Shown one piece after another: positions 1 to 64,000 of a stretch of 64,000 bases of DNA. Within the stretch, counting starts at the first letter, position 1; every line of letters starts with the position of its first letter. Position numbers and translations under genes: made by a program. Under the pieces are notes generated by a model. The model worked only from the letters and a program-made list of their open reading frames with translations, searched no databases and had not been told where the DNA came from. The stretch spans positions 397-64,396 of IMG/VR virus record IMGVR_UViG_3300042556_001330, one strand, 5' to 3'. This DNA comes from a virus. Its lineage: Duplodnaviria; Caudoviricetes.

Positions 1-183
1 ATTCACAATGAAATTAAAAAATTATGTGCAATGTCAAATGAAGAATTGCATGATTGGTATTGGAAAATGGAAGACATATTAGTTCATAATCAGAAATTAT
101 TGTTAGAGTATCATAAAGTAAAACCATATGGTGTTAACTTTATAAATGAACTTTATAATATACAAAACAATATCATTTTGTAA
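1..183 (+). CDS. 3' end of a gene begun upstream of the window; probably a sugar-cluster (glycosyltransferase-like) protein
   Basis: Frame 1 is open from base 1 (IHNEIKKLCAMSNEELHDWYWKMEDILVHN...) to TAA at 181-183, which overlaps the next ATG. Function inferred from context only. Confidence 0.55.
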   Translation: MHNEIKKLCAMSNEELHDWYWKMEDILVHNQKLLLEYHKVKPYGVNFINELYNIQNNIIL

Positions 184-965
184 TGATGGATGTAAATAAA
201 ATATTATCCGACAATGTTTTTGTATTTGAACAATATAAAAATAAAATATTATCAACACTTGCAAGTGATACAATAGATGACGGCACAATCCAATATAAAA
301 TGAATGAACATGGATATCGTTCCGATTCATTTAAAAATAAAACAAAATTTAATGTATTAACATTGGGTTGTTCTTGGACAATGGGTATTGGTGTCGATAA
401 TAATAAAATCTGGCCAAATCTAATTGGTAATAAATTTGGTAAAGTTTTTAACTATGGTATGTATGGAGTATCTACATCATTTATTGCAAAAACACTTTAT
501 AAAATAGTATCATCTGAATTTATACCGGATATGGTTTTAATAATGTGGCCTGGATTTAGTAGGAGAGATTATATAAGAGAAAATGGTTCATTTAAAAAAG
601 TCGGAGGATTTAGAATTGCAAACGATAGTGATTTGGTTTGGAAAAATGAAAATGAAGATTTATTATTTATAGAATTGAGAAATGATTATCAAGATTTGAT
701 GACATTTTGGGAAGCTTATACATTTGTCGAAACTATTGCAAAATTATATAACATTAAAATATTTCATACAATTGCAGGATATTATTATGATGTTTTCAAA
801 GAATTGGAAACCGAATTAAAATATACTATAAATTATGATAGATTTTTTGACCCAATTAATTGTTATAAAAATGATTTAAAGGGTAGGGATAATCACCATC
901 CCGGTGAAATCTGGCATGAGAATTTTTCAAAACAATTTTATACTTATATTAAAAATAAGTTATGA
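183..965 (+). CDS. SGNH/GDSL-like hydrolase or acyltransferase
   Basis: LGCSWTMG block I-like motif, NYGMYGVS block II, C-terminal DNHHPG..WH; lies in a sugar cluster. Confidence 0.65.
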   Translation: MMDVNKILSDNVFVFEQYKNKILSTLASDTIDDGTIQYKMNEHGYRSDSFKNKTKFNVLTLGCSWTMGIGVDNNKIWPNLIGNKFGKVFNYGMYGVSTSFIAKTLYKIVSSEFIPDMVLIMWPGFSRRDYIRENGSFKKVGGFRIANDSDLVWKNENEDLLFIELRNDYQDLMTFWEAYTFVETIAKLYNIKIFHTIAGYYYDVFKELETELKYTINYDRFFDPINCYKNDLKGRDNHHPGEIWHENFSKQFYTYIKNKL

Positions 966-1933
966 AAATTCTTATCACAGGTGGTGCAGGGTATTTGGGC
1001 TCAGTAATTACTGGAGTTATGTTAAATGCTGGATATAGTGTTACTGTTTTAGATAAATTACTATTTAATCAAACCTCTTTATTACAATATACATCTAATT
1101 CAAAATTTAAATTCATATATGGTGATGTTCGTAATTTAACCGAATTGGAAAGATTATGTAAAGAACATGATGTAATAATCCCATTGGCAGCTATTGTGGG
1201 ATTTCCTGCATGTGCAGCAGACCCCAAATTAGCAAAAGAAATTAATTTTGACCAAATTGTAAATATAGTTAGATTTACAAATGGTTTAGATAAAAAGATT
1301 CTATATCCAAACACAAATAGTGGTTATGGATTAGGAACGGGTGAATTGGAATGTAATGAAGAATCACCACTTACACCCATTTCAGTTTATGGACAAACTA
1401 AATGTGATGCTGAGAATTTTTTAAGAACTTCAACCGATGCAATTACTTTTAGATTAGCAACCGTATTTGGGGTTTCACCAAGAATGAGAACGGACTTGTT
1501 GGTAAATGATTTTGTTTACAAGGCAATCACAGACAAATATATTGTAGTATTTGAAAAATCCTTTAAAAGAAATTTTATTCATGTAGAAGATGTTGCATCT
1601 GCATTTTTATTTATGTTAAAAAATTATAAAACATACAATAGTGAAGTTTTTAATGTAGGATTGACTTCTGCAAATTTAAATAAACAAGAACTATTGGAAA
1701 AAATACAAAAATATGTAAAAGATTTTGCAGTAGTATATGATGATTATTATCAAGACCCAGATAAAAGAAATTACATAGTTTCAAATAAAAAAATAGAAGA
1801 TACTGGATGGAAACCTGAATGGGATTTGGATATGGGAATTAAACAATTAATTCAAGGATATCAAATGATTGTTCCAAAGATGGGTGCAGAATTCAGAAAT
1901 GGGTTTCCGTTAGGTTATGCAAATTTGGGATAA
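962..1933 (+). CDS. NAD-dependent epimerase/dehydratase (extended SDR)
   Basis: MKILITGGAGYLGS Rossmann motif, YGQTK (YxxxK), FRLATVFG, RNFIHVED. Confidence 0.92.
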   Translation: MKILITGGAGYLGSVITGVMLNAGYSVTVLDKLLFNQTSLLQYTSNSKFKFIYGDVRNLTELERLCKEHDVIIPLAAIVGFPACAADPKLAKEINFDQIVNIVRFTNGLDKKILYPNTNSGYGLGTGELECNEESPLTPISVYGQTKCDAENFLRTSTDAITFRLATVFGVSPRMRTDLLVNDFVYKAITDKYIVVFEKSFKRNFIHVEDVASAFLFMLKNYKTYNSEVFNVGLTSANLNKQELLEKIQKYVKDFAVVYDDYYQDPDKRNYIVSNKKIEDTGWKPEWDLDMGIKQLIQGYQMIVPKMGAEFRNGFPLGYANLG

Positions 1934-1934
1934 T

Positions 1935-2765
1935 ATGGATTTTAGTAAATATAAATTTTTTTATGTAAATGGTTGTTCACATAGTGAAGGTGGAGGCCTA
2001 GAACCAAGTGAAATTAGGGGAATTGGTGTAATTCCAATATATAAAGAATTATATGGTATAGATTGGAAATCTACAAGTGAAGTTAATTTTGGAAAACGAT
2101 TGGAAGAAATTATAGGAATAAAATGTATAAATGAAGCCAATTCAGGAGGAAGTACATCAAGAGTTGTAAGAATGACTTATGATTTTATTTACAATAATTG
2201 GGAAAATAAAGATAAATTTTTTCTAATTTTAGAAAAACCAGATTCATCTCGTTCAGATGTATTTAGTGCAAAACATAATGAATATTTTATTGTAAATTCC
2301 AAAGTTAATAATTCGATACACACATTTGCCGGTGCATCTAGAGATTATTTTAATTTATCATATAGAAAAGAGGATAGTTCATCAAAACATATATTTGAAA
2401 ATTGGTATGAAAACCATTATAGTTTTGAAAATAATATTAGTCAAGATGAAAAGGCATTTATTGGATTATATTCTTTTTGTAAATTAAATAATATTAAAAT
2501 TTTTATAATGAATGGAAATTCATTATATTTTTGGGAAGTATTTGATAAATCCGATATTATAAAATTTTCAAATAAAGAAAATGAATCCGATGACATATAC
2601 AGTTGGTGTCTTCGAAACAAAATGACAATACATGATGAAACGTTGGGTAAAATGACCGAATATGTAGATACTCATCCTGGATACTTTGGTCATATAGAAT
2701 ATGCTAAAAAACTGGCAAAATTTATAGGATGGAATCAAAAAAATAATAAAAATAAATTAATATGA
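1935..2765 (+). CDS. SGNH-like hydrolase or acyltransferase
   Basis: YVNGCSHSEG, NEANSGGS, DTHPGYFGH. ATG 1935, just after the previous stop, is preferred over 1917. Confidence 0.65.
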   Translation: MDFSKYKFFYVNGCSHSEGGGLEPSEIRGIGVIPIYKELYGIDWKSTSEVNFGKRLEEIIGIKCINEANSGGSTSRVVRMTYDFIYNNWENKDKFFLILEKPDSSRSDVFSAKHNEYFIVNSKVNNSIHTFAGASRDYFNLSYRKEDSSSKHIFENWYENHYSFENNISQDEKAFIGLYSFCKLNNIKIFIMNGNSLYFWEVFDKSDIIKFSNKENESDDIYSWCLRNKMTIHDETLGKMTEYVDTHPGYFGHIEYAKKLAKFIGWNQKNNKNKLI

Positions 2766-3310
2766 GTTATAAAGATAAAAAGTGGAATGATATAGAAGTT
2801 TCATTTTTAAAACCATTTGATAAAGATGTACCGGTATTTTCACCATCGGTATATAGAGAATATAGGGGAGAAATTTGGACAACATATCATCCGGAAGAAC
2901 ATCCTGTTCATAATTTTATGCACGGAGATTTGAAGGTACATGGTAGATTTTCAAAATCATACAAAGGTGTATTAAGAGGATTACATTGGGATAATAAGAC
3001 TTGGAAATTAGTTCAAGCATTGGTGGGTGATATATTTTTAGTAGTTTTGGATGTTAGAAAAGATTCACCAACATATGGTGATTGGAATTCATATTTACTT
3101 ACTGAAAAAACCAGAGACCAAGTATTAGTTCCACCGGGATTTGCAAACGGACATTATGCACTAACAGATTGTGTATTTCATTATAATTTATTTTATGAAG
3201 GTGATTTTGTTGAAGAAAATGCACAAGGTGTTGTAAAGTGGAATGACCCTGAATTTCAAATCGAATGGCCAACCGATTCACCAATATTACAAAAAAGAGA
3301 TAGATGTTAA
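2762..3310 (+). CDS. rmlC: dTDP-4-dehydrorhamnose 3,5-epimerase-like cupin
   Basis: S.KGVLRGLH, KLV..LVGDIFLVVLDVRKDSPTYG.W, VPPGFANGH, WNDPEFQIEWP. Confidence 0.88.
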   Translation: MSYKDKKWNDIEVSFLKPFDKDVPVFSPSVYREYRGEIWTTYHPEEHPVHNFMHGDLKVHGRFSKSYKGVLRGLHWDNKTWKLVQALVGDIFLVVLDVRKDSPTYGDWNSYLLTEKTRDQVLVPPGFANGHYALTDCVFHYNLFYEGDFVEENAQGVVKWNDPEFQIEWPTDSPILQKRDRC

Positions 3311-3933
3311 AAAATTTAGAACAATATCCAATAGTAAGAGATATCGATTGGACTGTAGAAAAACTTATTAAGTTTGAACAAGAAATTGTTGATATATGGG
3401 AAAGTGGAAAAATCAGAGGCCCGGTACATTTGTCAAATGGAAACGAAGAACAACTTATAGAGATATTCAAAAGAATTAAAACATCCGATTGGGTATTCAG
3501 TACATGGCGTTCTCATTACCATTGGGTTTTAAAAGGATTATCCGCAGATTATGCAACCGAATTAATTAAAGAAGGTAAATCAATCACAATGTGTGAACAC
3601 AACGAAAAATTCTACGCTTCTGCAATCGTAGGGGGTACTCTATCAATTGCTTTAGGAGTTGCAATGGGAATCAAACAGAGTGGTAGTGATGAAAAAGTAT
3701 TTGTATTCATTGGTGACATGTCATTCGAAAGTGGTATATTTTATGAAGTACATAAATATGCTAGAAATTTTGACTTACCAATTGTATTTGTTGTAGAAGA
3801 TAATGGGGTATCGACATATACTCCAACCGAATCAACTTGGAATAAAAAAAGAGACATCCCATCGGATGTTATTCATTACACTTATAAATCAAAATATCCA
3901 CACTACGGAAGTGGTAAATGGATAGCCTTTTAA
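3304..3933 (+). CDS. TPP-dependent dehydrogenase E1-alpha-like subunit (short)
   Basis: GPVHLSNGNE, STWRSHYH, TPP-binding GDMSFESG...VVEDN. Confidence 0.85.
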   Translation: MLKNLEQYPIVRDIDWTVEKLIKFEQEIVDIWESGKIRGPVHLSNGNEEQLIEIFKRIKTSDWVFSTWRSHYHWVLKGLSADYATELIKEGKSITMCEHNEKFYASAIVGGTLSIALGVAMGIKQSGSDEKVFVFIGDMSFESGIFYEVHKYARNFDLPIVFVVEDNGVSTYTPTESTWNKKRDIPSDVIHYTYKSKYPHYGSGKWIAF

Positions 3934-3935
3934 TT

Positions 3936-4478
3936 ATGAATAAACCAGAATATACACCATATAAAGATGCATTGAGTATTGCAATGAAAAACATATCCGA
4001 TTTGGATAATTCTATTTTCATTGGCCAACAAATAGTTTATGCAGGAAATCCAATGAGTACAACATTGGGTGAAGTACCAAAAGAAAAAATGATTGAATTG
4101 CCTGTTATGGAAGAAACACAAATGGGAATGAGTTTGGGACTATCAATGACTGATAAATTGGTAGTAACATTTTATCCGCGTTGGGATTTTATAATATGTG
4201 CAACAAACCAATTAATAAACCATATTGATAAATACGAATCCATGACAGGATTTAAACCACATATTATAATTAGATTGGGAAAGGGTTCGGATAAACCATT
4301 AGACCCAGGACATCAACATAAGGGTAATTATTTTGAAGAATTTAAATCTATGTGTAAAAATATAGAATTATTGGATTTAAAAACACCAACCGATATAGAA
4401 TTATCATACAAATATGCTACACAAAACAAAGGAGTATATATATTAGTAGAATATCCAGAATTATATTATAAAAATTAA
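3936..4478 (+). CDS. E1-beta/transketolase pyrimidine-binding subunit lacking the C-terminal domain
   Basis: ELPVMEETQMGMSLGLS, NQLINH, PGHQH; directly follows the alpha-like gene. Start is 3936 or 3918. Confidence 0.82.
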   Translation: MNKPEYTPYKDALSIAMKNISDLDNSIFIGQQIVYAGNPMSTTLGEVPKEKMIELPVMEETQMGMSLGLSMTDKLVVTFYPRWDFIICATNQLINHIDKYESMTGFKPHIIIRLGKGSDKPLDPGHQHKGNYFEEFKSMCKNIELLDLKTPTDIELSYKYATQNKGVYILVEYPELYYKN

Positions 4479-4482
4479 TAAA

Positions 4483-4608
4483 ATGAAAAAATGGCCAATT
4501 ATTTCTTTTTTTGTAAAATTATATGAAGAAAGAAAAAGAAAACAAAGATTTAAAAAGAAATTAGAAGAACTTAAAAAAAGAGACCCATTTGTTTATAAGA
4601 GTTTCTAA
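4483..4608 (+). CDS. Small basic protein (41 aa), not in the ORF track
   Basis: MKKWPIISFFVKLYEERKRKQRFKKKLEELKKRDPFVYKSF; fills the gap and has an A-rich start. Confidence 0.65.
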   Translation: MKKWPIISFFVKLYEERKRKQRFKKKLEELKKRDPFVYKSF

Positions 4609-4617
4609 TATTTTGAG

Positions 4618-4626
4618 ATATTTATA
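4618..4626 (+). promoter_or_regulatory. Putative late promoter motif ATATTTATA
   Basis: Recurrent intergenic motif; 3 nt before ATG 4630. Confidence 0.6.
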
Positions 4627-4629
4627 CAC

Positions 4630-7600
4630 ATGAATTTGAACGAAGTAAATAAACCAATCATAGAAGGTGAGGTTGTGGTGTATGCTGGTAGATTCCAACC
4701 ATTCCACAGAGGTCATTACGATGCATACCAAAGATTGGTAAGTGAATTTGGTTCTGCAAATGTTTACATTGCAACATCAAATGATACATCATCTGATAAA
4801 TCTCCATTTTCTTTTAACGAGAAAAAGGAAATTGCAACTAAAATGTTTGGTGTTCCATCTACTAAATTTGTAAGAGTAAATAACCCATATAGACCTGTTG
4901 AAATATTAAAAAAATATGATGGTCAAACTATCGCATATATTGCAGCGGTAGGTGAAAAAGACGCAACGAGATTACAGGGTAAATATTTTAAACCATATAG
5001 AGGTAAAGCTGGGTATGGTTATGATGAAATAGGTTATACATATCCAATACCTGCCGAAAAGGACCCGATTAGTGGAACCGATGTTCGTAATGGATTGGGT
5101 AGTGGTGATAAAGAAAAAGCTAAAAAGTTTTTTCTTAAAGCATACCCAAAATTTGATAAAGATATTTTCAAAATGATAACAACTAAGTTAAGTGAAGGAT
5201 TTCCAGGAGGAATAGGTGTTGGATTAAATTTACCTGGAGGATATATAAATGGTGCACCAACGGGTTCTGTGACTGAATTGGTTAGTGGTTATGAATTAAA
5301 CCCATATGACCCAATTGCAGAATTGTTAAACCAAGTAGTTACCGAAGAATTATTTCAAGAATTTACCAAACAATATTTTACAGAAGAATCTGATGCAAAA
5401 AAGATGGGGTTAACCCATTTAGGTGGGGGATATTATGGTAAAGATAAAGGACAACCCGCAACACATAAATCAGATGGTGATAATATAAGAGCTTTAACAC
5501 CCGCGGAAGCAGCAGCCGAAAAACAAAAACATATGGCAAAAGGCCCTTCGGATGCACCCGCAAACGAACCAAAACCATCTCAACCTGGACAACCTGTTAA
5601 TAAGGATACAACTGTACAGGGTAAAACTGATACTGAAAAAGAAAAAGGTTCAGAAAATAAACCTGGAGAAGAAAAGCAAGAGGCACCACCAGAACAAAAA
5701 TTAAGTGGAGATGAATTAAAATCATCGGCAGAAATGTCTCCGGAAGATAAAAAAGTTGCACAAACAAAAGAGGCATTAGATAAAGCCAGAAAAGAAATGT
5801 CTGCAGAAGATAATGGTATTATAGATTCACATAATAATCCTCAATCACCGGAAAGAAAGGGAATGGTTGACAATATGGTTGATGGTGTTAAAAAATTCGG
5901 TAAAGGTTTGAAAAATTGGTTTATTCACAAAAAAGAAATGGTTGGTGGAACAATGGATGGTATTGTATCAATAGCAACTACCGGTAAGATTGGTAGTGTG
6001 AAAGATAAAGAAGGAAAACGTAGACATTGGAGTGAATTCACAGAAGTTGGTCGTGGTGGTAAGCACCAAATGGAATATGTTGAAACGGATGAATTGGATT
6101 CACATGGTAAACCAACGGGTAAAAAAGTAGGGGAACATAGACCGAAAGTATCACAATACGCATTGGATGAAGAAAAACAATTGTTTGAAGCTTCTTGGAA
6201 AGAAAGCAAAAAACAAAAGAAAGATATGACTCATTTTGCAAAGGATATGGGACTTATATTAGGTTCTATGGCATTGGGTGGTGCAGGTGTTGGAGCAATC
6301 AAAGCAGCTGTTGCTGGTGCAGGTGCATCCGGTGTAGGAACGGCCGCAGCAGCCGGTGGGGCCGGTGCATTTACACATGGAGCGGCCGGTTTTGGTGTCC
6401 ACTTAGCCAAAGATATTGCAAAACATGCATCTCTTGAAGCAATGGGATTGGGTGCATCACAAGCTGCCGGAGTTGGTGCAGGTTTATCTACTGCAACTTT
6501 AGGTTTATTAGAAATTCTTAAAGAAGAAAATGAACCAAATAATAATAGTAAATTTACTTCTAAATTTATTGGAAAAGTAATCGAAAAGATGAAAACCTAT
6601 AAATTATCAGATGAACAACTTCTTAAATCAATAGAAAGTTATAAAAAAAATAAACCAAAAAATGACGCGGCAGATTTATTAAAAGAAGATATATCTGAAT
6701 CAAAACAAAATTCTATAAATCATTTTGTAGAATACGCAACTAAAAAATTAAAATTAAAAGAACAACCAAAAATAACTTTGGTATCAGGTAGAGAATATTC
6801 GGAAGCAAAAACCAGTTTAGGTGGATATAATCCAATATCTAAAGAAATATTCGTTGCAATTGAAGGTAGATTAACGGCAGATATTTTAAGAACTCTTGCA
6901 CACGAAATGGTTCATAGAAAACAAGATGAATTGGGATTGGTAAAAGATGAAGTTAAAGATGGTGCAACAGGTTCTCCAATAGAAAACCAAGCACACGCTG
7001 TAGCTGGAATCTTAATGAGAAATTATGGTAAAATAAATAAACAAATATATAACGAAAATGTTAATGTAGATGTTGATAAAGGTGATGAAGTTTTAATGGG
7101 TAAATTTAAGAACAAAAAAGTTACCGTTAAAGATATTGGAAAAGATTCTCATGGGATGCCAACAATCAATGGTAAACAGGCAACTACATTTAGAACAATA
7201 GATGAAATGGGTAATAAAGATGTTCATTTTATAAACATTATAAAGTTGTATAGAAATGCAACATTCAGAAAAAGAATAAATGCATATCTGTTTGGTAGAG
7301 CAAATATGCCATCAAATCCAAATATGGTTGCAAGAGCACTTCGTAATATGGGTTATGATGAAATAACTCAAATGGAAAAAGAGTTAAACATTCAACCTGA
7401 CTTAAATGAAGTTAGTAACGTTCAAATATCTAATACAGCAGATATTCCAGATGGTTCATTTATTCAAAAAGGTAAAAAAAGAAAACTAAACACAGATAAG
7501 AGTGAAGATTGGTATAAAAATGGTGGATATACACAAACCGAATTTCCAAAAGCAGACGCAATATTTGGTGATGAGGATGCAGAAGAAAGAATTGTTACAT

Positions 7601-8862
7601 ATAGTATAGAAAATCTTCCAGATGTGAAGTATGTAAAAACCGATTTCATTAAAGAAGGTTTATTAATGGAAGGTGGTGCATATGGACATATGTCACATCC
7701 ATTTGATGATATGGATTTAACTTTTGGTGATTTAAAAAATATAATTACAAAAGCACTTAATGGTGATTTGGGTATAGTTAGAGAAAAAACAGACGGACAA
7801 GCTTTGGCAATTAGTTGGAAAAATGGTAGATTAATTGCAGCAAGAAACAAAGGACATTTACAAAACGCAGGTGCAAATGCATTGGGTATAGAAGGTGTTG
7901 CATCTAAATTTGCCGGAAGAGGTGGATTAACCGATGCATACAATTACGCAATGAAAGATTTATCCGCAGCTATATCATCCTTATCAGAAAAACAAAGAGA
8001 AAAGATTTTTGGTGAAGGTAAAAACTTTATGAATATTGAAGTAATTTGGCCAACATCGGTAAATGTAATTCCTTACGGACAAGCTTTATTGGTTTTCCAT
8101 AATTGTATTCAGTATAACGAAAGTGGTGTTGCAGTAGGACAAGTAGATGGTGCAGAAAATATATTAGCCGGAATGATTAAACAAGTAAATGCAGACGTTC
8201 AATCAAAGTATACAATACAAGGCCCACCGATTACATCAATTCCAAAATCAGAAGATTTAAGTTCTAAACAAAGTAAATATCTTTCTAAGTTAAATAAATT
8301 ACAAAATGAATTTGGATTGAAAGATTCTGATAATGTTGCAGACTATCATCAAAGCTGGTGGGATTGGTGGATTACATCAAATAGTCCAGTAAAAGTTGAC
8401 AAACTTACAAAAGAGGCATTAATTAGGAGATGGGCATTTGGAGATAAATCATTTAGATTAAATACAATCTCAAACCCAGAGTTACAAAAGTGGACAATTA
8501 CACAAGATAAAGTAAATGTTATAAAACAACAAAAAGATAATATTAAACCATTCGAAGAATTATTTTTAGGAGTAGGTGCAGATGTTTTAGAATTTGTCAG
8601 TTCGGTATTAACAGTTCATCCTGACAAAGCGATTAGGTCAATGAAAGAAAAACTAAAGTCTGTTGCATCACAAGTTAGAAGTGGTGGAGACCCATCAAAA
8701 GTTCAAAAATTAAAACAAGAATTAAGTAGATTAAATGCTTTGGGTGGTATTGATAAAATAGTTGCAACCGAAGGATTGGTGTTCTTTTATAATGGAAAAA
8801 CGTATAAACTTACGGGTTCTTTTGCACCCCTAAACCAAATATTGGGTATTTTTTACGAATAA
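4630..8862 (+). CDS. 1410-aa multi-domain protein: N-terminal HxGH nucleotidyltransferase, Gly/Ala hydrophobic segment, HExxH metallopeptidase-like domain, C-terminal ligase-fold-like domain
   Basis: YAGRFQPFHRGH...ISGTDVR; LAHEMVH (6901-6915); EKTDG (7783), EGLVF (8770), YKLTG. Confidence 0.75.
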   Translation: MNLNEVNKPIIEGEVVVYAGRFQPFHRGHYDAYQRLVSEFGSANVYIATSNDTSSDKSPFSFNEKKEIATKMFGVPSTKFVRVNNPYRPVEILKKYDGQTIAYIAAVGEKDATRLQGKYFKPYRGKAGYGYDEIGYTYPIPAEKDPISGTDVRNGLGSGDKEKAKKFFLKAYPKFDKDIFKMITTKLSEGFPGGIGVGLNLPGGYINGAPTGSVTELVSGYELNPYDPIAELLNQVVTEELFQEFTKQYFTEESDAKKMGLTHLGGGYYGKDKGQPATHKSDGDNIRALTPAEAAAEKQKHMAKGPSDAPANEPKPSQPGQPVNKDTTVQGKTDTEKEKGSENKPGEEKQEAPPEQKLSGDELKSSAEMSPEDKKVAQTKEALDKARKEMSAEDNGIIDSHNNPQSPERKGMVDNMVDGVKKFGKGLKNWFIHKKEMVGGTMDGIVSIATTGKIGSVKDKEGKRRHWSEFTEVGRGGKHQMEYVETDELDSHGKPTGKKVGEHRPKVSQYALDEEKQLFEASWKESKKQKKDMTHFAKDMGLILGSMALGGAGVGAIKAAVAGAGASGVGTAAAAGGAGAFTHGAAGFGVHLAKDIAKHASLEAMGLGASQAAGVGAGLSTATLGLLEILKEENEPNNNSKFTSKFIGKVIEKMKTYKLSDEQLLKSIESYKKNKPKNDAADLLKEDISESKQNSINHFVEYATKKLKLKEQPKITLVSGREYSEAKTSLGGYNPISKEIFVAIEGRLTADILRTLAHEMVHRKQDELGLVKDEVKDGATGSPIENQAHAVAGILMRNYGKINKQIYNENVNVDVDKGDEVLMGKFKNKKVTVKDIGKDSHGMPTINGKQATTFRTIDEMGNKDVHFINIIKLYRNATFRKRINAYLFGRANMPSNPNMVARALRNMGYDEITQMEKELNIQPDLNEVSNVQISNTADIPDGSFIQKGKKRKLNTDKSEDWYKNGGYTQTEFPKADAIFGDEDAEERIVTYSIENLPDVKYVKTDFIKEGLLMEGGAYGHMSHPFDDMDLTFGDLKNIITKALNGDLGIVREKTDGQALAISWKNGRLIAARNKGHLQNAGANALGIEGVASKFAGRGGLTDAYNYAMKDLSAAISSLSEKQREKIFGEGKNFMNIEVIWPTSVNVIPYGQALLVFHNCIQYNESGVAVGQVDGAENILAGMIKQVNADVQSKYTIQGPPITSIPKSEDLSSKQSKYLSKLNKLQNEFGLKDSDNVADYHQSWWDWWITSNSPVKVDKLTKEALIRRWAFGDKSFRLNTISNPELQKWTITQDKVNVIKQQKDNIKPFEELFLGVGADVLEFVSSVLTVHPDKAIRSMKEKLKSVASQVRSGGDPSKVQKLKQELSRLNALGGIDKIVATEGLVFFYNGKTYKLTGSFAPLNQILGIFYE

Positions 8863-8908
8863 TTTTGATATATATAATATAAAGAAACAGTTATAAAAGT
8901 ATAGAAAT

Positions 8909-9577
8909 ATGGCAAAAAGAAAAAGTTTTGATGAGAAATCAAAAGGGATGCACAAATCTCGTAAACTCATCATTGACACGGTTTTTGGTAGAGTAGACAA
9001 CACACAAAGAGTACATGGGTATGAGGGTGAGGTTGAAGAAAAGAGAGAGGTTGGTGAAAGATGGACTGACAAAGAAGGAAAAGAGTGGGAGCAGAAAGAC
9101 GGATTTAAAGTTGCAGTCACTCAAATGGATGATGTAAGACAATTTTTACAAAAATTGAGTACATGTTCAAATGAAGATTGTAAAACGGAATCATATAGTA
9201 ATGCAGACAAAAAACTAATTCGCAAAACAGGAATGTGTATTGTTTGTCTTGCTAAATTTGAACAAGGTTTAAAGGAAGATGGGACATATCCTTTCTATGA
9301 AGATTATAAGATAACAAGAAACAAACTTGCTTATGTTAGAGAATTAAAGGATAGATATGAAGAAGCTTTAGGTGGTATTAGAAAACAAATGGAAATTATC
9401 ACCGAAGATGGCAGAACTGAAACTTGGACATGGGATGTAGATATTGAAAAAGTAAAAACAGATTTGAAAAAAGACATTGATGGAGCATATGAAGCCATTG
9501 AATTGTTAATAGAAAGAAAAAGATTATTAGAAGAAAAATTGGTTGAGTTAAATCATCCAGAATTAATTAAAAAATAA
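8909..9577 (+). CDS. Hypothetical protein with putative Zn-binding cysteines
   Basis: CSNEDC...CIVC; 222-aa ORF with phage-typical composition. Confidence 0.65.
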   Translation: MAKRKSFDEKSKGMHKSRKLIIDTVFGRVDNTQRVHGYEGEVEEKREVGERWTDKEGKEWEQKDGFKVAVTQMDDVRQFLQKLSTCSNEDCKTESYSNADKKLIRKTGMCIVCLAKFEQGLKEDGTYPFYEDYKITRNKLAYVRELKDRYEEALGGIRKQMEIITEDGRTETWTWDVDIEKVKTDLKKDIDGAYEAIELLIERKRLLEEKLVELNHPELIKK

Positions 9578-9583
9578 AAACAT

Positions 9584-9964
9584 ATGAAATATATAAAAAA
9601 TATAATATTAGTTCTGCTTATTATTTTAGTTGGGTACAATATCTTTACTAATAATAGTATTCGCACTGATGTTGAAACATATAATAGAAAGATTGATTCT
9701 TTACAACACGAAATAGATTCAGTTGAAAATGTAAACGTAGTACTTGATGGTCATATTGACAAAGTGGATAATGAACTAACTCAAGTAGAAACAAGAGTAA
9801 TAACAATAAATAAAAACATAACCGAAATTAAAAATCAAACAAATGAAAAAGTTAATGCTGTTAATGATTATAATGCTTACGACCTTATCTGGTTTTTCAC
9901 AAACAGATACGAAAACAGACTCGATAGTACCATTAAAAGTACCGATAGCAAAGTTAGTCATTAA
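9584..9964 (+). CDS. N-terminally membrane-anchored coiled-coil protein (i-spanin-like)
   Basis: IILVLLIILVGYNIF transmembrane segment followed by heptad coiled coil; 3' end overlaps the next gene by 122 nt. Confidence 0.55.
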   Translation: MKYIKNIILVLLIILVGYNIFTNNSIRTDVETYNRKIDSLQHEIDSVENVNVVLDGHIDKVDNELTQVETRVITINKNITEIKNQTNEKVNAVNDYNAYDLIWFFTNRYENRLDSTIKSTDSKVSH

Positions 9965-10253
9965 GGATATCCTTAGTGGTGATGGAGCTAAAGTAGAGTT
10001 GAAAGAAGCATATAAAATGTTAGATGAAAAGAATCTACAAATTGGACTATACAAACAAAAGGATAGTTTGAAAGATGAAAAGATTGCTAACTTAAATGTT
10101 ATTATAGATAAAAAAGACCAACAATTTTCTTTAGAAAGAGAAAAATCAAATAGTCTATTAAAAGAACTTAAAGCTCAAAAATTTAAAACATTTATTTATA
10201 AAGCGGGTTCTGGTATTGGTTTAATAATGACCGTATTATTTTTAGTTAAGTAA
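9843..10253 (+). CDS. Signal-peptide, coiled-coil protein with C-terminal TM (spanin-like)
   Basis: MKKLMLLMIIMLTTLSGFS|Q signal; C-terminal GIGLIMTVLFLVK; no lipobox Cys. Confidence 0.55.
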   Translation: MKKLMLLMIIMLTTLSGFSQTDTKTDSIVPLKVPIAKLVIKDILSGDGAKVELKEAYKMLDEKNLQIGLYKQKDSLKDEKIANLNVIIDKKDQQFSLEREKSNSLLKELKAQKFKTFIYKAGSGIGLIMTVLFLVK

Positions 10254-10891
10254 TGAAAAAAATATTTGATATAAGACATATAGTAATTGCAATACTTTTA
10301 GTATTAGTAGTTGTAGAATTTATTAATCCAAAAGGTATTATGCCAAATAGAACTATTGTCATGCATGATACGATTGGAATAGAAGTACCAGTTCATGATA
10401 CTATCCCAGAAGAAGTTGAAGTTGAAGTTGAAGTGCCAGTTATGGTTGAAAAACCAGTTCCATATGCGGTACACGATACTATTCAAACAATTGTAGATAC
10501 TAACCTTATTGTAAATCAATATTTGAATAGTAAGAACATATTTACAAACACATATAAGTTTGATAAAAAACAAGGTTCAATTACAATAACCGATACTATA
10601 AGTAATAATAAAATAATCGGTAGAAAATATACAACTAAAATAACACCAATAATAGATACTATTAGAATACCAGAACCTTTCAAAAGAAAAGTTTTTGGTG
10701 GAGTTGAAGCATCATTTAATAAACCTGATGTTGTAAGTTCATTAGGAGTTGGATTTTTAATTAATAGTAAATCTAATAAAATATATCAATTAGGTTTGGG
10801 AGTTACTAATCAAACAACCGATGGAACGAATGGTTCATTTACTCCATATATCAAAGGTGGTGTTTATTGGAAAATTAAATTAAAAAAATAA
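10253..10891 (+). CDS. Membrane-anchored exported protein with beta-rich C-terminus
   Basis: N-terminal TM, repeated HDTI/DTI, amphipathic C-terminal strands ending GGVYWKIKLKK. Confidence 0.6.
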   Translation: MKKIFDIRHIVIAILLVLVVVEFINPKGIMPNRTIVMHDTIGIEVPVHDTIPEEVEVEVEVPVMVEKPVPYAVHDTIQTIVDTNLIVNQYLNSKNIFTNTYKFDKKQGSITITDTISNNKIIGRKYTTKITPIIDTIRIPEPFKRKVFGGVEASFNKPDVVSSLGVGFLINSKSNKIYQLGLGVTNQTTDGTNGSFTPYIKGGVYWKIKLKK

Positions 10892-12498
10892 TGGGAGTTC
10901 AAGGGCAACCTAAGAAAACCTTAAAAGAGATAATAGCTGAAGAATATCGTAAATGTGCATTAGACCCCATTTACTTTATGAAAAAGTATTGTATCATTCA
11001 GCATCCGGTGAGAGGAAAAATACCCTTTCACCTTTATCCATTCCAGGAAGATTGTTTAACAGACTTTAAAGATAATCGTTTTAACATTATTCTTAAATCT
11101 CGTCAGTTAGGTTTATCAACTCTTTCTGCAGGATTTATTTTGTGGAAGATGATATTCAATCAGGACTTTAATGCATTGGTAATCGCAACGAAAGTAACTG
11201 TAGCTAAGAATCTGGTAGAGAAGGTAAGAGTTATGCACGATTTACTTCCTATTTGGTTGAGAGATGGTGGAACTGCAGCTGCAGAAGATAACAAACTTTC
11301 ACTTAAATTAAAAAATGGTTCACAAGTAAAAGCAATCGCAAGTTCTCCAGACGCAGGTCGTTCTGAAGCCCTATCACTATTAGTTGTGGATGAGGCTGCA
11401 TTCATTAGAGATATTGATGAGATTTGGTTATCAGCACAATCAACCTTATCAACGGGTGGTTCTGCAATTGTATTATCTACTCCAAATGGTATCGGTAATT
11501 GGTTCCATAAAATGTGGGTAGATGGTGAGAGTGGACAAAATGGATTTAATAATATCAATTTACATTGGACTGTACACCCTGAAAGAAATCAAGCATGGAG
11601 AGATGAACAAACTCGTATCTTAGGAGTTAAAGGTGCAGCACAAGAATGTGATTGTGACTTTGTTGGTTCCGGTGATACGGTATTTGAACCTGCATTATTG
11701 ACATGGTATAAAGATACATATGTGATGGAACCTGTACAAAAAAGAGGATTTGATAATAATCTTTGGGTATGGGAACATCCAAATTACAATAGAGCATATA
11801 TGGTTTGTGCGGACGTTGCACGTGGCGACGGAGCTGACTATTCTACTGCACAAGTTATAGACATCGAAGATTCATCACAAGTTGCGGAATATAGAGGTAA
11901 AATTGATACAAAAGATTTTGGAAATTTTTTAACATCATTAGCAACCGAATATAATAATGCACTTTTGGTAGTGGAAAATTCAAATGTGGGTTGGGCCTGT
12001 ATTCAACAAATTATTAATAGAGGATATCAAAACTTATTTTATATGAGTAATGATTTACAATATATTGATACCGAAAGACAAATGTCTAACAAATATTATA
12101 GAGATGAAAGAAATATGGTTGCAGGATTTTCAACAACCAGTAAAACACGACCACTTATCATATCAGCTTTGGACACATATATGAATGATAAGGATATTTT
12201 AATTCGTTCAACGAGATTGATAGATGAAATGTTTACATTCATTTGGCATAATGGTAGAGCAGAAGCAATGAAAGGATATAATGATGACCTTATTATGGCG
12301 TTAGGTATTGGACTTTGGGTTCGTAATACTGCATTGAGATTGAAACAAGAGGGTATAGATTTGACAAAGAGTATGTTAAACTCGGCACAAATAAACAAAT
12401 ATGAAGGAATAATTACAACCAACCATTTAACTAAAAACCCATATGAAATGGATTTAGGTAGAGGTCAAACAGAAAACTTAACATGGTTACTTAAATAA
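10891..12498 (+). CDS. terL: Terminase large subunit (T4 gp17-like)
   Basis: LYPFQ, KSRQLGLST Walker A, LLVVDEAAF Walker B, STPNG, ADVARG.G.DYS, DDLIMA. Confidence 0.95.
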   Translation: MGVQGQPKKTLKEIIAEEYRKCALDPIYFMKKYCIIQHPVRGKIPFHLYPFQEDCLTDFKDNRFNIILKSRQLGLSTLSAGFILWKMIFNQDFNALVIATKVTVAKNLVEKVRVMHDLLPIWLRDGGTAAAEDNKLSLKLKNGSQVKAIASSPDAGRSEALSLLVVDEAAFIRDIDEIWLSAQSTLSTGGSAIVLSTPNGIGNWFHKMWVDGESGQNGFNNINLHWTVHPERNQAWRDEQTRILGVKGAAQECDCDFVGSGDTVFEPALLTWYKDTYVMEPVQKRGFDNNLWVWEHPNYNRAYMVCADVARGDGADYSTAQVIDIEDSSQVAEYRGKIDTKDFGNFLTSLATEYNNALLVVENSNVGWACIQQIINRGYQNLFYMSNDLQYIDTERQMSNKYYRDERNMVAGFSTTSKTRPLIISALDTYMNDKDILIRSTRLIDEMFTFIWHNGRAEAMKGYNDDLIMALGIGLWVRNTALRLKQEGIDLTKSMLNSAQINKYEGIITTNHLTKNPYEMDLGRGQTENLTWLLK

Positions 12499-12505
12499 TT
12501 TTTTT

Positions 12506-12514
12506 ATATTTATA
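12506..12514 (+). promoter_or_regulatory. Putative late promoter motif ATATTTATA
   Basis: Recurrent intergenic motif. Confidence 0.55.
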
Positions 12515-12531
12515 TGTTGAAACTCTTGTAG

Positions 12532-13479
12532 ATGAACGAAGATTTAAATAAATGGTTTAAAGAAAAATGGGTGAACATCGGAAAAAAAGTCGATGGAAAA
12601 CACCCGCCATGTGGAACTTCGGGAGAAAAGAGTGGGTATGCAAAATGTGTTCCTGCTGCAAAAGCTGCTGGAATGAGTAAAAAAGAAAAAGAAAGTGCAA
12701 CTCGTAGAAAAAGAGCTGCACAAAATGATGCAGGAAGAGGTGGAAAGGATAGTAGTGGACAAGGTAAAAAACCAATATATGTTTCAACAAAACCAAAAAA
12801 TGAAACTATGAACATAGAAGAAAAAATAAATTTATTTTTAGAAAAGAATTGCCCAACTGACCCTGGTAAATGGTCAGCATCTAAATCAGCAGCAAAATCT
12901 AAATTTGATGTTTATCCATCGGCATATGCAAATGGATGGGCTGCAAAAAACTACAAAGAAAAAGGTGGTGGTTGGAAAACTTGTAATGAAGGTGAAACCA
13001 ATGCACTTTGTGAAGATTGTTGGGATGGATATAAAGCAGTTGGTGGCAAAATGAAAAATGGTAAGATGGTGCCAAATTGTGTTCCTGTAAATGAAGATAT
13101 AGATAGTGATGATGATGTAAATTATGGTTTAGTTGAACCAGAAGAATATGATGTTGAAGATGAGGATATGGAAGACTTCATTTCATTTATGAGAAATTAC
13201 GCAAAAGACTTAAATGAAGCAGGTTGTCCATGTGTATTTGAAGCAGAATATCAAGGTAGAGAAGTTAAATTGGGAAAACCAATGGCCGGTGATGTTAAGA
13301 AATTTAAAGTATATGTAAAAAATCCAGCTGGTAATGTTGTTAAAGTAAACTTCGGTCAAAAGGGAGTAAAAATTAAAAAGAACAATCCTGATAGAAGAAG
13401 AAGTTTTAGAGCGAGACACAATTGTGATAATCCAGGACCAAGACATAAGGCAAGATATTGGAGTTGTAGAAAGTGGTAA
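12532..13479 (+). CDS. Multi-module basic/Cys-rich protein, probably head-associated
   Basis: Modules WFKEKWV..CG..KCVP, YPSAYANGW, CWDGYK..VPNCVP and VKVNFG..FRARHNC..YWSC separated by x-x-E linkers; lies between terminase and portal. Confidence 0.65.
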   Translation: MNEDLNKWFKEKWVNIGKKVDGKHPPCGTSGEKSGYAKCVPAAKAAGMSKKEKESATRRKRAAQNDAGRGGKDSSGQGKKPIYVSTKPKNETMNIEEKINLFLEKNCPTDPGKWSASKSAAKSKFDVYPSAYANGWAAKNYKEKGGGWKTCNEGETNALCEDCWDGYKAVGGKMKNGKMVPNCVPVNEDIDSDDDVNYGLVEPEEYDVEDEDMEDFISFMRNYAKDLNEAGCPCVFEAEYQGREVKLGKPMAGDVKKFKVYVKNPAGNVVKVNFGQKGVKIKKNNPDRRRSFRARHNCDNPGPRHKARYWSCRKW

Positions 13480-13534
13480 TATTTGGTAAATTCAAATATT
13501 TTCCATATATTTAGAAAAATAGAATTATATAAAA

Positions 13535-15277
13535 ATGGCAGATAAATCAATATTTAGTAGGTTACAAAAATTATTTTCAACTAACACCATAGTAAGAAAA
13601 ACTGAAAATGGTGTAAAAGTTATCGATACGGATGAGTGGCAGAATATGACCACCAACCTTGTTGATAGATTTATGAAGTTGAAGGTAACAAACTATGGAA
13701 CGGGCCAATTAGAATCATCAATGGCATATCAACAAGTTAGAATTGATTTGTTTAGAGATTATGATTCAATGGATATGGACCCGATACTATCATCAGCATT
13801 GGATGTATATGCAGATGAATGTACTGCTAGAAATGAACAAGGAAATGTATTAAAAATACATCACGACGATGATAATGTTAAACAAATATTAGAAAATCTA
13901 TTCTATGATATTCTTAATGTTGAATTTAACTTATGGCCATGGACAAGAAACTTAGTAAAATATGGTGATTTCTTTTTACAATTAGAAATGGCAGAAAAAA
14001 TTGGTATTGTAAATGTGATGCCGCTATCTACATATGAAGTTAGTAGAGTTGAAGGATTTGACCAACAAAATCCACAAAGAGTTAAATTTGTATACTCACC
14101 ATACCAAAATCCATTAGGAGCATACGGCCAAACTGCAAAGAAAGAATTTGAAAACTATGAAATGGCCCACTTCCGATTAAATTCAGATTCAAACTTTTTA
14201 CCTTACGGAAAATCTATGATTGAAGGTGCAAGAAGAGTTTGGAAACAATTGATGTTAATGGAAGATGCTATGTTGATTCATAGAGTAATGAGAGCTCCTG
14301 AAAAAAGAATATTTAAAATTGACGTAGGTAATATTCCACCAAATGAAGTGGATAACTACATGCAGAAAATTATCAACTCATCTAAAAAAGTTCCATTTGT
14401 TGACGAAAGAACTGGTGAGTATAACTTAAAGTATAATGTACAAAATTTAATTGAAGATTACTATATGCCAGTACGTGGTAATGATAATGGTACTTCAATT
14501 GATACTTTAAAAGGATTGGAATACAATATGATTGATGATATTAACTACCTAAAAGGTAAGTTGATGGCAGCATTGAAAATTCCAAAAGCATTTTTAGGTT
14601 ATGAAGAAGAAACGAATGGTAAAGCAACTCTTGCATCAATGGATGTTAGATTTGCAAAAACAATTGAAAGAGTTCAAAGAGTTTTAATTTCAGAATTAAC
14701 CAAAATTGCAATTGTTCACTTATACGCACAAGGTATAGATGATGACAATTTGACTAACTTTACATTAGAATTAACTATTCCATCTAAAATCTATGAACAA
14801 GAACAAGTTGAATTGTATACTTCAAAAGTAGCATTGATTCAACAAATGCAACAAACCAAAATGTTCTCAAAAGAGTGGATGTATGAGACTGTAATGAAAA
14901 TGGCCAAGGATGAACAAGACGAATTAACACTTTCAGTATTAGAAGATACTAAACAGGCATTTAGATTAACTTCAATTGAAACACAAGGTGTAGACCCTGC
15001 AAAAGAAACTGGAACCGAAGGCCCTACCAATGTAGAAGAAGAATTAAATAGATTAAAAACTGAATTAGAGGAAGAAGGCAATGTAGGTAGACCAAAAGAC
15101 CCAGTTAGATATGGTAAAGATGACCATCCAGAAGGGAGAGACCCGTTAGGTATTAAAACTCTAAAAGCAAAAGAAGGTTCGGTAAAATATAAACCAAGAA
15201 ATAATTATCAAGAAATATTTAAGGATATGAATGGTAATAAAAAAACTATTTTAACCGAAGATTTAACAAAAGAGTAA
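13535..15277 (+). CDS. Portal protein (T4 gp20-like)
   Basis: ISSALDVYADE-like motif, LMEDAMLIHRVMRAPEKRIFKIDVGN, EDYYMPVRG, IDTLKG. Confidence 0.93.
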   Translation: MADKSIFSRLQKLFSTNTIVRKTENGVKVIDTDEWQNMTTNLVDRFMKLKVTNYGTGQLESSMAYQQVRIDLFRDYDSMDMDPILSSALDVYADECTARNEQGNVLKIHHDDDNVKQILENLFYDILNVEFNLWPWTRNLVKYGDFFLQLEMAEKIGIVNVMPLSTYEVSRVEGFDQQNPQRVKFVYSPYQNPLGAYGQTAKKEFENYEMAHFRLNSDSNFLPYGKSMIEGARRVWKQLMLMEDAMLIHRVMRAPEKRIFKIDVGNIPPNEVDNYMQKIINSSKKVPFVDERTGEYNLKYNVQNLIEDYYMPVRGNDNGTSIDTLKGLEYNMIDDINYLKGKLMAALKIPKAFLGYEEETNGKATLASMDVRFAKTIERVQRVLISELTKIAIVHLYAQGIDDDNLTNFTLELTIPSKIYEQEQVELYTSKVALIQQMQQTKMFSKEWMYETVMKMAKDEQDELTLSVLEDTKQAFRLTSIETQGVDPAKETGTEGPTNVEEELNRLKTELEEEGNVGRPKDPVRYGKDDHPEGRDPLGIKTLKAKEGSVKYKPRNNYQEIFKDMNGNKKTILTEDLTKE

Positions 15278-15294
15278 TAAACTAATATAAAAAC

Positions 15295-15303
15295 ATATTT
15301 ATA
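15295..15303 (+). promoter_or_regulatory. Putative late promoter motif ATATTTATA
   Basis: Recurrent intergenic motif. Confidence 0.6.
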
Positions 15304-15324
15304 TCTGACAAATTAGACAAATTG

Positions 15325-16197
15325 ATGAAAAAAATAAAACATTCGAAGTTCAAAAATACTGGATTTATATTTGAATTATTAGTAAGACAAATTACGTCTG
15401 AAATCATGTCTGCTAACAAATCAATTGCAGAAAAAATTTTAAAAGAACATTTTAACTCTAAAAAAGAGTTATCTAAAGAATTGAAGTTATATCAATATTT
15501 GATTAACGAAAAATATAATTCGGAATCAAAGGCTGAACAATTCATCAATACAATATTGGAAGCTCGTAAAAAAATTGACGAGAAAAAACTTACAAAAGAA
15601 AAGTATAACCTTATTAAAGAAATTAAGGAAACTTATAATTTAGATGAGTTTATTAAATCTCCAATATCAAACTACAAAACTCTTGCATCTATCTATAAGA
15701 TATTTGAAACGGTTACATCTGACGAATCATTTGACCCAACCGATGTAGTTAGTTCTAGATTTACTATTGCAGAAAATATTATCAATTCATCTATTCAAAA
15801 TAAAGAAGCAAAAGTAAAAGATGCCGTTTTAGAAGAATATAGAAAACAAGATGATGATTTAAGAGCAGTATCATACAAATTATTAGTAGAATCTTTTAAT
15901 AGCAAATACAAAAACTTAACGGAAGACCAAAAAAGCCTATTGAGAGAATATATTAACAACATCAATAACACTGGTAAATTGAATCAATATGTTAATGAAG
16001 AAGTAACTAAATTAGTAGATTCATTAAAAGAAGTTGGTTCTAAAATTGGTGATAAAGTAACTAAGATTAAATTGGCAGAAACGATTTCAAATATTAAGAA
16101 AATTAAGTCTGTAAAAAAGATTAAAGAACAACACCTATCAGCAATGATGATGACATATGAATTGTTAAAAGAATTAAAAGAATCAATAAAAAAATAA
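15325..16197 (+). CDS. Helical head-module protein (prohead core candidate)
   Basis: KHSKFKNTGFIFELLVRQ; Lys/Glu-rich helical; directly after the portal. Confidence 0.6.
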   Translation: MKKIKHSKFKNTGFIFELLVRQITSEIMSANKSIAEKILKEHFNSKKELSKELKLYQYLINEKYNSESKAEQFINTILEARKKIDEKKLTKEKYNLIKEIKETYNLDEFIKSPISNYKTLASIYKIFETVTSDESFDPTDVVSSRFTIAENIINSSIQNKEAKVKDAVLEEYRKQDDDLRAVSYKLLVESFNSKYKNLTEDQKSLLREYINNINNTGKLNQYVNEEVTKLVDSLKEVGSKIGDKVTKIKLAETISNIKKIKSVKKIKEQHLSAMMMTYELLKELKESIKK

Positions 16198-16200
16198 AAA

Positions 16201-16788
16201 ATGGTAAATTATAGAATATTTAACGCAAAAGAATTCACAACAGGACAATCTGGTTCTTTAACAAATGCATGGGGTGTAATGAGAGGTTCGGCAATCTGTT
16301 CGGGTTCGGTAACATTGGAAGGGATTGACCCAACATTGACATCAGTTTTAGTTAATGGAAAAACAATTGTAACCGCTTCTCTATCTGACATAAACAACGA
16401 TTTAAGTAATACTGCAATTTCTGCAGCATATTCAGAAGCTAGACTTAAAAAAATTACAGTTCCATTTAGTGATTTAACAGGTGGTATATACTCACCTATC
16501 GAATATTTTGACGTATATAATTCTGGGTCTGGATTTGTTTTTTTATCTCAATATACTAACAAAGATGCATCGAATGTATATTTTTTAGCGTATACATCGG
16601 ATAAAACTCAAACTGCATTTGGTGGAACCACTTCTACTGTATCTGCTAATATTAGTTATTTTCCATCATTATCACCAACCCCAACACGCTCTACTCTAAA
16701 ATTAGAACATTTATCAGTTGGAGAACCAATACCAATGCATGTAAGAAGTATTACCGTAACGGCAGGTTCGGCATATCTATTATCATAA
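16201..16788 (+). CDS. Beta-rich putative virion structural/decoration protein
   Basis: Ser/Thr/Gly-rich with SGS motifs; in the head module. Confidence 0.55.
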   Translation: MVNYRIFNAKEFTTGQSGSLTNAWGVMRGSAICSGSVTLEGIDPTLTSVLVNGKTIVTASLSDINNDLSNTAISAAYSEARLKKITVPFSDLTGGIYSPIEYFDVYNSGSGFVFLSQYTNKDASNVYFLAYTSDKTQTAFGGTTSTVSANISYFPSLSPTPTRSTLKLEHLSVGEPIPMHVRSITVTAGSAYLLS

Positions 16789-16806
16789 AATTAAACGGAG
16801 AATAAA

Positions 16807-17403
16807 ATGCCAGCAGTATCAAAAGCACAACAAAGATTTATGGGTATGGTTCATGCAGCTCAAAAAGGTGATATGGAAAACCCATCACCGGAAGTTGCAA
16901 AAGTAGCTGCAGATATGTCTGATAAAGATGCTAAAGATTTTGCATCAACCAAACATAAAGGATTACCTAATAAAAAAGAAGAACAAATCAAACAACTTAA
17001 AGAAAAAATTCGTCAACTTGTAAGAGAAAAAATGATGGGTGAAATGAATGTAACTGGAAATGTACAAGGATACAATACACCGGCTGCATTTGGTAAACCT
17101 GAAAACGAAAAGAAAAAAGGTAAAAGACAAGCAGACTTAACAGGATATAGTGTAGTAAGTGAAAATCGTTGGTTAGATTTAAAAAATGAAGAATCAACTG
17201 CACAAGCTAAAATAGGTAGAGGTATATCTAACATCAATAAACAATTAAAAGAAATGGAAAGATTTCTTAATTGGTATGGTAAAATTAAAAATGAAAGTGG
17301 TGTTGATAACAAATCTTATTGGAAAAGAACAAATGGTCATATTTATAGTATAAAAGAGAGATTGATAAAATTAGACCAAAAAATCAGACAAATATCAGAA
17401 TAA
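16807..17403 (+). CDS. Head-module protein (multi-module)
   Basis: MPAVSKAQQRFMGMV...AKDFASTKHKGLP module, then modules following MMGE and VVSE. Confidence 0.65.
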   Translation: MPAVSKAQQRFMGMVHAAQKGDMENPSPEVAKVAADMSDKDAKDFASTKHKGLPNKKEEQIKQLKEKIRQLVREKMMGEMNVTGNVQGYNTPAAFGKPENEKKKGKRQADLTGYSVVSENRWLDLKNEESTAQAKIGRGISNINKQLKEMERFLNWYGKIKNESGVDNKSYWKRTNGHIYSIKERLIKLDQKIRQISE

Positions 17404-17711
17404 TGAAACATACAGAATTAAAAGAACTTATTAGACAAGTGGTAAAAGAAGAAAATGATTATCAACAATTGTTTAAACATATGTTAGACAAGACTGGTAA
17501 ATCATTGGGAGATATGTCTGATGACGAAAAGAAAGCATTTTTTAATGCAGTAGATAAGGCATCAAAAGCAAAAAACGAAGGTAGATTAAAAGGATATAAC
17601 GAAGCCGAATTAACTGCAGGACAAAAGAAATTAGATGTTGATAAGGATGGTGAGATTGAAGGTTCGGATTTAGCAGCATTAAGAGCTAAAAACGAAGAAA
17701 AAAAAAAGTAG
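17403..17711 (+). CDS. Small head-module protein with EF-hand-like DxDxDG loop
   Basis: LDVDKDGEIEGSDL; ends in an A10 run (slippery site). Confidence 0.65.
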   Translation: MKHTELKELIRQVVKEENDYQQLFKHMLDKTGKSLGDMSDDEKKAFFNAVDKASKAKNEGRLKGYNEAELTAGQKKLDVDKDGEIEGSDLAALRAKNEEKKK

Positions 17712-18118
17712 ATGAGAATCTTATATTGGGTGTAATGACCACTATTGGTTCTATACTCATTGGTAAGATTATCTTTTATTATATTGTAGATTTGGCACAA
17801 AAAGGAATGAAATATTTCCAAGGAAAACCAAACTATAAAAAAGAGGTTAAAAGTATTTTAGATTCGATTGCAGATAATAAAAATGTAATTGAAGATATAT
17901 CTAAAATGATTGACCCGAAAAAAGGAATTGACAATAGTACCGCTGAGGATATTGTTAATATGGGATATATTAAGACACAGATAATTAAAATGGTGGATAG
18001 TACAAATGGTGAGTTGGATGAAACTGAATTGAAAAATCAATTAAAGACCATACTTATCAAATCTTGGACACCAATGAGTAGTGTGGCAATTGAAAAAGTT
18101 AAAAAGGATTTAAAATAA
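17702..18118 (+). CDS. Membrane-segment protein, probably expressed as a -1 frameshift extension of the 17403 ORF
   Basis: The -1 frame is open through A_AAA_AAG and reads KVDENLILGVMTTIGSILIG; there is no ATG before the hydrophobic segment. Confidence 0.55.
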   Translation, partial: KKVDENLILGVMTTIGSILIGKIIFYYIVDLAQKGMKYFQGKPNYKKEVKSILDSIADNKNVIEDISKMIDPKKGIDNSTAEDIVNMGYIKTQIIKMVDSTNGELDETELKNQLKTILIKSWTPMSSVAIEKVKKDLK

Positions 18119-18708
18119 TGAGTAAAGGACTATTAATAGAAACACACCTATTTGAGGCAAAAATGGTGAAAGAAGAAAACGGAACTTATTTAGTTAAGGG
18201 TATTCTTCAAAGAGCAGGTGCACCAAATCAAAATCATAGAAGGTATCCTAAAGAAATCTTAGAAAGGGAGTGTAAAAAATACGAACAACTTATTAAAGAA
18301 AGAAGAGCATTGGGTGAATTAGACCACCCAGATTCTCCGGTTATCAACTTAAAAAATGTATCACATAACATTAGAGAAATTTGGTGGGATGGTGATGATG
18401 TTTGTGGTGTAGTAGAAATTCTTTCAACTCCTTCCGGAAATATTCTTAGAGAATTATTAAAGAATAATATTCGTTTAGGTATTAGTAGTAGAGGATTGGG
18501 TTCGGTAAAAGAACTTAGAGATGGTACTGTAATGGTTCAGGAAGACTTTGAATTGGTTGGATGGGACTTTGTATCAAATCCATCAACACATGGTGCATTT
18601 ATGGCTCCTATGAACGAAAGTAAACAATGGGCAAAAGTAGCAGAGGAATGTGGTAAGTGGTGTAAGTCACAAGATTTAATGAGAGAAATTATAATAGAAC
18701 TAAATTAA
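18118..18708 (+). CDS. Prohead core protease (T4 gp21-like)
   Basis: NQNHRRYP, ALGELDHP, VSH, TPSG, GISSRGLGS, DFVSNPS. Confidence 0.93.
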   Translation: MSKGLLIETHLFEAKMVKEENGTYLVKGILQRAGAPNQNHRRYPKEILERECKKYEQLIKERRALGELDHPDSPVINLKNVSHNIREIWWDGDDVCGVVEILSTPSGNILRELLKNNIRLGISSRGLGSVKELRDGTVMVQEDFELVGWDFVSNPSTHGAFMAPMNESKQWAKVAEECGKWCKSQDLMREIIIELN

Positions 18709-18717
18709 TATAGAGAT

Positions 18718-19218
18718 ATGGTTAATGAAATGAGTTGGCATCAGTTTTCTACTTTGCCGTCAATGAATAAAGTCCCACAACACGAAGTTGAAAGACAATA
18801 TAGAATATATCTAAATGAAATTGCAGAACAAAGAATTGCAATCCATTTAATGCAAGAACAAATGACCAGAGCAGAAGCTATGGCAGTTGCAGCAGCAAGT
18901 AGTGGTGGTGGTGGATACATCCAACAAGAAGAGCAAGGAGGTAGTGGATGTATCGAATGTGTATTCAACACATCGGATGACACAAATTGTGTATTATGGA
19001 TTGAAACATCTGAACCAACCAATTACACAATAACGTGGGGTGATGGTGAAACAACTACCGGCCAAACAACCGATGGAGATGGAGTAGGTAGTGGAGATGG
19101 TGAATATAAACTTCGAATAGAACACTCTTACGCAGATGCAGATACAGAATATAGTGCTAGTTTATGCTTCGATGATGTAAGTTTAGTAACTAGATTAGAA
19201 TTTAACGGATTCGATTAA
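18718..19218 (+). CDS. Protein with N-terminal helical anchor, Gly linker and PKD/Ig-like domain
   Basis: AAASSGGGG linker; YTITWGDG...HSY PKD-like signature. Confidence 0.6.
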   Translation: MVNEMSWHQFSTLPSMNKVPQHEVERQYRIYLNEIAEQRIAIHLMQEQMTRAEAMAVAAASSGGGGYIQQEEQGGSGCIECVFNTSDDTNCVLWIETSEPTNYTITWGDGETTTGQTTDGDGVGSGDGEYKLRIEHSYADADTEYSASLCFDDVSLVTRLEFNGFD

Positions 19219-19230
19219 AAATAAAATATT

Positions 19231-20094
19231 ATGGCAGCATTAACTTCAATAACAGGTTTACAAAACCTAACAAATATAGTACAATTCCACGCAGATGAAA
19301 ATAGTTTAACATCTATTGATTTTTCTGGAATGTCATCACTTACTCTTATCGATATAAGTGATAACGATGTACCTGATAGTGGTACACCTTCTTTAACATC
19401 TGTTAATTTAAGTGGGTGTACATCTCTTGAAACACTTCGTATAGATGATAGTGATTTTTCAGCAGGATTTCCTGATTTATCAGATTGTACTTCTTTACAA
19501 TGGATAGATGCCGATGACTCCTATATGAGTGGTTCGGTAGATATATCAAATTTACCAGCATTAAGAGGTTTTGATTTTTCTCAAAATGGAGACTTAACCG
19601 AAATAATTATATCAAAAGACCAACCATTGGGTAATGGAGAAGAAATTGATATAGAAAGTTGTACTTCACTTACTCAAACTTCATTAGATAATATTCTACA
19701 ACAATTATCAAGTGGTTCTATAAGTGAAGGGTATATAAATTTTTTAAATACGGTAGCCCCAAGCTTAAACAGAGGACTTCCGGCATTAAGAAATCTTGTT
19801 GATGATAAGGGTTGGTCATATAGTTTAACTGCGAATTATAACCAACGTTTAGATAATGTAACGGATATATATCCATCATCGTCTGCAGCATGTGACGCAG
19901 CGGGGAATAATTTGTTAGAAACCAGATATATTTACAGTGGAAGTTATGTTGAAGTTGGAAATCGTGTATTTAGTGATGCTGAATTAGTGTACCCAATAGC
20001 AGACGGATACTTTGGAGAATTAGGAGATGGAACATTTATTTATCAAGTATCAGGTGGAGATGGAACTATTGTAGCACAAACAACTTGTGGATAA
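19231..20094 (+). CDS. Leucine-rich-repeat protein
   Basis: Repeats such as LTSIDFSGMSSLTLIDISDN, LTSVNLSGCTSLETLRIDDS and LSDCTSLQWID. Confidence 0.75.
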   Translation: MAALTSITGLQNLTNIVQFHADENSLTSIDFSGMSSLTLIDISDNDVPDSGTPSLTSVNLSGCTSLETLRIDDSDFSAGFPDLSDCTSLQWIDADDSYMSGSVDISNLPALRGFDFSQNGDLTEIIISKDQPLGNGEEIDIESCTSLTQTSLDNILQQLSSGSISEGYINFLNTVAPSLNRGLPALRNLVDDKGWSYSLTANYNQRLDNVTDIYPSSSAACDAAGNNLLETRYIYSGSYVEVGNRVFSDAELVYPIADGYFGELGDGTFIYQVSGGDGTIVAQTTCG

Positions 20095-20108
20095 AAAAAT
20101 AAAATAAA

Positions 20109-20360
20109 ATGGCAAAATTAATAAATTTAGTACCTGTTAAAGAAATAAAAAAAGAATCCATAGAGGATATGGATACTACAATACCGGCTAAAGTTGAAAG
20201 ATTTTTAGATAGAGCATTGAGTGTTATTAAATCATATAACTTATCCAGAAAAAAAGAACAATTGGTGATTGCAAAATTGGTAGATGCATTAGGTATGACA
20301 CCACAAGAATTGTCAATTGCAGTTCAAAAATTAAAAAAGAATAAAATCGTAAAGAGATAG
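20109..20360 (+). CDS. Small head-module protein
   Basis: MAKLINLVPVKE leader shared with the 21584 ORF. Confidence 0.6.
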   Translation: MAKLINLVPVKEIKKESIEDMDTTIPAKVERFLDRALSVIKSYNLSRKKEQLVIAKLVDALGMTPQELSIAVQKLKKNKIVKR

Positions 20361-20363
20361 TAT

Positions 20364-20798
20364 ATGTTAAAGTTAAGAGATTTATTAAAAGAAACCGAAG
20401 AGTTTGAGCAATTACCAACGGAATTGAAAAAACACTTTTTAGAAATTATTTCAACTTATAACCAACATAGAGAAGGTATGAGTAGAAAGTCCGATATTAT
20501 GCAAATTGCAGAAACATTGGGTGGTATTGCAGATGCTGCACAAGAATATACTTTGAGAGAAGGTGGTGATTGGTTTGATAGAGTTACTATTAAAAGAAAT
20601 ATGAATGAGTTAAAGAAATTACAAACTTCATTTGAAAAGGAAGCAGTTGAAGCGAAATCACAACAACAAAGATTAGAAGCTCTTTATGAAGATATGGGTC
20701 ATGTGTTAGGTAGATACTTTGAAATAGCAGATTTATCTGAAGAAGTGATGAAACAAAGATTAGGATTACAAGAATGTAAAACTTGCAATGGCAAATAA
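20364..20798 (+). CDS. Helical head-module protein
   Basis: MLKLRDLLKE leader; coiled coil; LYEDMGHVLGRYFEI. Confidence 0.65.
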   Translation: MLKLRDLLKETEEFEQLPTELKKHFLEIISTYNQHREGMSRKSDIMQIAETLGGIADAAQEYTLREGGDWFDRVTIKRNMNELKKLQTSFEKEAVEAKSQQQRLEALYEDMGHVLGRYFEIADLSEEVMKQRLGLQECKTCNGK

Positions 20799-21225
20799 AC
20801 AAAAATTAAACGAATTTTCTTTGGTAGCCATACTGGGTGGTATAGCATTGTTTGCTTTTTTCAGTATGTTATTTGGAAGACTTGCGGATAATGTTGACGC
20901 TTACTATAATGGTAGAAGTGTAGAAATACAAAGAGCTCTAAAAAAAATATTAAAATCATTATACAAAAATAATACATTTTTAGCAAGAATAGATGATGAC
21001 GCAGAAAGAATGGGAGTTGGTGGTGGATTAATATCTGCAATCATGGGATACCCTGAATTAAAATCGGAATTAAATTCTTACAAAAATGACAAAAATATTA
21101 ATTTTGAAGAACTTAAAAATGAATTAAGTAAAGTTTTAACAAAAGGAATATTTGAAGAAGCACAAGATAGAGGATTAATAGTTAATTTCGAAAAACAAAT
21201 CAAAAATACAAAATGGAGCAATTAG
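20788..21225 (+). CDS. Protein with TM segment immediately after an LNE site
   Basis: KLNE|FSLVAILGGIALFAFFSMLF; architecture resembles the 17702-18118 ORF. Confidence 0.6.
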   Translation: MANKQKLNEFSLVAILGGIALFAFFSMLFGRLADNVDAYYNGRSVEIQRALKKILKSLYKNNTFLARIDDDAERMGVGGGLISAIMGYPELKSELNSYKNDKNINFEELKNELSKVLTKGIFEEAQDRGLIVNFEKQIKNTKWSN

Positions 21226-21584
21226 CATCATTATTATTACATAGCAGAACACAGGCACATTCATTTCATTTAGGAGTTAAAGGTACAGGTGCACTATCTG
21301 CACATTTGGCATTAGGAAATTATTACGATTCTATCGGTGGTATCGTTGATGGATTAGTAGAAGCATATCAAGGACAATATGGTTTAATTAAATTACAACC
21401 TGTTAGTGGTTTAGATACAAACAATGATATCAAAAATATAATTGCATACTTTGATAAATTAGTTGCAGCAGTTGCAAAATTGAGACAAGACGAAAAATTA
21501 CAAATGAGTTGGTTACAAAACGACATAGATACTATTGTAACTTTATTATATTCTACAAAATACAAATTAGTTAATTTACAATAA
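21213..21584 (+). CDS. Ferritin/Dps-like four-helix protein
   Basis: AHSFH...AHLALGNYYD...DGLVEAYQG...LQNDID...TKYKL pattern. Confidence 0.7.
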   Translation: MEQLASLLLHSRTQAHSFHLGVKGTGALSAHLALGNYYDSIGGIVDGLVEAYQGQYGLIKLQPVSGLDTNNDIKNIIAYFDKLVAAVAKLRQDEKLQMSWLQNDIDTIVTLLYSTKYKLVNLQ

Positions 21585-21883
21585 TGAAATTAATAAATCT
21601 AATACCATTAAAAGAGGAAGCTGTTAAACTAAGAGCTGGATTCAAAAGAGTATCGTCTGAATATATAGATGCCATAAGAAAATATGAAGGACTAACAACT
21701 CGTCAAAAAATGATGAGTAAATCATATTTTGATGAACAAGATGAAGATAGAAAAAATCAATATCTCTATCAATTAAAAAAACATCAAGAAGATATCAAAG
21801 ATGCAAAAGATGAATTAAATAAAGTAGAAAAAGACTACGAAAGAGAATTAAAAAAACAATTGGAATACCAAAAACCATATTAA
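21584..21883 (+). CDS. Small coiled-coil head-module protein
   Basis: MKLINLIPLKE leader. Confidence 0.6.
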   Translation: MKLINLIPLKEEAVKLRAGFKRVSSEYIDAIRKYEGLTTRQKMMSKSYFDEQDEDRKNQYLYQLKKHQEDIKDAKDELNKVEKDYERELKKQLEYQKPY

Positions 21884-21889
21884 TCAGTT

Positions 21890-22066
21890 ATGTTGATAGT
21901 TAGTGTTAAGAACGGAAATATAGAGTGGGCATTGAAGGATTATAAAAGAAAAGTTCAGGCAACAAAACAAATAGAAGAACTTAGAGATAGAAAGAATTTC
22001 ACCAAACCTTCCATTAGAAAGAGATTACAAAAAGAAGAAACTATAAGAAAAAACAAACTATTTTAG
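21890..22066 (+). CDS. rpsU: Phage-encoded ribosomal protein bS21 (58 aa), not in the ORF track
   Basis: MLIVSVKNGNIEWALKDYKRKVQATKQIEELRDRKNFTKPSIRKRLQKEETIRKNKLF matches the bS21 pattern (IE.AL..KRK...E.R.R..F.KPS..R) with a Bacteroidota-like MLI start. Confidence 0.9.
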   Translation: MLIVSVKNGNIEWALKDYKRKVQATKQIEELRDRKNFTKPSIRKRLQKEETIRKNKLF

Positions 22067-22112
22067 TAGTTTTCTTTAGTTTTCTAAAAATTTTAGATAT
22101 ATATTATCAAAT

Positions 22113-22229
22113 ATCTCATTTTTTATTATGAGATTACAAGACATCGTTGATTAATGAATACCCTTCTCTATAAGGTGTGACCGAACAATCAACATAATTA
22201 CATTGGAGTTCCCTACAAGAATAACTTCA
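22113..22229 (+). ncRNA. Putative structured 5' leader of the scaffold-capsid operon
   Basis: Three stems: 22113-19/22128-34, 22146-52/22187-93 (with an inner stem) and 22204-10/22223-29. Confidence 0.4.
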
Positions 22230-22252
22230 CAACAAAATTTAAGGAAAAAAAG

Positions 22253-23497
22253 ATGGCAAATTCAAAATTATTGAAAGAAGCAATCGCTGACGCTAAAGCC
22301 GTTAAAGAAACTGCATTAGCTAACGCTAAGTTAGCTTTGGAAGAGGCATTTACTCCTAGACTTCAATCTATCTTATCTCAAAAGATGAGAGCAGAAGCTG
22401 AAGTTGAAGATATGGAAGCTGACAAAGTTGACGAAGAATTAAACTCAACTGGTATCGGGTCTAAAGTAGACGCAGGATACGCTGAGACTCCAGGTGCAAA
22501 CCCAACTTTAGATGCACATACTGATTTATCAGTTGGTGTAAAACAAGATGGTGGTAAACCTGAACAAGCTGGTACTGACTATAAGAAAGTAGCAGACATT
22601 TCTGAAGAAGAAAATCCATTCGCTGACAAAGAAGATGACAAAGATGCAGAAATTGCAGAATTGAAAGCTAGATTGGCAGAATTAGAAGGTGAAGATTCTG
22701 AAGAAGAAAAAATGGAAGGTGAAGATGAAATGGGCATGGATGACATGGGCATGGATTCTGAAGATTCTATGGATATGGATTCTATGGACATGGGTTCTGA
22801 TGACGAAGAGTCTGAAGATGATATGGACTTAGAAGCAATCATCAGAGAATTAGAAGCTCAATTAGGTGATGACGATTCTGAAAAAGAAGAAGGCATGTAC
22901 GAAGCAGAAGAAGAAGAAGAAGAAGCTAAAAACGAAAATTTAGCTGATGGTTCTGAAGCTGGAACTGACAAAGGTGAAGACCCTAAAGTTGTAGTAACTA
23001 ATGAAGCTGAAGAAGATGACAAAAAAGACGATGTAATCGACTTAGAAGAAATCTTAAGAGAAATGGAAGCTGATATGAAAGGTGATGACAAAGAAAAAGT
23101 TGACGAAGCTGAAGAAGAAGAAAAAGAAAAAGAACTTAACGAAGCTTACAAAACTATCAAGTCTTTACAAAAAACTATCAACGAAGTAAACTTATTAAAC
23201 GCTAAGTTATTATTCGCAAACAAATTATTCAGAGCACACAACATGACTAACGAACAAAAAGTGAAAGTGATTGAAACTTTGGATAGAACAAACTCAGTTA
23301 GAGAAGTTAAATTGGTATACTCTACATTAGCAGAGAATTTCAAATACACATCTAACAAATCTACTAAAAAATCTATTTCTGAAGGAATTGCAAGCAAAGT
23401 AACAAAATCTACTAAGCCTGCAGTAGCTAAACAAGTAATTGCTGAATCTACAAATTTCGCTGACAGATTTAAGAAATTAGCAGGTATTATTAAATAA
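22253..23497 (+). CDS. Prohead scaffolding/core protein
   Basis: Very acidic coiled coil with many L-x-E sites; directly upstream of the major capsid gene; high-expression codon bias. Confidence 0.8.
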   Translation: MANSKLLKEAIADAKAVKETALANAKLALEEAFTPRLQSILSQKMRAEAEVEDMEADKVDEELNSTGIGSKVDAGYAETPGANPTLDAHTDLSVGVKQDGGKPEQAGTDYKKVADISEEENPFADKEDDKDAEIAELKARLAELEGEDSEEEKMEGEDEMGMDDMGMDSEDSMDMDSMDMGSDDEESEDDMDLEAIIRELEAQLGDDDSEKEEGMYEAEEEEEEAKNENLADGSEAGTDKGEDPKVVVTNEAEEDDKKDDVIDLEEILREMEADMKGDDKEKVDEAEEEEKEKELNEAYKTIKSLQKTINEVNLLNAKLLFANKLFRAHNMTNEQKVKVIETLDRTNSVREVKLVYSTLAENFKYTSNKSTKKSISEGIASKVTKSTKPAVAKQVIAESTNFADRFKKLAGIIK

Positions 23498-23520
23498 ATT
23501 AACAAATAAATTCATTGAAA

Positions 23521-25128
23521 ATGGACTTAAAAAAAATTATGACTGGCGCAAACCCTCAAAGCATTATGCTTGAGCAAACAAGAGGTTTGAAAGCTAAGTG
23601 GGAAAAAACAGGTTTGTTAGAGAACGCGGGTTCTGAAACAACTAAGCATGGTATGGCAGTAATGTTAGAAAACCAAGCAAAACAATTATTAGACGAAGCT
23701 ACAAGAACAGGTACATCTGCAGGTTCTGAAGAGTGGGCTGGTGTGGCATTACCATTGGTAAGAAGAGTTTTCGGAAGCATCGCTTCTAAAGAATTCGTTT
23801 CTGTACAACCAATGAACTTGCCTTCAGGTCTTATCTTCTACATGGACTTCAAATATGGTACTAACCCAGCAGGTAATCCAAACTTTACTGGTTCTTCATT
23901 ATTCGGTAATGGTGGAACTTTCGGTAAAGATTCTTTATCTCCATCAGGTAACAAATTAGGTTCAACTCAAGTAGCTGAAGGTGGTTTGTATGGTGCAGGT
24001 AGATTCGGATATACAATCAACAACGCTACTGCTGCAATCACTGCAACAGTTGCTTCTGCATCTTTAGCAGATATCGACTACGATTTATCAGTTTCAGCTG
24101 TTTCTGCATCTTTTGCAGCTAACACTTTGAAGAAAGTAACTGTAGCATTGCCTGCAGACGCTGATTTTAATGGTATTAGAGCATTCGAATTAACTATGTT
24201 GACTGGTTCAAACTTAGCTTATTTCCCTCAATACACTACTAAGAATGGTAACAATGTTGAATTCGTAGTAAGTGGAACAGCTACAGCTCCATCTGTTGGA
24301 ACATCTTTAGCATACCACGTACAACCAACTGATATCTCAAGAGGTGACTTCGAAGATAGAGGTAATGATTTGGCTATCCCAGAAATCGAATTAGAATTGA
24401 AATCTGAGCCTATCGTTGCTAAGACAAGAAAATTAAAAGCTATTTGGACTCCAGAATTAGCTCAAGACTTAAACGCTTACCATAGTGTAGACGCTGAAGC
24501 TGAGTTAACTCAAATGTTGTCTGAGTACATCTCTTTAGAAATCGATTTAGAAATCTTAGAAATGTTACAACAAAATGCTTTCACAACTGACTACTGGTCT
24601 TCTAAAGTAGGATATGACTGGAATGGTGCTGGATTCTCTATTGATTCTAACGCTGCTGCAGCATCTGCTTACACTAAGAGCACTTGGTATCAAACATTAG
24701 GTATCAAATTACAAAAGGTATCTAACAAAATCCATCAGTTAACAATGAGAGGTGGTGCTAACTTCGTAGTAGTATCTCCAAACGTTGCAACTATTTTAGA
24801 ATCAATGAACGGATTCTCTGCAAACCCAGGTAAAGACGCTTTACAATTTGCAGCAGGTGTTTCTAACATCGGTTCAATCTCTAACAGATATGATGTTTAC
24901 AAAAACCCATACATGACTGAGAATGTAATCTTGTTAGGTTTCAAAGGTTCTAACTTCTTCGAAACAGGTGCTGTATACGCTCCATATGTTCCGTTGATTA
25001 TGACTCCATTAGTTTATGACCCAACTAACTTCACTCCAAGAAGAGGTGTTATGACTAGATACGCTAAGAAAATCGTAAGACCAGAGTTCTACGGTAAGAT
25101 TATCGTTGATGGTTTAGATACTCTTTAA
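23521..25128 (+). CDS. Major capsid protein (T4 gp23-like)
   Basis: KW..TGLLE, LENQ, LPLVRR, VSVQPM..PSGL.FY, AKTRKLKA.WTPELAQDLNAYH, YAPYVPL, GVMTRYA. Confidence 0.96.
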   Translation: MDLKKIMTGANPQSIMLEQTRGLKAKWEKTGLLENAGSETTKHGMAVMLENQAKQLLDEATRTGTSAGSEEWAGVALPLVRRVFGSIASKEFVSVQPMNLPSGLIFYMDFKYGTNPAGNPNFTGSSLFGNGGTFGKDSLSPSGNKLGSTQVAEGGLYGAGRFGYTINNATAAITATVASASLADIDYDLSVSAVSASFAANTLKKVTVALPADADFNGIRAFELTMLTGSNLAYFPQYTTKNGNNVEFVVSGTATAPSVGTSLAYHVQPTDISRGDFEDRGNDLAIPEIELELKSEPIVAKTRKLKAIWTPELAQDLNAYHSVDAEAELTQMLSEYISLEIDLEILEMLQQNAFTTDYWSSKVGYDWNGAGFSIDSNAAAASAYTKSTWYQTLGIKLQKVSNKIHQLTMRGGANFVVVSPNVATILESMNGFSANPGKDALQFAAGVSNIGSISNRYDVYKNPYMTENVILLGFKGSNFFETGAVYAPYVPLIMTPLVYDPTNFTPRRGVMTRYAKKIVRPEFYGKIIVDGLDTL

Positions 25129-25167
25129 TCTTTGAGTAGATTTTAGTAACTTAAACTAAAAACATAG

Positions 25168-25200
25168 AAAAAGGGGAAGTAGAAATACTTTCCCTTTTTT
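25168..25200 (+). terminator. Rho-independent terminator after the capsid gene
   Basis: GGGGAAGTA-GAAA-TACTTTCCC stem followed by a T run, with an A run 5'. Confidence 0.85.
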
Positions 25201-25237
25201 ATTTTTGATATTTATTATAAATCATCTTAATATATAA

Positions 25238-26335
25238 ATGGAACCAAGATATACGGCTTTTGAAAAAGCTAAAAATTATACAAAACAATATGAATTAGAT
25301 AGTGTTGATTCAATAGTAACTCGACAAGAGGATGATATGTTGGGGTATATTTCTGCAGGTCAATTTGCAACAACTGGTTCAAATATATTTGATGGTGGAC
25401 AAATCATATTGGGAAATTTGAATATTGATGGTGATATTAATGCAAATCAATTTTTAGTAACAACATCATCGGTAAATCATTATACTGCATCTACTAATTT
25501 CGGATTGGATGATGGGGATACACATACATTCACAGGTTCGGTTAGAATTACGGGTTCATTAAATACTATTGGAACTACAACTATGACGGGTTCACTTTTA
25601 GTAAGTGGTTCAACTACTCAAATTGGAAATAACACATTATTGGGTAATACGATTTTAAGTGGTTCAATTGGAATTAGTGGTTCTACACTTATAGAAGGAA
25701 ATACTAATATAAAAGGAATGTTATTTGTAAGCGGTTCGACAAATTTTTCAAACCACACAATTACAATGACGGGTTCAATGTTTACAAGTGGTTCTCAAGT
25801 AATCACAGGTTCATTGGATATTAAAGGAAATGTAAATGTAGCAAGTGGTTCTGAATTTTATTTAGCAGGAAACAAATTATTCAATTACGGACAGTTTAGT
25901 GATACAACTACACAAAGTGGTTCACAAAATACCGCATATGCAAAACGATTTAACACAATTGATTTTGCACACGAAGTTTCAATCGTAAGTGGAAGTAGAA
26001 TAACAGTTACAAACACCGGAATATACAATTTACAATTCTCATCTCAATTAGAAAATACTGCAAATTCAAATATTACATTTGATATATGGTTAGCATATAC
26101 GGGTAGTAATGTTGCAAATTCAAATACACAAATTGATGTAACAAAGGTAACAGGCCTATTGGGTAAGCAAGTAGCAGCTTGGAACTTTATGTTACCAATC
26201 AAAGCAAACGATTATGTGGAGTTGATGTGGAGTTGTAATGCAAATACAGGTCAATTACACGCTTCGGGTGTACAATCAAATCCTAATAGACCTGCAATCC
26301 CATCGGTAATTGCAACATTGACACAAATCGGATAA
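25238..26335 (+). CDS. Ser/Gly/Thr-rich fibre-like virion protein
   Basis: Repeated xTGS/xSGS beta units; C-terminal beta-sandwich-like domain. Confidence 0.65.
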   Translation: MEPRYTAFEKAKNYTKQYELDSVDSIVTRQEDDMLGYISAGQFATTGSNIFDGGQIILGNLNIDGDINANQFLVTTSSVNHYTASTNFGLDDGDTHTFTGSVRITGSLNTIGTTTMTGSLLVSGSTTQIGNNTLLGNTILSGSIGISGSTLIEGNTNIKGMLFVSGSTNFSNHTITMTGSMFTSGSQVITGSLDIKGNVNVASGSEFYLAGNKLFNYGQFSDTTTQSGSQNTAYAKRFNTIDFAHEVSIVSGSRITVTNTGIYNLQFSSQLENTANSNITFDIWLAYTGSNVANSNTQIDVTKVTGLLGKQVAAWNFMLPIKANDYVELMWSCNANTGQLHASGVQSNPNRPAIPSVIATLTQIG

Positions 26336-26353
26336 CATTCTTTTTTTATTCTT

Positions 26354-26362
26354 ATATTTATA
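26354..26362 (+). promoter_or_regulatory. Putative late promoter motif ATATTTATA
   Basis: Recurrent intergenic motif. Confidence 0.6.
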
Positions 26363-26387
26363 GTAGTAAAACTATAAATTTTAAGTA

Positions 26388-27599
26388 ATGTCTATAAACA
26401 CATATTGGACGGGTTCATCTGCATCAGAATTTTCAGAATCAGTAACATTATCAATTGCAACTCCATTTGGAATATATGATAACGACCCTGATTTTAGAAG
26501 TGATGCACCTAAAACATCAGTTTGGGTGGCAAAAAGATTAGGACATCCTATTGTAAACATTGAATTAGATAATCAACAAATTTGGGCATGTTTTGAAGAA
26601 TCTGTTTCGGAATATTCTGCACAAGTAAATCAATTCAACCTTAGAAACAATTTGGATATACTTAGAGGTCAACCTAAAGGTAAAGTTGCAAATTATTCAC
26701 AAACACTTGTAGATGGTTCATTCTTGCCAACAACGGTTCGTATGTCTCAACAATATGGAACACTTGCCGGAGTTGGAGGTGCAACAGCTATAAAAAAGGC
26801 ATATGTCAATTTAAGTTCATCGGTTCAAATATACGATTTAATAAATCAAGCAATTGATGTTCAAACGGGAAATACAATTTCATCATCATTAGCGGGTTCG
26901 GCATCTACAATAGATGTTACAAGAGTATATCACGAAGCAATTCCTGCAATTACAAGGTTCTTTGACCCATATTCAGTAGGTGCACAGGGAACTTTAAACT
27001 TAATTTCTGAATTGGGATTTGGTAACTATTCACCCGCGGCACAATTCTTAATGATGCCTTTATATGAGGATGTTCTAAGAATGCAACAAATTGAATTTAA
27101 TGACCACATTCGTAAGTCGGCACATACATTTAATATTGTAGATAATAAATTAGAAATATTTCCAGTTCCAACAAACAATACTGTTAAGAAAGTGTATTTT
27201 GAATATATGAATAGAGATGAATTTGAACATGATTCTCAAACCGTTCAATCCGATTCACTTTCAGATTATTCCGATATTCCATACGATTTTATCCAATATG
27301 GTAATATAAATGAAGTTGGTAAACAATGGATTAGAAAATATACTCTTGCACTTGCAAAAGAACTATTAGGTGCTATTAGAGAAAAATATAATTCTATTCC
27401 AATTCCAGATGGTGAGGTTAGTTTGGATGGTGCGGCATTGAGAGCGGAAGCACAAGTAGAGAAAGATGCACTTATTACACAATTAAGAGAGAACTTAGAA
27501 GAGATGAGTAGAATAAAAGTGATGGAAAATAAAGCACATGAATCAACTCACCAACAAGAAATGTTAAGAAAAGTTCCTTTAAAATTATATGTAGGATAA
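26388..27599 (+). CDS. Neck/head-tail adaptor (T4 gp13-like)
   Basis: RLGHPIVNIELDNQQI, WIRKYTLALAKELLG.IR.KY, V.LDG. Confidence 0.8.
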   Translation: MSINTYWTGSSASEFSESVTLSIATPFGIYDNDPDFRSDAPKTSVWVAKRLGHPIVNIELDNQQIWACFEESVSEYSAQVNQFNLRNNLDILRGQPKGKVANYSQTLVDGSFLPTTVRMSQQYGTLAGVGGATAIKKAYVNLSSSVQIYDLINQAIDVQTGNTISSSLAGSASTIDVTRVYHEAIPAITRFFDPYSVGAQGTLNLISELGFGNYSPAAQFLMMPLYEDVLRMQQIEFNDHIRKSAHTFNIVDNKLEIFPVPTNNTVKKVYFEYMNRDEFEHDSQTVQSDSLSDYSDIPYDFIQYGNINEVGKQWIRKYTLALAKELLGAIREKYNSIPIPDGEVSLDGAALRAEAQVEKDALITQLRENLEEMSRIKVMENKAHESTHQQEMLRKVPLKLYVG

Positions 27600-27600
27600 T

Positions 27601-28068
27601 ATGCCAAAGTTTATGTTAGGGAGAGACTTGCAACTCTTCAGAAGTATTGCAAGAGAATTGGTAGATACAGTAATTGAAAATACTTGTGTATTATTTAAAG
27701 TAAATTTAAATGAAACCAAAGTAAACATTTATGGTGAAGCTATGAATAAAACTTGGCATCCTGGTGTTGAATTATTTGTGTTGATTGATAAAGAACCCGA
27801 CAACGCTACATATGAGGGATTTGGTCCAGAAGAACAACAAAATATAACTTTCAAATTTGATAGATTATTATGTGAAGAGAGAAATGTATATCCAGAAATT
27901 GGTGATGTTATATATTTTGATGATTCATATTATGAAATAGATAATACAAATGAAATTCAATTTGTCGGTGGTTTACCTGGTGAAAATAGTGATAGAAAAT
28001 GGAGTATTGTGTGTTCTACATTTATGGTATCTAAATCTAATTTAAATATTGAAGAAAGAATAAAGTAA
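27601..28068 (+). CDS. Head closure/neck protein (gp14-like)
   Basis: NIYGE, PEIGDVIYF..YYEI; follows the gp13-like gene. Confidence 0.65.
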   Translation: MPKFMLGRDLQLFRSIARELVDTVIENTCVLFKVNLNETKVNIYGEAMNKTWHPGVELFVLIDKEPDNATYEGFGPEEQQNITFKFDRLLCEERNVYPEIGDVIYFDDSYYEIDNTNEIQFVGGLPGENSDRKWSIVCSTFMVSKSNLNIEERIK

Positions 28069-28069
28069 T

Positions 28070-29179
28070 ATGTCTATAAATCCACTAAGACAAAACCCAA
28101 ATAGGGCAAACGAAATAAAATCAAACAAAGGAGATTTAAAACAAAGTATTTCTTTGTTTGATATTGACTATGCAATGATGTCATATTTGGAAGATACTGC
28201 ATTACCTACTTTAGATGATAATGGTAAAGCTTTAAAAATACCTGTTATATATGGTAATTCGGAAAGATGGAATGGTTCACGTAGACAGGGTGTATTTAGA
28301 GATTCAAAAGGTAAAATTCAATTACCTTTAATGATGATAAGAAGAACATCTATTACAAAGGATGAAACTATGCCAATGTTAAATAGACATGTTTCATATC
28401 AAGGAATTACAAAATATTCAAAAGATAATAGATACGATAGATTTTCTGCATTGGGTGGAAATGTTAAACCAAAATATGAAATATACAAAATTCAAATGCC
28501 AGAATATGTGGAATTGAATTATGATTGTATGGTGTGGACAAACTATACCGAACAACTAAATGCAGTAATAGAACAATTACAATATGCATCATCATATTGG
28601 GGTGACAAAGAAAAGTTTAAATTTAGAACATCATTAGGTGAATTTAATGTTATAAACGAAGTTGGTGAAGGAACCGAAAGAATTAATAGAATTGAATTTA
28701 GTTTATCAGTTAAAGCATATTTACTTCCTGAAAAATTTGACGGAGAGAATATGGTTAAAAAATCAATGTCGACAAAAAGAGTTGTAGTTGCAACCGAAGT
28801 GGATGTAACCGGAAATGGTAGATTGGAAGGAATGTTAACAACACCATCACCATATTATGACAATAAAGATTTAATTGATTTTTTATCTTTAAATAATAGT
28901 AAAATAGTAGATGGTGGAACAAATACTGCAACATTTACAGGAATAAAATTAATACAAGCACCTGCACAATTATCGGGAGTAATTACTTCTGGATTAACAT
29001 ATGATGGAAAATCTTATGATGTTAAAGTATATATAAATGGTGTTAGGTATTATCAAACATCACATTTTACAATAACATCATATACAAATAATACATTAAC
29101 ATTGGCATTGTCTCCTGGATTTCCGGTAGATAGTGGTGATGAAATTACTATTACAGGTAAATTTATTGATATTGTATAA
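28070..29179 (+). CDS. Tail terminator/sheath stabiliser (gp15-like) with C-terminal extension
   Basis: IPVIYG..ERW, LPLM, P.YV.L.Y, EQLN..IEQ; gene order. Confidence 0.65.
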   Translation: MSINPLRQNPNRANEIKSNKGDLKQSISLFDIDYAMMSYLEDTALPTLDDNGKALKIPVIYGNSERWNGSRRQGVFRDSKGKIQLPLMMIRRTSITKDETMPMLNRHVSYQGITKYSKDNRYDRFSALGGNVKPKYEIYKIQMPEYVELNYDCMVWTNYTEQLNAVIEQLQYASSYWGDKEKFKFRTSLGEFNVINEVGEGTERINRIEFSLSVKAYLLPEKFDGENMVKKSMSTKRVVVATEVDVTGNGRLEGMLTTPSPYYDNKDLIDFLSLNNSKIVDGGTNTATFTGIKLIQAPAQLSGVITSGLTYDGKSYDVKVYINGVRYYQTSHFTITSYTNNTLTLALSPGFPVDSGDEITITGKFIDIV

Positions 29180-29508
29180 TGAAACGAAGTTTATTAGATA
29201 TAACTCAAAAAATCAGTAGAAAACCTGGCAAAACTAATTTAATTCCAAAAGATTTAAATGATTCTACTTATTGGATTTATGAAGCTACGGGTTGGAGATT
29301 TGTTTCTATATTAAGGGAAATCGAATATAGAACTACACAAGATAGATTAAAGATTTACATTAATACACAAAGTATAAGTGCAAGAGATTATATTATTGAA
29401 GAAGCTGGAAATGGTTTATTAATTAAATTTATAAAAACAAATTTTGAATTTAATTTAGATAATGAAGATTATATTCAAATTGAAGGAGATATAGAACAAT
29501 ATGCTTAA
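29179..29508 (+). CDS. Hypothetical virion protein
   Basis: Translationally coupled ORF; ends in the same I.I.G motif as the 28070 C-terminal domain. Confidence 0.55.
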   Translation: MKRSLLDITQKISRKPGKTNLIPKDLNDSTYWIYEATGWRFVSILREIEYRTTQDRLKIYINTQSISARDYIIEEAGNGLLIKFIKTNFEFNLDNEDYIQIEGDIEQYA

Positions 29509-30208
29509 TAGATTTAATTCAAATACAAGAAAATTAAATAGAGTAATCAAACAAATTAATTTAAATAATTTGAGTGGGTCTGGTTATTTGGATAACCTAA
29601 TAGATGATTATAAAATACAAATAAATTTATCAGCATCATTGGATGGTAGAGGAACTATATTAAACCCTTTATCAGAAATAGAAACGGGTTCTGCAGGACA
29701 AGATGGATATTCTTATTTACCAAATGAATTAAGTGCATCAATAGAATATACTTACACCTCATCATTGGATGTAAGAATACCTACTAAATTTGGTGGTAGA
29801 ACCCGTTCAAATCCAAATCCAATTAAATTAGTAAATAACAAAACAAAAATATCAGATTTTTATCAAGAAATATTGGAAAATAGTGCAAGATACAATCAAA
29901 GAATAATTGATGAATTTGACAATGTTAAAAATACATTAACAATATATAATGTTACTTTGGATTATGGAACCGAAGGAGCATCTCCTAATAATTTTGAAGT
30001 ATTAGTATTTGGTTTACATATTCCAGGAGATTATACAATTAAAGAAGTTGGAAATAATGTAGTAATAACTTTAAATGAACGATACATAGATTACGATAAT
30101 GTGACTATAAATGATATTTATGTTATGGGAAAATTATTAGATATACCAATTGCAACCGAAAATGATTCAATAATAATAACCGAAAGTGGTTTAGATATAA
30201 TAATATAA
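29501..30208 (+). CDS. Hypothetical virion protein (fibre adaptor candidate)
   Basis: C-terminal IATENDSIIITESGLDIII. Confidence 0.55.
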   Translation: MLNRFNSNTRKLNRVIKQINLNNLSGSGYLDNLIDDYKIQINLSASLDGRGTILNPLSEIETGSAGQDGYSYLPNELSASIEYTYTSSLDVRIPTKFGGRTRSNPNPIKLVNNKTKISDFYQEILENSARYNQRIIDEFDNVKNTLTIYNVTLDYGTEGASPNNFEVLVFGLHIPGDYTIKEVGNNVVITLNERYIDYDNVTINDIYVMGKLLDIPIATENDSIIITESGLDIII

Positions 30209-30211
30209 TAA

Positions 30212-33043
30212 ATGGCAAACTCAAGAAAAAGAATATCAGAATTACCTCCATTAAATGTTGCAACACTAGACACAACTTTTGTACTTGGTATTTCGGGTAG
30301 TACAACATATAAAATTTCTATAAACAATTTAACATCTTCATTGGATGGTGCATTTGCAACCGATTTGGTAACTAATGCATTGAGTACATCATTGGATAGT
30401 AAATTATCTACATCTTCATTTCAGTCGTTCAGTTCATCGGTTCATCAAAGAATATTAGATGCAACCAACGAACAATCTTTTAATGGATTGATTAGTGGTT
30501 CATCACAATTGACAAGTTCATACGATGCAAGATATGTAATTAGTGGAAGTATTACTCAAACAACTTGGGATAATATTGCAAACAAACCATCTGGTATAGT
30601 CTCACAATCTACGGATTTAAGTTCTTTGAATTCAAAAACAGGAAGTTATGCAACGACAGGTTCAAATGAATTTAATGGTAATCAAACTATAAATGGTATC
30701 ATACAAGGAACTGGTTCGTTATATTTAAAAGCCGATTCAAATGATAATAGACATTTTGAAATATATAATACATCTCCAACCGATGTACATATTAAATCTA
30801 ATGGTGGATTAAGTTTTTTTGGTGATGATACTAACTACTTAAAAATTGATGATTCTGCCGGAGATGTTACCATAGCTGCATTTAGTGATATAATCCTAAC
30901 TGCCGATGATGGTGGTGTTTATATAGGTTCATACGGAAGTGATAATGGAGTGATTACCAATGGTTATTTGAATACAATCATTGGAGATACTGATATAATC
31001 AATGGTGCTACGGGAAATTCTATTACTGACAATCTTAATAACATAATTAATAATAGAGGGATTGTAAGTTCATCTGCACAAATATCAGATTTAGGATTTG
31101 TAACGGGTTCATACACTACTATAAACACATTTAATAGTTTAACACAATCTTTCAATTCAATATCTCAATCATTTACAACAATAAGTGGTAGTGTTGGAAC
31201 AATTGATTTTAGTGGAATTAATGCAGTTACTGCATCTTATTTAACATTCACACAATCATATACAAACGATAGTTCATCTTTTAATAATAGAATAACAACT
31301 GAAAAAAATAGAATAGATGCAATTTTATCGGCATCAAATGCAAATGGTGATACCTTTGCAGAAGTTGTATCTTTGATAAATTCGGTAGATTTGACAAATG
31401 ATAATGCGTTTGCAACATTTTATACTGCAAGTAATAGTAGAATTACATCATTAGAAAATTCAACGGGTTCTTATTTAACAACATTAAATGGTGCAATAAG
31501 TTCTTCATCTCAATTAACATCATCATACGATGTAAGATATACATTAAGTGGTAGTGTTCAACCATTACCTTCAAATTTAGTAAGTTCATCTGCACAAATA
31601 ACTGCATTTGGATTTATCAGTTCGTCAGCAACGATAAACACATCTTCATTTGCAACAACTGGTTCAAACTCATTTAACGGAAATCAAAATATTACGGGTT
31701 CGTTAGTAGTAAGTTCGGTAGCAGTTGTAGCAGGTGCATTAACTATACCATCGGCATCGGTAATATCTTTGACAAGTGGTAGTAGTATTTCAATAGATGC
31801 AAGTGGAGCAATCACAGGTTCATTGACTGGTTCTGTTTTTGGAATTGGTGATGTTGTAACATTTAGTGCATCACTTAATAGTAGAATTATTAGTGGTAGT
31901 GCAGTAGCAGGAACTATAAGTGGTTCATCACAATTGACAAGTTCATATGATGGTAGATATGTTCAAACGGGTTCATTCAATACATTTACTGCAAGTGTAA
32001 ATACACTAAGTTCATCAGTAGATAGTAGATTTGATACATTGGAAGGAACTATCATAAGTGGAAGTCCAAATTATACACAAGTATTAGGAAATAAAAGAAC
32101 CGGAATTACAACAACTGGTTCAGTAATTATAAGTGGAAGTATTACTACAACAGGTAATCCTGTTCAAATTATGGTGACCGGTGATGCAAACCCAGTAAAT
32201 GTTTCATCTTGGACTAGATTACAAATTTATAGAGATGAAACTGCAATTGGAAATATTGTTCAAGTTGAAAATAGTTCAAACTTAAATGTACCATATTGTG
32301 TAAATGTAATAGATACGGCATCGGCTGGAACTTACACATATAGTATGAGAACTGTTAGTGGTATTTCAGGTCTTTTTGACTTTGGTGAATCAATGGGCCC
32401 TACTTTAACAATGGTAGAATTAAACACAAATACAAACTTACCATCTACGAATAATGTATTTACGGGTACAAATAGATTTAATGGACAAGTAACAATAGGT
32501 GGTGTTGGTGGTGATGAAGGTGGTGAACTACGATTAGTAACGGCACAAACTAATACTACTCTAACAGGAGGATATGTTTCGGCAGACATTTACCAAAACC
32601 GATTAAGATTTTTTGAAGGTGGTGGAAATAACAAAGGTGTATATGTTGATTTGAGTAAAACACCAGATGGTAATGCAGGTGAATTGATGTGGAAAGTAAG
32701 TGGGTTTGTAAACGCAGGAACATTCTTAACATTGGATAACTTAAAAGTATCAGTAACAACAGGTGGTACAAGAGGATTAAGTGTAGGTGCAGTATCAACA
32801 AATTTTACCGCTAACATATCGGGTTTGCTTGGATGGGCTGGAGGTGGTGGAGGTGCATCGGCAGTTAATATTGGATATGGAACTACGGGTTCTACATCGG
32901 CATTTGGTTGGAATTTTACAACCGAAGGTGATGGTTCGTACTATACAATATTAGATAAAACAAATAGTAGATTTTATCGTGTTACTCTAATGATAGGTGG
33001 TGGATACAACAATAACTTCATTTCAATAGAAAGATTATTTTAA
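30212..33043 (+). CDS. Ser/Thr-rich fibre protein
   Basis: N-terminal KRISELP; ISGSSQL and FATTGSN.F.G.Q repeats; coiled-coil segments. Confidence 0.75.
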   Translation: MANSRKRISELPPLNVATLDTTFVLGISGSTTYKISINNLTSSLDGAFATDLVTNALSTSLDSKLSTSSFQSFSSSVHQRILDATNEQSFNGLISGSSQLTSSYDARYVISGSITQTTWDNIANKPSGIVSQSTDLSSLNSKTGSYATTGSNEFNGNQTINGIIQGTGSLYLKADSNDNRHFEIYNTSPTDVHIKSNGGLSFFGDDTNYLKIDDSAGDVTIAAFSDIILTADDGGVYIGSYGSDNGVITNGYLNTIIGDTDIINGATGNSITDNLNNIINNRGIVSSSAQISDLGFVTGSYTTINTFNSLTQSFNSISQSFTTISGSVGTIDFSGINAVTASYLTFTQSYTNDSSSFNNRITTEKNRIDAILSASNANGDTFAEVVSLINSVDLTNDNAFATFYTASNSRITSLENSTGSYLTTLNGAISSSSQLTSSYDVRYTLSGSVQPLPSNLVSSSAQITAFGFISSSATINTSSFATTGSNSFNGNQNITGSLVVSSVAVVAGALTIPSASVISLTSGSSISIDASGAITGSLTGSVFGIGDVVTFSASLNSRIISGSAVAGTISGSSQLTSSYDGRYVQTGSFNTFTASVNTLSSSVDSRFDTLEGTIISGSPNYTQVLGNKRTGITTTGSVIISGSITTTGNPVQIMVTGDANPVNVSSWTRLQIYRDETAIGNIVQVENSSNLNVPYCVNVIDTASAGTYTYSMRTVSGISGLFDFGESMGPTLTMVELNTNTNLPSTNNVFTGTNRFNGQVTIGGVGGDEGGELRLVTAQTNTTLTGGYVSADIYQNRLRFFEGGGNNKGVYVDLSKTPDGNAGELMWKVSGFVNAGTFLTLDNLKVSVTTGGTRGLSVGAVSTNFTANISGLLGWAGGGGGASAVNIGYGTTGSTSAFGWNFTTEGDGSYYTILDKTNSRFYRVTLMIGGGYNNNFISIERLF

Positions 33044-33044
33044 T

Positions 33045-33719
33045 ATGCCAATCTCATTTTCAAAAGGATTTAGTATATTGCCTACCATAATAACCAATGG
33101 ATTATTACTTCAATTAGATGCAAATAATTCAACAAGTTATCCTGGTAGTGGAACAACGGTTTTTGATTTAACCAATTCGTATAATCATACATTGACTGGT
33201 GCTACATTTAGCACATTGAATGGAATAAAATGTTTTGATTGCACATCAGGAAATAATAGAGTTGTTGTAAATGGAACAGGCCCAACTTTACCAACAACAG
33301 GATACACCTATGTAACTTGGGCAAGATTGATAAATAATAATTCCGGATATAGAACATTACTTTATACAAACTCACCTAAATACACACCAATTACTATTCC
33401 TAATGGAACAAACACATTAGGATATTGGGATAGTGCATTTAGAAGTTCAACATTTGACCTTACATCTTTTGTCGGGGTTTGGACTCAATATGCGGTAGTT
33501 GGAGATAGTGTATCTCAAACATTCTACATAAATGGTTCACAAGCAGGAAATACAATTGCTTTCGGTTCAGGTGGAAGAACACATTGGGGGTGGGGTAATA
33601 ATGATACCGCCGGTCAACCTTTTGGGCATGTTGCAAATCTTTATTTGTATAATAGAAAATTATCGATTGCAGAAATAACACAAAATTATAATGCAATAAA
33701 ACCGACTTACGGATTATAA
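33045..33719 (+). CDS. LamG/ConA-like lectin-domain protein
   Basis: GLLLQLDA.N..SYPGSGT..FDL...YNRKLS..EI.QNYNA. Confidence 0.8.
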   Translation: MPISFSKGFSILPTIITNGLLLQLDANNSTSYPGSGTTVFDLTNSYNHTLTGATFSTLNGIKCFDCTSGNNRVVVNGTGPTLPTTGYTYVTWARLINNNSGYRTLLYTNSPKYTPITIPNGTNTLGYWDSAFRSSTFDLTSFVGVWTQYAVVGDSVSQTFYINGSQAGNTIAFGSGGRTHWGWGNNDTAGQPFGHVANLYLYNRKLSIAEITQNYNAIKPTYGL

Positions 33720-33728
33720 GAATATAAG

Positions 33729-33737
33729 ATATTTATA
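33729..33737 (+). promoter_or_regulatory. Putative late promoter motif ATATTTATA
   Basis: Recurrent intergenic motif; 4 nt before ATG. Confidence 0.6.
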
Positions 33738-33741
33738 GGAT

Positions 33742-34215
33742 ATGGCAAGTTTAATAAGATTAAAACAAATAGAGAGTGGTTCAGCACTTCAAACATCGGC
33801 TGAAATTGGTACTGATTTTTCACAATCGGTAATTGATATCATACAAGATAATGTAGCGGCTACTTTACCTGATGGAGTTGTATCGGGTTCATCTCAAATA
33901 TTTATTACGGGGACAATTGGATATAATGATATAGCAACGGATTTAGAAGTAGCAGTTATAAGTTCATCTTTATCTGCATCACAGGTTTTAATATCTTCAT
34001 CAATAAGTTCTTCAATTGCAGCAACATTGAGTGGAAGTGTATTATCAGTAACGGCATTAAGTCAGTCGGTGAGTGCAAGTTTACGAGTTATAACTACATC
34101 TTATACAACAACTGCATCTTTCCATTCTTACACCGCATCTTTAGGAGATACATTTGCAACCGACATAGAAGTTTATCTTACTGCATCAAATATTATTGAC
34201 CAGGGTGAGTTTTAA
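33742..34215 (+). CDS. Short Ser-rich fibre linker ending in IDQGEF
   Basis: IRLKQI N-terminus; Ser-rich coil; C-terminal DxGxF. Confidence 0.65.
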   Translation: MASLIRLKQIESGSALQTSAEIGTDFSQSVIDIIQDNVAATLPDGVVSGSSQIFITGTIGYNDIATDLEVAVISSSLSASQVLISSSISSSIAATLSGSVLSVTALSQSVSASLRVITTSYTTTASFHSYTASLGDTFATDIEVYLTASNIIDQGEF

Positions 34216-34225
34216 TTAAAAATTT

Positions 34226-34234
34226 ATATTTATA
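34226..34234 (+). promoter_or_regulatory. Putative late promoter motif ATATTTATA
   Basis: Recurrent intergenic motif. Confidence 0.55.
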
Positions 34235-34263
34235 CATAATAAAGTAAATTAAGAATAGTATAG

Positions 34264-36321
34264 ATGGCTCAATTAATACAACATAAAAGGGGTGCCTTAG
34301 AAAGATTATCCAATATTACAGGTTCCCTGAAAAAGGGTGAAATCTTAATTGTAACCGGTTCATCTAATATTACATCTTCAAATGGTTCATCTATTGTATT
34401 TGCAGCAACTGAAAGTGGTTCTGTTCAAGCTACTAATAGATTTATAATAGGTAGTTCGGCACCAAATGAATTTCCAACATCGACTTATGGTGGTTTAGTA
34501 AACGGAGTTCCTTATTACGATAGTGGTAGTGGAACTTTATATTTGTTAGGAAATGATGGTAATACCCCAATCAACTTAACAGGTAACATTAGTACATTTA
34601 GTGCATCGGTGGCAACATCATTTTCGGCGAGTCAAGCTTCTCAAAATTTATTAAGTGCAAGTGTTGCGAGTGTAACTGGTGATTTTAGTTCTTCGGTAGC
34701 AACTTCATTTAGTGCAAGTCAAGCTTCTCAAACGGCATTAAGTTCATCTATAAGTCAAACTATTGGTTCTTTAAGTTCTTCTATTTCACAATCAATTATT
34801 GATGTAGTAAGTGCATCATTGAGTAGTTCTTTATCTGTGATAGCAACCGATATTGAAATATCAGTAATAAGTTCATCTCTGTCCGCATCACAAGAATTAA
34901 TATCTTCTTCTATAAGTGCATCAATTGCATCAACTTTAAGTGGAAGTGTGGCATCAATAAGTAGTTTGAGTTCATCAGTAGCAACATCAATTAGTGCAAG
35001 TAATGCAAGTATAACAACATTAAGTTCTTCTATTTCACAATCTATTGTTGACATAGTAAGTGCATCATTGAGTAGTTCTTTATCAGTTATTGCAACCGAT
35101 TTTGAAGTAGCAATAGTTAGTGCATCATTATCTTCATCACAAGAATTAATATCTTCTTCTATAAGTGCATCAATTGCATCAACTTTAAGTGGAAGTGTTG
35201 CATCAATTACAAGTTTAAGTTCATCGGTATCAGCTTCATTGGCAAGTTTGAGTGCAAGTAGTGGATTTATACAATATGTAACAAATAGTGTTCAAAATCT
35301 AACAGGAATAGAAGTTGCAGATTATAGTTCGGATGTTGCAGTAACTTTTGTGAATGGAACATTAAAATTTATATTTGGAACACCTGCAACACCAACATCG
35401 GTAGCGGCATCTATAACTGGATTTGTATCTGACAGATTTAATAATGTAACAGACAACTATACAGTTAATGCAAGTTGGAACAATCAGGGGTATACATTGG
35501 TAAGTGCATCACTTTATGAGGGAAGTGCATTATTAACACAAGTTGGTAGTGGAACAACTTTAACATATAATACAACAACATCGGGTTCTCATACATATAG
35601 ATTAGAATACACAGCTAGTTCTCCATTGGATAATAGTTTATATAAAACATCAACTACAACAACGGGAACAGTTTCTAAAACTAACCCAGCGTCACCAACA
35701 TTAACACCAACTGCAACAATTCAATTAGGAGTTGGTTCTAATCAAATTGAACAAGGTGCAACGGGTAGTATTTCTTTTGTATCATCTTCTGCAAATCCTT
35801 CTAATGGTTGGAATTTGACAAGTGTGACAACAAACGTTGCAACCCCATATTTTGTAACGGGTTCGGCAACAGGTTCTACTTCAATTAGTATAACTGCAAC
35901 TGCAAACTACGCGTCTCCTACTGGTGAGAATATTCCTGATACTACAACAACATCAACTACAACTACTACATATACTAAGATTAGAAGTTTAAGACATGGA
36001 GCAAGTTCGGCAACATCATTCACTGCCGGAGAATTGGAAAATATTAGTATATGGGATACAACATTGGGTGGAACAATAGGAACGATTGTAAAAGGAACAA
36101 CAACTGCAAGTGGACAAAGTGTAACAATTAGTTGGACTGGTGATAAATTCCATTATATTGTATTTGATTCGGCAAGAGCAAACTTAACAAACATCACAAC
36201 AAGTGGATTTGGAGTATTGGGTCAATTTACATTAAGTACGGTTGGACAATATAAAGTTTACAAATCAAACACACTACAAGCGGGTGGTGCTGGAAGTAGT
36301 ATAACATATACATTAACATAA
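34264..36321 (+). CDS. Ser-rich fibre protein with Thr-rich Ig-like C-terminal region
   Basis: MAQLIQHKRG N-domain paralogous to the 36814 ORF; internal repeats. Confidence 0.7.
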   Translation: MAQLIQHKRGALERLSNITGSLKKGEILIVTGSSNITSSNGSSIVFAATESGSVQATNRFIIGSSAPNEFPTSTYGGLVNGVPYYDSGSGTLYLLGNDGNTPINLTGNISTFSASVATSFSASQASQNLLSASVASVTGDFSSSVATSFSASQASQTALSSSISQTIGSLSSSISQSIIDVVSASLSSSLSVIATDIEISVISSSLSASQELISSSISASIASTLSGSVASISSLSSSVATSISASNASITTLSSSISQSIVDIVSASLSSSLSVIATDFEVAIVSASLSSSQELISSSISASIASTLSGSVASITSLSSSVSASLASLSASSGFIQYVTNSVQNLTGIEVADYSSDVAVTFVNGTLKFIFGTPATPTSVAASITGFVSDRFNNVTDNYTVNASWNNQGYTLVSASLYEGSALLTQVGSGTTLTYNTTTSGSHTYRLEYTASSPLDNSLYKTSTTTTGTVSKTNPASPTLTPTATIQLGVGSNQIEQGATGSISFVSSSANPSNGWNLTSVTTNVATPYFVTGSATGSTSISITATANYASPTGENIPDTTTTSTTTTTYTKIRSLRHGASSATSFTAGELENISIWDTTLGGTIGTIVKGTTTASGQSVTISWTGDKFHYIVFDSARANLTNITTSGFGVLGQFTLSTVGQYKVYKSNTLQAGGAGSSITYTLT

Positions 36322-36336
36322 ATAGAAGGATAAGAA

Positions 36337-36717
36337 ATGGCAATTATATTACCTGGTGGATTTAACATAACAAACAATGAACCTGTTGATGCTAGAATGA
36401 GTTTAGCAGACCAGTCAGCACGTTATGCATTATCATCGGCTAATGTATATGAGGGATTACAAGTTTATCAAAGAGATAATAATACAATTTGGGTATTAAC
36501 TGATACTACAAATGTTGGAAATTCAAATGGTTGGACACAATTGGTAATAGGTAGTTTAGAAGGAAACTTACCAAGTGGTGTTATAAGTAGTTCTCAACAA
36601 GTAATTGATATTATATTAAATAACTTTACTCAGTTTACACAATCAATTGATAACACATTTGCAACCGACCAGGAGTTGTATGTTACATCTTCGAATTTGG
36701 ATGCAGGAGAATTTTAA
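36337..36717 (+). CDS. Short fibre adaptor ending in LDAGEF
   Basis: PVDAR...YEGLQVY N-domain; C-terminal FATD.E.Y.T.S..D.GEF shared with the 33742 ORF. Confidence 0.65.
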   Translation: MAIILPGGFNITNNEPVDARMSLADQSARYALSSANVYEGLQVYQRDNNTIWVLTDTTNVGNSNGWTQLVIGSLEGNLPSGVISSSQQVIDIILNNFTQFTQSIDNTFATDQELYVTSSNLDAGEF

Positions 36718-36813
36718 TATAATAATAAAAAATATATAGAACAAAATCGGGATTAGATAGTAAAACTAATATTTATTACCGAATAACCTTAATTAAGAGA
36801 ATAACATTACAAT

Positions 36814-39800
36814 ATGGCACAAATCATTAGACACAGACGTGGTAGTTTAGAAGCCCTTTCGGCAGCAACCTCATCGTTTCAAAAAGGTGAATTAATAATC
36901 GTATCGGGTTCGTCAAACATTACCTCAACCAATGGTTCAGGTATGGTGTTTGCAGCTGTAGAAAGCGGTTCAATACAAGCAGTAAATAGATTTTTAGTAG
37001 GAACAAATGCACCAAATGTATTTAGTTCTTCTGCTTATAATGGGTTAGTTAAAGGTGTTCCTTACTATGCAAGTGGTAGTTCAACTTTATACTTACTTGG
37101 TTCTGACAAAAATGATATTCCAGATTTAACGGGTAACATTACTAACTTTAGTTCATCAGTTGTAACTTCATTCTCGGCAAGTAATGCAAGTATAACAGCA
37201 TTATCTGCTTCGGTTGCATCGGTAACTGGTGATTTTAGTTCTTCAGTAGCAACGTCATTCTCTGCAAGTAATGCAAGTTTAGTTGCTTTATCTGCTTCAG
37301 TTGCATCGGTAACAGGTGATTTCAGTGCTTCAGTTGCAACTTCATTCTCAGCAAGTTCTGCAAGTTTAACTGCATTATCTGCATCAGTTGCATCAGTAAC
37401 AGGAGACTTCAGTGCTTCAGTTGCTCAAACATTTACAACTCAAAGCCAAAGAATTTCTTCATTAGAATCATTTAGTGGTTCACAATTAACTCAAAATAGT
37501 GATTTAGCAACTATTACAGGTTCTTTAATTAGTTCTGCATCAACTGCAAAATCTACAAATGATACACAAGATGGTAGATTAACTAATATTGAATCATTTA
37601 GTGCAAGTGTAAACACATCAGTTTCTAACTTAAATTCAACAACTGCAAGTTTAAATACTTCAGTTGCAAATATAAACTCATTCACATCTTCTCAATTAAC
37701 TCAAAATAGTGATTTAGCAACTATTACAGGTTCTTTGATTAGTTCTGCATCTGCAGCAAAAACTACAAATGACTCACAAGATGTTTCAATAACAAACTTA
37801 AACTCATTCAGTTCTTCTGTTAATACAAAGATGACTGAAATTGGTGTTGTAAGTGGAAGCTTGATTTCATCAGCATCGTCTGCAGCAATCGCAATTGCAA
37901 ATTTAAATGCAAATAGTGGTTCTTACGCATTATTAAGTGGTTCAAATGTATTCTATGGTAACCAAATAATCACTGGTTCTGTTTATGTAGCATATGACTT
38001 AATAGTACAAGGTTCATCTTCATTACAATACATTACTGCAAGTCAAGTTGATTTAGGAACAAATACAATTATCCTTAATAACGACTCCCCTGCGGTTAGA
38101 TTTGGTGGTATATCAGTAGTAGATAGTGGTAGTAATGCAGGAGCAAGTGGTTCATTATTCTGGGATTCATTAAATAATAACTGGATTTACCAACACCCAT
38201 CAGGTGGTGCTGAATCTGGAATGACAGCTATATTGATATCTGGTCCTAAAAATAGTGGTTCAATGGGTGATGAAGCTCATATCACTCCAGGTAAAATTAT
38301 GGTTGCAGTTGGTGATGACCACATTGGTGATTCAATCATTACACAAGCAACTGATAATAGTAAAATTTCAGTAGCGGGTGACATAATCGTAACTGGTTCA
38401 GTAAACGCAACTTCGTTTAATGGTACAATTAACTCAACAAATGGTGTAGTTAGTGGTTCATCTCAAATAACAATTTCTGACACAACTGGATATACAGACT
38501 TTAGTGGTTCAATATCAGCATCATTTGCATCAGTAATTGCAAACGTAGGTAGTGGTGTAGGAGTTTCAATAACAAACTTAAACTCATTCAGTGCTTCTAC
38601 ATTAACTAGATTATCTAATATAGAATCATTTAGTTCTTCTGTTGAAAGTAAATTAACTGAAATAGGTGTAGTAAGTGGTTCATTGATAGCTTCAGCATCA
38701 ACCGCTAAGACTACAAACGATACACAAGATGGTAGATTAACAAATTTAGAAGCAACTTCTGCAAGTGTTAACACTTCAGTAAGTAATTTAAATTTAACAA
38801 CTGCAAGTTTAAACACTTCAGTAACAGCATTAAATACTTCATCTGCATCTCAACAAGTATCATTAGATAATTTAAATACATTTAGTGGTTCTACATTGGG
38901 TAGATTAACTAATTTGGAATCAACTTCTGCAAGTGTAAATACTTCTGTATCGGCTTTAAATAGTTCATCTGCTTCTCAACAAATTAGCATTGACGCTTTA
39001 AATACGGTAAGTGGTTCAAATTTAGGTAGATTATCTAATTTAGAAAGTACATCTGCAAGTGTTAATATCTCTATAACTAATATAAACTCATTCACATCTT
39101 CGGTTGATACTAAGATGACTGAAATAGGGGTAGTTAGTGGTTCATTATTTGCATCTGCATCAACTGCAAAATCTACAAATGATACACAAGATGGTAGATT
39201 AACAAACTTAGAATCTAAATCTGCAAGTGTTGATACATCAATAACTAATATAAACTCATTCACATCTTCAGTTGATACAAAAATGACTGAGATTGGAAGT
39301 GTTACAGGTTCATTGATTTCTTCAGCATCAGCAGCAAGTATTTCAATAGCAGCTTTAAACTCATATACTTCTTCAAATACATCTACAAACGCATTAAATG
39401 CATTTACTGCATCTGCAAATGAAAGATTTACAGAAATTGGTATAGTTAGTGGAAGTTTAATATCTTCAGCATCAGCTGCTAAATCTACAAATGATACACA
39501 AGATGGTAGATTAACAAACTTAGAAAGTACTTCTGCAAGTGTTAATACATCTATTTCTAACTTAAACTCATTCAGTTCTTCTCAATTAACTCAAAATTCA
39601 ACATTAGCAACTTATACAGGTTCAGTTGAAACAAGATTGACTGAGATTGGTGTTGTTAGTGGAAGTTTAATAGCTTCGGCATCAACTGCAAAAACAACAA
39701 ATGATACACAAGATGGTAGATTAACAAACTTAGAAGCAACAACTGCAAGTTTAAACATTTCAGTTACAAATATCAATTCGTTTACATCATCTGCAACTGG

Positions 39801-40806
39801 TAGATTATCTAACTTAGAATCTACATCCGCAAGTGTAAATACTTCAATATCCGCATTAAATAGTTCATCTGCATCTCAACAAGTTAGCATCGATGAGTTG
39901 AATACATTTAGTGGTTCTACATTGGGTAGATTATCACAATTAGAAACTGCAAGTGGAAGTGCAAAGGTTGCAATTGGTGAATTGAATAATTTTACATCTT
40001 CATTCAACCAGGCAATTATTTTAAGTGGTCAGAATGTTGAAATACAAGGTGATTTTACCGTAAGAGGTACATCAACTATCGTAGATTCTACAACGATTCA
40101 ATTAGGTGATAATATTATAGAATTAAATGGCACAGGAGCAGCAAATGGTGGTTTGATTGTTAAAGACCCAACTGCACCTTCAACATTATCTGGTTCTTTA
40201 TTGTGGGATACTACAAATGATTATTGGAAAGCTGGTACATTTGGAAACGAATCTAAAGTATTGGTAGCAGGTGGTGATAGTGTAGTAAGTGGTTCATCTC
40301 AAATTACAATTTCGGATACTACTGGATTTAGTACATTTAGTGGTTCAATTGCAACTTCATTCTCTGCAAGTGCAGCAAGTGTAACATCATTATCTGCGAG
40401 TGTAGCGAGTGTAACTGGAGACTTCAGTTCATCAGTAGCAACTTCATTCTCACAATCAGCATATAACTTAAATCAATTATCTGCAAGTGTGGCAAGTGTA
40501 ACTGGAGACTTTAGTTCATCGGTAGCAACTTCGTTCTCCGCAAGTGCAGCAAGTGTAACATTATTAAGTTCATCTTTCTCAGCATCACAAGCAGTACAAG
40601 ATGGTAGATTGGGATTATTGGAAATATCAACTGGAAGTTTAAATTCATTTACTTCTTCAATTGATACTACAATCAAAACTAAATTAGACGCTGAAACCGT
40701 TGTAAGTGGTTCATCTCAAATTGACATAACTGCAACTACCGGATTTACAACATTTAGTTCATCAATTGAGACAAGAATATCAATAATAGACGGAGGAACA
40801 TATTAA
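36814..40806 (+). CDS. Long Ser-rich coiled-coil fibre protein (1330 aa)
   Basis: MAQIIRHRRG N-domain; many QDGRLTNLE and EIGVVSGSL repeats; ends IDGGTY. Confidence 0.78.
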   Translation: MAQIIRHRRGSLEALSAATSSFQKGELIIVSGSSNITSTNGSGMVFAAVESGSIQAVNRFLVGTNAPNVFSSSAYNGLVKGVPYYASGSSTLYLLGSDKNDIPDLTGNITNFSSSVVTSFSASNASITALSASVASVTGDFSSSVATSFSASNASLVALSASVASVTGDFSASVATSFSASSASLTALSASVASVTGDFSASVAQTFTTQSQRISSLESFSGSQLTQNSDLATITGSLISSASTAKSTNDTQDGRLTNIESFSASVNTSVSNLNSTTASLNTSVANINSFTSSQLTQNSDLATITGSLISSASAAKTTNDSQDVSITNLNSFSSSVNTKMTEIGVVSGSLISSASSAAIAIANLNANSGSYALLSGSNVFYGNQIITGSVYVAYDLIVQGSSSLQYITASQVDLGTNTIILNNDSPAVRFGGISVVDSGSNAGASGSLFWDSLNNNWIYQHPSGGAESGMTAILISGPKNSGSMGDEAHITPGKIMVAVGDDHIGDSIITQATDNSKISVAGDIIVTGSVNATSFNGTINSTNGVVSGSSQITISDTTGYTDFSGSISASFASVIANVGSGVGVSITNLNSFSASTLTRLSNIESFSSSVESKLTEIGVVSGSLIASASTAKTTNDTQDGRLTNLEATSASVNTSVSNLNLTTASLNTSVTALNTSSASQQVSLDNLNTFSGSTLGRLTNLESTSASVNTSVSALNSSSASQQISIDALNTVSGSNLGRLSNLESTSASVNISITNINSFTSSVDTKMTEIGVVSGSLFASASTAKSTNDTQDGRLTNLESKSASVDTSITNINSFTSSVDTKMTEIGSVTGSLISSASAASISIAALNSYTSSNTSTNALNAFTASANERFTEIGIVSGSLISSASAAKSTNDTQDGRLTNLESTSASVNTSISNLNSFSSSQLTQNSTLATYTGSVETRLTEIGVVSGSLIASASTAKTTNDTQDGRLTNLEATTASLNISVTNINSFTSSATGRLSNLESTSASVNTSISALNSSSASQQVSIDELNTFSGSTLGRLSQLETASGSAKVAIGELNNFTSSFNQAIILSGQNVEIQGDFTVRGTSTIVDSTTIQLGDNIIELNGTGAANGGLIVKDPTAPSTLSGSLLWDTTNDYWKAGTFGNESKVLVAGGDSVVSGSSQITISDTTGFSTFSGSIATSFSASAASVTSLSASVASVTGDFSSSVATSFSQSAYNLNQLSASVASVTGDFSSSVATSFSASAASVTLLSSSFSASQAVQDGRLGLLEISTGSLNSFTSSIDTTIKTKLDAETVVSGSSQIDITATTGFTTFSSSIETRISIIDGGTY
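37201..37440 (+). repeat. 87-bp (29-aa) tandem repeat, about 3 copies
   Basis: ttatctgc.tc.gttgcatc.gtaac.gg.ga at 37201, 37288 and 37375 (LSASVASVTGDFS); the same unit recurs near 34651 and 40390-40560. Confidence 0.8.
37561..39725 (+). repeat. Dispersed intragenic repeat GATACACAAGATGGTAGATTAAC x5
   Basis: Exact copies at 37561, 38719, 39181, 39493 and 39703, each within a longer repeated block. Confidence 0.8.
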
Positions 40807-40834
40807 TAAAAAAATAAAGAATAAATAGAAATAT

Positions 40835-41395
40835 ATGGCAACAAATAATCCAACTTCATCGATTTTACTGAAACGTTCAGGTGTCGCAGGTTCAGTACCT
40901 ACAACCACATCGTTACAGGTAGGTGAAATCGCGTTAAACACCTATGATGGTAAAGCGTTTTTACACAAGTCTGGTTCAACCGATGAAGTAGTAGAAATCG
41001 TAGTTGCCGGTGCAAATGTAACCGGGTCAATTAGTCTTACTGGAGCAGTTAGTGCATCAATAGTATCTGCGTCTACTTTTATTGGTAATGGTTCTCAATT
41101 GACAGGTGTAACTGCATCAATGAGACCAGATGATTTCGATTTTAATTCGGAACCATTTGCAGGAACAATTGGATATATTCAAGGTAGTGGTTCTCTTTAC
41201 AAAGTAGCAACTACTGAAAATGCAATTGATTTTAGATACAACGATGTAACAATTGCAACTATTACAACTGCAAACGGATTTAGTGGTTCATTATTCGGAA
41301 TTGGTGATGTGTTACAATTTAGTGGTTCGGTTCACAATAGATTATATCAATTAGAACTTTCAGCATCATTTGGACCAGATGCAGGTCAATTCTAA
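40835..41395 (+). CDS. Short fibre protein ending in PDAGQF
   Basis: ILLKRSG..G.VP...L..GEIALNTYDGK N-domain. Confidence 0.7.
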   Translation: MATNNPTSSILLKRSGVAGSVPTTTSLQVGEIALNTYDGKAFLHKSGSTDEVVEIVVAGANVTGSISLTGAVSASIVSASTFIGNGSQLTGVTASMRPDDFDFNSEPFAGTIGYIQGSGSLYKVATTENAIDFRYNDVTIATITTANGFSGSLFGIGDVLQFSGSVHNRLYQLELSASFGPDAGQF

Positions 41396-41416
41396 AATTC
41401 AATAAAATTATAATAG

Positions 41417-41440
41417 AAACCCCTCATAGTAGGGGTTTTT
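41417..41440 (+). terminator. Rho-independent terminator
   Basis: AAACCCCT-CATAGT-AGGGGTTT followed by TT. Confidence 0.75.
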
Positions 41441-41511
41441 CATTTTATAATATATTTATGTTTGTAGTATATACTACCTTGTTGTTAAATAACTTTAAAT
41501 AAATAGGCCAT

Positions 41512-44385
41512 ATGGCATCAATTGTTCAACTGAAACGCTCTGCGTTATCGGGAAAGGTACCTGATACAGGTTCATTAAATTTAGGAGAATTAGCTGTAAA
41601 TACTTACGATGGTAAGATTTACTTTAAAAAGTCGGGTTCAATTGAATCGGTTGAAAGTGTAGTAACAACAAATTCGGTAGTAACTGGTTCTATTAGATTG
41701 GAAGGAACTGGTTCGTTTGGTTCATTAAAAGTAAACGATACACTTACAGTTAATCATGGTGTTAGTGTAATAAGTGGTTCTTTGGGAATCACATCAGATT
41801 TGACTGTTTTAGGTGCAGTTAATGCAAGACAATTCAATATTTCTATAATTTCATCTTCTACATTATTTGAAAGTGGTTCATCTAATTTCGGTAATAGTTT
41901 TGATGATACACATACATTTACAGGGTCAGTAAACATTACGGGTTCATTTTTATTAAACGGACAAGAAGTAGGTGGTGGAACAACATCGGGTTCATTTACT
42001 GGTTCATTTACTGGAGATGGTAGTGGATTGAGAGGGGTAGTTAGTGATGATTTACCAATTGATGGTTGGGATTATAATTCAAATAGTTCTGCATCTATTA
42101 GTGAATTTAATGTAACATCATCAAAATATTTAATAGATTTTCAATGGGAACAAGAAGTTGGAACCGCTGTTGGTTTAAAGGCATTCCTTTCAAACACAAC
42201 TGGTAGTTCACAAATTGTTCCAACGGAAGAAGGTATTAAATTTATTGTAGGAAATCAACAAGTTGCATTAGTAGGGCCAAATGGTATACAATCTGTGGTA
42301 CCTGCAGGAACTGTAAGTGGTTCATCTCAATTGACATCTTCATACGACCAAAGATATGTTTTGAGTGGAAGTATTACTCAAACAACTTGGGATAATATTG
42401 CAAGCAAACCTTCCGGAATCATAAGTGGTTCGTCACAATTAACATCATCGGTATTAGCCACAACTGGTTCTAATTTATTTGTAGGAACTCAAACTCATAG
42501 TGGTTCAATTATACCTGCAACGGATAATACATACGATTTGGGGTCACCTACATATCAATGGAGAGATATATATGTTTCATCTGGTTCACTTTATATAGAT
42601 GGAACAAAAGTTTTAAGTTCAACCAATCAGGAATTACAAATCACAACCGATGTAGGTCAATCAATTAAGATTTTAGAAGCAGGAAGTGATAGTATTATTT
42701 TACAATCTGCAGATGGTGATATTCAATTAAAAACATCTGGTGGAGGTAATTTATTATTTGACCCAACAACTGGTTTAATTGATGTTAGAGGAACATTACA
42801 AATACAAGATGGAAATAAAGTAACATCTTCAGGAGGAAATGGTGTTGTTTTTGGAAATAATATAGTAGTAAGTGGTTCATTAGAAAGTACTGGAAATATA
42901 AATGGTGTAAATATATCAACATTTAGTTCTTCAGTTGTAACACAAATATCTACAATACAAACTAAAACAGGAAGTTTTGCAACAACGGGTTCTAATACTT
43001 TCTATGGTACACAAACATTTAGTGGTTCACTTTATGTTGCAAATGACTTAATTGTACAAGGTAGTTCCTCAATTCAATATATTTCGGCATCATCAGTATC
43101 AATTGGAACCAATATTGTTCAACTAAATACGGCAAACCCATCGGTTAGATATGCTGGTTTAAGTATAATAGATAGTGGTTCAGTTGGAGGTTCTGGTTCA
43201 TTCTTATATGATTCGGTACAAGATGAATTTATATTTGTACATAGAGGAAATGGTGCAAATGTAACATCATCTCATTTTGTATTAGGACCTGAAACATACG
43301 ATGATTTGGGAAATGAAATATATCTTACAAATAATAAATTACCGAAAGGAACTGGCAAAGAACATTTAGTTGATTCAAATATTACCGATAATGGTACATT
43401 GATTAATTTGGGTTCAAACACAACAATAACAGGTACATTAGTTGCAAGTGGAACAACATTGGTTAGTGGTTCATCACAAATAACTTTTAGTGGAATAAGT
43501 TCACTTCCTACATTAGTAAGTGGTAGTTCTCAAGTTGATGTAATGTCTACAACAAATATTGCAAGATTGGCAACCACTGGTTCAAACACATTTATAGGTA
43601 ATCAAATAATAAGTGGTTCAAGTACTTTTAGAAATAACTCAAATGGTGCAAGTGTATCAATTGGTGGAACTGCATTTGGTATAAGAATAGATAATGGTGG
43701 AACATTTAGTAGTGGAAGGTCTACTATTTATGGAGTAGATAATACATTTGTTGGTTCATATCAACCATTGGGATTACAAGGTTCTGTTGTATATATCGGA
43801 ACATCTAATACCGATATTATGACTGTTGCATCAACGGGTGCATCGGTAGTTGGAAATATATCATTGGGAGCATCAAATACATCATATGTCGGCCCATCTC
43901 AATATGGTGCACTTATGATGCCAAGAGGTGGTATATTATTCTCAAATACCAATAGCCAAAACCAAATGTATATGGTATCAAATGCATATTTGAATGGAAG
44001 TGGTGTATGGTCGTATAGAAACTCAGGACAACCGGCCGGATGGATGGCCATCGATAATGGTGGATTTAGTGTTGCATTGGCCGGTAATGGAACTGCAGAT
44101 AGTGCAATAACATTTACTTCACCACTTTCGATATCAAATGCCGGAGTTACAACATTTGGTGGTAATGTAATACCTAATACAAATGGTACCAGAGATTTAG
44201 GTTCGGCATCGGCAAGATGGTCTACGATTTATACATCGGATTTATCATTAAATAACGGAATTGGTGATTGGACAATTGTAGAGGGTGAAGATGATTTATT
44301 CTTATACAATAATAAAAAAGGAAAAGTTTATAAATTTGCTTTAACCGAAGTTGACCCAAATGTGGCAACTCCTAAAAAATCATAA
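41512..44385 (+). CDS. Tail fibre protein
   Basis: VQLKRS...GELAVNTYDGK N-domain; YDLGS...W repeats; C-terminal TSDL..DWTIVEGEDDLFL. Confidence 0.78.
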   Translation: MASIVQLKRSALSGKVPDTGSLNLGELAVNTYDGKIYFKKSGSIESVESVVTTNSVVTGSIRLEGTGSFGSLKVNDTLTVNHGVSVISGSLGITSDLTVLGAVNARQFNISIISSSTLFESGSSNFGNSFDDTHTFTGSVNITGSFLLNGQEVGGGTTSGSFTGSFTGDGSGLRGVVSDDLPIDGWDYNSNSSASISEFNVTSSKYLIDFQWEQEVGTAVGLKAFLSNTTGSSQIVPTEEGIKFIVGNQQVALVGPNGIQSVVPAGTVSGSSQLTSSYDQRYVLSGSITQTTWDNIASKPSGIISGSSQLTSSVLATTGSNLFVGTQTHSGSIIPATDNTYDLGSPTYQWRDIYVSSGSLYIDGTKVLSSTNQELQITTDVGQSIKILEAGSDSIILQSADGDIQLKTSGGGNLLFDPTTGLIDVRGTLQIQDGNKVTSSGGNGVVFGNNIVVSGSLESTGNINGVNISTFSSSVVTQISTIQTKTGSFATTGSNTFYGTQTFSGSLYVANDLIVQGSSSIQYISASSVSIGTNIVQLNTANPSVRYAGLSIIDSGSVGGSGSFLYDSVQDEFIFVHRGNGANVTSSHFVLGPETYDDLGNEIYLTNNKLPKGTGKEHLVDSNITDNGTLINLGSNTTITGTLVASGTTLVSGSSQITFSGISSLPTLVSGSSQVDVMSTTNIARLATTGSNTFIGNQIISGSSTFRNNSNGASVSIGGTAFGIRIDNGGTFSSGRSTIYGVDNTFVGSYQPLGLQGSVVYIGTSNTDIMTVASTGASVVGNISLGASNTSYVGPSQYGALMMPRGGILFSNTNSQNQMYMVSNAYLNGSGVWSYRNSGQPAGWMAIDNGGFSVALAGNGTADSAITFTSPLSISNAGVTTFGGNVIPNTNGTRDLGSASARWSTIYTSDLSLNNGIGDWTIVEGEDDLFLYNNKKGKVYKFALTEVDPNVATPKKS

Positions 44386-44388
44386 GTT

Positions 44389-45102
44389 ATGCCTTTAGAT
44401 ATTGGTGGAAATACAATTGATTCTAACATTGTAAGAAGATATCCTACTACAAAAACATTGACGGGTGGATTAATGTTACATGTAGATGCATACGTTCCAG
44501 AATCTTATCCTGGAAGTGGTGGAACTTTTTATGATTTATCAGGCAATGGAAATAATTTTTCAATAACAGGAGCAACTTGGAATAGTGCTGGATTTTTTTC
44601 GTTTAATGGTTCATCATATATGGCAAACACTTCATTTAGTGTTCCTGGATTAACAAATATGGCAAGTTGTATTGTTTGGCTAAAACCTGACGCGGGACAA
44701 AATGACGGAACATATAATGGATTATTTTCATATGGCCCACGAGCTTGTAATGGTCAAACTTTTTTAATGAGTATGAATAATAGTTTCGGCCCGACAATGG
44801 CTAAATGGTGCGATGATTTTACATCTCCAACGGCTACTATGAATACATCAACTTGGTGGCAATATACATTAGTTTTAAATGGTAGTTCCGTTAATTTTTA
44901 TTTAAATGATTATGGTGCGGGTAGTGGAACATTAGCAGCTGCAAATAATATAGGAACAGGCACTGCAGCAATTGGTTCGACTGATTTATATGGTAGAATT
45001 TTTAAAGGAAGTATAGCTTCTGTTAAATTTTATAATAGAGTATTATCATTGACTGAAATTGCAAACAATTATAATATTGAGAGATTAAAATTTGGAATAT
45101 AA
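44389..45102 (+). CDS. LamG/ConA-like lectin-domain protein
   Basis: HVDA..PESYPGSG..YDLSGNGN...YNRVLS..EI. Confidence 0.8.
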   Translation: MPLDIGGNTIDSNIVRRYPTTKTLTGGLMLHVDAYVPESYPGSGGTFYDLSGNGNNFSITGATWNSAGFFSFNGSSYMANTSFSVPGLTNMASCIVWLKPDAGQNDGTYNGLFSYGPRACNGQTFLMSMNNSFGPTMAKWCDDFTSPTATMNTSTWWQYTLVLNGSSVNFYLNDYGAGSGTLAAANNIGTGTAAIGSTDLYGRIFKGSIASVKFYNRVLSLTEIANNYNIERLKFGI

Positions 45103-45112
45103 AATATAAATT

Positions 45113-45805
45113 ATGCCAATAGATGTAGGTGGATTTAATATAAATAGTAATGTAGCTAAATCATTTAAATATAGAGATATTATAACAAATGGTTTAGTAA
45201 TGCATTTAGATGCAGACTCACCTGAATCTTATCCAGGAAGTGGTACAAGATGGTATGATTTGAGTAATAACAATAATAATGGTACATTGAATGGTGGTAC
45301 TACATATACTACAAATGGTGGGTATGGTGTTATTCAATTAAATGGTACGAATTCGACAGTGACTGTACCATCTTTAAATTTGAGTAGTAGTAATTTTACT
45401 GTTGTAGGTGCAACAAGATATACATCAACAGGTGGTGGTAGAATACTATCTGCATTGAATAACAACTGGTTATTAGGACATTGGAGTAATTCCGTTGCAA
45501 ATTATTATTCCGAAGGATGGGTTACGGGTGCAGGAGTAGGTGGTACTGATACAAATTGGAGAATGTATGCTGGTACTGGAAATTTATCGACAGATAATTA
45601 TTCCATTTATATTAATGGAACACTAAATACATCAAATAGTGGTGGTGCAGCTGGCCCAAATGGATTATCAATTGGTTCATATGCACCAGCTAATATTGAA
45701 TTTTCTAATGCACAAGTTAGTTTTGTATTAGCATATAATAGAGTTTTATCTGCAGCTGAAATTACAAGAATTTATAATGCATTTAAATTTAGAATAGGAT
45801 TGTAA
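45113..45805 (+). CDS. LamG/ConA-like lectin-domain protein
   Basis: HLDA..PESYPGSGT.WYDLS...YNRVLSAAEI. Confidence 0.8.
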   Translation: MPIDVGGFNINSNVAKSFKYRDIITNGLVMHLDADSPESYPGSGTRWYDLSNNNNNGTLNGGTTYTTNGGYGVIQLNGTNSTVTVPSLNLSSSNFTVVGATRYTSTGGGRILSALNNNWLLGHWSNSVANYYSEGWVTGAGVGGTDTNWRMYAGTGNLSTDNYSIYINGTLNTSNSGGAAGPNGLSIGSYAPANIEFSNAQVSFVLAYNRVLSAAEITRIYNAFKFRIGL

Positions 45806-45816
45806 AATAAATTATT

Positions 45817-46584
45817 ATGGGATTTGATATAGGTGGACATACTTTTAGTGCTGAAATGGCAAGAAATCAATTTGATAATAGAATTGTAAATAAAAATTTA
45901 ATATTTCATGTTGATGCTGGCAATACAAATAGTTATGGTGGAAGTGGTACAACTTGGTATGATTTGAGTGGTAGAGATAATCATGGTACATTGGAAAATT
46001 CACCTATATATAGTTCTTCCGATGGTTTGGGTAGTTTAAATTTCAATGGTTCAAATCAATCAATGGTTGCAAATATAAACTCAACCGAATTAGATGGTGA
46101 CCCAAATTTTACAATGGAAATGTGGGTAAAAAGAACAGCGGAACTGGTAGGAACAACTGGTGGATATTGGGGTATAGGTGGTGCAGGACAAGGTTATTCC
46201 GTAGAAGGATGGACACCTATTACAAATAGAATACATATGGATTTGTATGATTCATCCAGAATTGATAGTGGACAAGATTATCCATTAAATACTTGGGTTC
46301 ATGTAGCTTGGGCAAAAAACGGAACGGCAATCACAACCGACACCGTAAAAGTTTATATAAATGGTGTATCATATTCCGTAACAAGTGGTAGAGGGCAAAC
46401 ATCAGGACCAAGATATAATACATCAACCCCCGGTAAGGGTATTGCATTGGGTAGATTAAACCAAGATGCTGCAAGTTACTATGGTGCATGTAAAATTGGT
46501 GTTGCAAGAATTTATAATAGAGCCTTAACACAGGGTGAAGTTTTACAAAATTATAATTTACAAAGAAGTAGATTCGGACTTTAA
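45817..46584 (+). CDS. LamG/ConA-like lectin-domain protein
   Basis: HVDAGN..SY.GSGT.WYDLSG, FTMEMWVK, WVHVA, IYNRALT..EV.QNY. Confidence 0.82.
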   Translation: MGFDIGGHTFSAEMARNQFDNRIVNKNLIFHVDAGNTNSYGGSGTTWYDLSGRDNHGTLENSPIYSSSDGLGSLNFNGSNQSMVANINSTELDGDPNFTMEMWVKRTAELVGTTGGYWGIGGAGQGYSVEGWTPITNRIHMDLYDSSRIDSGQDYPLNTWVHVAWAKNGTAITTDTVKVYINGVSYSVTSGRGQTSGPRYNTSTPGKGIALGRLNQDAASYYGACKIGVARIYNRALTQGEVLQNYNLQRSRFGL

Positions 46585-46605
46585 TAAAAGAAAAAAGATA
46601 TTATT

Positions 46606-46614
46606 ATATTTATA
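46606..46614 (+). promoter_or_regulatory. Putative late promoter motif ATATTTATA
   Basis: Recurrent intergenic motif. Confidence 0.6.
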
Positions 46615-46633
46615 AGAAACATAATAGAATTAA

Positions 46634-49600
46634 ATGGCAGCTATATTTCAATTAAGAAGAGGTTCGGGTTCAGTATCTTTAGTGGATGGTGAATTATATG
46701 TAAACAAAGGTATAGATTCTTTACAATATGCCGTAGGTGATAGAGAGATTACTTTAGCTAAGTTAAATGAACTTAATACAGGTACATTAAATTTAAACGG
46801 AGGAATTTCTGCATCCGGAGATATTACTGCATCTAATGCATATATTAGTGGTAATATTGTATTAGGTGGAACGATTACAATTGGTGATACTACAAATGAT
46901 AGTGTTATTTTTAATGCGGATTTAAGTTCTTCAATTATACCTGACGCAACTAGTACATACGATTTGGGTTCTACATCTAAAGTATATAGAAATATATACG
47001 CGAGTAATATATCAGCATCAGCGTTTACTGGTTCTCTTTTTGGTATGGGTGACCCGACATCATTTAGTACATCGGTAGATACTAGATTAGATTATTTAGA
47101 AGGCCCTTTTAGTACATCCGTTGATAGTAGAATGGATTTATTAGAAAACGCAATGAGTGGTTCTAAGAGATTATATGTTTCTCCGGAAGGAAATGATACT
47201 AATACTGGTACTCAACAAAGTCCATTTAAAACAATTAAGGCAGCAGTTGAATCGTTGGGTTCAGCGATTTATACAAATGTAAAAAGATATACAATATTTG
47301 TAGGTAGTGGTGAATATACTGAACAAAACCCAATAGTAGTTCCTCCTGGAGTTTCTATTGTTGGTGATACATTGAGAACAGTAAGATTAACCGCTGCAAA
47401 TCCAACAAAAGATTTCTTCCATTGTCACGATTCAAACTATTTTTATGGTTTGAGATTTTTAGACTTAAGGAATCCCGCATTTGCATTTTCATTTCCATCA
47501 TCTACCGCAACCGGTTCTATTAGTGCAGGTGGTATTGGTTCTATTGGTTTGGTACATTCAATGACGGGATATACAGATGGAAATAATCAGGATTTGGGAA
47601 TTATTATAGAAGGACCTGATAATAGTGGTAGTATAGCAACTGCAACTGCAAATGTTGTTGGTGGTGTTATTACTCAAATAAATGTAGTAAATGCCGGAAC
47701 AAACTATTCGGCAAACGAAAAACCACATATTTCAATACCTGCACCTGTTGCACAAAGACCAGTAATTACAACATCACCATATGTTCAAAACTGTTCTTCA
47801 ATCACAGGTCCATTTAATACATCCGGTGTTAAAGTTTTACAAGCTTTACCATACGATGAAGCAACTTTTAATATTGATGAACAAGGAGCCGGTGGTGGTA
47901 TAAGAATAGATGGTAATTTAGTTCACCCACTATCACCATTAGAATCATTTGTAGCGGATGCATTTACACAAGTTAATCAGGGTGGACCTGGTCACTTAGT
48001 AATTAACAAAGGATATGCACAATTCGTATCTTGTTTTACTACATTCTGTACTTATGGTTTTAAAGTAGCAAATGGTGGTTTTGCAAATATTTCAAATTCG
48101 GTAATAGATTTTGGTAAATATGGTTTAGTATCTAAAACTTATTTCCCAACAACATATAATACGGGTTCATCTTTAGAAACAAAAACTTCACAAGTAAGTG
48201 GATTTATTATAGATGAAAATGGAGCAGGTTATACTGGTTCAATTGCAGGTGTAACAATTTCAGGTGGTGGTGCAAGTGTTCAAGCAACTGCAGAAGCAAC
48301 TGTAAATGCAAATGGTTCAATTGATGAGATAGTATTGTTAACCGGAGGAAGTGGATATACATCACAACCATCTGTAACAATAGATTCACCAACGGGACCT
48401 GGAGCAATACAAGCTACAACGGTTGCAGGTAAAGCATTAATTACGGGTGTTACTGAAATGTTAATGTCATTAGAAAGTGGTAGTAGAGGTGTTGATATTT
48501 CTTCTAATATGATTTTGAATGGTGTTGATTACTTAGTAACTGATGTAATAGATGTAAGTGGTCAACCAAACCAAAGAAGAATAACAACTTACCCAGCACC
48601 TCCTTCAATTACAACAAACGACCAAATTAAATTTCACCAATTATCAAACATCTCAACAGGTGGATTGGTAATGGAATATGTTGGTAGTGGTGTAACATAT
48701 AACGCACTTCCAAAATTTGGTGGAGTTCCAATTAGAACAAGAGAAATAAATGAATTTGCACCTGGTAGAGTATTCTATTCAACGGTGGATAATATTGGTA
48801 ATTTAAAGATTGGAGATTTCTTTGCGGTAAATCAATTGACTGGAGAAGTTACAATTGATGCAAACTCATTTAATTTATCAGGTTTAAATGCAATAGGGCC
48901 ATTTAGAAGAAATGGAGTTGCGGTAGGTGTGGTATTACAAGAAGTAAGTAATAATGTAACTTTATTAAACTCACAGGGTTTATATGGTGAAGACACCACA
49001 CCAACACAATATGCAGTTAAAGAATATATTGATGTAATAAGTCAATCATTTGATAGTAGAGTGGATTCATTAGAACAAACTGCAATTGACTATGATGGTA
49101 GATTAGATTCTTTAGAAATTTCATCTGCATCTGTTAATTCGTTTACATCATCTACAAATGGTAGATTAAATAATTTAGAATCTAAATCCGCAAGTGTAGA
49201 TGTTTCAATTTCGAATTTACATTCATATACTTCATCATTAAATAACGCAATACAATTAACGGGTTCAACTGTTTCATTCTTAGGAAATATTGTAGTGTAT
49301 GGTACTCAATCTGTACTTAATTCAACTAATTTACAAATTGGTGATAATTTAATTTATTTAGCAACTGCATCGGTTGCAAATATTGACTTTGGTATTATCG
49401 GACATTATAATGATGGTACAAATAGACATGGTGGTGTTTTCAGAAGCGGAACAGATGGTGCATGGAGAGTATTTAAAAATTATGAACCTGAAATAAGTGG
49501 AACTATTAATTTGACAGAAACAACTTTTGCATATGCTGACTTTTACGCAAATGCATTAAGTGCATCAACATTAAGTGGTATTGGAAATGTAACAACATAT

Positions 49601-51310
49601 TCTACATCCGTAGATAGTAGGTTGGTTAGTTTACAAACAAATTCAACAAATGTTGATACTTCTATTTTAAACTTAAATCAATTTAGTGCAAGTGTAACAT
49701 CTTCATTAGAAAAAATATATCAAACAACATCTTCATTAAATACTACAACTGCAAGTTTATATACTTCGGCATCTTTAATGACGGCATCGATTGTCTCATT
49801 AACATCATCCGTTGTTGTATTACAAGATTTTAGTGGAAATGTTAATAGTAGATTTACAACTTTAGGAACTTATACTGGTTCAGTCGATAGTAGATTTACA
49901 ACTTTAGGAACTTATACGGGTTCGATTGAAACAAGATTGACTCAAATCGGAGTAGTAAGTGGTTCATTGATAACAACTGCATCTAACCACGAACAAAGGT
50001 TAGGACAATTAGAAAATAAATCTGCAAGTGTAGATACATCTATAACAAATATAAATACATTTACTCAATCGGTTGATGGTAGATTTACAACATTGGCAAC
50101 ATATACTGGTTCTGTCGATACTGATTTAAATAAAATACATGAATCAACTGCAAGTTTAAATTTATTTACTGCAAGTGCATATGTATCATTCTCATTGATG
50201 ACCGCTTCAATTGAAGACCACGAAGAAAGAGTTGCTTATTTGGAAGGTATTGGTGGAATTACTGGTGGCAACCCATTAACACCATTGAATCAATTTTCTG
50301 CATCTGCAAAAATTTCAATTGCAAATTTAGAATCATATACATCTTCTGCAAATACAAGATTAGGCCAAATTGAATCATATACATCTTCTGCAAATACAAG
50401 ATTAGGCCAAATTGAATCATATACATCTTCTTTAAAGAATGCAATTACTGTAACTGGTACCGATGTATCAATTGCTGGTAACTTAAGTGTATTGGGTACT
50501 ACAACGATAGTTGATACTACGACATTATCGATTAAAGATAATATTATTGAATTAAATTATGGTGCATCTCAAACTACTGCTGGTATTTATGTAAAAGATG
50601 CAACAGGAACATCAACCACTTCTGGTTCTCTAATTTGGGATTCGGCAAATGGTGCAGATTATTGGAAAGCAGGAAAATTGGGAAGTGAAGCAAAAGTATT
50701 GACCGATGGAATGGGTGTAATTTCTGGGTCGGGTCAATTAACAAACTATGAAACTACGGGTAGAGGAATCGTTTCGGGTTCATCTCAAATAAATGTTGAA
50801 TCAACAACCGGTGATATTACATTAGGAACTAGAACATTTGGTAACTATGTTGCGTCATTGGTTGCGGGTACGGGTGTAATTTTATCTAATAATGGTGGTG
50901 AAACAGCAACTCCAACAATTGCAATCGGACAAAGTGTTGCAACTTCAGCATCACCAACATTTGCAGGTTTGACTATCAACGGAGCAATTACTGCAACTGG
51001 TGATATTACCGCATTCTTCACATCGGATGAAAGATTAAAAGAAAATATTCAACCTATCACGGATGCATTATCAAAAGTAGAAAATATTAGTGGTAATGAG
51101 TATGATTGGAAAGATGGATTTGAAAATGTTCATAATAAAAAGGGAAATGATGTCGGTGTAATTGCACAAGAAATTCAAAAAATACTTCCACAAGCAGTAA
51201 TAGAAAGAGACAATGGATATTTGGCAGTTAATTACGAAAAAATAATTCCACTATTAATTGAATCTATAAAAGAATTATCGGCAAAAATAGATAGATTGGA
51301 AAAGAAATAG
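46634..51310 (+). CDS. Large tail fibre/spike with beta-helix-like domain, coiled coil and C-terminal peptidase S74 intramolecular chaperone
   Basis: YVSPEGND...PFKTIKAA...G.Y.E..P..VP.GVSIVGD; GSGYT repeats; TSDERLKENI...GVIAQE...V.YEK. Confidence 0.82.
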   Translation: MAAIFQLRRGSGSVSLVDGELYVNKGIDSLQYAVGDREITLAKLNELNTGTLNLNGGISASGDITASNAYISGNIVLGGTITIGDTTNDSVIFNADLSSSIIPDATSTYDLGSTSKVYRNIYASNISASAFTGSLFGMGDPTSFSTSVDTRLDYLEGPFSTSVDSRMDLLENAMSGSKRLYVSPEGNDTNTGTQQSPFKTIKAAVESLGSAIYTNVKRYTIFVGSGEYTEQNPIVVPPGVSIVGDTLRTVRLTAANPTKDFFHCHDSNYFYGLRFLDLRNPAFAFSFPSSTATGSISAGGIGSIGLVHSMTGYTDGNNQDLGIIIEGPDNSGSIATATANVVGGVITQINVVNAGTNYSANEKPHISIPAPVAQRPVITTSPYVQNCSSITGPFNTSGVKVLQALPYDEATFNIDEQGAGGGIRIDGNLVHPLSPLESFVADAFTQVNQGGPGHLVINKGYAQFVSCFTTFCTYGFKVANGGFANISNSVIDFGKYGLVSKTYFPTTYNTGSSLETKTSQVSGFIIDENGAGYTGSIAGVTISGGGASVQATAEATVNANGSIDEIVLLTGGSGYTSQPSVTIDSPTGPGAIQATTVAGKALITGVTEMLMSLESGSRGVDISSNMILNGVDYLVTDVIDVSGQPNQRRITTYPAPPSITTNDQIKFHQLSNISTGGLVMEYVGSGVTYNALPKFGGVPIRTREINEFAPGRVFYSTVDNIGNLKIGDFFAVNQLTGEVTIDANSFNLSGLNAIGPFRRNGVAVGVVLQEVSNNVTLLNSQGLYGEDTTPTQYAVKEYIDVISQSFDSRVDSLEQTAIDYDGRLDSLEISSASVNSFTSSTNGRLNNLESKSASVDVSISNLHSYTSSLNNAIQLTGSTVSFLGNIVVYGTQSVLNSTNLQIGDNLIYLATASVANIDFGIIGHYNDGTNRHGGVFRSGTDGAWRVFKNYEPEISGTINLTETTFAYADFYANALSASTLSGIGNVTTYSTSVDSRLVSLQTNSTNVDTSILNLNQFSASVTSSLEKIYQTTSSLNTTTASLYTSASLMTASIVSLTSSVVVLQDFSGNVNSRFTTLGTYTGSVDSRFTTLGTYTGSIETRLTQIGVVSGSLITTASNHEQRLGQLENKSASVDTSITNINTFTQSVDGRFTTLATYTGSVDTDLNKIHESTASLNLFTASAYVSFSLMTASIEDHEERVAYLEGIGGITGGNPLTPLNQFSASAKISIANLESYTSSANTRLGQIESYTSSANTRLGQIESYTSSLKNAITVTGTDVSIAGNLSVLGTTTIVDTTTLSIKDNIIELNYGASQTTAGIYVKDATGTSTTSGSLIWDSANGADYWKAGKLGSEAKVLTDGMGVISGSGQLTNYETTGRGIVSGSSQINVESTTGDITLGTRTFGNYVASLVAGTGVILSNNGGETATPTIAIGQSVATSASPTFAGLTINGAITATGDITAFFTSDERLKENIQPITDALSKVENISGNEYDWKDGFENVHNKKGNDVGVIAQEIQKILPQAVIERDNGYLAVNYEKIIPLLIESIKELSAKIDRLEKK
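49845..49923 (+). repeat. 42-bp (14-aa) tandem duplication
   Basis: atagtagatttacaactttaggaacttatac at 49845 and 49887. Confidence 0.8.
50330..50431 (+). repeat. Perfect 42-bp tandem repeat, about 2.4 copies
   Basis: gaatcatatacatcttctgcaaatacaagattaggccaaatt at 50330 and 50372, partial at 50414. Confidence 0.88.
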
Positions 51311-51319
51311 ATATTTATA
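51311..51319 (+). promoter_or_regulatory. Putative late promoter motif ATATTTATA
   Basis: Recurrent intergenic motif. Confidence 0.6.
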
Positions 51320-51369
51320 GAGGTATAATGAATTTATTATACTTTAACTAAAAAAAAGAGTAAACTAAA

Positions 51370-53139
51370 ATGGGACTTAAATTTAGACGCGGTACGACCG
51401 CACAACAATCCGGTTCATTAGCATTCGGAGAACCATATGTGAATACCACATTGGGAACATTGATAGTAGGTGGACAAAGTGGAGATATCGTATTATCAGC
51501 AGGAGGTACAGGAAGTACCGGAAACTTCGGAGCAATTTCAGGTTCTGGATTAGATATTACCGGAAATGCAAATATTGCGGGTAATTTAACATTGGGTGGT
51601 ACTATTACAATCGGTGATAATTCATCTGATAATGTAGTTGTAAACGCTGATTTAAGTTCTTCAATTATTCCAAACAATGATAACTCATTTGATTTGGGTA
51701 GTACATCATTTAGATATAGAGCAATTCATGGTACAAATATACATGGTGCTATAAATGCAACAAATGGTGTAGTTTCCGGTTCATCACAAGTGATTGGAAT
51801 ATTGGATTCATTAAATACATTTAGTGGTTCTCAATTAACTCAAAATAGTAATTTAGCAACTATCACCGGTTCATTGATTTCAACTGCAAGTTTAAATGTT
51901 GGAAGATTAACTGCAATTGAAGCAGTTAGTGGAACTTTTGCAAGAACCAATTCAACAAATATATTTAACGGAAATCAAACTGTAAGTGGTTCATTATATG
52001 TAACACAAGATTTGGTAGTCGGTGGTTCTTCATCGATTCAAAATATTAGTTCTTCTAATTTAGTAATTGGAACGGCATTTGTAACTTTAAATACATCAAC
52101 TCCATCATCTAGATTCGCAGGATTACAAATAATAGATAGTGGTTCATCTGGAGGTTCTGGTTCATTCTTATATGACGCAGTACAAGATGAGTTCATATTT
52201 ATCCACAGAGGAAATGGTACGAACATAACATCATCTCATTTCCTATTAGGTCCTGAAACTTATGATAACTTAGGTAACGAATCTTACTTAACAAATAATA
52301 GAGTATCAAAAGGAACTGGTAAGGAACATTTGGTTGATTCAAATATTACAGATGATGGTTCATTGATTACATTGGGTTCAAATACAACAATAACCGGTAC
52401 ATTGGTTGCAAGTGGAACAACATTAGTATCAGGTTCATCTCAAATAAACGCAACTGCAACTACAAACTGGTCAACCGGTATTAAAACAAGATTAGATGCG
52501 GAAACCGTTGTTTCTGGTTCTAAAACAATTAGTGGTATTACATTGGGTTCTAACTTAGCAACTTTGACAATTGGTACCGGATTAAGTGGAACATCTTATA
52601 ATGGTTCAACCGGTGTAACAATTGCAAATACGGGGGTAACTTCAATTACAGCAGGAACGGGTGTAAGTAGAGATAGTGCAACAGGTACAGTAACAATTTC
52701 AATAGGACAAGCAGTAGCAACATCTGATAACGTAAGATTTGCATCTATTGGTGTTGGTATGGCTGCAAGTGGAACATCTGGTAGAATAGACGCAGCAAAT
52801 GATATTGTGGCATTCTCAACTTCGGATGTTCGTTTGAAAGAAAATATCAAACCAATCGAAAATGCATTGGATAAAATTTCTAAGATTAGTGGTAACACAT
52901 ATGATTGGAGAGCTGAATTTAAAGATGTTCATGGATACGAAGGAAATGATGTGGGTGTAATTGCACAAGAAGTTGAAGCAGTATTACCACAATTAGTTCA
53001 AGACAGAGACAATGGATATAAGGCAGTTAAATATGACAAATTAGTTGCATTATTGATTGAAGGTATTAAAGAACAACAAACACAAATACACAATTTAACT
53101 TTAGAAATTGAAAATCTAAAGAAGAACAATAGCTTATAA
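51370..53139 (+). CDS. Tail fibre with C-terminal peptidase S74 chaperone
   Basis: LKFRRG N-domain; TSDVRLKENI...GVIAQEVE..LP...V.YDKL. Confidence 0.82.
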   Translation: MGLKFRRGTTAQQSGSLAFGEPYVNTTLGTLIVGGQSGDIVLSAGGTGSTGNFGAISGSGLDITGNANIAGNLTLGGTITIGDNSSDNVVVNADLSSSIIPNNDNSFDLGSTSFRYRAIHGTNIHGAINATNGVVSGSSQVIGILDSLNTFSGSQLTQNSNLATITGSLISTASLNVGRLTAIEAVSGTFARTNSTNIFNGNQTVSGSLYVTQDLVVGGSSSIQNISSSNLVIGTAFVTLNTSTPSSRFAGLQIIDSGSSGGSGSFLYDAVQDEFIFIHRGNGTNITSSHFLLGPETYDNLGNESYLTNNRVSKGTGKEHLVDSNITDDGSLITLGSNTTITGTLVASGTTLVSGSSQINATATTNWSTGIKTRLDAETVVSGSKTISGITLGSNLATLTIGTGLSGTSYNGSTGVTIANTGVTSITAGTGVSRDSATGTVTISIGQAVATSDNVRFASIGVGMAASGTSGRIDAANDIVAFSTSDVRLKENIKPIENALDKISKISGNTYDWRAEFKDVHGYEGNDVGVIAQEVEAVLPQLVQDRDNGYKAVKYDKLVALLIEGIKEQQTQIHNLTLEIENLKKNNSL

Positions 53140-53141
53140 GA

Positions 53142-54146
53142 ATGTATGATGTATATTATACAACAGGTTTTGGAAATAAAGTAGGTGCTGGTAGTGATGT
53201 TTGGGTGAATAACTTCGTAAAGTATGTTGTTCCTCACTTAAAAGTAAAACCTATCCTACTTATACATAGAAAGAAACCCGATGATTTTGAGGGGGATAAC
53301 TTCCCCCTTGAAATTTATTGGCAAGTAGATGATAATGAAAAGTTCGATGAACTTATAGATAATGCTCGGCGAATTCACATACTACACGGACATTATCACC
53401 CAAATTCAGCCATTCTAAGAAATTTAGATAGAATAGAGAGTTATGTTATGCATAATTCAATAGATATGTCTATGAAAGCCGGTATGTTTTCCGACTCACC
53501 GGGAGTTCAACATTATGGTGCAGATACGGAATGGGAATATTCTATAATAAAATCAGTAAAAAAAAGAATTTGGATTGGTTTATTTAAAACACCAACCCAT
53601 GCTGATTATGATTTTATAGATATTCCAAATTATTACGATTTTCAACATAATTTAGAATTAAGTGATAGTACAAAAGTAGGATTTGCAGCAAGAACGGAAA
53701 CAAGAAAAAGAGTTTGGTATTTGGAAAATATAGAATGTTATTTATTCACTACCTTAAAGATTTTGAATAATGTGTGGGAGAAGGGATATGGTGTGAATTT
53801 CAAACGAGCTAAACGATATATGTTTGATTATGGTAAATTAGATTGGTTTTATCGTTTAGATTGGGGAATTTCACATAGTTGTTTTAATTATGAACCATTT
53901 GGATATTCAATATTTCAAGCGGTTGATTATGGAAAACTACCCATATTGAGTAAAGATTGGATGAAAGAATGGGAATATCCATATAGAGCAGAAAGTAAAA
54001 CGGAATTTGAAAATATAGTAAAAGAAATAAAAAATACCGATTACGAAACAAAAAAACAATGGTTTGAAAAATTAAAATCAGAAATGATGATATTTACAAA
54101 TCGAAATAAATGGGTAAAAGATTTATTAGATATTTATAATAGTTAA
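53142..54146 (+). CDS. GT-B fold (GT4-like) glycosyltransferase
   Basis: N-terminal GAGSDVWV loop, VGFAAR...K, YEPFGYSIFQAVDYGKLPIL. Confidence 0.72.
   Translation: MYDVYYTTGFGNKVGAGSDVWVNNFVKYVVPHLKVKPILLIHRKKPDDFEGDNFPLEIYWQVDDNEKFDELIDNARRIHILHGHYHPNSAILRNLDRIESYVMHNSIDMSMKAGMFSDSPGVQHYGADTEWEYSIIKSVKKRIWIGLFKTPTHADYDFIDIPNYYDFQHNLELSDSTKVGFAARTETRKRVWYLENIECYLFTTLKILNNVWEKGYGVNFKRAKRYMFDYGKLDWFYRLDWGISHSCFNYEPFGYSIFQAVDYGKLPILSKDWMKEWEYPYRAESKTEFENIVKEIKNTDYETKKQWFEKLKSEMMIFTNRNKWVKDLLDIYNS
54130..54138 (+). promoter_or_regulatory. Putative late promoter motif ATATTTATA
   Basis: Within the last codons of the GT gene, upstream of ATG 54158. Confidence 0.5.
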
Positions 54147-54157
54147 AACAAAAAAAT

Positions 54158-55909
54158 ATGGCATTATTTAACAAGAGATTAAGTGAATTATATAGAGCTG
54201 TGAGTGGTTCGAGTAGAACTTCACAGGCAGTATCAATTAGTGGTTTGGCAGGTGGTGGTTCAAATCTATCATTTAGTGGATTCTCATTTGATTCTGCATC
54301 TGCAACATTACCATTTACATATATTGTAGAAAACACAACAGAAAATGTAGTATTTTCATTTACTAGTGCTGGTACATTATTTAATAATAAAGTTAAAGAT
54401 GTTAGTAACAATTATCAATTTAGTATTACTCCTGGTGATGGAGCTATAACATTTGGAACAAATACAAATGGTAATGATGGTGTTAAAGCATCAACTACTA
54501 AAATCGGAGTTACAAATATTTCAAATGGAGTATATGGTGGAAACACTGCATATCTATTAGCAGCTTCCTATAATGATGGTGGTTGGTCATCAAATCAAGA
54601 TGGTTTCAACAGAGTCTTTTCAAAAGAAATTTATAATGTTGATTCGTACAACACAATAAATTCGGATTCACTTTGTGTTGATATAAACACTTTAATTTTA
54701 TTATCTGATGGTAGTGAAGTATCGGCTGAAGACTTATATATTGGTGATGTAATTAAAACATATGTACCAACAGATATGCCTACTTGGTTACCAGAAAACG
54801 ATACCGAAGACTGGTATTGGTGGTATCAAACGGGTTCATCTGGAGAAATAGTAGATGCAGAGATTACTAATATTTATTATTCATTTGTTGATTCGTATAT
54901 TTCTATCAATGATGATTTATTAAAATGTACTCATGCACATCCATTATTTATTTTTGATAATGAAACCTCTACTTATCAATTTGTAAGAGCAGAAGATATC
55001 ACTATTGGTGACAAATTGATTAAATATAATAAGACAACTTTTGAAATGGAAGAAATCGAAGTTGTTAATATTGAAACTAAAAACGAAACATTAGAAATTG
55101 CAACAATTACAGTAGATGTAGCACACACATATTTATCTAATGGATTTGTATCACATAATAAAGGTAGTAATACAGTTGGAGCAATACCATCCGCAAACTT
55201 AGTTTGTTATTTAGATGCAGAAAAAACACAATCATACGCTGCCGCAAACTCATTAGTTTGGCATGATTTAACAGGTAGAGCTACCGGATTTAATGTTAAA
55301 CCAGCTCTTAGTGGTGGTGGTTCGGCATTTCCAACATTTACAAATACCACACCTAAACACTTAACATTTTTTGGAAATGGTAACACTGCATGGAAAGATA
55401 ATACAATCTACCCTGGAACAGGAGTAGGCCTAACGAATTTTAGTTTAACCGCTAATGGAGGAGTGACGGTAGTTTGGTGGCAATTTGGAAACGCATCACT
55501 TTTTGCAGGTATTATGAACATAGAGGATAATGTAAGTAAAGCTTTTAGAGTATCGTGGAACCCCAATGGTGCAAGTAATGGTTCACTTAGAATTAAGCTT
55601 CCTAGTGGCCCAACTAGATACACAACTAGTAACATATTTTCTAATATTAGTACTAGTTGGAATATGTATGCATTTTCTGTAATTGGACAAACCGGATATG
55701 TTTATAGAGATGGTTCATTGGTGGACACCGTAGCGGGGAATTTAAGTGATTTTGAAGCATTGACTGCAGCAAGAGCCTCGTTTGGTGGAGCTGCATCATC
55801 GGATTCACCAGGAATAAGACTTGCAGCATTATTATATTATACGAGAGGTTTGAGTGGAACAGAAATTTCAAATATCTACAATAATATGAGAAGTAGGTTT
55901 GGTAAATAG
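54158..55909 (+). CDS. Virion protein with central Hint (intein-like) domain and C-terminal LamG-like domain
   Basis: CVDINTLILLSDG..EDL.IGD, CTHAHP, HTYLSNGFVSHN|K; then YLDA...WHDL...YTRGLS..EI. Confidence 0.8.
   Translation: MALFNKRLSELYRAVSGSSRTSQAVSISGLAGGGSNLSFSGFSFDSASATLPFTYIVENTTENVVFSFTSAGTLFNNKVKDVSNNYQFSITPGDGAITFGTNTNGNDGVKASTTKIGVTNISNGVYGGNTAYLLAASYNDGGWSSNQDGFNRVFSKEIYNVDSYNTINSDSLCVDINTLILLSDGSEVSAEDLYIGDVIKTYVPTDMPTWLPENDTEDWYWWYQTGSSGEIVDAEITNIYYSFVDSYISINDDLLKCTHAHPLFIFDNETSTYQFVRAEDITIGDKLIKYNKTTFEMEEIEVVNIETKNETLEIATITVDVAHTYLSNGFVSHNKGSNTVGAIPSANLVCYLDAEKTQSYAAANSLVWHDLTGRATGFNVKPALSGGGSAFPTFTNTTPKHLTFFGNGNTAWKDNTIYPGTGVGLTNFSLTANGGVTVVWWQFGNASLFAGIMNIEDNVSKAFRVSWNPNGASNGSLRIKLPSGPTRYTTSNIFSNISTSWNMYAFSVIGQTGYVYRDGSLVDTVAGNLSDFEALTAARASFGGAASSDSPGIRLAALLYYTRGLSGTEISNIYNNMRSRFGK
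54674..55159 (+). other. Hint domain (162 aa, no endonuclease, +1 residue Lys)
   Basis: Cys1, block B TxxH, terminal His-Asn. Confidence 0.8.
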
Positions 55910-55932
55910 TTAATGTTTTGAATTAAAATATT

Positions 55933-55941
55933 ATATTTATA
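55933..55941 (+). promoter_or_regulatory. Putative late promoter motif ATATTTATA
   Basis: Recurrent intergenic motif. Confidence 0.6.
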
Positions 55942-55976
55942 TTGAGAATTACTAAATTTAAATTAAAACATATAAA

Positions 55977-58187
55977 ATGGCAGAAAAGATAGTATCACCG
56001 GGTGTTTTCACTAGAGAAAACGACCTTTCATTTTTACAACAAGGTGTTGCTGAGATAGGTGCGGCATTCATTGGCCCTTTCAAAGAAGGACCAGTAGTTC
56101 CAACAATTGTAAATTCACAAGCTGAGTTTAATGAATTATTTGGAGCAGCTGATGGAACATATTACACACCATTAGCAGTACAAAATTATTTAAGAGAAGC
56201 AGGAACTGCAACTATTTGTAGAGTAGCGGGTGTTGGTGGATATACTGCACAAAGACCTTTAATATTATTGGGAACATCTGGGTCAGTAACATCATCAATT
56301 GGATTTTTATTTTCAACATCAGAAAATTTAAGTGGATTAAGTACAGCATCTGCAGTTACAGGTGGAATTTCAAGTAATGTGTGGTCATTTGACCCATCTA
56401 GTCCAGATTATATCGAATCTGAATTTGGTACAAACCCATTGAATCCAAAAGTAGCATACATCTATGGATACTTTAAAAATGCATATTCTTCATCTGCAGA
56501 AGAGTGGTCAACTTTGGCACAATCTGCAGTAGTATTATCTTCACAAGTATTTTCTGGAGATGCACAAGAGGCATTGACACCAATGATTCAATCTCAATTA
56601 ATCGGTGGTGATAGATTTGATTTATTCCAATTTGAAACATTGGGTGTGGGTAATTCTACAAATACTAAAGTTAAAATTGGTATTACAAATATTAAAGCAG
56701 CAGGTACTATAAATGGAACGGATTATGGTACATTTACGGTTGTTGTTAGAGATTTTAATGACACAAACAAAAAGAAAATTGTATTAGAAACATTTGCAAA
56801 TGTAACTTTAGACCCTAATTCTCCAAACTTTATTAGTAGAGTAATTGGTGATAGAAAATTATTAATAGATGAATTTGGTAAAATTACTGAAATTGGTGAT
56901 TGGGTAAACAATTCTAAATATGTTAGAATTAATTCGGAAACATTTAACTATACGGCACCTGTACAGGCAGTACCTTTTGGACATCATCCATATACATTAC
57001 CTGTAAATGCAGGAGTATATAATAACTCAATACCAGTAGTAACTTTCGTAAGTTCTTCTACAACTGTATATGGTGGTATTGATTTAGATTTTAACAATGA
57101 TAACAAAGTATATTTAAAACCAATTCCAAATGGTGCAGTACATGGTTTAAACACCGAATTTGGATTGGATGTAGAAAATGGTGGTGAATACTCAGTTGGA
57201 GACGCTGGAACACAATTCGTTGTAGCATTTCAAAGTGGATTTGATGGTATGAGTCCATTAACACCGATTAATTTAGGTTCTGATATTTCACAAACTAACA
57301 CACAAGGTTTTAACTTATCTTCTTCTACTACAAGTGGTTCTGTTGCATATATGAAAGCAATTAACGCTTTATCTAACGCAGATGAATTTGATATTAATAT
57401 GGTTGTAGCACCTGGTGTTACAAAAAATGACCATTTGTATATACATACAGCAATTGTTGATATGGTAGAACAAAGAGCAGATGCATTTTTCATTACTGAA
57501 ATGGGTGATTCTGATTTAAGTTTAGAAACAACAATTACTAAAGCTGGTGAATTAGACACAAACTACGCAGCAACTTATTATCCTTGGATTAAAACAATTG
57601 ATATTAATACAAACAAATTAATCACAGTTCCACCATCGGTATTACTTCCAGGTGTATTCGCAGCAAACGATAGAGTAGCGGCAGAATGGTTCGCACCAGC
57701 AGGTTTGAATAGAGGTGGTTTAGTAGGAGCAGTTAGTGTATTAAATAGATTAACTCAATCCGAAAAAGATGAATTATACGAAGGTAAAGTAAACCCAATC
57801 GTACAATTCCCAGGACAAGGTATTGTAGTATTCGGACAAAAAACATTACAAGATAAACCATCGGCATTAGATAGAATCAACGTAAGAAGATTATTATTGA
57901 GTGTTAGAAAGTATATCGCATCTACTTCAAGATTCTTGGTATTTGAACAAAATACTTCTGAAACAAGAAATAGATTCTTAAATATTGTTAACCCTTATTT
58001 AGAATCAATCCAACAAAGACAAGGTTTGTACGCATTCCGTGTTGTAATGGATGATACTAATAACACACCAGATGTAGTTGATAGAAACATTATGAAAGGA
58101 GCTATCTACTTACAACCAACTAAGACAGCTGAATTCATTCAAATTGATTTCAACATCTTACCAACTGGAGCAGCATTTAACGGATAA
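55977..58187 (+). CDS. Tail sheath protein (gp18-like)
   Basis: SPGVFTRE.D, GPF..GP, YYPW, WFAPAG.NRG, GQKTLQ..SALDRINVRRL, FEQN, P.KTAEFI. Confidence 0.95.
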   Translation: MAEKIVSPGVFTRENDLSFLQQGVAEIGAAFIGPFKEGPVVPTIVNSQAEFNELFGAADGTYYTPLAVQNYLREAGTATICRVAGVGGYTAQRPLILLGTSGSVTSSIGFLFSTSENLSGLSTASAVTGGISSNVWSFDPSSPDYIESEFGTNPLNPKVAYIYGYFKNAYSSSAEEWSTLAQSAVVLSSQVFSGDAQEALTPMIQSQLIGGDRFDLFQFETLGVGNSTNTKVKIGITNIKAAGTINGTDYGTFTVVVRDFNDTNKKKIVLETFANVTLDPNSPNFISRVIGDRKLLIDEFGKITEIGDWVNNSKYVRINSETFNYTAPVQAVPFGHHPYTLPVNAGVYNNSIPVVTFVSSSTTVYGGIDLDFNNDNKVYLKPIPNGAVHGLNTEFGLDVENGGEYSVGDAGTQFVVAFQSGFDGMSPLTPINLGSDISQTNTQGFNLSSSTTSGSVAYMKAINALSNADEFDINMVVAPGVTKNDHLYIHTAIVDMVEQRADAFFITEMGDSDLSLETTITKAGELDTNYAATYYPWIKTIDINTNKLITVPPSVLLPGVFAANDRVAAEWFAPAGLNRGGLVGAVSVLNRLTQSEKDELYEGKVNPIVQFPGQGIVVFGQKTLQDKPSALDRINVRRLLLSVRKYIASTSRFLVFEQNTSETRNRFLNIVNPYLESIQQRQGLYAFRVVMDDTNNTPDVVDRNIMKGAIYLQPTKTAEFIQIDFNILPTGAAFNG

Positions 58188-58199
58188 TTTAGAAAATAG

Positions 58200-58208
58200 A
58201 TATTTATA
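58200..58208 (+). promoter_or_regulatory. Putative late promoter motif ATATTTATA
   Basis: Recurrent intergenic motif. Confidence 0.6.
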
Positions 58209-58233
58209 TAAAAGAATTAAAAAATAAAGTAAA

Positions 58234-58722
58234 ATGCCAGAAATATTAGAGTTTGATAAAATGTTCTATAAGAATTTTGAACCAAAATTGGGTAATAGAT
58301 TCATTATGGAAATAAATGGTATAGAATCGTATATCATCAAAACGGCGAATAGACCTACATTCACATCGGAAGTTGTTGAATTAGACCATATCAATGTAAA
58401 AAGAAAGATTAAAGGAAAGTCTACGTGGGATGATGTTACTATCACTCTTTATGACCCAATTGTACCATCAGGTGCACAACAAGTTATGGAGTGGGTTAGA
58501 CAATCACATGAATCATTAACCGGTAGAGATGGATATTCTGCTTTCTATAAGAAAGATGTTACGTTCTATCTATTAGGACCAGTAGGTGATAAAGTTGAAC
58601 AATGGACTTTGAAAGGTGCATTTATCAGTTCGGCAAACTTTGGTGAATTGGATTGGGCTTCAAATGACCCGTTATCAATTGAATTAACATTAGCATACGA
58701 TTACGCTATTTTAGAGTACTAA
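58234..58722 (+). CDS. Tail tube protein (gp19-like)
   Basis: EPK..NRF, W..VT.TLYD, W.L.GAF, LDW, L.YDY; follows the sheath gene. Confidence 0.88.
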   Translation: MPEILEFDKMFYKNFEPKLGNRFIMEINGIESYIIKTANRPTFTSEVVELDHINVKRKIKGKSTWDDVTITLYDPIVPSGAQQVMEWVRQSHESLTGRDGYSAFYKKDVTFYLLGPVGDKVEQWTLKGAFISSANFGELDWASNDPLSIELTLAYDYAILEY

Positions 58723-58742
58723 TCTAAATAAAATTATAAAAG

Positions 58743-58773
58743 AAAGGGATACCCACAAAGTATCCCTTTTTTT
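58743..58773 (+). terminator. Rho-independent terminator after the tube gene
   Basis: AAAGGGATAC-CCACAAA-GTATCCCTTT followed by a T run. Confidence 0.85.
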
Positions 58774-58819
58774 ATTTTTTTGAAAACATAATATATATAA
58801 TAAACACAAAAGTTATATT

Positions 58820-59638
58820 ATGGAACAACAAAATGTAGAACAACAAGTTACTAGAGGATTAAGTGGATTTCAACAACAAGGACAAAAGTCATATCCATTT
58901 CCAACCGAAGTAATATCTTTACCATCAAAAGGATTATGTTATCCTGAAACATCTCCATTGTCAAAAGGAGAGATTACAATCAAATTAATGACTGCTAGAG
59001 AAGAGGATATTTTAACTTCTACAAATTTATTAAGAAAAGGAATTGTATTGGATAAGTTATTAGAATCAATTATAGTAGAATCAAATGTAAATGTTGGTGA
59101 TTTATTAATTGGTGACAAAAATGCAATATTAATTTCTAGTAGAATATTAGCATATGGACCAGAATATAATGTAACTATAAATGACCCAAATGAAAATGAA
59201 TCGGTTGATGTTAAGGTTGATATGTCTAAATTGAAAATAAAAGAAATAGATGAATCACTATTGAGTAGAACAAACGAATACCAATATGTGTTACCAAAAA
59301 CCGGAGTATCTGTTAAATTTAAATTATTAACTCATTTTGATGAACTTGCAATACAAAAGGATATTGAGGCTAGTGAAAAGGCCTTAAAACAATCCAATGA
59401 AATTACTACAAGATTAAGAAGAGTTTTAATCGAAGTTGACGGAAATAGAGATTTAGGATATATTAGTAATTTTGTTATAAATCAATTACAGGCAGCAGAC
59501 TCTCGTTCTTTGAGAAAATATATTCAAACATTAACACCGGATATTGATTTATCATTTGATTATACCTCACCATTTACGGGAGAGACGGAGGCTCTTAAAG
59601 TCCCAATAGGACTTGACTTTTTTTACCCTGCCGACTAA
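58820..59638 (+). CDS. Baseplate hub/tail assembly chaperone (T4 gp26-like)
   Basis: LPSKG..Y, MTAREEDIL, D..AIL..RI..YG, ends FFYP; between tube and tape measure. Confidence 0.75.
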   Translation: MEQQNVEQQVTRGLSGFQQQGQKSYPFPTEVISLPSKGLCYPETSPLSKGEITIKLMTAREEDILTSTNLLRKGIVLDKLLESIIVESNVNVGDLLIGDKNAILISSRILAYGPEYNVTINDPNENESVDVKVDMSKLKIKEIDESLLSRTNEYQYVLPKTGVSVKFKLLTHFDELAIQKDIEASEKALKQSNEITTRLRRVLIEVDGNRDLGYISNFVINQLQAADSRSLRKYIQTLTPDIDLSFDYTSPFTGETEALKVPIGLDFFYPAD

Positions 59639-59843
59639 TTATTCAACGGTATTACACCAACAAATATTTAATCTAATTTATAATTCCAATGGTGGTTTTA
59701 CTTGGAATGATGTATATTATATGCCTATTAAACTTAGAGAGTTTTATTGGAGAGAATTGTTAAAAGCAAAAGATGCAGAAGCTGGTGTTTATGAAAAAGC
59801 AATGAACAAAAATACAACCTCAAAGACATCAAGAAGAAGATAA
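59613..59843 (+). CDS. Second chaperone ORF, likely reached by frameshift
   Basis: No ATG start; overlaps the upstream ORF at a T7 run; GFTWNDVYYMPI..R.FY. Confidence 0.6.
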   Translation: MTFFTLPTNYSTVLHQQIFNLIYNSNGGFTWNDVYYMPIKLREFYWRELLKAKDAEAGVYEKAMNKNTTSKTSRRR

Positions 59844-59883
59844 AAAAGTATATCTAATATTTATTATAGAATAACTTTATTTA

Positions 59884-62676
59884 ATGGCTAAAAGTACAAA
59901 AAAATACAAACCAGTAACTACCGATAGTAGTGATAATTCTATGGAAAGAAGTATAACTTATTTCAATAAAAATGTCACCAACTTTACCGATTCAACAAAT
60001 GACCTTATAAGAAGTATAAATACATTTACTAAATCGGTAGATTCTTTTAAAAGTAGTGTAGAAGAACATAAAAAGGTTTCTAACAAAAAAGAAAAAGAAG
60101 ATAAATCAAATTCATCCGGAGGAAAAAAGAAAAAAGAATTTACAGAAAATAAAGCTTGGGCAAATAGAACACAAAAAGGATTAGACAAATTCCAAGCTCA
60201 AGCAAGTAAGTTAGGATTAAGTAGACTACAACAATTCACAACGGATGTATTTGGAAAGAATGCAACCAAAAGAATGACCAGAGGTATGGCTAAATTTGCC
60301 GGTTCTATTGGTCAAAAAGGTGGTGCCGGTGGATTGGGTAAAGCGGGTATTGGTAGAGCTATGAGTGGTTTGGGTAGTATGGCAGGTGGTATGCTTCGTA
60401 TGGCAGGTCCTGTTGGTGCTGTTGCGGGAGTTGCAAAAATGGCATTTGATTTTTGGGATAGTGGTGGACTTGCAAAATTGCAAACTTCCATGAAAATGCT
60501 TGGTGGAAATAAAATGCAGGGTTTGGGTGATTTGAAAGATGTAGAAGCTTCATTGGAAGGAACCGAACAAATGCGTAAACTAAACGCGGATTACAATTAT
60601 AAGGTACCTGTACAACTTAGACAACAAGCTGAGGATGATATGTTCAATTATAGAAAAGGAATTGAACAAGACCAATTAGGATATGACCAGAGTTTGGTTA
60701 AGGATAAGTTAGACCATGAACTGGGATTGAGAAAAGATGCATTACAATTCCAATTCTCACAGGCTATGGAAACATTGGATGCAGAGATAGATAAAAGAAA
60801 GGCAATAGCGGCATCCGGAATGTCTTTTATTAGTAAATACTCATCGATTTCAGAAAGAGCATTAAGAGCAATTGGTTCTTCAACCAAAGCTATAGTAGAA
60901 GGTATTGGTAAATTTCAATCTATATTTGGTGGAAGTGTAAAAGAAAGTTTTAAATTAAATGAAAATGCAGCTGGATTGGCATATCATTTTGGTGGAAGTG
61001 CAGATGATGTAATGAATATGACAAACCTATTTCGTTTGATGGGTAAAACCTCTGCAGAAATGGCACAAAATTTAATCAATGGTATAACTAAATTTTCTGA
61101 AGATAATTTATTGGCACCTCAAGTTATATTCAATCAAATTAAAGATGCGGGAGAAGATATATACAAATTTAGTAGTGGAACTGCCGAAAACTTTGCAAGA
61201 CAGGCCGGACTACTTACTAAAATGAGTGTATCTATGTCTCAAATGATGAAGGCATCGGATTCAATGGTTTTAAATTACAAAGATAGTATTAAAGCAGAAA
61301 TGAGTCTATCGGCTATGCTCGGAAAGAATGTAAACTTATCCGAAGTAAGAGCTAAGTTAATGTCTGGAGACCAAGCGGGAGCAGCATCCGCACTTAAGAC
61401 CGCTTTGGGTGGAGTAGACATAAATGCAATGAACGCCTTCCAAAAACAAGCACTTACTCAGGCTACCGGAATGGATGTATCGGCATTGATGGGATTACAA
61501 CAAGGTAAAGGTGGTGGATTGACGGCTGACTTAACTGCTGAAAAAAATAAAGGTAAAGCATTTGCAGAAGGTGCATTGCAAGCTGATATAAATGGTGCAG
61601 CTGCAAAATTAGCATTAGAACAAAAACAAAGAGAAAAATTATTAGCGTTTGAACAAAGGCAACGTTTAATTATGTTGCAATTAGAACAAGCTCAAAGACT
61701 TGATGGTATTGCCTTAGAACAAAAGTATAGAGCATTGGCAGCAGAAAAAGATTACAACTTTGCAAAACAAACTATGGCAGCAGAAGTGCAGGCAGACGCC
61801 GCATCAAGTTTTCTTACAAATGCAATGACAGGTAATGCATCTGCCTTAAATATTGCTGGTTTAAAGGACGCCGCGATGCAACAACCAATTCTTGATAAAA
61901 TTGCAGGAGTAGACAATGATGTAAGTAATTTAATAAAGGCAGGCCAAATTAAAGGGACGGATATGAAATTGGTTGAATATCTTACAAAAAAAGATGATAT
62001 TCTTGCCAATGTCCAAAACAAAACTCCTGAACAAATTCAAGCAGCTATAACAGCGGCATACGATAAAGTTTTTGCGGTTGAAAAGTCAAATTTAGAAAAA
62101 GCAGCAATCGCAGAGGAAAAAAGACAAGAAAGAATAGCAAATATTGCGAAGGCAAATGCCGAGTTAATGAACTCAGGTGCATCTGATAGAGCTCAAAATT
62201 ATCAAAAGTATAAAGATAAATACAAAGTTACTGAGGCTGAAGAAAAAGAAGCACAAGGCCTAGTTAAAAAGGGTGACCGCGGATATCAAGTAACGCAACC
62301 TGTCAAACCTACCATCACAACAAAACCTACTGTACAAACTAATGTTAATAAACCCGCTGCTAAAGATAAACCAGTTGTAAAACCTGAAGTAGCTAGTAAA
62401 CCAGTTGTAGACACACTTAAAACTACCGGTGAGAAACAACTAACAACTGTAACAAAGGGAATAGACATACAAAACAAAGAGTTAAGTGAAGCCCAATATA
62501 GTATAAAATTACAAAAAGAAATGGTTGCAATGTTGGGATTATCTGCAACTGCGTTAGCACTAATAGTAGAAAATACAAAGGGAGAAACCGGAAATGTTAC
62601 ATTGAATGGAAGATATTTAACTCAAAGTTTATTAAACTCAGCCCGTAGACAATATGGTGTAGCAAGAACTGCATAA
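59884..62676 (+). CDS. Tape measure protein
   Basis: 930 aa, helical, Ala/Gly/Gln-rich; downstream of tube and chaperones. Confidence 0.75.
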   Translation: MAKSTKKYKPVTTDSSDNSMERSITYFNKNVTNFTDSTNDLIRSINTFTKSVDSFKSSVEEHKKVSNKKEKEDKSNSSGGKKKKEFTENKAWANRTQKGLDKFQAQASKLGLSRLQQFTTDVFGKNATKRMTRGMAKFAGSIGQKGGAGGLGKAGIGRAMSGLGSMAGGMLRMAGPVGAVAGVAKMAFDFWDSGGLAKLQTSMKMLGGNKMQGLGDLKDVEASLEGTEQMRKLNADYNYKVPVQLRQQAEDDMFNYRKGIEQDQLGYDQSLVKDKLDHELGLRKDALQFQFSQAMETLDAEIDKRKAIAASGMSFISKYSSISERALRAIGSSTKAIVEGIGKFQSIFGGSVKESFKLNENAAGLAYHFGGSADDVMNMTNLFRLMGKTSAEMAQNLINGITKFSEDNLLAPQVIFNQIKDAGEDIYKFSSGTAENFARQAGLLTKMSVSMSQMMKASDSMVLNYKDSIKAEMSLSAMLGKNVNLSEVRAKLMSGDQAGAASALKTALGGVDINAMNAFQKQALTQATGMDVSALMGLQQGKGGGLTADLTAEKNKGKAFAEGALQADINGAAAKLALEQKQREKLLAFEQRQRLIMLQLEQAQRLDGIALEQKYRALAAEKDYNFAKQTMAAEVQADAASSFLTNAMTGNASALNIAGLKDAAMQQPILDKIAGVDNDVSNLIKAGQIKGTDMKLVEYLTKKDDILANVQNKTPEQIQAAITAAYDKVFAVEKSNLEKAAIAEEKRQERIANIAKANAELMNSGASDRAQNYQKYKDKYKVTEAEEKEAQGLVKKGDRGYQVTQPVKPTITTKPTVQTNVNKPAAKDKPVVKPEVASKPVVDTLKTTGEKQLTTVTKGIDIQNKELSEAQYSIKLQKEMVAMLGLSATALALIVENTKGETGNVTLNGRYLTQSLLNSARRQYGVARTA

Positions 62677-62690
62677 TATTTAGAATAAAG

Positions 62691-62718
62691 ATATTTATAG
62701 TAAATACTACTATTTATA
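62691..62718 (+). promoter_or_regulatory. Tandem putative late promoter motifs
   Basis: ATATTTATA at 62691 and TATTTATA at 62711. Confidence 0.55.
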
Positions 62719-62719
62719 A

Positions 62720-63898
62720 ATGGCAACAATACAAGATTTATTTAAATCACAACAAAAAGAACTTTACGGAAAGACTGAAAATATCAGAATTGAAAGTAGA
62801 GGTTTGATTAATCCACAAAGAGGAGCTGCATTACTTGCATCATCTCCGGATGCCATTGCAGATTTAATTGGAGGACAAATTGGTGGTGCAATAGGTGGAA
62901 GTGCAAATAGACCATCAGATACTATATTTAGAGGAAAGGGTGTTTTTAATAAACCAATATCACTAGGAAGAACACAACAGGGATTAAGAAATGCAATAGA
63001 ACCAGGAAAGGATTATTTTGTAAAACAATCACCATCACCTGCATCAATTTTAGCAACTTTAAATCAAGGTGCATCAAATTTACAAGGTGTTGCAACCAAT
63101 CTTGCAATTAATGCTGTTACAAAAGGTGGGTTGAAAAATTTGGCAAATTCATTAAAAAAACCAAAACCACAATTATATAGTAATAAGAATAAATTTTCAA
63201 AAACCATAGATATAAATAAACAGTGGGATACTGATTTGGTTCAAAATATTGATAAAATTGAAGCTGATAAGTTAAGTGAGTTTATACAAAATTATACAGG
63301 TAAAAATCAAGTATTGGTTTTGTTTAAAAAGTATGGTACATCAACTACAATACCATTTGAAGGAACTATTAATGGATTGAGTGAAGATGTTCAACCAGAA
63401 TGGACTAATTTTAGATATTTGGGTTCACCATTTAAAGTAAATAGATATCAGGGTGTTGAAAGAAGTTTAAAATTTAATTTAAAATTGTATTATCAAACCA
63501 ATGGCCAAAAACAAAATATGGTTAAAAAGATAAACTATTTAAAATCATTGGCATTTCCATATGAACAAATTTCTGAAATGACATATGGTGGTGAAAAACA
63601 AATATCACAATATGCTTTTTCACCAAATTTAGTTTATTTATCAATTGGTGATATGTATAAAAATGTATTTGGATTTATTGAAAATTTATCGTTTTCAATA
63701 GAAGATAATGTTACATGGCCATCCAATTTTGATGACCCAACCGATACCTTTATGTATCCATCTGTGGTTAATGTTTCTATCGGTATGAAAATAATAGAAA
63801 ATCACAAAACAGAAACACAAAATGATATTACGAGATATAAATATGATTTTGATGGTAGAGGAATTGACAATGTTGTATCAGAAACAGTAGGAACATAA
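62720..63898 (+). CDS. Baseplate/tail tube initiator-like protein
   Basis: F...I.GLSE...PEW...YLG.....Y.G.ERSL.F; follows the tape measure gene. Confidence 0.65.
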   Translation: MATIQDLFKSQQKELYGKTENIRIESRGLINPQRGAALLASSPDAIADLIGGQIGGAIGGSANRPSDTIFRGKGVFNKPISLGRTQQGLRNAIEPGKDYFVKQSPSPASILATLNQGASNLQGVATNLAINAVTKGGLKNLANSLKKPKPQLYSNKNKFSKTIDINKQWDTDLVQNIDKIEADKLSEFIQNYTGKNQVLVLFKKYGTSTTIPFEGTINGLSEDVQPEWTNFRYLGSPFKVNRYQGVERSLKFNLKLYYQTNGQKQNMVKKINYLKSLAFPYEQISEMTYGGEKQISQYAFSPNLVYLSIGDMYKNVFGFIENLSFSIEDNVTWPSNFDDPTDTFMYPSVVNVSIGMKIIENHKTETQNDITRYKYDFDGRGIDNVVSETVGT

Positions 63899-63908
63899 AT
63901 AAAATTAA

Positions 63909-64000
63909 ATGGCAAATAGATATCAATATAGTCAATCATTACAAACTAAAGGAACTAAAAAAAAATATTTAGGAAGTGTTATTTATCCGAAAATAAAACC
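63909..64000 (+). CDS. 5' end of a probable baseplate protein (truncated by the window)
   Basis: MANRYQYSQSLQTKGTKKKYLGSVIYPKIK; open to the window end. Confidence 0.5.
   Translation, partial: MANRYQYSQSLQTKGTKKKYLGSVIYPKIK

Follow-up and report, generated by a model that had tools for sequence, protein, structure and literature searches.

The open reading frame at positions 4630..8862 on the + strand of the window, a 64,000-nucleotide stretch of the genome of a virus of the Caudoviricetes, encodes 1410 amino acids followed by a stop codon and raises the question of whether its product works as one chain or is a precursor meant to be packaged and cut. Full-length homologues of 889-1682 aa with identical module order were found in related viral contigs. 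The protein joins an NMNAT-like nucleotidyltransferase of the HIGH superfamily, a minimal zincin, several small cassettes and, at the C-terminus, a member of the covalent nucleotidyltransferase superfamily. On balance, and with modest confidence, we regard it as a modular polyprotein, expressed late by an uncultured T4-like aquatic myovirus, that is packaged and cut into enzyme modules by the prohead protease. All coordinates below refer to the + strand.

The chain opens with the leader MNLNEVNKPIIE (4630..4665), in which [LI]-x-E triplets end at residues 5 and 12. The first site was kept in 38 of 41 homologues, with N, L, K, T or S as the middle residue, and the second (IIE, residues 10-12) in just 4 of the 41 of the protein's own clade; the equivalent of the second site, KP-[IL][IL]-E, is frequent in a divergent marine clade. 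This leader may be a propeptide. Residues 13-186 (4666..5187) form the nucleotidyltransferase domain, which matched Pfam PF01467 (E 4.7e-6; 27.3 bits, cut-off 21), phrog_395 (E 2.1e-11) and, across residues 14-82, PDB chains of NMNAT (E 0.003). The initial annotation had likened GRFQPFH at residue 20 to NadM/NMNAT-type and cytidylyltransferase enzymes; the HIGH-type fold class and NMNAT-like sequence stood, but membership of the NMNAT family was not supported, the scores against NCBIfam NMNAT models (26.5-32.4 bits) lying far under the curated cut-offs of 127-449. The domain has the GRFQPFHRGH and ISGTDVR motifs in common with the NadM/NadR NMN adenylyltransferases and phage NAD+ salvage enzymes, and its best sequence matches were NMNAT chains and models; however, the alignment is confined to residues 14-82, and the window protein has no Nudix or kinase partner. 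A PHROGs scan of 52 window ORFs revealed no NadV gene, on a contig covering only about 32% of a genome.

The middle of the protein consists of small and variable segments. An LSE junction is followed by a conserved GFPGG..GGYINGAP..IAE module (residues 187-231; 5188..5322), whose GGYING motif was seen again in many homologues and in family representative P0081. A low-complexity linker (residues 250-540; 5377..6249) is rich in Lys (15%), Glu (11%) and Gly (10%), and its occupancy in the homologue alignment varies from 0.3 to 0.8. The Gly/Ala-rich segment at residues 541-630 (6250..6519), which ends in LLE and contains 36 small-xxx-small motifs, had been taken for a membrane module; its 19-residue Kyte-Doolittle maximum of 1.54 is merely moderately hydrophobic and does not bear this out. 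In contrast, the proposal of a metallopeptidase-like module agreed with the structure model, in which residues 684-810 (6679..7059), with an LKE-DISE..LKE leader and HEMVH at residue 758, adopt a minimal zincin fold. The structural matches include SPRTN, Wss1, IrrE and ArdC, and also YbeY-type nucleases. Three small shuffled modules follow at 7060..7647, namely GKFKNK (residues 811-859), a helical module closing with LNE (860-927) and FPKAD (928-1006); they reappear in varied combinations in the homologues, and a family search returned no match for them.

The C-terminal domain (residues 1015-1410; 7672..8859) was modelled with the ligase/capping nucleotidyltransferase fold, and the ligase resemblance noted earlier was supported in that EKTDG at 1052, NIE at 1135, EGLVF at 1381 and YKL at 1392 correspond to invariant columns. 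Motif I (K1053-T-D1055-G1056; 7786..7797) holds the lysine predicted to be adenylylated, its K, D and G being invariant in 34 sequences. The candidate motif III is N-I-E1137 (8032..8040; E148 of representative P0002, invariant), and motifs IV-V lie at E1381-G-L-V-F ... K1393 (8770..8808; invariant at E392 and G393, with K404 shared by at least 90% of sequences). In the stretch from motif III to motif IV, the secondary structure of the model revealed a mostly helical insert at about residues 1199-1374 (8224..8751). Only about 185 of the approximately 390 residues align to ligases, over a range spanning residues 25-417 of the model, which was taken as support for this insert. In P0250 a mini-intein interrupts motif I between K and T, and P0117 starts inside one; a mini-intein directly after the motif I lysine may serve as a marker of the active site.

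RNA ligases outscored DNA ligases as matches to this domain, and no OB or DNA-clamping domain was present. Compared with the ATP-dependent RNA ligases, namely Naegleria NgrRnl/Rnl5 (5COT, 6VT1), T. brucei REL1 (1XDN), the fungal Trl1 ligase domain (6N0T) and T4 Rnl1 (2C5U, 5TT6) and Rnl2 (2HVQ), the domain differs in matching no ligase family at the sequence level, in the conserved GGAYGH-x-x-HPFDD head ahead of it and in the roughly 170-residue insert that separates motif III from motif IV, so that motifs IV-V stand at the extreme C-terminus of the protein. The accessory domains that define Rnl1-Rnl5 are all absent. No Pfam model covers the family, which at 50% identity comprises 1905 representatives. 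Its other fusion partners share an RNA theme, namely a PolyA_pol/CCA-adding head domain (P0173), an HD domain (P0089) and, with a score just under the cut-off, a 2H phosphoesterase (P0177). The domain belongs to a previously unclassified family, whose hallmark is the large helical insert and whose nearest likeness is to ATP-dependent RNA ligases.

The modules meet at [LI]-x-E triplets, the pattern cut by T4-type prohead proteases. The initial annotation had placed such motifs at the domain boundaries, and they were found where listed (e.g. LSE|GFPGG at 187 and IKE-GLLME|GGAYGH at 1007-1020). The raw count in this single sequence is not above chance (16 against 13.2 +/- 3.2, with at least 16 in 24% of 2000 shuffles), and the signal is visible only through conservation. 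When each site was scored in 41 distinct full-length homologues, 187-189 (LSE) was kept in 36, 229-231 (IAE) in 37, 684-686 in 29, 688-690 in 37, 709-711 in 38, 1007-1009 (IKE) in 39 and 1012-1014 (LME) in all 41, besides the leader site at 3-5; where rows are occupied, 626-628 (LLE) was kept in 26 of 27 and 925-927 (LNE) in 24 of 24. Conservation at the junctions was thereby upheld, but not, in this clade, for IIE 10-12, LKE 630-632 (4/41) and IDE 857-859 (20/41); FTEE and YNE carry F or Y at P3 and fall outside the scoring. These counts overstate independence, since the homologues are related to one another. Among them, conserved triplets with L or I at P3, a variable middle residue and Glu at P1 numbered eight, all in linkers and none in folded domains, whereas any other P1 residue gave 0-2 linker sites and Lys gave none, even though Lys is the commoner residue in the linkers (90, against 67 Glu).

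The junction IKEGLLME (residues 1007-1014; 7648..7671), directly 5' of GGAYGH, is disordered in the structure model (pLDDT <50). [LI]-x-E|GG was present there in 106 of 139 distant representatives; in 28 of the 139, about one-fifth, the Glu before GG is replaced by Cys, Met or Ala, and LLLM occupies the junction in 7 of 33 proteins of an independent marine clade. In most members with either change, an [LI]-x-E lies some 20 residues further upstream. The marine clade carries the motif at the junction in 26 of 33 proteins and within the first 15 residues in 25 of 33. The suggestion that homologues might occur as separate genes starting after an x-x-E leader was also borne out: a junction could be recognised in 11 stand-alone C-domain representatives, and 8 of these have a 10-35-aa leader ending in [LI]-x-E. 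In summary, the junction [LI]-x-E is selectively conserved, with a free middle residue, in disordered joints.

A candidate processing enzyme is encoded nearby. The gp21-like gene reported at 18118 was verified: 18118..18708 matched Pfam Peptidase_S77 (E 1.2e-31) and phrog_207 (E 2.9e-54), and its product, the proposed processing protease, itself begins with MSKGLLIE. Head-protein leaders of the same phage read MKHTELKE, MLKLRDLLKE, MANKQKLNE and MANSKLLKE, and ..LLDE|ATR stands at residue 61 of the capsid protein; judged by these sequences, the head proteins follow the same T4-type protease rule as the polyprotein joints. The polyprotein gene is followed by terminase, portal and, close downstream, the S77 prohead protease. 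In every one of the 105 loci that had 4 kb or more of flank, the terminase lay downstream, and an S77 homologue lay 3' in related loci wherever the fetched flank was long enough. The element TATTTATA (4619..4626), 3 nt 5' of the ATG, was recognised by its recurrence as an 8-mer and its conservation. The window carries 16 copies on the + strand, 12 of them 1-50 nt 5' of structural-gene starts, and 5 on the - strand. Of 34 distinct sequences upstream of homologues, 33 retain it, 31 of these at a spacing of 3 nt from the ATG, while the flanks diverge. The element is a candidate promoter or translation signal.

Cyanophages carry relatives of both terminal domains. Their cytidylyltransferase is homologous to the N-domain (BLASTP E 2e-6 over 152 aa; also E 2e-5) and has been detected in CsCl-purified virions of S-SZBM1 (2 peptides, 13.5% coverage; PMC9146016) and in virions of S-CREM2 (3 peptides, 11.2%; PMC10665884). 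Five of six cyanophage cytidylyltransferases open with a 9-10-aa leader that is hydrophobic at positions 4 and 7, with L/I at 8 (7 in one) and Glu at 10 (9 in one). In the T4 IPIII targeting sequence, positions 4 and 7 decide targeting, and 8 and 10 processing (PMC9026906), so the cyanophage leader appears targeting-like in the T4 sense. The window-protein leader is unlike it, with only 5 residues to the first site and 12 to the second. Together with the gene position beside terminase, portal and S77 protease, this virion-detected, leader-bearing cytidylyltransferase makes packaging and cleavage of the polyprotein plausible.

The C-domain resembles DUF6267 (PF19782), a cyanomyovirus protein of about 397 aa exemplified by S-SZBM1_141. 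Both have H-x-x-H-x-x-D near the N-terminus, K-x-D-G 33-44 residues on, E-G 316-328 residues past K-x-D-G and a Lys 12 residues further, and both have a phage cytidylyltransferase as partner, adjoining or fused (S-PM2d138). DUF6267 occurs in 24% of the members of the nearest ESM Atlas cluster, and the S-PM2 fusion was a BFVD structural match (E 7.2e-6). However, a Pfam DUF6267 search of the window protein and 34 + 52 relatives gave no match, profile-profile comparison was not significant (E 0.16), the DUF6267 proteins stand alone without a leader, and the gene order is reversed, with DUF6267 preceding the cytidylyltransferase.

The DUF6267 proteins also lend support to the foremost alternative, which we consider unlikely though deserving of weight: that the product is a late-made cytoplasmic multi-domain enzyme of RNA repair or nucleotide metabolism, unpackaged and uncut, its motifs being structural linker features such as helix caps or docking elements and its place among head genes historical. 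Multi-domain RNA repair enzymes that work as one chain, such as Pnkp and Trl1, are well known. In S-PM2d138 the DUF6267-like domain and the cytidylyltransferase are fused through a plain RPPSGEGAK joint with neither [LI]-x-E nor a leader, indicating that the enzyme pair can work as a single uncut chain; the chance-level motif count points the same way, as does the leaderless S-SZBM1_141, which neither the main text nor the tables of the S-SZBM1 report mention among virion proteins (PMC9146016). Against this stand the Glu- and linker-specific conservation with its free middle residue, the leaders of stand-alone relatives that end in the motif, a joint modelled as disordered and not helical, the virion detection in two cyanophages and the strict synteny with packaging and head genes.

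A second alternative, quite improbable in our judgment, accepts cleavage but assigns it to the protein's own zincin. The product would then be a polyvalent protein as described by Iyer, Burroughs, Anand, de Souza and Aravind (2017; PMC5512222), cut by MPTase-type autoprocessing and not by the prohead protease, whether packaged or not. Such proteins are predicted to reach the host at infection and to be taken apart proteolytically, MPTase domains being proposed to process them into functional units, and about 35% are phage-encoded and likely packaged (PMC5512222). The likeness is evident in the many unrelated enzymatic domains, including a small MPTase-like zincin, on a single polypeptide among virion genes, and the HExxH module matches SPRTN, Wss1, IrrE and ArdC. 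However, the domain set differs (the window protein has no MuF, ART or portal fusion, and the terms cytidylyltransferase and NMNAT are absent from the main text of PMC5512222), the joints bear a prohead-protease motif that recurs in head proteins of the same phage, the zincin, whose fold also matches YbeY-type nucleases, is a putative peptidase, and most relatives lack it. HExxH occurs in merely 3 of the 33 marine-clade proteins although the motif is kept, which favours a trans-acting protease, and the cultured carrier Microcystis phage Mel-JY01 and the stand-alone C-domain proteins likewise retain [LI]-x-E joints or leaders without a zincin. Very improbable, finally, is a role of the ligase-like domain in virion morphogenesis or DNA packaging instead of host takeover, by nick sealing before or during packaging or non-catalytically like T4 RNA ligase 1 in tail-fibre attachment, given the preference for RNA over DNA ligases, the missing OB or clamping domain, the RNA-end fusion partners and the distance of the cyanophage pair from the terminase (S-SZBM1_140/141 near 81 kb, terminase near 119 kb).

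A packaged, prohead-cleaved polyprotein would find its closest parallel in T4 Alt and IPI-IPIII, which are targeted to the capsid, processed by gp21 and ejected. The window phage likewise encodes a T4-type S77 protease within the late module that holds the polyprotein gene; its short N-terminal leaders, like its joints, end in [LI]-x-Glu, and its putative cargo is made up of enzymes and not structural parts. T4 propeptides range from 7 to 65 residues, and targeting sequences have been suggested to let T4-like phages load varied proteins (PMC9026906). In contrast to the single leader per T4 protein, the modules here are chained in a 1410-aa precursor with a putative site at each joint. The chain would be recruited into the prohead core, the S77 protease would cut after the Glu of the [LI]-x-E motifs to release separate modules, and these would exit the capsid together with the DNA. 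The ligase-like piece, self-adenylylated on K1053, might then join or modify broken RNA ends, for example of tRNA cut by host defence nucleases, and its nucleotidyltransferase partner may act in the same pathway through some nucleotide-transfer step, or restore NAD+. The two enzymes are fused or adjoining in many T4-like aquatic phages; in the window phage, the motifs joining their modules should be cleavable by its own head protease, and the modules are therefore probably enzyme cargo loaded into the capsid.

The window, with a GC content of ~32% and nearly all genes on one strand, came from a viral contig of 64.4 kb, or by estimate ~32% of a genome. PHROG and Pfam scans showed the late region of a T4-like myovirus, with genes for the large terminase (starting at 10891), portal (13535), S77 prohead protease (18118-18708), major capsid protein (23515), tail sheath (55977), and tail tube (58234). 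The protease gene, previously described as gp21-like, matched PF03420 with an E-value of 1.2e-31, confirming that an S77 (gp21-type) protease is encoded by the same phage. The window protein was encoded by a single uninterrupted ORF of 1410 aa (4630-8862). In all 105 related loci with a downstream flank of at least 4 kb, the large terminase gene was located 0.5-3.9 kb downstream of the polyprotein gene, followed by the portal gene and then by the S77 protease gene wherever the flank reached that far.

Several neighboring ORFs were also recorded. Two adjacent ORFs of 209 and 186 aa (3304-4478, +) matched the two halves of phrog_34187, and also the TPP-binding and pyrimidine-binding halves of transketolase/E1 dehydrogenase-type enzymes. 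They were preceded by nucleotide-sugar epimerase genes (962-3310) and may encode a split TPP enzyme within a sugar-modification cluster. Between the terminase and portal genes, a 315-aa ORF (12532-13479, +) was matched piecewise by seven PHROGs of unknown function and contained four [LI]-x-E motifs, where 1.1 were expected; its homologue was located upstream of the polyprotein gene instead in several marine relatives. A 123-aa ORF in the head module (21213-21584, +) was similar to phrog_858 (E 4.6e-17), which is annotated as 'starvation-inducible transcriptional regulator'; such a gene is unusual in a head module.

The 8-mer TATTTATA (4619-4626, +), 3 nt ahead of the polyprotein ATG, was kept in 33 of 34 distinct upstream regions of homologues. 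It was common to many structural genes, whose starts it preceded by 1-50 nt, with further + strand copies at 12507, 15296, 26355, 33730, 34227, 46607, 51312, 54131, 55934, 58201, 62692, and 62711; (a/g)a or ta usually stood directly before it. In the window, 16 copies were found on the + strand versus 5 on the - strand. The T4 late-promoter consensus TATAAATA was rejected, as it had only 5 copies on the coding strand and the enriched form was its complement, TATTTATA, with 16 copies. A role as a T4-type -10 element of the polyprotein gene was likewise ruled out by its distance from the ATG. The common element suggests that the polyprotein may be co-regulated with the structural genes; the element may act in translation or as a different type of late promoter.

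The window protein combined three enzymatic folds and cassettes in one polypeptide. The N-domain (residues 13-186) matched phrog_395 and, over residues 17-110, PF01467 with 27.3 bits, above the gathering threshold of 21. Its closest solved and curated relatives were NMN adenylyltransferases (NMNATs), over residues 14-82 only, where the scores of 32.4, 30, and 26.7 bits did not reach the curated NMNAT cut-offs of 449, 127, and 181.2, respectively. NMNATs are defined by the motifs H-x-G-H and I-S-x-T-x-x-R, and both nucleotide-binding motifs were present, as GRFQPFHRGH (20-29) and ISGTDVR (147-153). The N-domain is judged from these matches to be NMNAT-like, not an NMNAT.

In the zincin (684-810), H-E-x-x-H and a downstream E-N were invariant among 14 stand-alone relatives. 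The structure model was confident (pLDDT 88.5), and its structure matches were only zincin-fold proteins (SPRTN, Wss1, minigluzincins, IrrE, ArdC, and the ERAP1 core), plus YbeY-type metal hydrolases. The alignment and model are consistent with the metallopeptidase module proposed earlier, with H-E-x-x-H and a downstream third ligand on a predicted zincin fold. The 'membrane' module (541-630) was not upheld; this segment was Gly/Ala-rich and only moderately hydrophobic, with a hydropathy under the usual transmembrane level.

The C-domain (1015-1410) showed no match to a Pfam family at E up to 5 or to NCBIfam, and no PDB chain was found by phmmer or by a 34-sequence profile; its sequence profile did not place it in Rnl1-Rnl5 or Trl1. 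Its family was large: one search gave >1500 matches, and clustering at 50% left 1905 representatives. Across 34 sequences that are 39-64% identical, K64, D66, and G67 of the homologue P0002 (K1053, D1055, and G1056 of the window protein) were invariant, together with an Arg, the Glu of N-I-E-V (E148 of P0002), and an E-G (E392 and G393 of P0002), and K404, 12 residues past the E-G, was present in at least 90%. The AlphaFold model of the C-domain had a pLDDT of 90.3 and a pTM of 0.85. In Foldseek, ligases alone took the top ranks, at weak scores (T4 Rnl1 was best, E 1.8e-3), and in a structure search independent of Foldseek, ligases were the first 12 of 48,161 chains. The fold scores were moderate, which counts against the assignment, and only ~185 residues aligned to ligases, though the aligned range covered the whole C-domain. 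Rnl1, Rnl2 (C-terminal), and Rnl5 (N-terminal) have accessory domains, whereas the C-domain is predicted to carry a mostly helical insert of ~170 residues (about 1199-1374) between motif III and motifs IV-V instead. With motif I as K-x-D-G and motifs III, IV, and V in order on a modeled nucleotidyltransferase fold, the C-domain would belong to the covalent nucleotidyltransferase superfamily, and its initial description as ligase-like agrees with both the model and the 34 sequences.

Inteins are typically located in active-site motifs. In P0250, a family member, a mini-intein that starts with Cys, ends in His-Asn, and is followed by Thr at +1 was found exactly between Lys and Thr of K-T-D-G; since inteins favor such motifs, its position after the motif I Lys fits a catalytic lysine. 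Another member, P0117, was a gene call beginning inside such an intein. P0250 was 1245 aa in length, and ParB-like, Ros/MucR, and HNH-like stretches were seen by eye. At five marine loci (L165-L169), the C-domain matches spanned 1919-2205 nt versus the usual ~1240 nt, which would fit the same intein insertion. Taken over the window protein, the nucleotidyltransferase, zincin, and ligase-like assignments are held with high confidence.

Among proteins of the C-domain family (396-1930 aa), the C-domain was almost always the last domain. Of 52 scanned representatives, 28 contained PF01467 (C-terminal to the ligase-like domain in 3 of them), 5 contained DUF5661, 4 a Ros/MucR zinc finger, and 1 a PolyA_pol/CCA-adding head domain; a 2H phosphoesterase scored just below the cut-off in 1, and HD and cupin partners were found in the family too. 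The protein of Microcystis phage Mel-JY01 (639 aa) comprised only the cytidylyltransferase (CT) and the C-domain, with an LLSE leader, LSE after the CT, and IAE↓GG before the C-domain (the arrow marks the proposed cut or joint); a literature search on Mel-JY01 found no publication. The initial annotation had asked whether homologues occur as separate genes, each starting after an x-x-E leader. Such stand-alone proteins exist, and 8 of the 11 with a recognizable junction had a leader of 10-35 residues with [LI]-x-E directly before GG.

The motifs quoted at the domain boundaries of the window protein were all present at the residues claimed for them. The number of [LI]-x-E motifs in this single sequence was not significantly enriched (16 versus 13.2 ± 3.2 in shuffles), and since the raw count was at chance level, selection on the sites was examined. 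In 41 distinct full-length homologues (889-1682 aa) taken from 80 related viral loci, 10 of the 16 sites retained L/I and Glu with a varying middle residue, and those at 10, 512, 518, 630, 857, and 1118 were not kept; the proposed list was therefore borne out in part. The steps in module occupancy fell exactly on 684 and 1007, meaning that a module and the motif before it move jointly. As a control, every conserved triplet with a variable middle residue was counted in the window family alignment for all P1 residues. With L/I at P3, Glu at P1 gave 8 triplets, every one of them in a linker rather than in any of the three folded domains; Lys gave 3 (0 in linkers), Gly 3 (2 of them in linkers), and each remaining residue 0-2. 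This excess of Glu was found despite the linkers containing more Lys (90) than Glu (67). The homologues in the motif counts are related to each other, and the counts are not independent events.

The junction before the C-domain, disordered in the AlphaFold model, was recognizable in 139 of the best 150 cluster representatives of the family. It was [LI]-x-E↓GG in 106, had another hydrophobic P3 residue in 3, was an M↓GG start in 2, and was otherwise composed in 28, mostly LL[LQT][C/M/A]↓GG. A further sample was a separate marine clade with a terminase of only 55-60% identity: of its 33 distinct full-length proteins, 26 had the junction motif and 25 had [LI]-x-E inside the first 15 residues. These patterns suggest that leaders and joints ending in [LI]-x-Glu are under selection among relatives of the window protein. 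The absence of Glu from about a fifth of the junctions counts against the processing reading. Matching the non-Glu junctions to another protease was rejected, as those phages encode the same S77 protease and are closely related to Glu-junction ones; they usually had an [LI]-x-E ~20 residues upstream.

The [LI]-x-E rule was also found at the N-termini of head-module proteins of the window. The major capsid protein contained LLDE↓ATR at residue 61, ahead of the conserved mature part, and the S77 protease started with MSKGLLIE; T4 gp21 has LIE close to its N-terminus, according to the available text of PMC9026906. Between the portal and protease genes, a 291-aa ORF (15322-16197, +) without a family match contained 20 [LI]-x-E motifs versus 6.3 expected by composition, and looks like a prohead core/scaffold protein built for shredding by the protease. 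Two small ORFs (20364-20798 and 20788-21225, +) started with MLKLRDLLKE and MANKQKLNE, resembling the leader MIRLKKLLNEVLLKE of P0078, a stand-alone C-domain protein; the two ORFs could encode further capsid-targeted small proteins.

Relatives of the N-domain have been detected in virions. As reported in the accessible parts of PMC9146016 and PMC10665884, respectively, the 'cytidylyltransferases' S-SZBM1_140 and S-CREM2 ORF154 belong to T4-like cyanophage virion proteomes, and BLASTP showed both to be homologous to the window N-domain (152 residues at E 2e-6; 67 residues at E 2e-5). Among six cyanophage CTs, five had an N-terminal leader of 9-10 residues with one pattern (for example, MKKFSAFLTE↓A and MRFRQFIIE↓A), and the sixth had Phe at P3. 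In the T4 IPIII targeting sequence, positions 4 and 7 decide targeting and 8 and 10 processing, as given in the consulted part of PMC9026906, and the conserved positions of the CT leaders were these same four. PMC9026906 also reports that T4 processing is blocked when Asp replaces the P1 Glu. The Lake Baikal (PMC7678222) and S-SCSM2R (PMC12801897) papers mention only TagD, a glycerol-3-phosphate cytidylyltransferase, which they class as a putative metabolic gene.

S-SZBM1_141, adjoining the CT gene, was a strong member of DUF6267 (E 3.7e-130), and its K-W-D-G, E-G-F-V, and a Lys were arranged as in the window C-domain. DUF6267 was found in 464 phage records and CT in 563, usually as neighbors. 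A BFVD search led to a 591-aa S-PM2 protein, and in S-PM2, a DUF6267-like part and CT are fused in that order. The DUF6267 HMM (PF19782) did not match P0002, 34 relatives (E up to 0.01), or 52 relatives (E up to 1e-4), and a sequence link between the two families was rejected at hhalign E-values of 0.18 (single sequence) and 0.16 (16-sequence profile); layout, partner, and structure-level features give hints of a relation. Three observations count against the packaging and processing reading: neither an [LI]-x-E joint nor a leader is present in the S-PM2 fusion, DUF6267 proteins likewise lack a leader, and the available text of PMC9146016 does not name S-SZBM1_141 as a virion protein. A literature search on DUF6267 found no publication. 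The middle modules of the window protein showed no similarity, beyond CT, to the cyanophage neighbors S-SZBM1_136, 138, 139, and 142, S-SSM4_146, S-RIM12_066, S-PM2d140, and S-CREM2 155-160. The gene after CT, S-SZBM1_139 (record 78988-80361), encodes a virion-detected protein of 457 aa with a long Ala/Gly/Ser/Lys-rich tail, and the S-SSM4 gene in its position starts with MNLKE, as the window protein does.

We lean slightly toward the view that the window protein is packaged and processed by the prohead protease. This protease is preferred over the in-built zincin as the processor because the majority of relatives have no zincin but retain [LI]-x-E. Like the polyvalent proteins described in the accessible part of PMC5512222, the window protein joins several unrelated effector domains and an MPTase-type zincin in a virion-gene context; however, the ART, MuF, and portal fusions characteristic of polyvalent proteins were absent from its Pfam scans. 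Literature searches on T4-like virion proteomes, RNA ligases, polyproteins, and prohead proteases found no description of the window protein. An RNA-end-joining activity of the C-domain has, in our judgment, an even chance.

A wider proposal is tentative and, on balance, rather doubtful: [LI]-x-Glu-bounded cassettes might form a general plug-in system of T4-like aquatic phages, in which one precursor would bring any enzyme module behind such a joint into the prohead, to be freed by the head protease and then injected. As its constant passenger, the system would have an unrecognized RNA ligase family (the C-domain and its distant look-alike DUF6267, in hundreds of cyanomyovirus genomes), paired with the long-unexplained cyanophage CT for virion-delivered RNA-end repair or modification before phage gene expression. 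Should the reading fail, there would still be a new family resembling ligases, with a nucleotidyltransferase as its conserved partner. If the proposal is true, an abundant unannotated family (1905 representatives at 50% identity) would receive a testable biochemical assignment as a new RNA ligase branch; its look-alike DUF6267 is present in 464 phage records. The cyanophage CT, commonly entered as a possible metabolic or cell-wall gene, would acquire a functional partner, and its presence in virion proteomes would have a reason. The capsid-targeting principle of T4 would apply not just to small internal proteins taken singly but also to strings of shuffled enzyme cassettes, which would bear on how phages pre-load counter-defence and on joints for delivering foreign proteins.

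Follow-up and report, generated by a model that had tools for sequence, protein, structure and literature searches.

Probable gp36-gp37-type joints between successive tail-fibre proteins of an uncultured, distant T4-like phage

Results

Four fibre genes end in a common tag and each precedes a gene with a related N-terminus

The window (the whole stretch of DNA that was analysed, 64,000 nt) comes from an uncultured, distant T4-like myovirus, whose tail-fibre cluster it represents; a blastn search of the whole region against cultured phages returned no match. Four of its fibre proteins (Table 1) carry at their extreme C-terminus a short tag of the form D-x-G-x-F/Y (DQGEF, DAGEF, DGGTY and DAGQF), and in each case the tag gene comes first and the adjacent gene on the same strand, after a gap of 48, 96, 28 and 116 nt, respectively, opens with a related N-terminal domain (N-domain). 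Such ends are found in 4 of the 58 plus-strand ORFs of a crude gene call, and all four precede an N-domain ORF. These four ends and the N-termini next door to them had been pointed out in the original prediction, together with two further ORFs that have the N-domain and no adjacent tag (46634, FQLRRG, and 51370, LKFRRG), and all of them are present in the sequence as described. The tag pattern, back-translated to DNA and followed by a TAA stop, has four forward matches, none in reverse and none with a reversed-pattern control; within the ten fibre-cluster proteins checked, the motif lies internally three times and at the extreme C-terminus four times. An N-domain HMM matches at residue 1 of six window proteins (E 3e-23 to 1.5e-9), so that the window tally is six N-domains versus four tags.

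Table 1. Genes and features of the fibre cluster, in nucleotides from the first letter of the window
Feature	Position	Strand	Description
g33742	33742..34215	+	157 aa short fibre segment; C-terminal tag IIDQGEF, tag codons 34198-34212
g34264	34264..36321	+	685 aa fibre protein; N-domain residues 1-44 (34264-34395), HMM E 8e-13
g36337	36337..36717	+	126 aa adaptor; C-terminal tag NLDAGEF (36700-36714)
g36814	36814..40806	+	1330 aa fibre shaft; N-domain residues 1-44 (36814-36945); tag IIDGGTY (40789-40803)
g40835	40835..41395	+	186 aa connector; N-domain residues 1-49 (40835-40981); tag GPDAGQF (41378-41392)
Terminator-like hairpin, then T run	41415..41440	+	between g40835 and g41512
g41512	41512..44385	+	957 aa fibre protein; N-domain residues 1-44 (41512-41643); start MASIVQLKRS
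g46634	46634..51310	+	1558 aa fibre; N-domain residues 1-37 (FQLRRG); C-terminal Peptidase_S74; no upstream tag gene
g51370	51370..53139	+	589 aa fibre; N-domain residues 3-40 (LKFRRG); C-terminal Peptidase_S74; no upstream tag gene

The first three genes of the series have no family in Pfam or PHROGs. The N-terminus of g33742, MASLIRLKQ, matches the N-domain weakly over its first 18 residues (HMM E 0.07, non-significant), and orthologues with the same C-terminal end are found at loci L005-L010, L027, L029 and L039. g34264 starts with MAQLIQHKRG and finishes in a conserved end, ...AGGAGSSITYTLT, that is distinct from the tag, and the N-terminus of g36337, MAIILPGGFNITNNEPVDAR, would form a second joint type. 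Further along, g36814 starts with MAQIIRHRRG and has coiled-coil stretches, g40835 starts with MATNNPTSSILLKRSG and matches PHROG tail-fibre N-termini, and g41512 ends in ...ATPKKS; since this end is without a tag, g41512 is likely the distal end of the chain. No T4-type late promoter (TATAAATA) lies in the gaps behind the tag genes, the window's five matches being elsewhere.

The Peptidase_S74 domains of g46634 and g51370 score 63.7 and 65 bits, against a Pfam cut-off of 22, and the opening SD.RLKENI of the domain is visible in the sequence. We considered self-cleavage as a means of exposing a hidden tag in these two proteins; with the cleavage point presumably just before SD.RLK, the residues preceding it (...GDITAFFT and ...NDIVAFST) do not fit D-x-G-x-aromatic, and this candidate was rejected.

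Two of the four pairs resemble each other. The long proteins g34264 and g36814 align over ~600 residues at 34% identity, and the short proteins g33742 and g36337 have their last 32 residues in common, at 53% identity; the pairs 33742/34264 and 36337/36814 are therefore partly paralogous, and the four cases amount to about three independent ones in the window. The weight of the evidence for tag-domain pairing is carried by other genomes.

The tag-domain arrangement recurs across phage genomes

We assessed pairing in both directions. The forward test used the N-domain to collect 80 IMG/VR loci and counted their unique adjacent ORF pairs: tag and domain were both present in 74, tag only in 6, domain only in 56 and neither in 227 (Fisher p 8e-34, a value that ignores kinship although many loci are related). 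In these related loci, the ORF next behind a tag-ending ORF is thus an N-domain ORF in 74 of 80 cases, and 56 of the 130 unique N-domain ORFs are without an upstream tag ORF. The reverse test started from a DNA pattern for IDGGTF plus TAA, which occurs in at least 120 viral stretches, compared with 6 for the permuted control IGDTGF plus TAA. Among the matches listed, 123 were reduced to 114 with at least 350 nt downstream, and 113 of these close an ORF of at least 60 aa; an N-domain ORF begins within 300 nt behind 77 of the 113 (permuted control, 0/6), a recognised N-domain is missing behind the other 36, and the domains found fall into 23 clusters at 60% identity. The enrichment of such neighbours in other phage genomes, which the original prediction had put forward as a check, is therefore seen in both directions, and the unpaired members (56/130 N-domain ORFs and, among the matches listed, 36/113 IDGGTF ends) indicate that pairing is frequent, not obligatory.

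The pair is found in podo-, sipho-, myo- and jumbo phages, among them a Vibrio podophage, siphophage S-CBS2 and the Ralstonia jumbo phage RsoM2USA, as well as in bacterial contigs, which presumably represent prophages; in bacterial genome contigs, 51 of the 83 ORF ends of the reverse-test type have the domain behind them. The spacing between the paired genes varies across genomes from -1 to 158 nt. The motif favours the terminal position: 116 of 608 unique ORFs end in it, versus 57 internal matches in 234,808 positions.

The N-domain is a terminal cap related to T4 gp37 and Mtd

The N-domain comprises ~45 residues with the consensus MAxxIxLKR(S/G)...P..L..GE.A.N..D.K.Y, and sequence comparison shows homology with the N-terminal part of T4 gp37 and a relationship to Pfam Mtd_N (PF18454). 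The closest window protein to Mtd_N is g51370 (25.1 bits, E 1.7e-5), just under the Pfam gathering cut-off of 26.3 bits; the remaining five window N-domains have no Mtd_N match, the KRS-type domains falling under the Pfam threshold. Among 82 related N-domains, 18 match Mtd_N at E <=0.01 (best E 1.3e-16), and sub-profiles built from the KRG and KRS types align with a probability of 98.7%. In 77 unique domains, E26 is invariant (77/77), position 8 is occupied by K in 59 domains, by R in 15 and by Y in 3, and position 9 by R in 62; the eight most conserved positions are 5, 8, 9, 17, 22, 25, 26 and 28.

The domain is at residue 1 in 149 of the best 150 of 28,322 representative proteins retrieved by profile search, a number which means that any rule for it would apply widely. 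Neither internal N-domains nor fused tag-plus-domain units occur in the 1138 open frames of the fetched loci. PDB sequence searches with a mixed profile (A1), the KRS profile (A2) and the g51370 N-terminus gave nothing relevant, and the sole match of the KRG profile (A6) was Mtd, at E about 0.01; PDB profile searches thus found Mtd alone and no solved complex of a like kind.

The T4 gp36-gp37 joint is probably of the same type

T4 provides a precedent. Its gp36 ends in VQDFGYY, and the next gene product, gp37, opens with the same domain (residues 1-47, E 1.3e-17 against the N-domain HMM), including GELAINLKD. The gp36 tag is kept in all six Straboviridae examined, T4 and five others (T4 DFGYY, PEi26 DFGEF, Thanatos-1 DFGLY, JEP8 DFGTF, Matisse DFGSY and Lazarus DYGTF). 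In the distal half of the T4 long tail fibre, as far as the accounts consulted describe it, gene order is assembly order and gp36 and gp37 are both trimers; passages of two of these accounts have gp36 trimers binding the N-terminal region of gp37 (PMC3004832, PMC9603124), and one describes a linear fibre with ordered assembly in which gp36 and gp37 are separate proteins of 23 and 109 kDa (PMC3004832).

The joints of the window are in all probability of this gp36-gp37 type and do not constitute a new system. There are nevertheless differences: T4 has a single joint of this type, whereas four follow one another in the window, which also encodes two N-domain fibres lacking an upstream tag; the small tag proteins of the window are not homologous to gp36 beyond the tag itself; and the general annotation of the cluster brought to light neither a gp34-like protein nor a gp35-like kneecap. 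Neither blastp nor a gp36 profile detected the gp36 body in g33742, g36337 or g40835 (lowest E 0.16), and only the 7-residue end of g33742 aligned. Our literature search found no structure at atomic resolution for the joint between T4 gp36 and gp37.

A predicted complex places the tag on the conserved face of the N-domain

For one pair of the 24 possible, we co-folded three copies of residues 1-120 of g41512 with three copies of the last 60 residues of g40835. The three runs scored 0.66, 0.65 and 0.37 (median 0.65), and the best of three controls reached 0.01. Of 80 solved complexes, 58 attain the mark used for this score, as do 2 of 110 mismatched pairs, a calibration that is rough here, where we used our own alignments and six chains. 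The runs share at least 41% of contacts, and the pLDDT of the partner is at least 39, under 50 in one run. In the predicted interface, domain residues 2-11, 15, 17, 21-22, 26 and 28 face partner residues 51-60, which are its last ten, and the residue pairs 6-56, 8-58 and 10-60 describe a parallel strand. Seven of the eight most conserved domain positions (5, 8, 9, 17, 22, 26 and 28; not 25) are located within this interface. The model, obtained with both partners as trimers, supports trimer-trimer binding of tag and domain. A monomer prediction of g41512 residues 1-120 with AlphaFold2 was poor (mean pLDDT 65, 53-67 over the domain), and a monomer cannot represent an intertwined trimer.

Discussion

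A proposed segmented fibre built in gene order

We consider it likely that the window encodes a segmented fibre whose proteins are connected in gene order through four non-covalent, head-to-tail, trimer-to-trimer joints of the gp36-gp37 kind. The docking of a C-terminal peptide on the N-domain of the next subunit, which had originally been deduced from the gene ends, is backed by the T4 precedent, the two-way adjacency statistics and one controlled co-fold, the last of these a prediction. At each joint, the last 6-10 residues of the upstream chain would be added as a strand beside the first strand (residues ~3-11) of the downstream N-domain, and the side chain of the final residue, aromatic or aliphatic, would come to lie, with its free carboxylate, next to conserved positions of the domain, namely the K/R-R pair, P17, E26 and A28; the tag would be required at the extreme C-terminus and the domain at the extreme N-terminus. 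The order would then run from g33742 to g34264, through the putative second joint, formed by an ITYTLT end and a PGGFNIT start, to g36337, and on to g36814, g40835 and g41512, giving a fibre in which each chain adds up to ~3,400 residues and g41512 is at the distal end, if linear assembly in gene order, which is an assumption, applies. The two N-domain fibres without an upstream tag gene, g46634 and g51370, would either have other docking sites or compete for these tags.

Is each joint specific?

In the window, the two GEF tags precede the two HxRG domains and the other two tags precede LKRS domains, which had been taken as a hint of matched specificity. This matching is accounted for by paralogy, and a general code does not hold up: DAGEF, which precedes the HRRG type in the window, precedes LKRS-type domains in relatives, and an identical IDGGTF precedes every domain subtype, with S (51), G (20) or another residue (6) at domain position 10 in 77 unique cases among the matches listed. 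Conversely, identical N-domains lie behind tags ending in F, I or L (L041 versus L043). These observations fit a reading in which the joints are real and the tag generic, any tag accepting any N-domain, so that the appendage would be branched or heterogeneous, with g46634 and g51370 competing for the four tags and yielding mixed distal fibres. The excess of N-domains over tags is in line with this, and it recurs in a relative rated 100% complete, with five N-domains versus three tags (the third, W-ending, was read on L073, another contig with the same cluster). On the other hand, each joint position retains, from one orthologous locus to the next, its particular kind of tag and the residues ahead of it, RISxIDGGTY always preceding ILLKRSG and SASFGPDxGxx always preceding VQLKRSA, a pattern that a local specificity code would also give, and the T4 fibre is described in the passage cited as linear, with ordered assembly (PMC3004832). 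We regard full interchangeability as rather unlikely; a code local to a lineage, drawing on residues ahead of the tag, may operate.

Do the two motifs touch?

The unpaired N-domain ORFs imply that the domain must have other docking sites, and the N-domain fibres of P-SSM2 and S-8S53 are likewise without an upstream tag gene. Modules are also shuffled, as illustrated by a 269-aa hybrid at L039 that combines the N-terminus of g34264 with the C-terminus of g36337. It could be argued from this that the motifs never meet: the tag would serve the trimerisation of its own chain or act as a chaperone signal, the N-domain would dock on the baseplate or on another adaptor, and adjacency would reflect gene order and the boundaries of recombination modules. 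However, adjacency that extends across such different phages and bacterial contigs, with variable gaps and no blastn match to the phage collection, is more than synteny by descent alone can account for; furthermore, the T4 literature, in the part cited, has gp36 binding the N-terminal region of gp37 (PMC3004832), and the predicted complex sets exactly the tag on the conserved domain face, with no control above 0.01. We therefore judge the no-contact explanation improbable.

The original label of tag and catcher invites a comparison with SpyTag/SpyCatcher, and there is a likeness, at least in the model, in that a short terminal peptide completes the small domain of its partner by strand addition, with a conserved Asp in the tag and a conserved Glu and basic residue in the receiver; the window joint differs in being, by analogy with T4, trimeric and non-covalent. 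A covalent joint, in which the invariant tag Asp (alignment A3) and an N-domain Lys would form an isopeptide bond aided by the invariant Glu, draws on the proximity of these residues in the model and on the lysine at position 8 in 59 of 77 domains, but it is very improbable: the other 18 domains have R (15) or Y (3) at this position, g36814 (HRRG) is without a lysine in the basic pair, so that an isopeptide bond is not expected, and gp36 and gp37 are described, in the T4 passage cited above, as separate proteins.

Related systems and wider reach

The branched receptor-binding systems of CBA120, G7C and Klebsiella phages dock by means of domains resembling those of T4 gp10 and of short, conserved peptides at the N-terminus. 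Like the joints considered here, these systems connect fibres or spikes by small dedicated docking modules from neighbouring genes; they use other domains, however, and branch sideways, whereas the window joint is end-to-end, from a free C-terminus to a free N-terminal domain.

The original prediction knew of no description of this arrangement as a system. As to the joint itself that does not stand, since it is the one known from T4, but the sequence-level grammar seems not to have been printed: we found no description of the motif pair in a search limited to Creative-Commons PMC papers and bioRxiv. What seems new here is the occurrence of four joints in a row and the sequence signature of the joint. 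Bacterial host range is set by tail-fibre architecture, which for most uncultured phages is unreadable from the genome. If the signature marks gp36-gp37-type joints, annotators can assign fibre genes to one appendage and order them, structural work on the T4 distal rod would gain a precise, testable interface, and the N-terminal domain of Mtd-like receptor-binding proteins would acquire a proposed role. More speculatively, a D-x-G-x-aromatic C-terminus and an Mtd_N/gp37-type N-terminal cap might form a universal, largely interchangeable plug and socket of tailed phages, in which surplus sockets would create competing distal fibres and hence differing host-binding tips per genome; we think this doubtful, but if true, the wiring of multi-protein fibres could be read from gene ends alone.

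The N-domain of Mtd from Bordetella phage BPP-1 (PDB 1YU0-1YU4, 2IOU) belongs to the same sequence family as those of the window. The receptor-binding protein Mtd has a C-type-lectin fold that is diversified by a retroelement; nothing of that sort is present in the window, and the solved structures of Mtd are without a bound upstream peptide. The gene preceding mtd, bbp9, encodes a putative tail fibre that ends 15 nt before mtd in ...ADLGGIA, which is tag-like with one extra residue. One natural fusion, P0106, was present in a large library; its second N-domain (residues 122-177) lies directly behind a degenerate, tag-like ...GFTIDAN. Among relatives there are also ends that read DLDF(G/N)I, a candidate tag variant whose register is off with respect to the tag motif.

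Terminal motifs of the fibre genes

The window holds nearly all of a 64.4-kb virus fragment (IMG/VR; estimated 32% complete), has a G+C content of ~32%, and carries every long gene on its plus strand. Judging from the kinship of its tail sheath (see table), whose remoter kin are sheaths of Flavobacterium, Pelagibacter, cyanobacterial and T4-like phages, the phage is a distant T4-like myovirus, and blastn of the fibre region against cultured phages gave no match. The long proteins encoded at 33.7-53.1 kb are tail-fibre proteins by Pfam and PHROGs (coiled-coil families, tail-fibre PHROGs), and two of them, g46634 and g51370 (genes are named by start position), end in a Peptidase_S74 intramolecular chaperone by the same resources.

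The original prediction was of a tag/catcher chain, in which a gene ending in a tag (D-x-G-x-F/Y at the extreme C-terminus) is followed by one opening with a ~45-residue (K/R)R(G/S)...GE N-domain. All of the ORF ends and starts quoted for it are correct in the sequence. A crude gene call gives 58 plus-strand ORFs, of which four have a D.G.[FY] end, and in all four cases the next ORF has the N-domain, at gaps of 48, 96, 28 and 116 nt. The back-translated tag pattern plus TAA occurs four times forward in the window, never in reverse, and never for a reversed-pattern control; among ten fibre-cluster proteins checked, the motif stands four times at the extreme C-terminus and three times internally. 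An N-domain HMM matches from residue 1 in g34264, g36814, g40835, g41512, g46634 and g51370 (E 3e-23 to 1.5e-9), with no significant match to g33742. The pattern is partly paralogy, as g34264 and g36814 share 34% identity over ~600 residues and the last 32 residues of g33742 and g36337 share 53%, so the window alone amounts to about three independent cases.

Tag and N-domain are paired across genomes

The enrichment of DxGx[FY]-stop genes upstream of N-domain genes that a tag/catcher chain implies is seen in both search directions. In the forward direction, 80 IMG/VR loci were fetched with an alignment of KRS-type N-domains (KRS and KRG types have S or G at domain position 10) and unique adjacent ORF pairs were counted. 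The next ORF had the N-domain in 74 of 80 cases after a D.G.[FYW] end (6 without), and in 56 cases with 227 without after any other end (Fisher p 8e-34, not to be read as if the events were independent, since the loci are related). The reverse search used the tag DNA pattern, independently of the N-domain, and found IDGGTF with a TAA stop in at least 120 viral stretches, compared with 6 for the permuted IGDTGF with the same stop. Downstream sequence of 350 nt or more was present for 114 of the 123 matches listed, and in 113 of these the match closed an ORF of at least 60 aa; an N-domain ORF followed within 300 nt in 77 of the 113 (75 of 111 unique), against 0 of 6 for the permuted control. A few of the 36 misses look N-domain-like by eye (L170, L238), and the 77 unique N-domains following IDGGTF among the matches listed group by single linkage at 60% identity into 23 clusters.

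Genome contigs of bacteria and archaea, including those of Clostridia, Paenibacillus, Bacteroidota, Pseudoalteromonas, Limnohabitans and a cyanobacterium, gave 121 IDGGTF matches and 83 ORF ends of at least 60 aa, with an N-domain next in 51 of the 83. The pair also occurs in cultured phages of other morphotypes. In Vibrio podophage 1.208.B, TIDGGAF precedes a protein that starts MAQTILHKRSS and ends TIDGGSF, itself followed by MAQTIKLKTSA; in siphophage S-CBS2, FSGGSF precedes MSNAIRIKKRAAGG, whose ORF ends EIDGGTF before MANLIKLRRSAVQG; and in jumbo phage RsoM2USA, VIDGGTY precedes MSNTLLLKRSAVPGK. In P-SSM2, an N-domain fibre lacks an upstream tag. In viral contigs L127, L134, L167, L183, L187, L203, L241 and L243, IDGGTF is followed by a small coiled-coil-like ORF of 61-95 aa (e.g. 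MNSEIDVNLLVTVYNERINSL...) in place of an N-domain gene; its product could be a different kind of partner or an assembly factor.

Tag and N-domain are both strictly terminal. Among loci picked regardless of tag, a D.G.[FYW] end is present on 116 of 608 unique ORFs, with 57 internal matches in 234,808 positions, and the N-domain is internal in 0 of 1138 open frames. When 1.84 billion representatives were searched with a profile, 28,322 proteins matched at E <=0.001 (10,175 at <=1e-10), and the N-domain starts at residue 1 in 149 of the best 150 of these 28,322. The exception among those 150, the 524-aa library protein P0106, carries two N-domains (residues 1-45 and 122-177), with a degenerate tag, ITGFTIDAN, directly before the second; in this single case, two joined fibre segments have likely undergone natural in-frame fusion. 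A hybrid ORF on fetched locus L039, followed by the HRRG fibre, exemplifies module shuffling with both joint ends kept.

Predicted docking of the tag on the N-domain

One pair was co-folded, with three copies of g41512 residues 1-120 (26-row alignment) and three of the last 60 residues of g40835 (26 rows). The median score was 0.65 (runs 0.66, 0.65 and 0.37) and the best of three controls 0.01; of 80 solved complexes 58 attain the mark applied, as do 2 of 110 mismatched pairs, counts that apply only roughly here. Contact agreement between runs was at least 41%, and pLDDT of the g40835 partner, whose own fold is uncertain, was at least 39. For the one pair covered, the model is supporting evidence for, and not proof of, the binding of a tag, that of g40835, by the N-domain of the next protein, as originally proposed.

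The confident interface lies between the final ten residues of the partner (51-60, LSASFGPDAGQF region) and domain residues 2-11, 15, 17, 21-22, 26 and 28. The closest domain/partner pairs are 6/56, 8/58 and 10/60, so the tag is predicted to lie alongside the domain's first strand in parallel orientation. In the model, K8 and R9 adjoin the last four tag residues, K15, P17 and A28 adjoin its terminal F, and E26 of a neighbouring domain copy adjoins partner residue 57. Across 77 unique sequences, the eight best-conserved positions of the domain are I5, K/R8, R9, P17, L22, G25, E26 (in 77/77) and A28; seven of the eight fall in the predicted interface, conservation having been computed independently of the co-fold. 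The aligned tags all share D and G. The basic pair of the N-domain would hold the free carboxylate and the Asp of the tag, and three tags with three N-terminal strands would make one small joint.

The pair corresponds to the T4 gp36-gp37 joint

T4 gp36 ends in VQDFGYY (D-x-G-x-Y), gp37 is the next gene in the T4 record, and residues 1-47 of gp37 match the N-domain HMM (E 1.3e-17). In T4 and five more Straboviridae, picked down the identity ranking of gp37 N-terminus matches, the protein annotated as gp36 connector carries the tag in 6 of 6 (PEi26, IDFGEF; Thanatos-1, QDFGLY; JEP8, IDFGTF; Matisse, IDFGSY; Lazarus, LDYGTF); in the same sampling, cyanophage RN05-S has a tag with one extra residue (DGGTFE) and cyanophage S-8S53 has no tag. 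Two papers describe trimeric gp36 as binding the N-terminal region of trimeric gp37 and starting the distal half-fibre (PMC3004832, PMC9603124), and a 2026 T4 cryo-EM preprint gives for (gp36)3-(gp37)3 no more than a low-resolution model that uses predicted structures (10.64898/2026.03.06.709160). Outside the tag, the window's three small tag proteins show no homology to T4 gp36 (best E 0.16).

The tag/N-domain pair of the window is thus a known joint and not a new system, and the claim that it was undescribed has to be given up for the joint itself. What apparently does remain undescribed is the sequence rule, a free D-x-G-x-aromatic end paired with a gp37/Mtd_N-type cap, and the serial use of a gp36-gp37-type joint. 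No description of the motif pair was found in the literature searched, outside which lie most subscription-journal T4 papers and all supplements, a result to be read as 'not found' rather than 'absent'; the available portions of RBPseg (PMC12143355), the gp34 structure paper (PMC5537660) and the Klebsiella RBP atlas preprint (10.64898/2026.05.12.724579) do not mention it.

The N-domain is also related to Pfam Mtd_N, which is matched by 18 of 82 related N-domains (best E 1.3e-16), with one other family matched by a single member; g51370, at 25.1 bits, is just under the cut-off of 26.3. Aligned with each other, the KRG and KRS sub-profiles give a probability of 98.7%, and the KRG profile finds Mtd structures alone in the PDB (E ~0.01), so there is, as far as sequence can tell, no solved complex of like kind. 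In Bordetella phage BPP-1, bbp9 ends 15 nt before mtd (MSTAVQFRGGTTAQ...), the type member of Mtd_N; the bbp9 end is tag-like with one extra residue, a lead rather than a result.

Specificity and proposed fibre architecture

Matched specificity between tags and sockets, suggested by the original prediction, fails as a general code: the identical tag IDGGTF precedes all position-10 types (S 51, G 20, other 6 in 77 unique cases among the matches listed), the same N-domain follows both GPDAGQF and GPDGGEI (L041, L043), and in relatives (L013) DAGEF precedes LKRS-type domains. Within this lineage, every joint position keeps its own tag flavour and upstream residues across orthologues, and there may therefore be local discrimination between joints.

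The chain would run from g33742 to g34264, then through a different joint to g36337, g36814, g40835 and g41512, these six proteins totalling 3,441 residues per chain compared with 2,908 for the four T4 fibre proteins. At the different joint, g34264 ends in AGGAGSSITYTLT and g36337 starts with MAIILPGGFNITNNEPVDAR 15 nt on. This second junction is likewise joint-like and its gene adjacency conserved: in 17 of 17 unique cases (window and fetched loci), the ORF a few bases upstream of a MAI.LP.GF.IT N-terminus ends in AGG.G.S.TY.L(T/E). In relatives the PGGFNIT head belongs to long S74 fibres (513-1647 aa), and in the window to the 126-aa tag-ending adaptor g36337; with this head and a tag end on one short protein, g36337 would convert one joint type into the other.

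Both g46634 and g51370 have the N-domain but lack a tag partner. In a relative with a completeness rating of 100%, 5 N-domain genes stand against three tags counted in its cluster, two F-ending and one W-ending, the last taken from L073 (the same cluster on a different contig), so the excess of sockets over tags looks real; g46634 and g51370 would have to dock elsewhere or compete for tags.

Positions of individual features
Feature	Source	Position	Strand	Remark
g34264/g36337 junction	window	36280-36396		
Hairpin, candidate intrinsic terminator	window	41415-41440		between connector g40835 and distal fibre g41512; sole strong one in fibre cluster
Five interspersed ORFs, 224-583 aa	window	33045-33719, 44389-46584, 54158-55909		among fibre genes
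ORF, 334 aa (MYDVYYTTGFGNKVGAG...)	window	53142-54146		directly 3' of KFRRG/S74 fibre g51370
Tail sheath gene	window	55977-58187	+	45% identity to Microcystis phage Mel-JY01 sheath
ATATTTATR, examples	window	33729, 34226, 41452, 46606, 51311, 54130, 55933, 58200		
Hybrid ORF, 269 aa	L039	3549-4358		g34264-type N-domain, g36337-type tagged C-terminus
bbp9 (putative tail-fibre gene) before mtd	L251 (BPP-1)	3438-6125	minus	bbp9 ends NIGLADLGGIA

Other features of the fibre region

The five interspersed ORFs all end in YNR.LS..EI..NYN......(G/F)G(L/I/K), a C-terminal motif, and may resemble lectin-like (LamG-type) domains. The 334-aa ORF has a 332-aa counterpart 3' of the orthologous fibre in relatives L013-L026. 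The motif ATATTTATR is present in 17 copies in the window against 8.5 expected (none of 100 shuffles reaches this number), with 15 copies on the plus strand and most of the 17 lying 10-60 nt 5' of gene starts. The T4 late motif TATAAATA is absent at these positions, and ATATTTATR is a candidate late-promoter motif of the phage.
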